From: Phoronis australis
Taxonomy: Eukaryota; Animalia; Phoronida
Assembly (NCBI GenBank): GCA_002633005.1
Contig: NMRA01000566.1
Coordinates: 230,944-273,254, forward strand
Reading direction: 5' to 3'
Length of the DNA: 42,311 bases
Part shown: positions 1 to 42,311 of the stretch, piece after piece
Position numbering within the stretch: position 1 is the stretch's first letter
Layout of the letters: each line of letters opens with the position of its first letter
Notes under the pieces: generated by a model
The model's database searches: none
Seen by the model: only the letters and a program-made list of their open reading frames with translations
What the model was told of the DNA's origin: nothing
Made by a program: the position numbers and the translations under genes

Positions 1-134
1 CATACTCTTGTAGTTGTAGCGACAGCAGACGATAATGTAGGCCTAGTTCTTGGGGTGGTCTATTCCAATAGGAAGCGATGAATCAGCGCGGCTTTGCGTG
101 ATTTTGCATTTCACATCATAAAGAGTTCCATAGC

Positions 135-275
135 AACTCGAGTATGAGTGTCAGATTTGAGTACGTTTGGAGTCTACTCGAAATCCGACATTAGATACGC
201 TTTTTTGAGTACGACTCCAGTGAGCACGATTTTGAGTATGAAATCTCGAGTATGAGTATGAGTCTGAGTACGGAG
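135..275. repeat. GAGTA-rich repeat tract, probably the subterminal region of a DNA transposon
   Basis: Repeated GAGTA(T/C)GAGT units, e.g. ctcgagtatgagtg and ctcgagtatgagtatgagtctgagtac. It abuts and truncates the gag fragment. Confidence 0.4.
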
Positions 276-1000
276 ATTGGAGACCGGGCCCAAGGTTGTT
301 TTGCAAAAGAAACACCTGATTGGTTCTTTGTCTAGGGCGTTGACAGTGAGCGCCCGACAGTCCCTCGTGCTTTGGTTCGTTCTGTTGCAAATTCTGCATC
401 TTTGAAGATGGTATATTTTGTCTGTGTCCGTCGGGCTAATTTCTCTGTTATCTCCCGGTTTTAAATTCATTAGCGTCCATAGGTGTATTTCGTGGAGAGC
501 GACTTTAAGGACGTCCCTGAAAATTGTTGGACCTGAACGTAAGACGTGCTCTATTGATTCTCGCGTCCCGGATCCCATCCACAAAAAAGCCCTATTAATT
601 AGAATGACCAGTGTCGCCTGATCGTCAAATGCTTCGTGCGCCGCCGACAACTGAACAGTCGTTCGCCATACATGTACATTTACACGCTTTCACCGTTTGG
701 TCGTTGCTTAATTGAGTTCAATCGAGCGAATGCCAAACTTCTGTCTGTGATAGGGCAAAACGTAACTTAAGTTCTGCTTTAAACTGCTCATACATGCATT
801 GTGGGTGGACTGTCATATAACGATTAATAAATGCCGAGACTTCAACCCCGATCTTTGATATGCAATTATAATGTGTTTCCTGAGATCCATATTGGGAAAA
901 TTACGGCCATCTTTTCTATAATCTTGCTCACACAGGCTCGAAACCCATGAACATCTAAGAAAACGGGGATGTTTGACGCCAGTGATGTCTCGCTCATGGA
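270..1000 (-). mobile_element. Decayed Ty3/Gypsy LTR-retrotransposon gag fragment
   Basis: Hand translation of the minus strand across frameshifts gives IAYQRSG..VSAFINRYMTVHPQCMYEQFKAELKLRF, AFARLNSIKQRPNGESV, YGERL, GFFVDGIRDARI and EHVLRSGPTIFRDVLKVALHE. It is followed by a degenerate CX2CX4HX4C knuckle (CRICNRTNQSTRDC, H>Q) and a second CFFC. This is a typical invertebrate Gypsy gag layout. Confidence 0.75.
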
Positions 1001-2285
1001 ATTCATCGGTAGGCCTAACATCTTTGGTGAAATTACCAGCAAGTCCTGTTAAAAATTCAACTAAATCTACAGTGGCTTGTTGCTGATGTGCCGTTCTGCT
1101 CAGTGTTCAGACTACATGTATGCTAACTACTACACTACTTAGATATATCATCTCGTTCGCGATAATGTCAGTCTTAAAACTTTAACACCGTGTAGAATCC
1201 GGCTTTAAGGCACAAGAAGGACTCATTACATGTTGCGGCCGACAGAAGGCTCGCACGTGGTCAAAGCCTGACTGTACTGAAAGTACAGCTCTCTCCAGGG
1301 AAAGGAGTCAAACCGCCTTGTTTCTTCAGCGGTCGGGTATGCTGGTAGCCTGGCCTGGTTTCGGCGGTCTGATGGTGTGGTGGCGTGCGGCCTGACTGCC
1401 CATAGAGCTGGCCAGCTTCTTATATACTATTTTAGATATCATCGTGCGATAGACCCATCTGGTGAGATTAAAAACCAGCCATGATCAACTTTTGAAAATT
1501 CAGCCAACAATTTCAAATTCTTGTGTAATATTAGCCAACAATTACACATTCTTGCATAAGGCTTGTGAATTCAACATATGTATGATAAACACTGCCAGGG
1601 CAGGGTGTGACTATATGCACTTAAATGCATTAAAATATTTGGAGGGCATGAGGGCATTATACTACCATATTACTACTGGTGAAGGCACTAACCTACAGTG
1701 CCACTAGCCACCCGTAAGTACCGCACACGTTAACACAGCAAGAGTCACCGTGACACTAGAACTAACCCCCTAGATAAATCGCTAAACTGGTTCAAATTGA
1801 CTAACGGCTGAGACTAAAGCCTATGCTAAAGTGTCTATACCTCGGGCTATGTATTTTCTTTTGTCAGTTTCTCCTTGCGTTCCTGGCCTCTATTTCTTGC
1901 TTTTTAGTTTCGTGGTCTGGTATCGTCGTCTGATGGTCTTGGTATCTTTTTGGCCTGCCTCTCTCATAGAGTTTGGTGATTGAATGAAATAATGTTCGTT
2001 ATCACTCCCCGTGATGAAACTTCTCGTGACGAGCCAAAATTGTACAGATAATTCTTGGGTAACTATTATTGTGATAGATCTGAATAAGAGGATATTACCA
2101 ATGCTATTGTTAATTGCGTAACATTACTAGTGTGACATATGCAAGATATGAGTTGATACCACTGTCCAGCTAGAATATCATCAAATCTTTCAATGGGTTA
2201 GAATTAATCGATTTCATTACAAAACTTCTTTTAAAATATACATAAGTAATGATAAAAATGGCATGGTTTTACGTAACATGCTTAT

Positions 2286-2988
2286 ATTACACTCTGGTCT
2301 CGTCACCGGGCCGGCCCGAGTGTGCGGAATCAGAATATTTCATACATGTACATAAAAGTCATTTCAAAATCCGTTTCTTCTGTTCACATTTTCGATGCCT
2401 GTAAAGGTTTTTCGTGCTTTTCACTGTTCAAAAACCATTACACATAGAAGACGTAATGGTTTTGTTGGAGATGCTGGGTACAACTGAAATTAATTACTTT
2501 TCATTGACGTCAAGTATTATTTATTTATTTATTTATTATAGTGACATAAGGGTGTCGTCTGAACCTCCTGGTAGTCAGCCCAAGTAAAACTGAAAAAGGA
2601 ACTTTATGAATTCTGAACTGCAAATAGAGTGTATTATATGTAATGGGCACGAAGGTTATAACGATCACTAATTGCAAACGTAGACGAAGATTTTGCCATT
2701 GCGCCATTCAAAAACATCGATAGACCCGGCGTTGCTAAGGACATTAAGTTCCGGCGGTGCGACTGATTAAGTGGTGGCGTCGAGCCAATTAAGAGCGCTA
2801 CACTGAAGAAAACGCAATGGTTTTCGAACAGCAAAAAACACAAAAACGGTTACGGACATCAAAATTGTGAGCAGAAGAAACGGACGTTAAATAAAAAGTG
2901 CAAAAATTGATGAAATATTCAGATTCCGCGAATTTGACGGCGGGCACAGCGCTATCGGGCCGGTAGGTGACGAGACCGGACAAGTAAT
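2286..2988. mobile_element. Non-autonomous TIR element (MITE), about 700 bp
   Basis: Imperfect TIRs of about 35 bp: left attacactctggtctcgtcaccgggccggcccga; right, reverse-complemented, attacttgtccggtctcgtcacctaccggcccga. Confidence 0.7.
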
Positions 2989-3753
2989 CCAGCAAGCAAC
3001 ACTAATGTAGCGCATACTGAGCCGTAAGATTTGATTGATAACTCTCTTGAGAAAAACGGATGAAAAGAATGAAGTTATATGTGATTTGTGGCGTTGTGTA
3101 CCTTCGGGTGCTCCCATCCGGAGACCCTCTGGCTGCATGGCTCAATCGTTTACTCTATTATCGTCTTGTTCAAAGGATTAAAATAATTTTTTTTTGTGAG
3201 CCCGGCAGTGTCATTTTGGTGCCACATGAGGTCCTTAAATGATAAAAAGCCCATGATAATAAAATCTACGTGATTTAGAAAAGCCGCATTTGGTAAAACC
3301 GTTCATTATAATACTATAGCAAACATTTAGAAGTCAACCTTACGGTACACTGCCACTCGGTTGGAGGTATTTACTTGACCTGCAAGGTCGTACCGTGTAA
3401 ACGTGGTCGGGTGGCCTACTTGGTCTACGACATCGGGTTTGTTGACAAAGTTTGCCGAGAAACCCCTGATTGTATAAAAATGTACCTCAAGAATCTCGCT
3501 TGATGAACAATAATGACAAAATAAAAATGAAGCAATGGAATTAGACTTGATTTGTTAACTACCGTAGTTATCAACTCTGGAACAAAACTCCAGGAGGCGG
3601 CAGAAATTCTCGGTGCTAACTCTCATGGCTAGTCTCGGGGTCGCAAGCTCCAATAAGAGAATACATGCAGGTCCCGTGCGGGAGTTGGTATTCCAGGGCT
3701 AGAGTTCTATGAGCAGACGAAGTGGGCGGATGCATCCTTCTGCTGCATCTGTA

Positions 3754-4415
3754 GCAGATTGTCACCCACCTTTACAGTTCAACATATTATATAACTTTTG
3801 TAATTACCGATATCTGTAGTAGACCTTTTATCTCATATACACGTGTTTTTTCACTGTAAACTAACTTCGGTATCGCTTCGCAGTTAGCGCTTATAAAAAT
3901 ATTTAAGTATTAAATTACTTTATGTAAGTTATACTGCTTCGTTCTCATTATCATATTGTTTGGATTCTCGGGTTAGTGACCCTCTTTGTTCTACGATTAT
4001 TGGTTTAATTGTACCACGTGATCTCTTTGTCTCGTCGCAACACTGGGCCATCGTCCACAATTCTCTTCAAATTTTAGTTTTCACTCAATTTCTCTTTCCC
4101 TCCCTCCCTCAAACCAATTTCCCTTACTTCCCTGTTCATCCTTACCTTCCCCATGTCGCTGTCCCTGTGTTGCTGTTATGCTTCCGCATATTATTACTTA
4201 ACTTTCTATTCACCACTTATGTATACAGTGTACCTTCATTGCTGCTTGGCAGATTGTCACCCACTTTTAGAGTTCAACATATTATATAACTTTTGTAATT
4301 ACCGATATCTGTAGTAGTTTAGTTTGTCATAATATATATGACCTTTTATCTCATCTACACGTGTTGTTTCACTGTAAACAAGCTTCGGTATCGCTTCGCA
4401 GTTAGCGCATATAAA
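3754..4415 (+). repeat. Pair of ~145-165 bp direct repeats (3754-3897 and 4249-4415) flanking a pyrimidine-rich spacer
   Basis: Both copies run gcagattgtcacccac...aacatattatataacttttgtaattaccgatatctgtagtag...cttcggtatcgcttcgcagttagcgc. Copy 2 carries an extra 23 nt (tttagtttgtcataatatatatg). Confidence 0.9.
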
Positions 4416-4975
4416 TAATAATTGCCACTAGTCTTGCAGGCATTAATTAATGAAATTCCTTCGAAAATCGGCGAGTCAGGTATAGTTCTTTCCCTGCGGT
4501 ACATGTAGTTCGGTGAGCAAAAATAGGTCAAACGATGTCAGCACCCAGTCACGGGATATTACTATGTAAACACTGCTAAGCTGTTGAACCATTATCGAGT
4601 CGATGATGTCATTCCCTGTACATATCCTGATGTAAAACTCTAAAACAAGTGATGGAGTTTTCAATACGTGGCAGCTTGCGAAATCGATTAGTCACATGTG
4701 AGATAGGCCCCTATAAGAGTTGCGTTTAATTAGCAATAGATTCATTCCGCATTATTTCTTGATATCACTTTCACGAGACCTGGGAAAGGTAGGGTAACGT
4801 GGTCTAATCGAAAATCGACAGCTTATGAAATGTTAGCATGTTATGTGAATTTAAAGTGGATCATGGTTGGTCGTCTGATTTGAGTTTGCACTGGGAAGAT
4901 TACATTTACCTTCGATGGGATAACTGAGGCTACCAAAACCCCGAAATCTTCTGAGCGGATAATTTCCATCGACCG

Positions 4976-5012
4976 TATAAATAACAATTACTACAATGTC
5001 CGAATTGTTAGT
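4976..5012 (+). promoter_or_regulatory. Candidate core promoter of the EPDR gene (TATA box plus Inr-like TTAGT)
   Basis: TATAAATA at 4976-4983 and TTAGT at 5008-5012. A GTAAGT donor at 5058 and a ttttccag acceptor directly before the ATG at 5110 would define a 52-nt 5'UTR intron. Confidence 0.4.
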
Positions 5013-5109
5013 AACAATTTACGTGTCGAGGCAACACTATGTGCGATACAATCGATTGTAAGTTCATGTAAAGGGTTCCTGAATTTTTAGATCAACCTTG
5101 CTTTTCCAG

Positions 5110-8100
5110 ATGCTCAAGACAATTGCAATTCTTTTGGTGGCAGCCGTGTCGCTCAAGGCTCAAACCTGCAACATTCCTGCAAAGCAATTTAGCGGCGCAC
5201 ACAGCGTGATTTTTAGCCAGGTTACTGATGGCGGTGCCCAGAGCAGCTTGGTGAGTTTCAATTTCTTGATCAGTCCTTTTTAAACCGGATATGAAATATG
5301 ATGCGCATGTCAAGGAATTAGGTGAAGTTCAATGATAACTGTACCAGGCTACACATGCATCTTCACAATATTAGCAACTGCATCCTATTGCCATTATTCA
5401 AGTCACGAAGATCAGCTTTAAAGATGTTCTGCTGAAGAACTAAAAACAATCATATTTCGGATTCTACAATTCTCCATGTTGACCGCTACTATGGTAATGC
5501 AATTTGAATTTTTGAAAACACTTAAGTATGTGAAGTAAAGCAGAACTAGTTATGATTCGATCCCGAGATCTTCTAGTTCGAAGTTTGCCATTACATGGCT
5601 GGGTTGCGTAAAACTATTTAACCTATCCTCTAGATAAATTAAGATTATCCAGAGTGCCTCTGTTCAACCAAAGGCGTTACTAAAGTCGCTGAAATCCAGC
5701 GCAGCCTCTCATTGGCTCATTCCAAATCATGATTATGACATAACTGCACGGAATATCAAAAACAGGGAATGTTCTTAAAATAAACATGTACCTCGTTTTT
5801 TCGTCTGTGAACCAGCAACGTTCTCAAAATAAATTGTTAATTTTATGTGAAAACAGAAATTTTGCAAATAGGTCATCTTTGCTCTTATGATGTTCCTTAC
5901 ATAGGAAGTGCTGTTCTTAGTAACACGTCACTACCGTGATTTGCGACGATCATTTTCTCCATAACACTCATTATTAAAAACATTTAGCAACTTCGATGGC
6001 AGTTGATTAATTCACATCGTCGCAGTATGCTGTATCTTTGAATAAATAATAACATTAAGATATGTTGGCCTAATTAGCCCGCAAATTTATTTATATGATA
6101 AGCAGATGAAGTTGACGTACTTTCTGAGAGTGAACAAAAGAGAACAAAAGAGAACAACAACTTGTTCTTTGGCGTGTACCAAGACCTTAAACCAGGTTTT
6201 ACTTTGACCTGGTCACGCCCAGGTTCAACACTGTGAAAGGTGGCTGACTCAGACTTGCGGGATATACATGTGCACAACCGTGCTGCCGAAAGACGTCGCG
6301 GGAACGAGAGTAATTAATTGTTTTCAATTATACGACTACAAAGATTTCAAAACCTTACTCCGAATGACAAAACAGACAATGACAGACAACATAATCTTGT
6401 TCCCTATGACATCATTTTTTCTGTAATCAGTTTTGCTAGGAAACATTTTTCCTCAGGATAAACGTTTTCCGACCTGCTGCTACTCATTTTATTGATGACA
6501 GAGCAACCAGGAAATGTATATCTGCAATGATTCTACCAACAACTGTTTGTTGTTATTGATACCCACATGATCACAGTTCCGTTGAAGCACTTCAATAGTC
6601 CTTTGTTTGGTTAATCCAGCCCTACACAGTAGGGTGCGTTGGATACATTAAACCTGGTTTTACTGAACTGCTCCCTGGTCTAACAAAACAAGGGTTTCAG
6701 ACTTTTAAACCAGGTTGATGAAATGGAAAATAGGTCTAAAGCTCGACCAGGTTTAGGAAGACCAGGTTTTAGTCTTAAACCTCGTTTTGTTAAACCACCA
6801 ATAATGAAATCGGTTGCTTATGTTTAAGTGAGTTTCAGAGTAGAGGGTCGTTCTCACTTACAGCGATCATAATCTGGAATAAATCTATTTTCTCACGATG
6901 TGTTCATTACTTTCTCATGAGTTGGAGTTATTTCTAAGCCACGCACTTCTTTTCTCGCTTGTATCACAGCAATTTCCCAGAACATCGTTTTTCTAACAAA
7001 CATTGTTCGTGAAAGAGCAAGTCACCCGATGTAGCTTGCTAACAAACGTGAATCAAACACTGTTTTCTACTCTTTCAGATAGATGGCACCATGTCCTTCG
7101 ACATGGATAAGATGCTTCAAGGTGGATCACAAACGTTAAGTATGGGCACTATCTCATTCAAACAGAGGTTTCTTTCTGATTTAAAAAAGGTAAATATAAA
7201 AAAACGTCTTCCTTTGGCATTTCGTATCCTTATCAATTGAAATTGAGCGAATCATGAATCTTTCTGCTAGTGAAAGAACACAATGACTTTTTGGTACGGC
7301 CTGCCATATCAATCGATTTCGTAATCTGCTGCCAGTGTGTTGCCACAATGATCAACTCTAAAGCATACATTAGTAACCAAAAATTACGCTTTAGAAAATC
7401 GAAGTGAAGCCCCATTGTGGTAGTTTCACTCAGTATCTCTTCAGAAGCGTTGTCAGTGAAAATATTTTTTTAAAAATAGTTTCACGCAATTTAGTTTTTA
7501 CTTACTTCAGACATTCAACGAATGATCGCTACATGTATGTTTCAAAGCTTCTCTTGGAAGCCGCTAAGATACTCTTTCCTAATCACTAATTTAGATCACG
7601 TTATGACTTTCGTCAGGCGACAGATGTCGGTAAATCGTACTAACGTTCAGTCCAATTGCGTTTGCCTTATGACGTTACTATTAATTTAAAAAATACATCG
7701 AAGTGGGTGGAGTTTCCACTGAAATCTCGTCACATCCGGCGGCAGTAGAATGAGTAACTATGCACCTGTCAGCTGTCACTCACTAACGTTGCCGTTTTAG
7801 TTGGAGGTGAAGCAATAAACATAGAAATTAAACTGTAAAAATGATATTAATTCAGTTAAGTTTGAACATATTAGGATTTGTGCGAAGAAATGAAATTCGT
7901 GGTGTGTCATTTTTATTAAAATGTATACCGGGCTATGTACCGTTTGCAAAAAGATGTCGGATACCCGAAGGTAATCGATTATACATTTGGCTAGGGTACA
8001 GCTGTAGAATACCACACTACCAATCCATTGTCAAAGAAAAACACTTTTTAGCACACATTTATAATTGCCACCGTTTTGTAGTGATTCTTGGGCAGGTATT

Positions 8101-11100
8101 TTTAACCTGTGAATCTGAAACAATACAGAAATTCCGTGTTTTTAAAGAGGAGCACATCATTCTTTGGTGTGTTTTAAAGTTTCGTTTGATATAATATTTA
8201 AAAACCCATTTGTAGGTTTTTGTAGGTGAGAGAAGAGAGAGGAACGTTTTGTATTGACGATTTTCGAATTCTCAGAGTTAATTTCGTGGGAAAAAATCTT
8301 TACATAGGGAAACTGGACGCGAAAAAGTCACCATATGAGCGGATCGACATCCGGGTAGGCTAAACCTCTCGTAGGGCGATATCCCCCGAAACCGCTATTC
8401 TACTATTTTAATGTGCAAGTGAATGCGTTTTTTATCCTATAGATGTCACTAGTGTTGGCGTTGCGCCCTTATACTGCAATCCATGTATTACGAAAACGAA
8501 GTCTAAGTGCAAGCTCACTGGTCCAGTTGCAAACTGCATACAGTACATGTACATGTACATGTATGGATAGCGCCTCTACCGCTTGAAAGGTGCTCTGTGG
8601 TTTATGTCGGTAGAGTTTGATACCTAGTACCTCGCGAAAAAAGCACAGATAAGGATTGCCGTGTATTTTCAACGAGAGTATGTGATTTTGCCTTTGTCCC
8701 CGCGAACTTTACCCTGTCGTTTGGTCATGTCTGGTCAAACGTACAAAATAATGTCCCAAGAAAGTTTTGTCCTTTGAAATAGTGCTCGGTCTCCCTCACG
8801 ACATCCCAAATATTCCAAAGTACGATACCGATAAAGAAATTTATATGGTAGCCTACACCCGAAGAAGATCCAGTACTTGAAATCATTATGTCTTCTATAA
8901 CGTACAGTTGTATAAGAGTTCTGTGCAGCATTGCATAGCGCAACGCGTCCTATGGAAAACAGCTGAGAAATGTACCAAACTCAATGTTGGTACGCGTTCT
9001 TGGATTGAAGATTTCCCTGTGATGGACAACACGATGAAGCTAGAAAACGTAGTTCGGTCATTTGACAAAAATATGATAACTTGTAACTTTGTCTTTAAGC
9101 CTGTTCCTGCATATCTTTTTAATTGACCACGGTTCTTTTTATTTTCAGCAAATAACCTACACCGTAACCAATGGAACGTGCTACAAAACCCCTCTTCCAG
9201 CGTACGAAAACCCATCCAGTAAGAAGGAGATTGGTCTTATTCTTTTCAAGTTTAGAGTTAACATTTTAGCGTCATATATTTAATCGAGATAACAATTGAT
9301 TTTATCAGTATTGAAAACCACCATTCTCTTGCTGGTCTCATTCTTTTTAACCTGTTTCAGGTCTGAACTATTGCGGTACGTTCATCATGGGTTCTACGGT
9401 GACCGATTGCTTAGCGCTATCAATTCCACCTTCAGAGGCCTACAACGGCACAACGCAGATGCATATGACTCTTGACACCAAAACTTGCATCCCTACGACG
9501 ACAGTAACTACTGGAGACATGTCGATTGGTAAGCCATTAGTTTGGGGAAATTGCATACATGTATCATCGGTTCGGTCCGTCACTGTTCAATTGCCTATTA
9601 GTAGGCTTATTTATGACCTAAGCAACACGTTAACAACTTTTGGCCCTACCACCCCTGATAGTGGACAAATCATTTAGTCTGAAAAATCAAACAATTCATC
9701 GTGAAATTCGTTGTCAAATAAAAAAGATCGAGTACAGTATGAAGTCTATCACCGGAATTTAGAGTGTGCCTGTAGATTTATCACTCCTCAATACCATGCA
9801 TGTCCAGCCAGATACGACTGCATCTTTGCATCCCCTAATCTCCTAATTCGAACTCGTATTTAGACATCTTCTGCTGAGCCAAATACGAACTCAAGAAGTT
9901 TCAGCTATTCTGCTTTCGAGGAAAAATCAGCATGGTTTAAAGAGGCATGGAAAGCGAAAGTTCCTAAAATATGTCTTTTAAAAATTCCTGACGATAATAC
10001 CATCTCGTAACGTCTTGTACAAAGTAATTCGCTTTTCCCTGTGACAAAATTTCCAGAAAAATCACAAAATTCACGAATTTTGAAATACGCGTGAAGGAAA
10101 TACTCTGTGGTTACCACAGAGTTTCTGATCGCACTTACACTTAATAATATGATAAGTGCGCGCATGCGCTCACAGTCAGTTGTTTGAAGTCGCTTAAGGT
10201 TAAATGTCACAACTTTCATATAAAAGAAATGTGCAACGCCAATATCTTGCCATAGCAATTAAGGAAATCTGCTTTGGCTTTTGGGAGAAAAATCGACGAA
10301 GTGGCGAGCAGTTGACAGGTCGTCTTTTGAAATTTGAAACTAAAAGAAAATGCTTTGATATGAACTGAAATTAAAAATATTTACGAAGAAACCTTAAAAA
10401 TACCTAGTGAGTAGGTCGAATTCTGTTTCAGTCGCAGAGAACCGCTTTCAATATTTGGAACATGTATTTAGTCTGTTTATCGCGTTCCAGGCCTCTTTAA
10501 GACTATGATTTACGATCTCAGCATTAAAGTTTAAATCTGAACTCCAGTGAAATCTCAAATTGAACTCCAAATTGTAGCTCGAATTTGGGAACACCGAGCT
10601 CTAACTTGCATGAAACACTCATCTTCAAAAACGCTACTCATATACTTGAGCACAGAATGAGACACGTACATGTACGTATTTAGTACTTAAAATGTAAATT
10701 AAGATTACGTCGGACCTCATCGTCTAGTATATACCCAAGTATCTACAAAAACAAAACTGTAATGGATTTCAAATCAGTAAAGGTAGATATTGTCTGAAAT
10801 TAGAAAGCCAGTAGTATTTGGTGTTTGACTTTATACCAATGTGTCATTAATTGAGTCACATGACCGTGTTCTTTCAGTAAACCTAGCAAGAAAACATAGG
10901 TACATCCATAGCAAAACCACGGTATCAGATCACACGACTAAATTTAGTTTGATACAGTTGTTTAAAATGAAATCTCAAAACCCTCTTTTAGTTTTCTGAA
11001 TTAGAATTTCGTTTTCGTTTGAGTATTCTCATCCAAATCATATTTCAGTTTTATACATGTAGCAATAATACAAAAATGCAACATTAAAGAAATCCTATAA

Positions 11101-11302
11101 ACCCTGATGATATCTGTTGGACATGCTGAGCATCGGTATAGATCAGCTAAAAAGCAACCATTGTTAGATTATCTACAGCCTATCGCTGTTGTATATTTCA
11201 GGCGATAAAACCGCTTACATCATGGCTTCCGTTATGTACCTCAACACCACTCTTGGTATTCCGGACCTAAGCGTGTTGGAGATTCCACCCGAGTGCAAAT
11301 AG
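5110..11302 (+). CDS. Ependymin-related protein (EPDR), secreted, 196 aa; coding exons 5110-5250, 7079-7189, 9149-9218, 9361-9528, 11202-11302
   Basis: All introns are GT-AG with compatible phases (0,0,1,1), giving a 591-nt open frame. Signal peptide MLKTIAILLVAAVSLKA, then QTCNIPAKQFSG, MSFDMDK, FLSDLKKQITYTVTNGTCYKTPL, KTCIP, and the ependymin-type C-terminus YLNTTLGIPDLSVLEIPPECK*. N-glycosylation sequons at N92, N136 and N178. Confidence 0.9.
6170..6800. mobile_element. Probable PIF/Harbinger-type non-autonomous element in EPDR intron 1
   Basis: Clusters of the near-palindromic AAACC(A/T)GGTT motif at both ends (6189-6225 and 6650-6790). The right end reverse-complements to GGTGGTTTAACAAAACGAGGTTTAAG. 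Superfamily is inferred. Confidence 0.4.
9941..10496. mobile_element. Kolobok-type MITE in EPDR intron 4
   Basis: TTAA on both sides (9937-9940, 10497-10500). 17-bp TIRs AGAGGCATGGAAAGCGA versus rc AGAGGCCTGGAACGCGA (15/17), with purine-purine termini. Confidence 0.8.
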
Positions 11303-12432
11303 CCGTAAGTTTTCAGAATCCCGGCAGTTTAATCAAATGTCAAGGCGGTCGTGGACACTGTACTCCAAATTTGACGGTGAATATAAAAGAGCCCCTAACG
11401 TTGTAACTGACATAAAGTTGAATGTTTTTTCTAGTCGGATTCAGACTTCACTAGAGTCACGTTAATGGACTGTGTGCCATAAGACCGGCCTTACGACCTT
11501 TGAAAGAACGGGCCCCAGCTGAATAAGCACTTCGTTGTCCTGGGCTGCGTTTCGAAGGGGCAAAAAAATTTCGAAAACGCAATGGCCTACAAGCGAACTA
11601 CGTGATCACCACATCTTTTCTCATGAGTATGACTACGGCACTACTCCTGTCCATCGAGAAACTCCTGTCGCTCTTTAAGTTTTACTACTCTTTTACCTTC
11701 CAGGAAGTTCCTTTCAGAAGTGTTGTTGTAGTGCATCGCTAATTGATATGAAACGGGCTTATGTCACAGCGCCATCTGTACAACAGACTGGTCCTGTAAA
11801 ACAAGGATGGCGAACAGACAGAACTCCGTGCGAGAGAATCTTTTACTTGAATGTTTTCCTTGTCGTATACATGTAGTTGTAGTGCAACAATGATCCGGAA
11901 AGTATAGCGAATAGCTTTGTTGTTTTATTTGACGTGTTGTCAATGTCAGTAATTTTCCCGAGTCAAAAAACACGAACTCGTGAAGAATGCATCGATTTAT
12001 TCCGACCCAAACCCGTTCTTGTGGTTGCAGCAACCACAAGCCACCGTAGAGGTATTTCTCGTTAGAAACTATTATACTTATATATTCCTCAACATCAGCC
12101 AATCGCAAGATTTGACTTTTGTTCAATAATCGAAATGTCTAGTAAAAGAAACTTCGTTTATGTTTTAATCTACGAAGACTCGCGTTGTACGATATTTTCA
12201 CTATGCATCGGAAAGAGCATTTAACCATGCGCGTCATATGCGTAGTGGTTTGAGCACAAAATTGCCATACAGTTGGTCAATTTGCGAGTAAAATTTCGAG
12301 TACAGAAATAACACCCGGATCCAAATCGAGCGTGTGGCAGCTGATAACATCACTTGAAGAAGCCATCATTCAGTCAAAATGAATGACACCGCTACTTAAC
12401 GACACCCCGACTAATATCTTTTTCCATTGCAG

Positions 12433-12640
12433 GTTTCACAGAATCTTTCCAAGGACGGCCAAGATGTCAGTAATCTATCAGAAATTGACTTATCAATGTA
12501 CTTACGCACGTAACCTGTATATCGCAAGTTAAACAATATCTTGCGACCTCCACACGACATCATTTAGCATGGGCAGCCACAGAATAATCAAGAATTGTTT
12601 AATCATATCAATGAAATAAAATTCATCAATTTTGCCACCC
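12433..12640 (+). other. Candidate non-coding 3'UTR exon of the EPDR gene with polyA signal
   Basis: GTAAGT donor at 11305, 2 nt after the stop. Acceptor ctaatatctttttccattgcag ends at 12432. AATAAA at 12615-12620. Confidence 0.55.
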
Positions 12641-12884
12641 GAGAAGTTTTCTTATAAAATCACCATCATACACTACACATTTCTCTTAGCATTATGTCTA
12701 CAAACAGTCGAACGCAGTTGCATTACTCCGTCCTCTCCCTCTGATCGCTTTCGAACCGCGTCGCATGCCTCTCTATTAGCTGGGCCACCGAACTGCTTCG
12801 AGGAAATTCATAAAATTTGGCAAAGTTCCAATAAAGGGACATTATCGGTGATACCGCAGAAACGTTTTTGTAGGGATTAATCTT

Positions 12885-13140
12885 TGGATGGAATAGACGT
12901 CTTTGATTTATTGGCTTTGACCAGAGCTATGAAATGGGCAAATTCCAGTGGTTTTTTGTTACAAGCCGTCAACGCTGGCGGCCACTATTCTTTGAAATCA
13001 AGGCTACTTTACCACTTACCAGGCTTAAAGAACTGCCATTCACCAATCACGAGTGGGTTGAGTGCGACTGATTTTCTGAGATGACTCAGCTCGGAACCCC
13101 AAGCAACCCCGCAGTCTCGATCTAACGCTCTGCTAGGTAC
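12885..13140 (-). mobile_element. Possible decayed tRNA-derived SINE
   Basis: The minus strand begins with degenerate A/B-box-like motifs (tagcagagcgttag ... ggttccgagc) followed by a body of about 200 bp. Weak evidence. Confidence 0.25.
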
Positions 13141-13470
13141 AGTTACATGTAAGTGGTCGAGACGGACGTATCTAAGTGTAAAAAAATAATCTTCGGTTTC
13201 TGTCATTTTCTTAAGATATTGGAAAGAGAATTTTGTATTCAAATAAAACTTTTATTAAATAATGGTAATTTAGATGAATACCAGGAGATACTGGTTAACC
13301 AAAATTTTTTCCGGACAACATCCTACTAAGAGTGAGTAGTGGGTAGGTATGTTGAGGGGGAGCGGGTGCGTGTGTTAAGAGTGAGAATGGTGTGCTTCTT
13401 GTCTTTCATGTCTTTGTATTAGTGTTCTTTATACCAATAAGAAATAAACAAATTTAAAAAACATAAAATA
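13140..13470 (+). mobile_element. 3' end of a Tx1/L1-like LINE
   Basis: Remnant peptide CKKIIFGFCHFLKILEREFCIQIKLLLNNGNLDEY resembles an ORF2 C-terminus. It is followed by a GT-rich UTR, AATAAA and an A-rich tail at about 13443-13470. Confidence 0.4.
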
Positions 13471-14438
13471 CACACGTGACTGAAAATAATTTGTCATCAA
13501 AACGAAGGTGCGACAAGCATGCATGTACTTTCTGGGAGTCTTCAAATCCCTTCTTTCGGAAAATACAGTTCTTCAAACGTTACACGCTGCCAGCCCCTGA
13601 CAGAACAACGTCCAGTGATACTTTGTTACATAGTTTGGTAGGTCATTTGCCTCCCCAGCGTCTTCTTCACCGTGACTTTAACTTTCCTTCAGATAAATAC
13701 ATCTCTAGTAAGGCTCAGTTCATTTCGCATTGTTCAGTTTTGTTTGTTTTCGACAATGCATGAACAGTATTCCTCGCACAACAGAATCAGTACAAACTGC
13801 GTAATAAATTTCTGTGAACTGCGGTAAAACGGTAGCTGAATCTCAAAATATATCTACGTTTTAAACAGACTTCTGAATACGTCATGATTTTATTCTGATA
13901 TTGATACCGAACGCGCTGCAGAAACAGGAAATAAAGCAACATAATAGAATTTTAATGAGTGTAACCAAAATATTAAATTAATTCTTTAGGTAAAAATGCG
14001 TGAACAGCTTTTCATCACCAGGTGTTCCGGTCGTTGTAGTCTGTCAAAATTGTCTCGTTCCTGCTGCTTCAAGTTTCTTGCACTGCACTACATGTATGTG
14101 TGCGTACAGGGTGTTTCGAAACTCTGGGACACCCCATTCGCTATCATATCGGCAACTACCTGTATGCACGTCTGTCGTAGACCAAAGGAAACGGAAGTTT
14201 TTAATTGTAAGTTAATATTTAAAGGTTTTATGTTAATACTTAACCCAGAGTCTGAGAAACAGGATGACTGACCGCCAGTTGTGTACTGGATCATCCTATC
14301 ACTGTTACACATACATGTACATTCACAAGGGCAAAAGCATTCATTTAGTCCGAGTTGTGACACAATGTCACCAAGCCGAGAAGAAGAGTCTTTTTGTATT
14401 TAACATATAAGGCCTGGTACGTTTGTCAATTGATCACA
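13471..14438 (+). repeat. Interspersed ~1-kb repeat, copy 1 (copy 2 at 32464-33510)
   Basis: Colinear, diverged similarity from cacacgtgactgaaaataattt through taggtcatttgcctc and ctcgttcctgctgcttcaagtttcttgca to taacatata.ggcctg. Confidence 0.9.
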
Positions 14439-14440
14439 AT

Positions 14441-15155
14441 AGACCCTATTCACGCGGCGGCCATTAAGATCCAAAGCGAGGCTCACTGCGATAAACATTA
14501 AGCGAAAGTACACATTGCGTGAGTTAAATAGCCGATCTTTCGAGTCCAACCTGGATATTAAATTTTAATGATGTGTCGACAATTAACCACAGAGACGTAG
14601 AAAATTACATTAGAGAACAAGTTAAGGCGCCAAAGAGTTGTCTGACGAAAGGGTTTAATTTTTTTTCGGAAAACTAGGTTCGAAACATGAAAGTAAATAT
14701 GACAAAATTGCGGCGATCGTAGTGTTACGGATTAGGTATTATGCTGAATGCAGGGTTACGTCTTTTCTTGTAAATTGTTGATCAAAATACTTTCTACGCG
14801 GACCAGGTCATCTGCTCGTATTGTTGACGAGTTGAAGACATATTCGACAGTGGTGTCTGTCATGTGCAATTAGTCACATCTGGTTTAATTTGTTGATCAA
14901 GAATATTAACATCAAGCATAGCCTGATCCTATGCACTCACTGGGACTAACAGTTAATTTGTCATTGGTCNCGACCCAACGCTTCTGAATCTCAACGTCTT
15001 TAGAGATTGTGAAGCAGACAGTTGCGTGTCCGTATTTTTTCTAGCCGTTCGCGGAACAACTCGGTCTGAAACACAGAACTATGTCGATAAGCTAACAGAG
15101 CTATCGTAGCGAGCCTCGTTTAGGAATGCGCCTCCTGTCGGCGTGAATAGGGTCT
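14441..15155. mobile_element. Internally deleted ISL2EU-like (PIF/Harbinger-related) element
   Basis: Perfect 15-bp TIRs AGACCCTATTCACGC / GCGTGAATAGGGTCT flanked by AT on both sides. Plus-strand remnant DVENYIREQVKAPKSCLTKGFNFFSEN*VRNM resembles the N-terminus of YqaJ-type ORFs. Minus-strand remnant VCFTISKDVEIQKRWV is THAP-like. Confidence 0.75.
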
Positions 15156-15287
15156 ATGAGGCTATTCGGAGAATTCTCCTCGCGGTGTCGCTGCTGTATT
15201 AGTGGTGATTAAATTGCGCATGCGTGGCTGTCTGCATGTAAACAACTGGTAAAAGATGCAATTTTTATCAAAATACGTCGTGGCGCT

Positions 15288-16190
15288 AAGCCTCATTACT
15301 GCTAATTTCTCTGGTGCAAGTCTTCGACAGGGGGCCACGAATTCCCAAAAGACCTAAGGTTACTATATTCGTGGACAATTGCGGTCAACAGGGTCAACTA
15401 ACTGACAAAAAGCGTGTGGATGCTGAAGCCCCGTGTGTGCTCTATGTCATGACTATGCAGTTCCATTCGGAGACTACACAACATTACTTGGTAAGTTTTT
15501 AGCAATCAGTTTCTATCAACATCGTTCGGTGATGTTATCCCCACCAGTTACCCCACTGAATAACAGTTTCATTGAGTGAAACTAAGTGTTTCTTTTTGGA
15601 AACTCACCCGATGCCGGGTAGGCTAGCAGCACATATGATATTGTCCTGGGTGGGAGTGCTCCCAAAATAAGAGGTGTATGGTACGTGATGCACAGAAGTC
15701 AAGAGTGACTTTTTCACAGCAGTTTCTCTTCAAAACTGTTTCCAATAAAATTCTCTAGATGAGTGAGTTTCCTTATTTTATTGTGGTCCCCACCCCCAGG
15801 ATTACCAGCTCAGTTATCGAATTAACATGAATAAGCCTTAATTCAGTAAATGTCGTAACATTGCATTGGAAAAAAATGACACCTAGAATGAATTTTACTT
15901 GTTGAGATCAGAAGCACATTTTAAGTGTCATAAAAAATACACATTGTTAAATTACTTTTAGTCTGTTTCACATATATTAATTCAGATATTAAATAAGACT
16001 TGGGTACAAAGGCTATTTGTTTTTACACATAAACATGAAGATGAAATGTCAAGTATGTTCTGCCTTACAAAAGTAGTTTTGTCTTGTCTTTTCTTTTACA
16101 ATTTGCTAATATTTCTATTCTGTTACAGGCAAGAAAGAACAACTGAAACCAACCACCTGACCATCTATTTCACCGTTGGACAAAGTGAAA
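15288..16190 (+). pseudogene. Spliced THAP-domain pseudogene (transposase N-terminus); exons 15288-15490 and 16129-~16190
   Basis: KPHYC*FLWCKSSTGGHEFPKDLRLLYSWTIAVNRVN*LTKSVWMLKPRVCS...DYTTLLG|gtaagt. After the ctgttacag acceptor: GKKEQLKPTT*PSISP, a degenerate LKPxAVPSIF box. Contains stops and a lost start codon. Confidence 0.75.
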
Positions 16191-16660
16191 AGCAATCCTT
16201 CAGCAATAACCTGATACAACTGAACGTAATTCAGAAATTCAGTACCTGATATACCTGATTATGGACTCCCTCGCAATGTTGTTTGTTTCTGTGCTTTTTC
16301 AGTTTGCCATTTGTTTTTAAATACACTGATAATTGTTTATTCTCGAATCTTGTGCATAGCAGATTCTTATCCAGCTAGCTACAATTGAAAACATACAATA
16401 AGACAATCAATGCAGTCACTGAATGTCATTTCCCCCCATAATCTGTACCAAATTGAAAAGTTTTTACCAATAGTATAAAGCCTTTCTTTTGAAAGCAAAA
16501 TTTAATGTCACTCAGCTTTTGGCTTTCATTTCACTGGGTTCTAGTTTCAATGGCCTATAGAAGCGCTTGTAAAAAAGGTCCAGTTTCAACACGTGGCTTT
16601 CTTTCATGTAACCTTATTCAGCCTCAATAACATCCACAATTAGACCCTTGAAGGTAAACA

Positions 16661-16831
16661 CAGCAGCATGTTTAGAGGGGGCGGGGCTAAGGCGGCCATG
16701 CCCCCACCCCCATAAAGTTGTCTCAAATTCCATTTGACAGTTCGAGAGTACCAATGTCTGACCGGCAAAATCTTGGCTAATACTCTGTCCTGCCCCCNNN
16801 NNCCCAACTCAAACTCCTGGACCTGCCCCTG
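16661..16831. mobile_element. Short hAT-like MITE remnant
   Basis: CAG...CTG termini (cagcagcatgtttagaggggg ... tcctggacctgcccctg) with G and C runs typical of small hAT derivatives. No TSD visible. Confidence 0.35.
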
Positions 16832-17289
16832 ATATCCTGAATGTCGTACCAATGTCTGTAAGAGCATACAAATTATTCTACAAACGTTCTCAGCTTCTGA
16901 TCGCCTCCAAATCCCGGCCAATAGAAATACACTACAGGGGACTAGGAATTCCACGGGTGCTTCACTTCAGCCGACCATATCAAACACAAAACTCAATTAA
17001 TGTACGAGTAATTGTTATTTCTTCTGACAGTCCTTCATGGACCGTAACCCCGCTTTTGTGTTTGGTGAAACATGTTTTTTGAAATGTGTCGAACAAAGAG
17101 AGGCTCACCAATGAACTATCGCATGTTCCACACTGACACTGACACCCTCGCGCACAAACCGTTAAAACATTTTTGTCCCACCCTTGTGACCAAACCTCTT
17201 CCACCCATTACATCATTTGGCTTTGCGTTTTAGTAATGTCGTGACACTTATAGCGATGAAACATCATATTTAATAGGACTTCAAGCCTT

Positions 17290-20260
17290 CGTTTGTCTAA
17301 CTGTTACTTTACGTTTAGTTGTAAGAGTCTTCTGTAGCTCTACATGTATGTGGATTTTTGTGACGTCATCTCTGGTAGACGCTCTGCGTCTACACTCAGT
17401 CTTCCTTGACAAACTCTTTACATAATTTTTACGAAATTCATGTGGTTGGCATTTTCTTCCATGGATATTAGGAGGCACTAAATATTTTTTTGTGTCGCGG
17501 TTCAGTTTGCCTGCCTCTTCTTCATATAAAGGCACTTGCTGGGTTTGTTGGGTATATCAGTGAAAGATTGTCAGTTGACCCGTGGACTCACTTTTTGCTC
17601 AGCTTTTCTTAAAGGAGAATGCCACCCGATTTAATTAGTCTTATTTACCTCTTCATCGGTCTATATTCACATCGCCTCTTATACGGTCGACCTCACCTTG
17701 CCGAGAGGTGTCGTGTTAACCTGTGAGGAAGGTGAGAAACGACGCAGCGACGTCAGTGGTTCGTCTGCAGAGTGAATTCCGCTATATTGCGGTGCATCGT
17801 TCCCCCTTGTCCGAACTATGAAGCTGCAAAGAAAGCGGGTATGTCGTTTTTTCGACTTCCTCGAGAGCCCGAAATGCCTAGGAAGTGGCTCGCGCTAGTG
17901 AAGAATGAAAGGTACGCGGTTAATAGTAAGTAGGAGACCCTGAAACATCTCCGTGTCTGCGTTGGCATTTTGTCGACAGTGATTTCCCTGACGAATTCCC
18001 GCTTACCGAACGACTATCCATACGTTCCGTTGCCTGTGCATGTTTATGGCGCCTCTCTAGTATTTGTTGATCAGTTTATTCCGGTTCGAATTGATAGCCT
18101 GTGAAACCTAACGTTATGACCCGGGAAGTCTTCGTCGGATGAGTTCTTGACTAACTAAGTCTGGATTGGCGCTGGGCGAGTTGCCATATAGACTCTTATT
18201 ATTCTTCATTCTGTTTCAAAATGAATTGTTCTCATCCTAACCAATGCTTATATCAAACTGAAGCAAACTCTGTCTCATTAGATACAATTTGTAATGATTT
18301 TGCAGTATTCGTGAGTGCAAATGTTGAGAACCCCGCAATGAATAAACTACTGCGTAATTGACAGGGCATCGAGGCTGTGTGAGCGCATGTGTTTGCTGAC
18401 AGAAAGCTGTTGTGAAACAATTACTCGATTTTATATGCTATGGTCACATGTTAGGGGAATTTTTATTTTCAAATACAAATACATAATTAAAATCATTGTT
18501 ATTGTACAACCTTTGCCCGGACAGTATGTGGAAGGGCAATCCGACTTCGCAGCGCCCGACGAGTAAGTAGATTTTCAGTTTCGTGGCTAATTCCCATATA
18601 TAATTACGTGTACATTATTTCTCTGACTCACTTTTACAGTCTTTTATTGACTGGAGGTTTAGTTTCCAGCTCAAGCTCGTTTTTGTTCGTGCCAGTCCCG
18701 GTGGCCGCGACGGGCCTTATCGGGTTCCGAGCCACTGGCCAGGATAAAAAGCGTTTTGTATGTTTATAACTCAGAATATCACAAGTCTAAACAACAGAGT
18801 TCTAGGTTCTCTTGTCTGTATTTCACGGAAGAATACTTCGAAATTATCTCCCAACAGACCCCTAACTCCTGCTACGGACCTTGGTAAATTGGCCTGCCGA
18901 ACTTTGTAGGCTACGGTGTATCCAAATACCAATAAATCCGTTTCAGCGAAATAAAACAACACGTTTTTATAAGAACTCGGAGTATTTTTAAGGGTTTTAC
19001 ATCGAAGTTTGATGATTTATTGGTGTTAAACCAGTAACTCGTGTTGTGAACTGCTGAACATACTGCGTGTGAAACGTATGACGTCATTGGATAATTTCAA
19101 CATCTCCGTCTGCCGTCAGGTGTCAGGTAATGCAACAGAACGTGTCGTTATCTAGTGGAACTACTCGATCTAAATTGATACAAAATAGATTGTTTTGGGG
19201 TGGCATTCTCCTTTAAACCATCACTAATTGCAAACGGGAAGTTGAAATTTAGCAAGAAATTCATGTGCCAAACAGACTATTATGATTTCTGTAATCTGAA
19301 GAGTTTTGGCAGCTTGAATGAACTGTTTCTCAGTTCGTAGAAATCGCATGCAAATGATGGCTTTGTGGAGAAAACTGCTGATTCGGCGTATTTTGTTCGT
19401 TTTTTCGAATAGCAAGATATACTTCCTGTCATCGTGAAATGTTTTAAATTGACTTTGGAATCACTTTCAATATATTCTGTGCAAGATTTTTAGTCTTTGG
19501 CCCATTATACTCTTCAAATTTTCAAGTTTTGTACATCCAAAAACTGTTTGAGCTGACACCAAATCTGCAACAATTGTTGAGTGCCACCTTATTTAAAGTT
19601 CCTCTTAAACACTTACGTCTAGAATGTCTAATGATGTAACAGCTGTTTAGTATGCAATACGACCATGCATCCAGCTATTGGAGCATTGTGTGCTTGTTTC
19701 TAATGGATTGCCCCTTGATAGCGTTCAGACTATTATTCAAAAAGTTAAATTACCTGACTTCAGAAATAAACGATACTCTACGGATCATCTATCCACTCTC
19801 ATTGTTGTAGGCTATCTCGTTCTGTTGCATTAACAGATACAATTTTGGAAGTCCAATAGCAAAACACTCGTCCACGCCGCCTTTCTGGTTTCCACAAAAG
19901 CATACAGTACATGTACCACATCCTCAAGTGTTATAGTAGTCGCAGTGATGTGGTTTCGACAGGGTCAGCCATACATACAGTGTAGTATCTGGCTACTCAA
20001 GTTACGCATTTTGAAGGAACGTTTTAATTGTTTACTTGTTTCAGTGAAACTTATCTGAAATTGGAATTAAATGGTGTCCCAAGCAATGTGTTCTCTTGCC
20101 ATGTTTATCTATTTTTTAACAATGACAGGGTATTTTTCCAAAGGTGTCTCTCAGTAAGGAAATGTAGCCCAGGTCAGATTGAAAATACACGGCAACACGT
20201 GGACGTTCATGTTTTTACTGTTACTGAGTTTGTAGCTCGAATCTTGGGGTCATTAAGTGC
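17290..20260 (-). pseudogene. Heavily decayed MULE/Mutator-like transposase relic, interrupted by the Kolobok element
   Basis: Fragments in the expected order on the minus strand: ATFPY/ERHLWKN (CxxH-like, ~20131-20170), VNATE (NxxES-like, ~19820), SFISEVR, NAIKGQ, and SWIM-like SCQNSSDYRNHN/VCLAH (~19260-19320). WFKKS is restored across the TTAA insertion site. Many frameshifts are required. Confidence 0.35.
17613..19212 (+). mobile_element. Kolobok-type DNA transposon derivative (1.6 kb) carrying a THAP remnant
   Basis: TTAA at 17609-17612 and 19213-19216, with perfect 15-bp TIRs AGGAGAATGCCACCC / GGGTGGCATTCTCCT. THAP remnant at 17784-17990: ILRCIVPPCPNYEAAKKAGMSFFRLPREPEMPRKWLALVKNER...HLRVC/HFVDSDF. 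Confidence 0.9.
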
Positions 20261-21071
20261 GAACGTCGAATGGAAACTTACATGTATCTGCGTAAACCAT
20301 AATGGACTCGAGCATAGAATGATAGACACTCATCATGTTTTCGTATCATATTTATTTACAAAGCCAAATATCAAAAGTAATTTCAAGTTTCAGATTTCGA
20401 GCACACAGATTAGACCCAGGACATTAATGCCGATAAACGAGTTTCTCGTGAAACCCGTTTTGTGACTATTAGGATTGACAGAGTTTCAAGGCTCGGGTAC
20501 AAACTGAAATGTAAGAACCATGTATCTGTGTGTGTATGCATTTTTGTTGCTTATATGATGGGATGTCTTCATAGCCGAACGGTAACTAAGGGCTCAATTG
20601 TCTAAATCCCCTTACAATACAAGCGAAGCGCGTGAACACGCCGGAGGGGTGTCCTTCAGGTCTACAAAACGATGCATTGGATTGCGCCTACGTCCACAAT
20701 GTGTACTGTTTCCGCTGCACCAACCAAGACTTCTCGCCCCTGCTACGGACTGCTATTCTAAATTCACATTCCTGTTAATGATTTTTACATGAAGTATCTA
20801 TTTTACTGTGAATCGCACAACAGCAACACGCGACAAGAAAAGCCAACTAACTCTGCTGGCATTACTTGGGCTGCGTTCCGTAGACCAAGGTTTTTGCAAA
20901 ACCTAAAATTAATCACATTGTCTGTGACTTGAATTGATGATAGAATTAAAATCGCTAGTGAATATTGTGATACTGGTTTTATGAAGGTAAAATATACGAT
21001 TCAATTTTTCTGCCAGTTAGACAAAGAAGGCGAACACCGGCTGCAATTGAGGAAAAATTGGGAAAAATCAA

Positions 21072-22615
21072 GATGTCACACAAGACACTTCTGATTTGTA
21101 AAGAAAATCAACAGGTCGCTACTGTGTTGTCACCCACGTAGTTCTGGCAGTCAGTATGTGGCAGCCTGTACTGGTTCACTGTTATGGCAAGGCAGTGGTT
21201 TTTGTATTCTTTCTCCTTCTTGTACATCTAGCCAGCTGCGCTGGCGATAGTTACGCTTGTAGAAGACGAAACAAAAACTTTGAATCGACGAAGCCCAAAA
21301 TTCCATAAAATCCGGTGTCTTCTGTCTTGGTTTGGACGTTTGTGGTATGCATGACCATATATGGTAATTTGAAAAGCTCGAACAGTATTGTGAATAGTTA
21401 CGTTTATTTTTTTGTCGTTCTTGTACTCTTTTTTGTTTCAAAAACACGAAGTTGTTAGGAATACATCGATTTAGTCTGTTTTTGTGATAGGAGCAAATGC
21501 AACCAACAAAGAGACAAACGCAAAAATACTATTAGGAAGCACAGTGGTAGACAAAACGTTTGTGCTTCTATTCGGATTCGTGTATGGGCCTATGCAGAGG
21601 ACATTATCTGTGCTAAAGGTAGGCGCATCCAACAATATATGAGTCACTTGGCTGAGAAGGGCCGCGAAATAACGAATTATATAGGATATACAGGTCTACG
21701 AGCAGTGATGTAGTGGTAAAATTAGAGGTAAGTAGGCGCCCAAAACCCACCTTATCACATTGAGCACTGAACGTAACTTACGGTGCGTAGGCGCTACGTT
21801 CGAATGCCAAAAGGTGGTTGGCTGCGCCTANCGACAGTACAAATTAACTCAAGCTCCAAGCGGTGCACTGCATGGAAGTGGTTTTTATTATAAGCTGGAC
21901 ATTAGTGAGCATAAATTACAAGTACATGTACGAAGCTCCCTGCAGAGTCTACATGTATGCATGCGGCGTACATTTGATTTGCTTAAAAATAACTAATGTA
22001 GTTTTCCCAAATAGGCAGCTGCAACAGAAGGTAGAAATATTTCATAAGGCACCGTTTTGCTCCATCACTTTGAAGTCCGCATCTTTCCTGCAGGCTTTAC
22101 ACCTGGCCTCTGAAAGGCTAACCCCAAGATCTTACGTCCCGTGTTGTTATTTAAAATTATCTCAATAATAGAGCCAGAGAATCAAAACCCTCAGGCTGAG
22201 TATGACTGTAGATTAAATATTCATTCTATGGTATGAATATGAATGGAAGTTATAGGCTACACTGCAAATTGTACAATAAAATAGATAAACAATTGCGTGT
22301 GCAGGAATGAACTAGTTCTGTTGCAGCTGATTAACTGTAATTAACGTAGGACTATGGTTAACAGATTGTTGAAATGTGCGTCATCAGTTGACAGCAAAAT
22401 GGCACACAAGATCAGTGCGACTGATTGCAGCAGCTCACTGTAGGAAGACTCTCTGGAATGGACTCATCTGAAATTTCTCGGTGCATTGGATCTCTGCGTT
22501 TTTCGACTTTAGCCTTGTCGAAATCATCCGGTAACAGTTGCCTACAAATGTGTTGCACAGTCGTCCCAGATACATGTAGCATAAGACAGTCATAAGAATT
22601 AGAAAACGTCATCTG
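21072..22615 (-). pseudogene. Cystine-knot family paralogue D (pseudogene); N-terminal exon ~22615-22439, knot region ~21360-21072
   Basis: N exon: signal-like RFLILMTVLCYMYLG, then after a frameshift DDFDKAKVEKRRDP and a GTGAGC donor at 22438. Knot region: HIWSCIPQ, FYGILGFVDSK (FVDSK identical to the intact gene, 13/15 nt), RSWLDVQEG, NHCLAITVNQYRLPHTDCQNYVGDNTVATC* and a degenerate terminal CxC. Confidence 0.65.
21702..21871. mobile_element. Short CAGTG...CACTG MITE with TAGGCGC subterminal motifs, within paralogue D's intron
   Basis: gcagtg at the left end and cactgc at the right end, with repeated taggcgc/gcgccta inside. Confidence 0.35.
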
Positions 22616-23324
22616 CTAGCAGAATAAGACTGACACCCACGGTTGAGACAATGGTTGTCGATTTTTAATCATAAAAGGCATACAATAAGAACGTGTTTGA
22701 ATCCAAAACATTGGTCACAGATTTTTTCAGAATGCTTCCAGTGGCCTGGAAAAGATCATCAAATTTCAGAGGATTGAAGTAGCAATTTCTGATAGAACCT
22801 ATGGAATCACAAATATCTACATGATCCTTCTCAGAATTGGCTGAAATTTTACCAGTGGATTCATATCCACCTCAAACGACAACAACCGCCGTAATACATG
22901 TACATTCATTGACCAATCGGTCTATTTTTATACCCTCATGACTATTTTTATTTGAAACGAATGCAAACATTCCACCCCAAAATGACCTCTTTTGGTAACA
23001 TGTAGATTTGACTCTGATATTCCACCCTGTAGGTGTGTATAATGTGCATCCTAAGTCCAAAAATATAATTTTCAACGAAATGAAATTGCCCCCTTCGTGA
23101 GGGCACTCGTTTCGTCGTATCATTTAGTTTAACTCAAATTAAGCTATTAGGAAGGATATAGCAAGCTATAACAAAATGACTCTTGAAATTAGTTGACAAT
23201 GAATACACGTTACCACAATGACACAACAAAGGTCAAAAGTCTGGTCTTTTTGATTTCATTCCTGAAACTCAACTGAAAATGTGCTTTTTGTATTTCAAGT
23301 GTCAAGTACCGCTTGTAATTGCTC

Positions 23325-24063
23325 AGTTATATGAACTACAAACAATGACTGAAAGGATTTAATTGGCAGTAGATGCATTATTTGGCGAGAATTATCTTGT
23401 TTACAGTTTCTTCGCTCTCCGATTGGTTGGTTGCATCAGCGTTGTCATCAGACACATAGTGTAGAGGGTAATTTCAGGAAGTGATTTCCATGGGAGTATG
23501 GATGCTGCAGTGTGCAATTTTAAACGGTATTTTCCACGAAAATGCTTACATGATGAGGTCCTTATTAAAATGGGAAGCTGCTTAAGAAGCGCAGCAGAGC
23601 ATGTACGATCTACGCGTTAAGTTAGTGAGCCAGTTTTTAAATAGAACCCTCCCTAGCCAGAGTGAGATTGTTTGTTATATTGCTCCATGCACGGAAGCAC
23701 AATTTATATCGTTCAATTGCTAAAACGTTTTCTCGCTGAACTTAGTAACTACAAAACTCACAAATAAGAGACGTCGGTTTCATAACCCATACCCAAGTCC
23801 GTTGAAAGGTAAAAGTTAAATGTTTTCTAGTTACACCCTACACTCTGATATTAGGGGCTGATCTGAGTAACACTGAGTTTGTTATTTTGTAATTTGTTGA
23901 AGGGCCAGAAAACGCCCTGACGTAACTTCCACAATCATCACCTCTGTCACTCTTCGCCTTACTGCCCCATCATTACCAATTTGGAGTGTTGTCACCAGAC
24001 TACATAGAAAAATCACTACAGTTAACAGAATTAAGGGAGCGGCTCGCCCAACGCCAAATACAT
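23325..24063 (-). pseudogene. Cystine-knot family paralogue C (pseudogene); N-terminal part 24063-~23890, knot region ~23610-23325
   Basis: Signal peptide plus propeptide RAAPLILLTVVIFLCSLVTTLQIGNDGAVRRR; the ATG at 24063 is one base out of frame. Knot region across frameshifts: RTCSAALLKQLPILIRTSSCKHF / KIPFKIAHCSI / LPWKSLPEITLYTMCLMTTLMQ / RNCKQDNSRQIMHLLPIKSF, matching CYKLRIPFVDSKC and RCDRDADCPWITLPVV of the intact gene. Confidence 0.6.
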
Positions 24064-24459
24064 TCGAATCCACTTAACGTATACAGATCGTGATGTTTGC
24101 ACTGCATCTTTTTTGTAAAATATGCTTTGTGATCACAGCATCTGAGTAGCTAAATAGTGCAAGGTGAACTCAGTAAAAGTACAAAAAGCACTCCATTACG
24201 GCGTTGTCCCGTTGCTCCTACCTTGTTTGATTCTATAGCCCAACAAGTTGGGAAGATGACCCCGGTAGCCAATATCTTACACGACTGATTAACTCCAGTC
24301 TGGCACTTAGCGTTGGGGAGCCAGCTCTCTTTTGTTCGATAATTGCTCTAATCTCCAAAAAGATCCTATCTAGCGTGACTGGGCAGTGCTGTTAAAAATA
24401 AAAGTTTAGCCATAACATATCTGAACATACATGTACATGTAAACCATTAGCATTTCTAA

Positions 24460-24727
24460 ATACTTCGTCAAATGCTGATCATGTTTAGATTTGAATCGCC
24501 AAAATCGCCCAACTACAACCGAAGTTACGACAATCCATTCTTTCCGAACGTACAAATTTGCTTTGGGCTTGACTGTGATCACACCTGCTCTGTAACAAGC
24601 CTGGTAGATAATTGGCTTGCCTGCTGTCATACCAGACAAAAGACTGTGCTTGGCAGTTAACAAAGAAGCTAGATGATATCACACGCTCACAACCCTCTAC
24701 GCATGGAAAAGGAGAGAACGACGTCAT
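24460..24727 (-). pseudogene. Cystine-knot family paralogue B, C-terminal exon (internally deleted pseudogene)
   Basis: After the acceptor ttctctccttttccatgcgtag (exon from 24696): GCERVISSSFFVNCQAQSFVWYDSRQANYLPGLLQSRCDHSQAQSKFVRSERMDCRNFGCSWAILAIQI*, then a degenerate HD-x-I-x in place of HECVC. It aligns to SKCD and SERDVRCDRDADCPWITLPVV of the intact gene, with the C3-C4 segment missing. Confidence 0.7.
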
Positions 24728-26393
24728 GCAGCGAGGAAAACACCAATCTTTATGTATGTACTAAGCAAGCCCAATACTATCGAAATCACACTGGTTTCAT
24801 ATTCACACATGCCATATCCTTTGCTTGAATTCCCATTGAAAATGTCCAAAATCAGCCCGTTGAAAATTCGCAAAATTCTCAGTTTTATTTAAATGAAAAT
24901 GTCTATGTTAAATATCAAACATGTTTCTCAGTCTTAAGGTCAGACACATTCGCAGAAAAAAATCATACTCACTCCTAATTTTCAAGATGTCTCAACAGTG
25001 TTTCAAAGTTTACAACTTTTTCACTGAAATACAGCCATTTTTGCAAGATCAGTATGTAAACGAAAACGAGGCTTGGGTCAGAAAAATCCAAGGTGGTTTG
25101 GTGCATAAGTCGGCGTAGTCCAAGCCCTCATAAAGTTTCAGACAGGTCTGTGACGTGGATGTAGAGCCACCTGTTGGTGCTCTTGGTACTTAAGTGAAAT
25201 GTAGCTTTGAATTCCGAAAATGTGTATATTTCAATATACAAGTTTTGTTTTTAGTAAAATGATGTCACATTGAAAGGGTATCTTGTGGAATTATGTTTAA
25301 TAAAACTACATGTAGCCAGCTTTAAAATTAATCTTGAATAGTTTTCAACATGAAGCATGAACAGAAGTGTAATCACAATAGCGGACTTTTCATACTGGCG
25401 TTCTCTGCAGTAATGAGCACGAGAACACGACTTTCGCGTGATCCAGACTCAGATTCGCTGGACAGAAATTCACAATTACATAGTGGTTCATTAATTTAAA
25501 GACACTGGAATAAATCTTATTGTAAGAATATCTCATCATTTGATTAGATTGAGTTCACTTATTTATTTTAGCTTGCTGACTATGGCTATGCAGCACAGAT
25601 TCTCTTTCGCAGTGGGAGATGCATGGTACATGATGTCCTTCATCCAAGTATATTTCAAAAGGTTCGCCTTCTTCCGTAACCCATTTCTACATCCCACCGC
25701 ATATCAGTGGAAATATTCCGGTGTTATGATAGCAGGAGAGATGTTAAAATGCTATTCATCACCAGTAGGTTGACACCTCCCGGCTGCATTACATGACAGC
25801 TGTACATGTACATGTAGGTGGCAGTAAACACGAGTTCTCCTGATCGCCGTCTTTGGGCATAGTGAATTTCAATATGGTGAGGTTATTTCGAAAGTCAGCT
25901 ATTACATTGCGGACCAGAATTACCAGAACAACATTTAATTTTAAGATCTCAAGATATTTGGTGGGCGAACGGACACAACAAGAAGAACTAACTTCACATT
26001 TGACAACAACAGTTACAATCATTTTAGAAATGAAATAAGTGTCATCGCATGATGTGACTACTATAGCCGGTACAACAGCCTACCGTTCAGTAACGCTAGG
26101 ACCTCGCTAAACAGCAAGACTTCGTGGGATTACGTGAGATACTGCCATGTATTTTGAATGAGAACACGTTATTATTCTCAATTTCCGTAATTTCAGATTC
26201 CTGTACGTGTGCATCAGTTCAAGAACGATCTGAGTGACGACTACGTTATCTTTGAAATTGTATAGTTACCACCTGAGTGTAAAAACGTAGTTATTTTCTT
26301 TGGTTATTTTTTGTTCACTTTTTGGTTCATATTGTTTTAATGATTCTCTATTGCCAATTGTTTCGTCATTATTTAATGTAATAGCAAGCTGAT

Positions 26394-26474
26394 ATTGGTG
26401 AATGTGCCCCAACTCATCGGGAAGGTAAGGCAACTTGCCTTACCTTCCCGATGAGTTGGGGCACATTCACCAAT
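26394..26474. repeat. Perfect palindrome: 40-bp arms with a 1-nt spacer
   Basis: attggtgaatgtgccccaactcatcgggaaggtaaggcaa, then c (26434), then the exact reverse complement. It extends a further 5 bp (agctg/cagct) past a 2-nt bulge. Confidence 0.97.
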
Positions 26475-26954
26475 CAGCTAATAGACTTTGGTAATACGTT
26501 AGAAGAAAAAAATAATCTAGCTCTGAAAGTGTATTTTCTTCGACTCAATCGCGTGAAATCGGGACCAAAACTGCTATCAGCTGAAAGACATTATTAGTGT
26601 TGTGTGCGACGTGTTAAAACATGAAACCCTTTCATTTTACACGGGTAGTTTAAACTGTTTTAATTTAACGCGCTCCTACAAAACTTACATCCTTATACGA
26701 CTTGAAGCCCTCAAAGTAGTTCAAAAACTGTTCAAGTCTAAAACGTTTTCTGAAACGACGAATTGAAACTTTTTAAATTAGGAAACGAGTTTTCAAGGGC
26801 TTGAAAACTTGACAAAGACCTAACATTTGTAGTGGATCGTGTAGTTACAGTACTATCTCATTTAGCTCCTAGCCATTTAAAGCGATGCAGTTGAGTAGGT
26901 GATAAACAGTAAACTTGTTGCTACTGAGCTGTAAGCTATTTTGTGCATAAAGAT

Positions 26955-29900
26955 TTATTGTTGACCAAGTGGAACACAGACACACTCATGTTCAACCACT
27001 GGCAAAGTTATCCAAGGACAATCCGCATCACGGTCACATCTAACATCGCGTTCGGAAGTCATTCGCCTAGTCACACATCTGCCGTCGAAGGGTTTCCCGT
27101 TCTTGTCTAGCTCACGGCATTTTTCCCTGAAAAGAGTACAATTCAACATATCACGAAAAAAGATTTATATCGCCAAAAGCACCTGTTGGGCTTAGGCGAA
27201 TATTGGGGTAGGAAGCAGAAGGGGAGAGGGTGGGGCGAGATAGCTTCCCGCAATACTCCGTGTGGTATAACGTAACAGTTATTCAATAATTAGTTATTAA
27301 ATCTTTCGTACATGAAATCAAAATTGACCAATTCTTGTGTTGCATGGTTGTTTTGAGAGATGCTTTACTGAAATGTCCGTGAAATGCAACATCCGTAGGT
27401 TATCGAATGAGATCACCCCCAATGTCCACGGTAAAGCTCGGTATGGTATACTGGCGGGCCGTCCGGCAGCGTTATCACATGTGGCGTGTGCACGGACTCT
27501 ATTTATTTTGCATACTAGACTGTTACGTCTTAACTGAAATCAACTGCAGTAAGTTAATTCTTGATTGCTTTGTGTTGCCCAGACAGCCAAAGCTAAATAG
27601 ATGCGCACAGCCTCATAAAGTCTTTGAACATAACATTTTGGTTACTTGGAAGAGATAAAAGTTATCCCAATGTCACATCCTACACCCTTACACAAAGTTG
27701 ACTATTTGTGTTATATTAATCAAAGCTAACCACAGGTCATGGGCAAGGTAACCGCACGCAATAAATCCGAACCTTCATATCAGTGCGTGCGCACAGAAAC
27801 TAGACCTTTCCAAACCCTCTGCTTCAAGAAGCATCCCTGGTTGAACCTCTTGTGTGATGTGAAATGCTGTCTACTGCATTCAGACAAAAAACTGTTAACA
27901 TTAAGCTAGAAATTGATGGAACAATTATTCATTGAGTATGTTTCTCAAAACTGGAAAAAAAAAACAAGTGAACGTTTTCTCGATCATGAAAACGAAGATA
28001 CCAGGTAACGGTAGACAATTTCAAGTTTTGTTGTTCCAGTGCAGCAGTGAACATTTCCACTTAGATGTCTGGAAAAAAAGAAAAGGGATCAAGCAATACA
28101 CAGAGTTATGGTCCTCAAACAGTTGTCAAGTCTAAAATTTTTATTGCCTCAAAGTCTAGACATTCTTGTTCACAAACCAGAAGAAGGTAATGAATTCGAT
28201 TATTGAAGTTTCAGAGTGAATTCTCGCTAAATCTGCTGCGACAGCTGGAGGCAAATAATCAACATTTGACGCCGGATACAATCAATGACAATTTCCAGTA
28301 CGGCAGCTGTTGAGCGTTTACCCATGATAGTTGGTTTGCTATTTTGGCAGATGAAGTGAGAGGTATTTCAATTCTGGAGCAGCTGTCTCCTTGTGTAAGA
28401 CATGTCGTCCGGACGACAACTTGATAGAATTTGAAATTTAGAACTTTCCTCACATTAATCAATGTAACATCAACTCAAGCGGATCTCATTGCAGCAGCTA
28501 CTCAAGACGTTTTGATACGTTACACGCACATGCACATCTTTGATATTTAGAAAAGAATTTCCCAGTTAACAAAATGATCGCTGAAACGCATGATACTGTT
28601 CAAACGCTGGAAGGAATAAATTAACGGTGTGGTGGAAACATCAGACCTTCGTGACCAGATAGAATGTCCGGGTAAGGGCTAGTAAAGTCGTACTAGGAAA
28701 CTAGGAATGCATTATGAAGCAAATAAACAAGACTTGAGCAACACCATTAATATCTAAAAAAGATGGAGGAGTGTTAGCTCAACTGGAATAATTCTCCACA
28801 TATTTTGGCTTGCGACTTCCATATACAGTTTCTAGCTCCACTCCATAGAGTAGATGTCTACTATAGTTTAATGCAAAGACAACTCCGTTCAAGGCGAATA
28901 AGTTCACACAACAGCACTCTCTGAAGTTAAGAAGGGAATGAACGTTCCCTTCCCTTTTCGTCGACGTGTGCGTGAAAGCAAGATATCTCATCAACGAACC
29001 TGTGCTGCCAACGTATGACGTGCAAGCACCAAAGAGGATTGAAGAGGAACAATCTGTACCTCACTGGTTTTCTTCTCTCAGGGAATATTTTCGCCGTGCA
29101 GGTGAACTGTGGGATACTCGACAAGGTAATAGGAGAAATGGATGAGCACTTCGACCAAAAGTCTTTGTACCCCTTAAGCCATTTAAGAACTTCGTGCAAT
29201 AGAGCTCAGTGAAGAGACGACATTGAAATACCTGACGTGACCAGTAACAGTTACAGGTAAGATCTTGACCTGCGAAAGTTAAGTCACCAGCTTTGTTTTC
29301 TTCCTGATCTTAGTGATATGGCAAAATGCAGCCCTGCGTTTGCTAACTTAAGAAGAGTGACTAGTATTCGCAAATTGGTGAGCTTCATGCAAGAGTTGTC
29401 AGCCGCCAGGAAGATGCTAAGTGAAGTTCAGTCTTTGGTAAGACGATACCTAACGATCCCAGTTATCGCAACGACAGCGTAAAGAGGCTTCTCGTCATGC
29501 ATCCGCTTAAATTCAAGTCTGAGGTAGTCCACGACACTGAAAAGACTGACCAACGTGGAGGAAGGAAGCGACAGACTCACTGTGTCTAAGAGATATAGCA
29601 TGTTTCAGCCAACGACATGATTGCTGTGTCATTCTTCATCTTCTCTTGGAGTATTATTCTTAAGTAGGTCCATACATGTATGTCTTTTTTGCTGTGTGAA
29701 ATTTCGGGTAAAGAATTGTAATATGCATACATATGTACGAGCATACATACATGAAGGCATACATAAATACATACTCACATACACACACATACATACATAC
29801 ATTTGCACTGCATACATGTACAGATATACATACATACATGCATGCATACTTATATACATGTACATACATACATGTGCATAGATGTATGTCCTCAACTTTT

Positions 29901-31072
29901 TAAACATCTCCTACTTAACACTTACCTATCTAGATCGCACTTTGAATCCACAAACGGTATTCGCAGTTTGTAGCACATCTTTATCTTTGTTACTTGTTCG
30001 ATTGTTTTTATGCAAGGTTGAAGCTCTTCGTTGTTCTGGCAATCAGCGCCAGAGCAGGTTTGGTTTGTTCCAGGGGAGGCAGTAGTTCCAGGGTTAGAAC
30101 TGCCACCACCTGGCTCTGAACAGTCGCAAGTATGGCTACAGTTGCAAGTGCAAGTATGAACAACTTTGTCAGTGTTATGATCTGATTCCCGTTTCTCAAC
30201 ATCGGTAACTGCCCCGGGCTTTGAGACGACTATTTTCATGAGGGTGACGTATGTCAGCAGCGTAACCTAGGTGAAAATATAGTGACACTGAGGCCAGAAA
30301 ACATCGAAGTATTTCGTCTACTCATTGAGTTGTGACAATATTTCTCAGAATCTTGGTAACACTCCACGACCGGCGCTGAATCCCGACATTTATCTTATTG
30401 TCACATAAGCGTTGAATCCTCTCGAGGGAAATACGGCCATGCAATAATGTTTTCTGTATTCACCTCCCGCACTGCTTCAACAGTGACCTCTGACATTGAA
30501 GGTTCAAAAGGTACATGTAGGTCAATGTCGACTCGACGTCGTTAGCCGGTTAGATCATCAAACTTTCGGAAAATAGCTTTAAGTAATACAATTGTAGCAG
30601 TGTAAATATCAATCAACATGCAACCAGGTCTCAGTCGTAACATCTGGAACAGGACTGTTAATTATACGACAGTTCTGTCTCAGTTTTCAATCGCTAAGAC
30701 ATATCGTCTGCAACTCAGGCACCAATTCTTCGCCAATATCAAACACTGTTGTCACTGGCCATGACGGCACCCGATACTATCGGCGACAGTATTACACGAG
30801 CAGTATCGACGACCGTCCCAGCAACACGTGATCCTATCCATGCTACAGAATCCGTAGCCAGCCAGCTAGCTGTATCAACAGACTGTCGTGTATTTAATAT
30901 ACAGCTTTGTACCAAGGCTGCAGAATCCGTAGAAATGCGACAACGTACCTGCAACAACGCTACATCAGACATATTCGCCGGAGCTGTATGTCCAAAAAAG
31001 TGAATTAGTGAAATATGCTGTTTTTAAGATACATTTGAAAAAAGAAGCCACTCACTCACAGTTTGTTATCAT
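26955..31072 (-). CDS. Secreted cysteine-rich cystine-knot-like precursor, 186 aa (178 aa from the second Met); coding exons 31072-31060, 30983-30949, 30266-29926, 27126-26955
   Basis: Canonical donors (GTGAGT, GTACGT, GTAAGT) and acceptors (catacag, ttttcacctag, ctcttttcag) with phases 1,0,2 give a 561-nt open frame: MITNSPANMSDVALLQVTLLTYVTLMKIVVS-KPGAVTDVEKR-ESDHNTDKVVHTCTCNCSHTCDCSEPGGGSSNPGTTASPGTNQTCSGADCQNNEELQPCIKTIEQVTKIKMCYKLRIPFVDSKCDLDREKCRELDKNGKPFDGRCVTRRMTSERDVRCDRDADCPWITLPVVEHECVCVPLGQQ*. It has a signal peptide, a dibasic site, 16 Cys and a terminal CxC. Confidence 0.8.
27740..29600 (+). pseudogene. Decayed hAT transposase (TTF zinc finger / DUF4371 / hAT dimerisation; ZMYM1-like type) in intron 3 of the cystine-knot gene
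   Basis: RPFQTLCFKKHPWL, QNWKK..ERFLDHE, WFAILADEVRGISILEQLSPCVRHV (28332-28406), VTR*NVRVRA, EPVLP, ILDKVIGEMDEHFDQ and YLTIPVIATTA*RGFSSCIRLNSSLR*STTLKRL (29447-29550). Many stops and frameshifts. Confidence 0.9.
29722..29890. repeat. Degenerate (TACA)n/(CATA)n simple repeat
   Basis: Tract of catacatacat/tacatgta variants. Confidence 0.9.
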
Positions 31073-31183
31073 ATTGTGAATACGAACTCGTCCGGGTATT
31101 CGTTTGACGTTCGTAAGCAGACGAACGCTGGAAACTTCAACGCCAGATGTCGCAGGACCGCGCAGAAGAGGAAATAAGATCGT

Positions 31184-31231
31184 TCACGACTTTAGGGCAC
31201 TCACGACTTTAGGACCTCTGACGGTATATAT
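31184..31231 (-). promoter_or_regulatory. Candidate core promoter of the cystine-knot gene
   Basis: TATATA at 31230-31225 on the minus strand, about 155 nt upstream of the first ATG. A duplicated 13-mer tcacgactttagg (31184-31196, 31201-31213) lies at the expected start site. Confidence 0.4.
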
Positions 31232-32029
31232 CCAAAACCGTGCCGTGTCTATCCAATATCGTTCAAATTGAACTGATCTCTGTTTACTTTGTACGTGCAG
31301 GAAGCTAGTTTATTTCGTCTCCATATGAACCTAAGCCTTTAATTCGAATTTGGGTGCATGATCCGTGTGAGAAACACAATTACAGTGTATAGCTAAATAG
31401 ATCGTAATATTATGATTTGCCATTGGAGCTAAGACTTGAATTTCTATCGTCCATAGCATTAGCCGGTGGTTGACATGTGTAGAGTATTACACGAAAAAAG
31501 GCGAAACGAAACGAGACATAATGAGGCTTATTCAGCAGAATACTCCTTCGAGGGAAATAGGTTTACACATGTATGCCCACACAAGTATTACACATGCCCA
31601 TTTAACATTTGTTTGAGTTGGTATATTTTGTTTCATAGAAATGCTTTGGAACACAACACTGGCGATTCTAGCTTCCTAAAATTTCTTCCACACGTCGGAA
31701 CAACACGCGCTCTTAAATTTTACATAGTGCATTAATTCACGAATGCTCGTTGCAATAATGAAGAGGAGGAAGATAGAATCGTCCGAAGTTAATGGTTGTC
31801 TTGAATGGCATTTGAATTATTACAATTTAAGTTTGTTTATAGGCCACAGCATAGCTTGATCCGTAAGACGACAAAACAAAATTAAAATGCACAGATTACT
31901 CCAGCGGAGATATTTTTTTACGTGAGCAAGAGACCGTGAAAATGTGTTCAGGGCGCACAGTAATATATTTATTTTTTTGCATCACCGCTGAACTATGGAA
32001 CAGGCCTAGTGTCACTTTGTGAAGAGTCA

Positions 32030-32410
32030 TTTCTGACACGTGACCTTGCTCGCACCCAGCCTAAATAATGGGGGCTCAAATTTTTGAAAGTGCGAATCTT
32101 TTACTAAAAACGATGTCCGTTCACAACTAAGAACTGTGCATTCGCCGAATTTAGGTAGTTCGTGCCTTTTTAGTGTACTTTTGTCCCGTTTTCTACTTTT
32201 TAGTTTTTGTTTTTCTGAAGTGGACCTTTTGCCCACTTTGCCGAATAGAGTTCCGAAGATTTGTTCTTTGACGAGCGCGAACACGTGTTCGACAAATGGC
32301 CGGCTGTGTTACTGCAGCGTTAGCGTGTGAGCAATGACGTGTCACCATGCTCGCACCCAGGGAGATTTCGGGGGCTCGAATGTGCTCCCCCCCCCATAAT
32401 AGCGCCAGTG
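32030..32410. mobile_element. hAT-like MITE remnant with an internal duplication
   Basis: The end reads gctcccccccccataatagcgccagtg (rc CACTGGCG...). The motif tgctcgcacccag...gggggctc occurs twice (~32046 and ~32348). Confidence 0.4.
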
Positions 32411-32463
32411 GCGGGCTCACATAATTATCTGGCTGCCGCCACTTAATTGAACGCCAGTAAAGG

Positions 32464-33510
32464 CACACGTGACTGAAAATAATTTTCTCATCAATAGGTA
32501 CATTAAATACGACAAGCATGCATGCATGTTCTTTCCGGCAGTCTCCAAACCCCTTCTTTCGGAAAATGCAGTTCTTGATGTACATGTGTATTACATTCTG
32601 CCTGCCTCTGACAGAACAACGTACAGTGTGATCTTATTACATAATTTACTAGGTCATTTGCCTCGCCAGCGACTTCTTTACTGTGATTTTAACTTTCCTA
32701 TAGATAGCTATATTTTAACAAGGCTCTGTTCATTTCACATTGCTCCGTTTTGTTTGTTTTCGACAAAGCATGTACAGTAGGCCTAGCACAACAAAAAATT
32801 ACTACAACCTACTGTACGGTAATAAGTTACTGTGAACTGCGGTAAAACGGTTATGGAAACAAACAATACATTTACATGTACGTTTAAAAGAGACTTCTGA
32901 ATATGGTATGGTATTATTCTTATACTGATACTGTTTGCAAAATTGTGTTGCAAAAACAGGAAACAAAGCATCAGTTTTGAATGGAACTCATAATAAAATT
33001 TTAATGAGTGTAACAAAAGTATGGCATAGAAATTCGTGAACAACTTACTGAAAATATGAACTTCATCGCCAGGTGTTCTGATCGTTGTAGTCCGTCAAAA
33101 TTGACTCGTTCCTGCTGCTTCAAGTTTCTTGCATTGCACTATTATATATGCATGCGTATGCATACAGGGTGTTTCAAAACTGTGGGACACCAATGGCTTC
33201 CCTATACAGTGTAGGCAACTATGCACGTCTGTTGTAGACAAAATGAATCGTGTCACTGAGTTTTTAATTGTAAGTTAACATTTCAAAAGTTTTCTGTTAA
33301 TGCTTAATGGAAGAGATACAAAGCCCTCTGAGAAACAAAATAACTGACGGTCAGTTGTCACTGTTACACATTCCCAGGGACAAAAGCACTGATTTAGACT
33401 GCATTGTGACAGACAGTCACCAAGGCCATAGGAAGACTGTCTTTGTGTTTTTAACATATACGGCCTGAGCACGTTCAAAACAATTTACGGCAATTAGAGA
33501 GGCTATCCTT
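32464..33510 (+). repeat. Interspersed ~1-kb repeat, copy 2 (copy 1 at 13471-14438)
   Basis: Colinear with copy 1 over its length and in the same orientation. Confidence 0.9.
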
Positions 33511-34107
33511 TAAGAACGCAAACACTGCTAAAAGTTTTTGGCGGCATGTTTAACTGTATGGGAAAGTACTCTGTAAATGAATATGTCGTAGACAAAAATG
33601 ACGACGCCATGTCAGTTGCAGTTGGATTTTACATAACTATGCTATTCTGTAAAATTTGTGTAATTATACTGTAAGTGCACTATTAACTTGTCCGTTAGAA
33701 CTGTTCAAGGTCCCAGGCTATGGTTTCTGTTTTCTATCGGACTATCGGGCATGCCCAGTGGCGTCGTTCACGGTTTCGAGTTGAGCATGCGGAGCAGTTG
33801 CAAATGCGAGTGGTGGAGAACTAAGTGGAGCAAGCCGATTTTTATATTAGCTTCTATTTTCACTGTTAAAATGCATGTCTAAGTCGCGAATACGATGATG
33901 AATTTATCCAATCAGCACCAGATATTTTACGAAGTTAGCTTTTATCCCTCGGTTCTCTGCCTCTCTGATGCGGGGTTGATTTGTGATCACAATGTTGGTA
34001 AATTTCAAAAAAAGTAACGACACTTAAATATCCATACAGTACATTACACCCTAAGCAGAAACTTAAGTGTCAATAACATCGTACCCACATTACCTTAAAG
34101 TGCTTAA

Positions 34108-34800
34108 AGAGTACACACCATGACCAGAGACAAAAAATTTAACAATTATTATTCTGTTATCAGGGTTGTACGTAATGGGTGAGAGGACCGTTTCCGCCGT
34201 TGTCGTTTCATACCAGTGCGATACTGAGGAGTTGTGAGGAAAGTGCGGAAGCCGCATTTTTCAGACATAAATAAGTGCATTTGTAAATGATTTAGTTACA
34301 GCAACTTGACTGAGAACGTTTTTGTGTTCAAATTTCCTAAATACGTGAAAGTTGCACAGAAATGGCATGGGTTTGTGCGCCGCACGACAGTGTGGAATGT
34401 CAGGCAGCGTGGAACGTGCGATTCAATCGTGAGACAGACTTGGTTCGGCACATTTCAAGGACCTAGCACAAAAGCGGCGTTACGATGAAGGACTCGCCAC
34501 CTTATAAGTGTATTAATGCAAATTTTATAAATAAGGAGCAAACTGCTTCCATTCTAGGGCCAGTGATAGGCTTTCGAACCTGGCCGAAATTGAGTGCTAC
34601 GACACGTACATGTAGGCTGATGAAATGCATCGTGTTTAGACCGTGCTCATTCCATTATAGCAATAGCCAATACGGGTGACTCAGGTTTACTGTGGCCTTT
34701 GTCAGTGATTATTATTGATCGTAATCTATTTTGCCCGGGGTACGCCACGAGCTATGTTGCAGAATAAAAAAGAAGAGGATTGCGAATAATGTCAGTTTTG
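34108..34800 (+). mobile_element. Left part of a Kolobok-type element with a THAP remnant
   Basis: TTAA (34104-34107) followed by AGAGTACACACCATG. THAP-like INKCICK*FSYSNLTENVFVFKFPKYVKVAQKWHGFVRRTTVW at ~34267-34395. Confidence 0.6.
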
Positions 34801-35089
34801 ATGACGTAAATAGATTAAACTAAATAAGACTCTGCAAGATGGGCATGGAGAAGACGCCATAATGACAGCATGGGAATGCTGACATCGCCCATCCGAGGAA
34901 GCGGAATCCCCGGGCAACAACAAGGTTAGACCTTGATAAAATATAGGTTCTAATAACAGTATAACGGAAAATTAGAATACTAAAGTCTAGAATATAAAAA
35001 AAACTAGAATATAGAAAATTCGAATATAACAAACAGCTAAGCAAAATGCAACAATGGAGTAACTATAACTAATGAATAGAAATTGCAAA

Positions 35090-35256
35090 GCCTGCAACTA
35101 CAGACCTTTGGCCGCAGGCTCTAACAACAGACCTGCGAACGGGAGGAGACCGGCTGCAACAACAGACCTGACCTAGGGGGCTGAAATAACAGACCCAGAG
35201 CAATGGGAGGGGCTGAAAAGAAAAGTAAGAGAAATGGGGAGCTGCAACAACAGGCT
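35090..35256 (-). repeat. Array of six ~17-bp repeats (consensus GGCTGCAACAACAGACC on +) with dissimilar 10-18 bp spacers
   Basis: Copies start at 35090, 35117, 35152, 35179, 35211 (degenerate) and 35240; period 27-35 bp. Confidence 0.7.
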
Positions 35257-35275
35257 CGTCGGGAGTTCAGGAAGC

Positions 35276-36170
35276 CTAGGGAAGAGGAAAAAGCAGACAC
35301 GCGAATGTAGTTTTTAGTGCGTCAGATTCCCAGCGCCCCATGCGCTGGATCACCGGTTCAGGGACGCCACAGCTGGCCGCTGATGTGGCGGCGCCAATGC
35401 GAAAGCTATGCGACGTATAAGACTTCGAGGTGTCGCGTCCTACAAAGGAAACCACCTTAGTTACCATGGAGTTGAAACAGGAAAGTGTAACCGGTGATCC
35501 ACTGAGGTGTTGGAACAGGGGCCTGGAGAGGGCTGAAAAGTGGAAAAGTACAAGGTTAGGGCAGCTACCGGGCAATGGGGAGATCGACTGGATGGAATCG
35601 TAAGTGACACTGGTCCAGAGCTGTTCTTGAAAGTACGCATACTGATGACTACAGAATCGCCAGAGAGGGGGGGAAGACGACGTCGCTGACCTGTATGACG
35701 TGGGAGGAGAGCGAGGGGGTGATTGTGAATTCACCGACTGTGAGGAAGGCTAGGAGGAACATGGCACGTGCGAGAATCGAGTCGGCAAAAGAGCAGATTG
35801 CAGAAGGACAGGCTCCAAACAAGCAGTGAAGCAAAGTTTAAGTAATGGGCATGCCTGTGTCAGAACAGGAGCGCATATTGGAAGCACCTTTGAGGATTTT
35901 TTTGATGAAAAAGGAGGAAGTGGGGCCAGGGAGTTTGTCAAGCTTGTGGACAAAACTAATGGCAGAGACATAGGACTGGATAAACGAGCTACTAAGGCCA
36001 GATTCAAAAAGATGGGAGATGTAGTGGGCTAGGATAGAGGTATTAATGGGAGGAGAGTTGTTAGAGGAGAGGTGAAACTGTGCAAGGTTATGCAAGATGC
36101 TGGTGTAGGACTGAAGAGTGGAGGGGGGCAGGGAAGCCCGGAGCAGTCTGGTCACGCTGCGAGGAGGTGT
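35276..36170 (-). pseudogene. Tyrosine recombinase (YR) ORF remnant of the Ngaro/DIRS element
   Basis: N-terminal LLRASLPPSTLQSY...IQSYVSAISFVHKL...FFIKKILKGA, then AMFLLAF..VGEFT, and the catalytic box YTSHSFRIGAATSAASCGVPEPVIQRMGRWESDA. Frameshifted. Confidence 0.92.
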
Positions 36171-37126
36171 NNNNNNNNNNNNNNNNNNNNNNNNNNNNNN
36201 NNNNNNNNNNNNNNNNNNNNNNNNNNNNNNNNNNNNNNNNNNNNNNNNNNNNNNNNNNNNNNNNNNNNNNNNNNNNNNNNNNNNNNNNNNNNNNNNNNNN
36301 NNNNNNNNNNNNNNNNNNNNNNNNNNNNNNNNNNNNNNNNNNNNNNNNNNNNNNNNNNNNNNNNNNNNNNNNNNNNNNNNNNNNNNNNNNNNNNNNNNNN
36401 NNNNNNNNNNNNNNNNNNNNNNNNNNNNNNNNNNNNNNNNNNNNNNNNNNNNNNNNNNNNNNNNNNNNNNNNNNNNNNNNNNNNNNNNNNNNNNNNNNNN
36501 NNNNNNNNNNNNNNNNNNNNNNNNNNNNNNNNNNNNNNNNNNNNNNNNNNNNNNNNNNNNNNNNNNNNNNNNNNNNNNNNNNNNNNNNNNNNNNNNNNNN
36601 NNNNNNNNNNNNNNNNNNNNNNNNNNNNNNNNNNNNNNNNNNNNNNNNNNNNNNNNNNNNNNNNNNNNNNNNNNNNNNNNNNNNNNNNNNNNNNNNNNNN
36701 NNNNNNNNNNNNNNNNNNNNNNNNNNNNNNNNNNNNNNNNNNNNNNNNNNNNNNNNNNNNNNNNNNNNNNNNNNNNNNNNNNNNNNNNNNNNNNNNNNNN
36801 NNNNNNNNNNNNNNNNNNNNNNNNNNNNNNNNNNNNNNNNNNNNNNNNNNNNNNNNNNNNNNNNNNNNNNNNNNNNNNNNNNNNNNNNNNNNNNNNNNNN
36901 NNNNNNNNNNNNNNNNNNNNNNNNNNNNNNNNNNNNNNNNNNNNNNNNNNNNNNNNNNNNNNNNNNNNNNNNNNNNNNNNNNNNNNNNNNNNNNNNNNNN
37001 NNNNNNNNNNNNNNNNNNNNNNNNNNNNNNNNNNNNNNNNNNNNNNNNNNNNNNNNNNNNNNNNNNNNNNNNNNNNNNNNNNNNNNNNNNNNNNNNNNNN
37101 NNNNNNNNNNNNNNNNNNNNNNNNNN
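36171..37126. other. Assembly gap (956 N)
   Basis: Run of N. Confidence 1.
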
Positions 37127-38009
37127 CTGTTGAATAGTTTTTGTAATGCTAAATGTTGTAAAGTATTGTGCATTTTAATTTACTTATTATGTTAAAAGTT
37201 TGAATCATTTTGGCTTAATGAATAAAAAATGATAACATCTTGTATTGGACTTGTCATACTTATGTGCTCGAACGAGCCCCCTTTTTGGAGAACTGGCAAA
37301 AGGTCTGCCTCAGTCACAGAAGCACGAATTATGAAAAAAGTAGAAAATGAGACAATATTCCACTAGAAGACAGGAAGTACCAAAATTTAGAGTCTGCAAT
37401 TCATAGCTCTGAACATACCCGTTGAATCTTGTAGTAAAAGATAGACATTCCCAAAAATTCCAGCCCCCCCCCCCATTCTTTTAGGCTTGGTGCGCTCATA
37501 CAAAGTCTGGGAACAACTTTGCACAGTTCGCCAGAAGTACCCAAGTTCTAAATAAACCTCGTTTGAGCGAGCGCTTTGGCCAGCGACCAGTTAGGCCTAA
37601 GGGTAGCCTTGGCGCAAAGCTGTGTAGGCCTACTAACAAGCTGTATTTTGACGATAGTCTTCACTGGTAGCTGGTGACTGAGGCTAACTAAGGTCTGCCG
37701 CGGCAGTGTGACACAGGACTAACCAGCCTGTAATTTCATGCAAGTGTCTGAAACTACCCTTGAATATATGCAGCACTTATGATTTGACCATTTTACTTCG
37801 ACAAAACAGCTTGCAACCGCATGCATTTACCGTTCGCCACTGTCTGGTCTCGATCCGCACCTGGTCCGATAGGCTGCCGTCCCGAGTCTGGCAAAGTAAT
37901 TTCTGTCAAAAATTTTTCGCCACATTTCTTCAGCAAATTCGATAAAATTGTCCGTAGTTTGATTTTATTAAAATTAAGGCGCGCTGACGATTATTTTATC
38001 CCCGTTTGC

Positions 38010-39300
38010 TGGCTGGTGATATGACTGGCTTTGCAGGTGCTCGGGCCACGGGCAGGCAAACCAGGAAGCCCCCAATGTTGCAGCAAAGCCCCCATTGGAG
38101 CCTGCAGCATCAGAGAACAGTTTGATGGTGTCTGAAGATGTCCACTCTTCGAATAGGAACAGTGTTTTCTATTTGAAGTCTCGAAGCAATTTGGACCCAG
38201 TCCTAAGGTCCGCTCTAGCTTCTTTATTGAGAGTGGCGAAGTGCCCTGGTCTCGAACTAACAATGGTGAGGTTGATGAGGGGACTCAGGAAGGCGTGGCC
38301 GGGCACGATGACGGAGCTGGCGAAGTTTAGTAGACCAATGAGGGATTGAAGATCGCGGAGCGTAACCTTGCGGCGCTTCTGGAAGTCGAGGAGGAGGTTG
38401 GAAGCTTTGTCCACCTTGTCCTTTGGGAGAGAAGCAGTCATGGTGGTAGAGTCGAGGTGGATGCCATAAATGGGGATGGAGGTGGTCGGCTGAATTTTCT
38501 TGTCGTGGTTGATAGGGATTCCTAGGGAGTCGCAGAGTGATATGAATGCGGCAAGGTCCCGGGAGGCGAGGATGGGAGCCCACGAAAAAGAAGTCATCGA
38601 GGTAGTGCGAAACGCCGGCGACCTTCAGCTTGGTTTCCAGGATCCATTGAATCACAGAACTGACCTTCTCGAAGATGTTGCAGCTGGAGGCACAGCCAAA
38701 TGGCAGGAACCAGTCTTAGTAGAAGTTGTTGGCCCAGGAGAGACCTGAGAGGTGGTAGTCGTCAAGCTGCTCCGGTACGATGCGAAAAGCGTCCTTGATG
38801 TCAGTCTTAGCCATGAGGGAGGGCGTCCAAACCGTTGAATCAGGCGGATAGCGTCCGTGGTGGATTGGTAATGGACTTGGGAGAAATACGGGGGTATGAG
38901 GGAGTTAACGAAGTTAGAGTAACGAGATGGATATGACAAGTTATGAATGAGACGAAAACCGTTAGGATGAGATTTAGGGATGAGGGCAAGGGGTGACGAA
39001 GAGAAAAGGCGAAAAGGAGGGGATGGGAAAGGACCAGCATAGCGACCCAGCAGAACTTCAGTCTGTATTTTCTGAAAAGTAAAGTAACTTCGGGATTACG
39101 GAGAGCTGATGGGTGGTTGGTGGGGGGATTGGAGTGACAGATCGGGGAGGCGCCGAGCCTGAAACCAAAAGAGAAACCATTGATAAGCTCCGTAGCCGAG
39201 AGGGAGTCATACCATAACCTGAAAGGAGAGGTTTAGTTTTGTTTACTTTTACGGGTGTTGGGATACCTGGCAGGTGTGTTGGCGGTTTTGGAGGTGGATA
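38010..39300 (-). pseudogene. Reverse transcriptase and N-terminal RNase H remnant of the Ngaro/DIRS element
   Basis: PTPVKV, LINGFSFGFRLG, YAGPFPSPPF..SPLALIPK..GFRLIHNLSYP, MAKTDIKDAFRIVP, LPFGCASSCNIFEK, VSHYLDDFFFVG, LRDLQSLIGLLNFASSVIVPG, and RNase H LFSDAAGSNGGFAATLGASWFACPWP. Confidence 0.93.
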
Positions 39301-39439
39301 AACGCTCTGGGTGGTTGGCGCCGCAGAAGCGATTATTATCAAGTGTCTATTTTGTGAAGATTGGCCACCCTTTGGTTTAGCTGGTTGTGGCTCACACATG
39401 TCTGTAGGATTTCTCGTGCTAGTGGCTCTGGTCAATACG

Positions 39440-39812
39440 GCCTAAAAGCCGCAAAATGTTCCCTAAAATGGGAATTAAATCGAATTCATTTTCTGTTTTT
39501 CAAGTACTTGAGTGTGATGCCCGTATTCACTCTCCTCTCTGTCTGCACAATACTTGTCCAGTTCTCGCTCAAAATCGTCCTCGTCTTCTGATCTGTTTTG
39601 TTCTGCTATTGCAATTGATAATCAAGTGACCAAACGTCCTTCACCCAGTACATCATTTGTCGGGAGACTTAAAAATAGCTAATATTTCTTAAAAGTTAAA
39701 CAATTGCAACGATTTGGCATAAACAGTGCTTAATTATATAGATTTAATGGTATTCATTTCACGATAGCTAACTGAAACTTTAAAAACTAAGAAAATGCAT
39801 GAGGGGAACTCT
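39440..39812 (+). mobile_element. Right end of a Kolobok-type element
   Basis: Ends CATGAGGGGAACTCT (39798-39812) followed by TTAA. Its reverse complement AGAGTTCCCCTCATG matches the 34108 left end at 11/15. Confidence 0.5.
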
Positions 39813-40239
39813 TTAAAATCGCTAATTCTATTATCCAAATACCGACTCTTAAAAACAACCCCAACAGTCGACCAGCTGTCAAATTAATAAGTATACCCGC
39901 AAACTATATATGTTAATTAGCCGATATCGAGGTGGGAGCATTTAATGGTCGAAACATACTACATAACATCAGGACAACCAACCACAGCGTTAGTCATCAT
40001 CCACTGTTTACAGTGAAACTGCTGCTCAGATGCTATACTTTCCAGTGCCATTCTTAGCTTAAATCGTTTACCTTGTTGTCGTATTTGCGGCTGAATTCCT
40101 CTTCTAATGCCAACGAAGTATTACTGCTATACTGCGGGCTACAACTCTGACGGGAACACGAGGCAACTCCTTTGCTAAAATGAAAACTTACGGGATTTAA
40201 CGCCTTAGCCAATTTAAGCCAGAATGTGACTTAAACTGT

Positions 40240-41346
40240 AAAAAGGGGAGGGGGGACGGGAAGGGGAAGAACTTTCATACACACATTCACAATCATATTC
40301 ACACAGTTTAATTATCTTATGTTTACATTTACGTAGGTGCATATTTGTGAAAAGGCCAATTTTCTTATAATACAACAGAAGTGGTTAAAAAATAACGCCA
40401 TATACATGTATTGGTTGAATCATTTTAAAGAGATGCCTGCAAAACCCTCCACTGTTCTTAAGTTTTAGTCGAGGCATTAAATACAATGAGGTTCACTGCG
40501 TCAAAAAGTATAAATCTGAACTAATTAAAACAAGGTTGAGACCCATCTCTCGATGATGTATAAATATAATGTTGGGCATGAGTGTATATGGTATTGAAGA
40601 TTTCACATAGATTGCCAAAGAAGCAAACTAAGAAGTGGTACATACATGTAGATGGCTCAGTGTGTAAATTAAAAACTTTACTTATGAAAGGATGGAAAGA
40701 ATTCCAGAAACATTTAACACAGAAGCAGCTATAAAACATATGCTGAAAAGTCACAGTAGGGCCATTGGTCTGTTTGTGAAATACCAAATATTTTTAACAT
40801 TTTGTTTGTATTAATTCTTTTGTGAATGAAAAAGTGTTTAAACATTGTCAAATGAGGGTTTATGGGTAGATTGAAAGGGAGATTGTAAATTTCTTTAATT
40901 TCGGCGTCTGTGTAATAGCTGAGTAAAAACGCATAATTATCTGGTCTTACAGAAAACTTGTGAATAAATATGTTTTTGATCCATGAATTGGAACTATTGA
41001 AGAATAAAAATCTAATGTTGTTACAACTAACAATCCTTCTATCTGACACGCTCAGAACTTACATGTACTTCAAGGTCGTTGTAGTGGAAGAAAATGGTAT
41101 GATTGACGTATCCTTTAACTTCCTCTTAATGTTTTCCCATTTAAGAAGTTTGTTCTGGCTATGTAAAAAATCTTCACAAAATTTGAGGCCTGCATTGTAC
41201 AGATCTTGGTAAAATAATGAATTACCGTTAACAGTTAAATTACAATTGTTCCATATTCCTTGTTTGGCTATTAGTACTTCCTTAAAAGTTTCAGGATTAA
41301 GAATATCCAAGGTAAAATTAATGTTTGTTTCCCCAGACAGACCCAC
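40240..41346 (-). mobile_element. 3' fragment of a Tx1/L1-clade LINE ORF2
   Basis: QGIWNNCNLTVNGNSLFYQDLYNAGLKFCEDFL, IYNLPFNL..LTMFKHFFIHKRINTNKMLKIFGISQTDQWPYC and HMFYSCFCVKCFWN (zf-RVT region). Frameshifted. Confidence 0.85.
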
Positions 41347-41834
41347 AAACGTGTATTAACGATCAACAACCTCGAGAATTTTGTCAAAAAACAAGTATTA
41401 AACGATATTACCTGTTACTCTGAGTAGGCCCGTGCTGCCGGGCTGAACTTTCCTATTTCAGTTCCGCCAAGATTGAAAAATGCACTGCATGAATGATCTA
41501 TTTTTTCTAAATGTCAGGCACTCCTGATAAAACTACATACATCACTGATATTTGCTTTTTTGACCTTTTTCGTGTCAGCGAATGCATTAATGAAATTTTG
41601 CCTGGATTACAATAGCAATTGCGTACAAGATATGGCAAAGTAATTGGAACGCTTACACGTGAAGAAGCAGGACAAGTCACTTGTGCTTGACACAATATTT
41701 TTTGAAATATGGGCAAAACATTCATGAAAGAGAGCTAGTGCTTCGTCTGACTGATATTCCATGACAGGTCTATTCCGTTGTATTCTCGGAAGCAAAAAGC
41801 TTGTTCTTCGAGTGTGCCATTTTGTTTATTTAGC

Positions 41835-42311
41835 ATGCCACCCAAAAAACAATCTAATTTGCATCAATAACGACACGTACGGTTGCGTTACCTGACACCT
41901 GACGGCAGACGGAGGTGTTGAAAGTATCCAATGGCGTCATCGGTTTCACACGCAGTCTGTTCAGCAGTTCACGACACGGGTTACTGGTGTCAGCTTATCG
42001 CTTGAAGTCATCGTTTAACACCAATAAATCATCAAACTTCGATGTAAAACCCTTAAAAATACACCGAGTTCTTATAAAAACGTGTTGTTTTATTTCGCTC
42101 TTACGGATTTATTGGTATTTGGAAACACCGTAGCCTACAAAGTTCCGCAAGCCAATAAGGTCCGTAGCCAGGGTTTGGGGTCTGTTCGGGGATAATTTCG
42201 AAGTATTTTCCGTGAGATACAGACAGGAGAACCTAGATCTGTGTTGTTTAGACTAATGATTTTTTGAGTTCTATACACAAAACGCTTGTTATCCTGGCTA
42301 GTGGCTCGGAG
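41835..42311 (-). mobile_element. Second, inverted copy of the Kolobok element at 17613-19212 (right-end portion, runs off the window)
   Basis: Reverse complement of ~18725-19206. It starts atgccacccaaaaaacaatcta (TIR lacking the terminal AGGAGA), continues ttacctgacacctgacggcagacggag, and ends gtggctcgga. Confidence 0.92.

Follow-up and report, generated by a model that had tools for sequence, protein, structure and literature searches.

Gene A, on the minus strand of the window (the whole 42,311-nucleotide stretch of DNA analysed here), is a real, multi-exon, spliced and transcribed gene, and at least two diverged sister genes, located outside the window, are also expressed. The family is real and unnamed. 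From its sequence it is likely to be a cystine-knot family whose precursor is laid out like that of a knot growth factor, and sequence does not demonstrate membership in any named family.

RNA support was taken from four public runs (X1 to X4) carrying the same species label and covering the stretches 29890-31400 and 20900-27300. X1 consists of assembled contigs and X2-X4 of raw reads from stranded libraries. The window, eukaryotic and probably from an invertebrate animal to judge by its GT-AG introns and repeat content, has a GC content of about 40%, and its long open reading frames are confined to transposon pieces. Exons 2 and 3 of gene A are bounded by AG and GT and keep the reading frame when joined (Table 1). 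An X1 contig of 519 nt (depth 99.7) aligned with its letters 1-337 to 30261-29925 (6 differences) and with letters 335-517 to 27128-26946 (1 difference); its 7 differences in total, about 1.3%, are allele-like. As this contig lies on both exons, splicing across the 2.8-kb GT-AG intron is established and the predicted exon 2-3 junction is confirmed. The first mates of raw reads over both exons come from one strand only, as minus-strand RNA predicts. Gene A's own reads are scarce, the diagnostic end of exon 2 being covered about threefold in X4 and not at all in X2 and X3. A degenerate CATA microsatellite (29742-29874) opens the second intron.

The start codon was placed through reads crossing the 30266 acceptor. 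In X3, 125 reads have a loose end at this acceptor that, compared by hand, corresponds to window 33078-33049 in 29 of 30 letters. These reads come mostly from sister genes, so that gene A's own use of the 33066 exon is something we strongly infer. The earlier note had described a 186-residue protein beginning at an ATG at 31072 and continuing through a mini-exon at 30983-30949. Such a model can be built from these parts; no joint to either of them, or from them to exon 2, was present among the joints listed, and both lie within 30400-31260, which is recognized as a repeat because it is read on both strands with many differences. This 5′ end was rejected.

Table 1. Features of gene A and of the surrounding sequence in the window.
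Feature	Position	Strand	Description and evidence
TATA-like box, candidate	33141..33148	-	About 80 nt upstream of ATG 33066; from sequence only
Gene A exon 1, very probable	33049..33078	-	ATG 33066, six codons MKFIFS, GTAAGT donor; loose-end read match
Repeat-derived intron sequence	30400..31260		Holds the 31072 ATG and mini-exon; both-strand reads, many differences
Gene A exon 2	29926..30266	-	341 nt, AG/GT ends; rest of leader, KR residues 31-32, Cys/His cluster, Pro/Gly/Thr/Ser linker, Cys77, 82, 91, 104, 116; X1 contig and minus-strand reads
Gene A exon 3	26946..27126	-	Cys123, 137, 150, 156, 168, 170; coding to 26955, stop 26957-26955
Gene A AATAAA	26959-26954	-	X1 transcript contig ends at 26946, 8 nt past AATAAA
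High-copy interspersed repeat containing "paralogue B"	24230..24760		150-230x both-strand reads in X2-X4, at most 13 X1 contigs, many differences
Unit C, no feature seen	23325..23610	-	Depth <1 in all runs; scores reached by 18 and 6 of 100 shuffles
Possible exon, unexplained	22439..22612	-	174 nt, open frame, AG before and GT after, contains VEKRR
Unit D, no feature seen	21072..21360	-	Depth <1; scores reached by 57 and 50 of 100 shuffles
Dead duplicate of gene A promoter, exon 1 and start of intron 1	13471..14423	-	72% identical to 32464-33475; blastn E 7e-163, alignment

With exon 1 placed in this way, the gene A model specifies a precursor of 176 residues with 16 Cys, at positions 45, 47, 49, 53, 55, 77, 82, 91, 104, 116, 123, 137, 150, 156, 168 and 170, a KR pair at 31-32 and two N-glycosylation sequons. 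Hydropathy is 1.3-2.1 over residues 1-20 and no other segment of the precursor is strongly hydrophobic. The product is likely to be secreted; its agreement with the secreted precursors of the superfamily of cystine-knot growth factors is by hydropathy heuristic and depends on the inferred exon 1. The N-terminal part carries a CxCxC/His cluster. The C-terminal part follows the pattern C91-x24-C116-x6-C123-x13-C137-x30-C168-x-C170 with an extra Cys pair, C150-C156, so that C91, C116, C123, C137, C168 and C170 occupy the places of Cys I-VI in order, the Cys V-x-Cys VI pair lying close to the C-terminus. A loose knot-like order was reached in 291 of 20000 residue shuffles, and both this pattern and the Noggin spacing considered below were selected post hoc with the protein already known. 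The intron between exons 2 and 3 splits the Cys domain between Cys II and III.

Other X1 contigs, of word depth 6514-18858 against 99.7 for gene A (word depth being a poor measure of expression), show about 10% differences on parts of exons 2/3 and then diverge beyond the alignment limit. With about 10% differences as against about 1.3% in the allele-like contig, they represent other genes. Two classes of X3 reads, about 90 that depart from gene A at 30187 and about 25 that run through the Cys cluster with at least 4 differences, indicate at least two sisters. A blastn comparison of the window with itself found no further copy of either exon 2 or exon 3; the live sister genes are located outside the window. 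Hand translation of the sister loose ends shows Cys retained at the C91, C116 and C150 positions amid changed flanking residues, and at the C168 codon sister transcripts differ from gene A only synonymously. Among the sister codon differences listed, which stand beside 202 and 297 further rows and come from alignable stretches that favour conserved sequence, 7 of 15 were synonymous, with no stop and no loss of Cys. The linker is repeat-expanded in one sister transcript (27-nt back-step joint). Local depth of the main sister in the bin 30043-30093 was 159 in X3 as against 14 in X2 and no more than 9 in X4 with similar read amounts, and sister expression was taken as sample-dependent, with no rank among genes implied.

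The earlier note had viewed gene A as the intact member of a tandem array in which three same-strand neighbours, B, C and D, were decayed paralogues. The peptide strings it quoted are all present in the six-frame translation. A tblastn search of the window with the gene A protein gave best E values of 2.7 (D) and 9.5 (C), with nothing listed at B. Frameshift-aware alignment scored 334 for the exon 3 control and 28, 32 and 29 for B, C and D. Dinucleotide shuffles equalled the full-protein scores in 52, 18 and 57 of 100 cases respectively and reached those of the knot-part query in 41, 6 and 50, while 172, 45 and 285 of 537 ordinary 300-bp tiles of the window scored as well. The score of D against the gene A cDNA was reached by only 4 of 200 mononucleotide shuffles but by 22 of 548 real tiles. 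CxC is absent from all nine minus-strand frames of B, C and D (background 3.7 Cys per 100 codons). Frameshift-aware scores are thus at the level of shuffles, the outcome that the earlier note itself had named as speaking against paralogy. B lies in a high-copy repeat (Table 1), by these comparisons C and D appear to be chance matches, indistinguishable from background, and a tandem array of decayed paralogues is not seen. The resemblance to Trunk, PTTH and Noggin proposed for B is not supported, its motif having been drawn from the high-copy repeat. What survives is a family of several diverging members, of secreted type, in which the Cys order is like that of a knot; the four-unit birth-and-death array within 10 kb is not upheld, and the corrected gene model replaces the previous one.

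The only true duplicate in the window, as judged by alignment, is the segment at 13471-14423, outside the coordinates considered earlier, and it is the local sign of duplication and loss. It keeps an ATG (14015), has lost the splice donor by deletion and has an altered TATA-like box; a copy of exons 2-3 accompanying it is absent from the window. Several other repeats are present. Those at 21700-21830, 24230-24760 and 26070-26170 are high-copy with both strands transcribed, and many opposite-strand joints at 26070-26170 suggest an inverted-repeat element. A motif of about 20 nt is common to minus-strand positions ~23460 (in C), 24005 and 22570, the latter two lying in the extra "signal" segments; the pair involving C is equalled by 23 of 1014 tiles and may be due to chance. 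DIRS-like retrotransposon pieces of about 50% GC occupy 35276-39441 on the minus strand around an N gap (~36170-37130), with a tyrosine-recombinase frame (Phage_integrase, E 6.6e-4) and a reverse-transcriptase frame (RVT_thumb, E 2.5e-4), both below the Pfam cut-off. Two adjoining open frames at 40729-41355 (minus strand) look by eye like the end of a decayed LINE reverse-transcriptase ORF and have no Pfam match. Further copies are 18726-19151 against 41867-42310 (inverted, 84.5%), 3754-3904 against 4249-4423 (short direct duplicate, 82%) and 2324-2439 against 2816-2929 (short inverted pair, 76%).

Remote searches and fold models were each carried out on single exon pieces rather than on the whole spliced domain. 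Neither exon piece matched any Pfam family, including knot families and IL17, or any PDB sequence, and no homologue of them was found in the protein database, the Atlas or metagenome contigs. Among 1.84 billion representatives the exon-piece queries found no relative, the sole match being one bacterial repeat protein. Exon 3 holds four of the six knot Cys, yet it has no match in Pfam, PDB or the representatives, which argues against membership in a named family. The exon 3 model, made from the sequence with no alignments (pLDDT 66), has no helix; its beta strands include some near C137 and C168-C170, and a fold search with this model of half a domain returned no knot or other match. The exon 2 model, also with no alignments, was unusable (pLDDT 48). 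In the growth-factor knot, as given in PMC4079206, the I-IV bond threads a ring made by II-V and III-VI. From the order of its Cys, a cystine-knot fold is fairly probable for the gene A product.

The reading that joins these results, to which we give somewhat better than an even chance, is that of one spliced gene whose 176-residue, KR-cut secreted product has a C-terminal growth-factor knot and acts as a ligand or ligand trap, with a repeat and two chance matches for neighbours. The precursor would enter the secretory pathway, lose its leader near residue 21 and be cut by a convertase at K31-R32, freeing a short pro-piece. The knot disulfides would be C91-C137, C116-C168 and C123-C170 (I-IV, II-V, III-VI), with C150-C156 closing a further loop, and C77, C82, C104 and the N-terminal Cys/His cluster may form additional intra- or inter-chain bonds. 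The variable Pro/Gly/Thr linker could be a flexible spacer tethering the knot domain to the Cys/His cluster. The mature extracellular product would engage a receptor or sequester a ligand, as happens in the Noggin/Trunk/PTTH group. The family would duplicate and lose copies, its local trace being the dead promoter/exon-1 copy 19 kb downstream. Within the knot reading a ligand or ligand trap is modestly favoured, and a bulk secreted structural or defence product is somewhat less probable. The latter keeps a sizeable share because the sister transcripts are deep and sample-dependent and the N-terminus is cross-linkable; coagulogen provides a precedent. Coagulogen is an abundant protein, similar in size to the gene A product.

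A different account, possible but doubtful, is that the product is secreted and disulfide-rich and has no growth-factor knot, being a lineage-specific mucus, cement, metal-binding or defence protein with a Cys order that merely looks knot-like. Secreted Cys-rich lineage-specific families are common in animals. Such an account would fit the lack of library matches for either exon piece and of any strict family motif, the N-terminal CxCxC/His cluster, the repeat-expanded linker of one sister and the high word depth of sister contigs in X1, poor as that depth is as an expression measure. The eight-Cys order with its terminal CxC is, on the other side, uncommon among shuffles, and a leader, a dibasic site and a C-terminal Cys domain together make the precursor layout of the neurotrophin type outlined in PMC4812194. 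That gene A instead belongs, though highly diverged, to one of the named families (neurotrophin/Spaetzle, or Noggin-like/Trunk/IL-17) and would be named at once by whole-domain profiles is unlikely. It overlaps with the knot reading and differs from it solely in membership. Exon pieces alone were searched, and the intron cuts through the domain after Cys II and before Cys III; invertebrate neurotrophins and IL-17s are described as diverging strongly and varying in Cys (PMC2772990, PMC11087794). Against this the strict motifs are absent from the protein.

It is still less probable that the earlier note was partly right. On that view 22439-22612, the 24040 segment and either C or D would be ancient remnants of more distant relatives in the family, or an exon still in use, with too much divergence for gene A by itself to reveal them. 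The scores of the two extra signal segments against gene A are reached by 58 and 45 of 100 shuffles. The open 174-nt AG..GT frame with VEKRR favours a relic or exon, as do minus-strand reads at 22398-22611, which amount to 2.0x in X3, where family reads are more plentiful than in the other raw-read runs, and to 0 in X1, X2 and X4. The 22600 and 24040 "signal" segments resemble each other more than any of 200 shuffles, and only 3 other tiles of 1016 beat or equal this likeness (4 with the partner included). The locus was duplicated at least once, and the knot-query score of C (6 of 100 shuffles) and the mononucleotide-shuffle score of D (4 of 200) also speak for this view. Set against these points, every score against gene A is at chance, CxC is absent from B, C and D, B is a repeat, and reads on C and D are almost absent. 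The segments had been chosen as signal-peptide lookalikes, a choice that raises their similarity to each other. VEKRR and the hydrophobic run at 22600 lie in separate frames. The translation of 22439-22612 has no Pfam match, and its score against gene A is reached by 45 of 100 shuffles. Fast divergence often causes invertebrate cystine-knot ligands to be missed (PMC4812194, PMC2586362). On the preferred reading, the cystine-knot superfamily would gain a branch, an expressed and spliced family of several genes, unmatched in databases and mixed in its Cys pattern, which could be deorphanised or prove a structural co-option.

Compared with known systems, gene A resembles neurotrophins and Spaetzle in its pre-pro layout with a dibasic site and in the residues C, R, L, D and C that its Cys III-IV segment has in common with the consensus of PMC2772990. 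The neurotrophin consensus [GSRE]-C-[KRL]-G-[LIVT]-[DE]-x3-[YW]-x-S-x-C (PMC2772990) is matched by gene A at 5 of 9 positions if the spacer is given 5 residues, an agreement equalled by 4104 and 6433 of 20000 shuffles. Gene A differs in lacking the consensus G, the aromatic Y/W and S, in two inserted residues and in a pro-region of only about 10 residues. The NGF-family domain has six knot Cys only, according to PMC4079206, and gene A has C104, C150 and C156 in addition; some invertebrate neurotrophins also carry an extra Cys, and Daphnia Spz7/8 underwent lineage-specific tandem expansions (both PMC2772990). Invertebrate IL-17 of type 1A, according to PMC11087794, keeps all six knot Cys with little sequence conservation in multi-gene families. 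The gene A family resembles it by description, the exon pieces having no Pfam IL17 match. Horseshoe crab coagulogen is an NGF-like knot serving clotting and not signalling (PMC2586362), and is for gene A an analogy only, the gene A exon pieces being without a match in Pfam or PDB.

No CxGxC, as in the eight-membered CXGXC ring of CAN/DAN BMP antagonists and other knots of that type, occurs past residue 60 of the gene A protein. The published Noggin motif is CX22CX5CX7CX14CX10CX12-CXCXC with a 10-membered ring (10.1101/510602), and the protein does not follow the strict Noggin or Noggin-like motif ending in CXCXC. It differs from Noggin in having no terminal CxCxC and in bearing the extra Cys104 and, in front, the Cys/His cluster and linker. 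Noggin itself has an N-terminal clip domain that Noggin-like proteins lack, and the Noggin/Trunk/PTTH group functions in receptor binding or ligand trapping, according to PMC9071555. The receptors by which Trunk, PTTH and IL-17 are defined are Torso and IL-17R. The gene A spacing CX24CX6CX13CX12CX5CX11CXC differs from that of Noggin by a sum of 17, which was approached as closely in 43 of 20000 shuffles. Gene A shares with Noggin, Noggin-like proteins, Trunk and PTTH the eight-Cys order, the additional pair lying after knot Cys IV and before V, and the late CxC.

Follow-up and report, generated by a model that had tools for sequence, protein, structure and literature searches.

A three-exon gene of a multi-copy family in Phoronis australis, predicted to encode a secreted sixteen-cysteine protein with a possible growth-factor-type cystine knot

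The locus described here is a real, expressed and spliced animal gene with three exons. It lies on the minus strand of a 42,311-nt window, the whole stretch of DNA that was analysed, taken from the Phoronis australis contig NMRA01000566.1 (GCA_002633005.1, positions 230,944-273,254); all coordinates below are positions within that window. At about 40% GC, the window is animal-like, with long introns, repeats and one assembly gap. The motif TACATGTA occurs in it 33 times against roughly one expected occurrence, an abundance typical of several marine invertebrate genomes. A gene adjoining the locus resembles ependymin-related genes, the Pfam match being weak and below the cut-off (E 0.011); ependymin-related genes are reported as not found in ecdysozoans (PMC6280359), a weak hint that the host is not an arthropod.

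Exon 1 (33049..33120, its 5' end approximate) consists of the 5' UTR and 18 coding nucleotides (33049-33066) that encode MKFIFS and are followed by the donor GTAAGT. A TATA-like box (TATATAA, 33142..33148), presumably functional, is found some 28-30 nt upstream of the most distal 5' end that reads support. Intron 1 (30267..33048; 2782 nt, phase 0, GT-AG) contains dispersed repeats and leads to exon 2 (29926..30266, 341 nt), which holds the rest of the predicted signal peptide, the propeptide, a five-cysteine module, a linker and the first half of a cysteine-rich domain. Intron 2 (27127..29925; 2799 nt, phase 2, GT-AG) is defined by read joints, and the coding part of exon 3 (26955..27126, 172 nt) supplies the second half of that domain together with the stop codon. 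As the initial annotation had noted, the stop codon sits inside an AATAAA (26954..26959, minus strand), which we regard as a candidate poly(A) signal only; related contigs continue 3' as far as 26562-26814, and there is an ATTAAA at 26659-26664. Exon 1 and its flanks have a 72% copy at 13471-14423 that has neither the donor nor the TATA-like box, and no second copy of exons 2-3 was detected within the window.

The transcript evidence is provided by the aligned reads themselves; none of the runs listed is on record as RNA. Four runs under a single species label (X1-X4) were aligned twice; X1 consists of contigs and is presumed to be RNA, while X2-X4 were read to about one fifth and give modest coverage (up to about 140 in one fifth of a run). 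The joint between exons 1 and 2 (30266/33049, CT..AC) is carried by 137 reads in three of the four runs (6 in X2, 127 in X3 and 4 in X4), all of them on the strand expected of minus-strand RNA, and 121 X3 reads exit exon 2 at 30266 into sequence that matches the window at 33049-33078. These reads are mostly paralog-derived, with 103 X3 reads departing from the window sequence past 33085, in the 5' UTR. A single X4 read fits this copy; its shorter arm across the joint spans 74 nt, which places the 5' end of exon 1 near 33120. The joint between exons 2 and 3 (29926/27126), which the initial annotation had offered as a check, is carried by one X1 contig of 519 nt (depth 99.7, 7 differences) and by three X4 reads, and the same 2799-nt skip is seen in a diverged copy (2, 79 and 5 reads in X2, X3 and X4). 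Opposite-strand reads are absent from the bins that cover exon 3 and the greater part of exon 2.

The read joints and the open frame thus bear out the earlier proposal of an intact, spliced prepro-protein gene at this locus, and revise its 5' end. That proposal had four exons, the first two being micro-exons at 31060-31072 and 30949-30983 (30949..31072, minus strand), and its segments, bounded by GT-AG ends, do join into an uninterrupted frame of 186 codons that has 16 cysteines at the positions given. The micro-exons lie in a dispersed repeat of intron 1, over which reads (30364-31283) fall about equally on both strands with 82-95% likeness, and when the two micro-exon junctions (31060/30983 and 30949/30266) were examined, the micro-exons figured in 0 of 4 and 0 of 11 listed joints. 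The four-exon model was rejected on this read evidence, and joint 30266/33049 replaces it with three exons, the first at 33049, and the proposed N-terminus with one that starts MKFIFS. When the consensus sites are relaxed, three in-frame ATG paths can be drawn through the 1.2 kb that precede exon 2; a micro-exon fusion therefore easily arises by chance and needs no special explanation. That the locus also makes the four-exon form as a minor isoform is very improbable: the path of that form is open with canonical sites, few reads come from this exact copy and joints to very short exons easily escape detection, but neither a joint nor a loose end supports it, its micro-exon segments belong to a repeat read on both strands, and every listed joint from 30266 leads to 33049. 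The KR-ending propeptide and the 144-residue, 16-cysteine mature chain of the earlier proposal were retained; the mature chain is independent of the first exon.

The corrected precursor has 176 residues, and each residue number is lower by 10 than the earlier one. The corrected N-terminus is hydrophobic from its first residue and is the more signal-like of the two; that of the four-exon version starts, by hydropathy, with a polar stretch. We infer a signal peptide at residues 1-21, with cleavage after residue 21, followed by a predicted 11-residue propeptide that ends in KR (residues 22-32; 30189..30221, minus strand), a boundary suggested by sequence and hydropathy, with the KR kept in paralog reads. 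To judge from this layout, the product is likely secreted, and the KR likely cut by a proprotein convertase. The mature chain has a computed mass of 16.0 kDa, a pI of 5.35, N-glycosylation sequons at 48 and 74, and cysteines at 45, 47, 49, 53 and 55 and at 77, 82, 91, 104, 116, 123, 137, 150, 156, 168 and 170. The first five form an N-terminal module, C-x-C-x-C-x3-C-x-C (residues 45-55; 30120..30152), which includes the sequon at 48 and for which Pfam gave no match. A Gly/Ser/Pro/Thr linker of 21 residues (56-76; 30057..30119), whose number of PGTT-like units varies among paralogs, connects it to an eleven-cysteine domain (residues 77-170; 26976..30056) that is split by intron 2 and is a candidate knot by its spacing.

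Sequence comparison indicates that the gene belongs to a multi-copy, fast-diverging animal family. X1 contigs of paralogs over the exons (82% likeness) have depths of 2700-9600 each, compared with 99.7 for the near-identical contig, and are thus about 30-95 times deeper than the contig of this copy, although the depth of contigs gauges expression poorly and the RNA nature of X1 is presumed. Among the best 40 of 453 rows of the difference table, 16 differing positions could be assigned to the abundant paralogs; they amount to 13 codons, possibly pooled from several paralogs, with 8 residue changes and 5 silent ones, and none of the 13 removes a cysteine. Over the signal and propeptide region paralog reads align at at least 90%. 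Of five loose ends inspected manually, four carry changed mature residues: the sequence of one differs directly after the KR, and three keep C91, C116 and C150 while their neighbouring residues are identical at only about 4/10 to 6/10. One loose end has extra linker units, with which go-back joints at 30067-30093 agree, and together these joints and the loose ends reveal variation in linker length in all four runs. This evidence comes from partial reads and contigs, with no full-length paralog among them.

Searches of protein, structure and family collections, of the atlas and of contigs found no homologs. Every database search used single exons, and sensitivity was low because of these single-exon queries and because intron 2 splits the cysteine-rich domain. 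The one candidate for exon 2 among proteins of 62-198 residues did not score, nor did either of the two for exon 3 among longer proteins. With single exons, the best E values against PDB sequences were 0.49 and 0.38, and Pfam returned Nodulin_late alone, below the cut-off (E 0.01-0.03). In the atlas the best value for exon 3 was 0.86, with low recognition, and exon 2 gave nothing; none of 18 viral contigs matched. In metagenome contigs, 4 of 327 stretches matched 11-22 residues, which we took as chance. The sole match among 1.84 billion representatives, of exon 3 to a 1898-residue bacterial-type PKD-repeat protein in which 20 residues matched nine times, was rejected. Nor was a description of this 16-cysteine family found in the literature searched, which covers few subscription journals.

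The eleven-cysteine domain contains six candidate knot cysteines (C91, C116, C123, C137, C168 and C170) with the spacing of a growth-factor knot that ends in C-x-C: a loop 1 of 24 residues, a ring segment of x6, a loop 2 of 13 and a loop 3 of 30. The initial annotation had chosen the same candidates (C101, C126, C133, C147, C178 and C180 in its numbering), and a spacing search returned an identical set. The six residues between C116 and C123 include no Gly, so that there is no CxGxC and the ring would have 11 residues. C104 and C150 are each separated by 12 residues from the knot cysteine before them (C91 and C137) and by 11 and 17 residues, respectively, from the one after. Taken alone, the six-cysteine spacing is weak, because it also turns up in 169/4000 shuffled versions of the C-terminal 100 residues and in 816/4000 of the whole mature chain; the eight-cysteine pattern was rarer (16/4000 and 172/4000), with spacing ranges in these tests that were chosen after seeing the sequence. 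Single-sequence models of the two halves differ, that of exon 3 being all beta (pLDDT 66) and that of exon 2 being poor (pLDDT 53), with a helix over about residues 86-106, where a knot needs strand. The helical moment exceeds the strand moment over residues 91-103, and strand periodicity is seen over residues 100-116 and 137-170. A fold search with the exon-3 half model produced no clear match (best E 5.8, best Z 2.4). Weighing these results, we think that the eleven-cysteine domain probably adopts a knot fold. The initial annotation had paired C160 with C166 and suggested C114 as an inter-chain cysteine; a finger bridge C104-C150 (C114-C160 in that numbering) would appear to fit the spacing as well or better. 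By their lengths the fingers look DAN- or hormone-like, and this bridge is a good alternative pairing.

Among known systems, the DAN/gremlin/cerberus proteins and the GPA2, GPB5 and glycoprotein-hormone subunits share with this domain a loop 1 of 24, a loop 3 of 30, an additional cysteine about halfway along loop 1 with a counterpart in loop 3, and a terminal C-x-C. In one comparative study, gremlin is given as C-13-C-9-C...C-13-C-17-C-1-C, GPB5 as 13-9/14-15, and GPH-beta as having a loop 1 of 24, and in gremlin, DAN and GPB5 a Cys I-III bridge joins the extra cysteines of loops 1 and 3 (PMC3224965). The extra loop-1 and loop-3 cysteines of this DAN/GPH subgroup are matched here by C104 and C150, at 12 residues as against 13-16 in the table of that study. 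The ring is different: knots with 8-membered rings (DAN, GPH, bursicon, TGF-beta) have C2-x-G-x-C3, whereas here CII-x6-CIII gives an 11-residue ring, and ring sizes tabulated in another study are 8 for TGF, VEGF and hCG, 10 for noggin and 14 for NGF (PMC3592873). Loop 2 is also shorter than in DAN/GPH proteins, C77, C82 and C156 are extra, the N-terminal five-cysteine module and the short KR propeptide set the protein apart, and the single-exon searches gave no sequence match.

With noggin, noggin-like proteins, Trunk and PTTH the protein shares an enlarged ring without Gly. In noggin a cysteine pair in the second finger is followed by Trp, an arrangement common to noggin and to the protein described here. 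The spacing of human noggin is 22/5/7/35 (PMC9034678), with a 10-residue ring, in comparison with 24/6/13/30 here. The loop-1 cysteine is an addition relative to noggin, and single exons scanned against Pfam matched neither a noggin-family nor an IL-17 profile. Spaetzle and the neurotrophins resemble this precursor in having a signal peptide, a propeptide and a C-terminal knot. The CII-CIII-CIV spacing of Drosophila Spaetzle is x6 and x13, which the x6/x13 spacing here recalls, and the loop 1 of Spaetzle and neurotrophins is far longer than that of this protein, in which the propeptide is of only 11 residues. The seventh, dimer-bond cysteine that Spaetzle has beside CV, which is not universal among Spaetzle paralogs, is absent, and there is no adjacent cysteine pair. 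By inspection the neurotrophin motif (PMC2772990) is also absent, and the NGF ring of 14 differs from the 11 found here. Mussel CRP-I precursors combine a constant signal and propeptide with a dibasic site and a diverse mature region, in many copies (PMC10138031); partial paralog reads suggest the same layout here. The C-C-CC-C-C knottin array of CRP-I is lacking, and in its place is an acidic two-module chain of 144 residues. In sum, the protein bears the defining features of no named knot family.

We therefore propose, with confidence that is evenly balanced, that this three-exon gene of a multi-copy, lineage-specific family encodes a likely secreted, KR-cut protein with variable binding surfaces on a growth-factor-type knot. 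The precursor would enter the secretory pathway, the signal peptide would be cleaved after residue 21, and a convertase would cut at the KR, thereby releasing a 16-kDa acidic glycoprotein. Within its knot, C91-C137 would thread a ring formed by C116-C168 and C123-C170, with a probable finger bridge C104-C150, and the fingers would carry the variable surfaces. Since the two modules have odd numbers of cysteines (5 and 11), the N-terminal module and a spare cysteine may link chains into dimers or oligomers via the flexible linker; an odd count is not proof of a covalent dimer, because gremlins dimerise without a covalent link (PMC7473711). The most likely role, on our analysis, would be that of a binding protein of gland, mucus or immune type that is secreted in bulk, rather than a conserved low-dose morphogen, a preference that follows from the CRP-I-like combination of constant pre-pro and variable mature regions and from the abundance of the paralogs.

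Two other readings have to be weighed against this one. Perhaps the domain has some other disulfide-rich fold of mixed helix and strand, the knot spacing is a coincidence, and the protein is a CRP-I-like toxin or antimicrobial precursor or a cross-linker of mucus, tube or egg coat. This is a minority possibility, to which the helix predicted over residues 86-106, the frequency of the six-cysteine pattern in shuffles and the CRP-I-like precursor layout lend weight; the rarity of the eight-cysteine pattern in domain shuffles (16/4000), the strand periodicity over residues 100-116 and 137-170 and the all-beta exon-3 model point the other way, and a precursor of the CRP-I kind fits poorly with a chain that has no adjacent CC and is acidic. 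Or, perhaps the gene encodes a highly diverged endogenous low-dose ligand or BMP trap of the knot superfamily (DAN-, noggin-like- or IL-17-like), whose duplication is a local expansion as reported for marine invertebrate IL-17. The prepro layout is in keeping with such a ligand, the finger lengths and extra cysteines match DAN/GPH types, and IL-17s have little sequence in common and differ in their disulfides (PMC11087794). We nevertheless consider it unlikely, given that the protein lacks CxGxC, the noggin spacing and the neurotrophin motif, and that X1 paralog contigs of such depth, and a pre-pro region that stays constant while mature residues change, are atypical of conserved morphogens.

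Returning to the preferred reading of a secreted, variable knot protein, it is tempting to extend it further, if only tentatively, and to speculate that the family is an undescribed branch of knot proteins that combines bridged fingers of DAN/hormone type with an 11-residue ring and a five-cysteine module. Such a branch may have radiated in one lineage as abundant exocrine effectors, perhaps in defence, as pheromones or as toxin-like proteins, evolving in the manner of conotoxin or CRP-I precursors.

At minimum, the locus represents an expressed gene family that is absent from the results of the protein collections searched with single-exon queries, and the corrected first exon makes the gene clonable. 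Most known growth-factor knots are conserved ligands with developmental, endocrine or immune roles. If our reading is true, the new combination of ring and bridge would constitute a new disulfide-stabilised scaffold, and the knot fold would have been reused as a variable binding platform by an abundant, fast-diverging, multi-copy family.

Dispersed repeats with strong read coverage on both strands occupy two segments of intron 1 of the gene for the predicted secreted 16-Cys protein (30364-31283 and 32048-32274). About 480 nt 3' of the stop codon of this gene (26394-26474), two 40-bp arms separated by 1 nt form a perfect inverted repeat. In addition, a 430-bp repeat is present as two copies in inverted orientation, 18726-19151 and 41867-42310, which are 84.5% identical.

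The assembly gap is surrounded by a decayed retroelement (35279-39400), which may be of the DIRS/Ngaro type. Its domain matches are weak, with a tyrosine recombinase (E 6.6e-4) and a reverse-transcriptase thumb (E 2.5e-4) both falling under the cut-off.

The plus-strand neighbour at 7080-11305 is probably related to ependymin genes; its candidate exons lie near 7080-7140, 9149-9233, 9361-9527, and 11203-11305. In a profile search, the last of these gave a weak match to the C-terminus of Pfam Ependymin (E 0.011). For the exon at 9363-9527, none of nine candidates scored as a homolog.

Exon 1 of the 16-Cys gene, together with its flanks (32464-33475), is duplicated at 13471-14423 as a copy of about 1 kb that is 72% identical, in which the 5' UTR and ATG are retained and the TATA box and splice donor are gone. 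At 32793-33047, stranded reads from two sequencing runs (X2, n = 15; X3, n = 8) link exon-1 sequence with intron-1-like sequence, and this link runs via 11 letters that are also present in the copy at 13471-14423. These linking reads are probably transcripts from a different locus that shares the same first exon.
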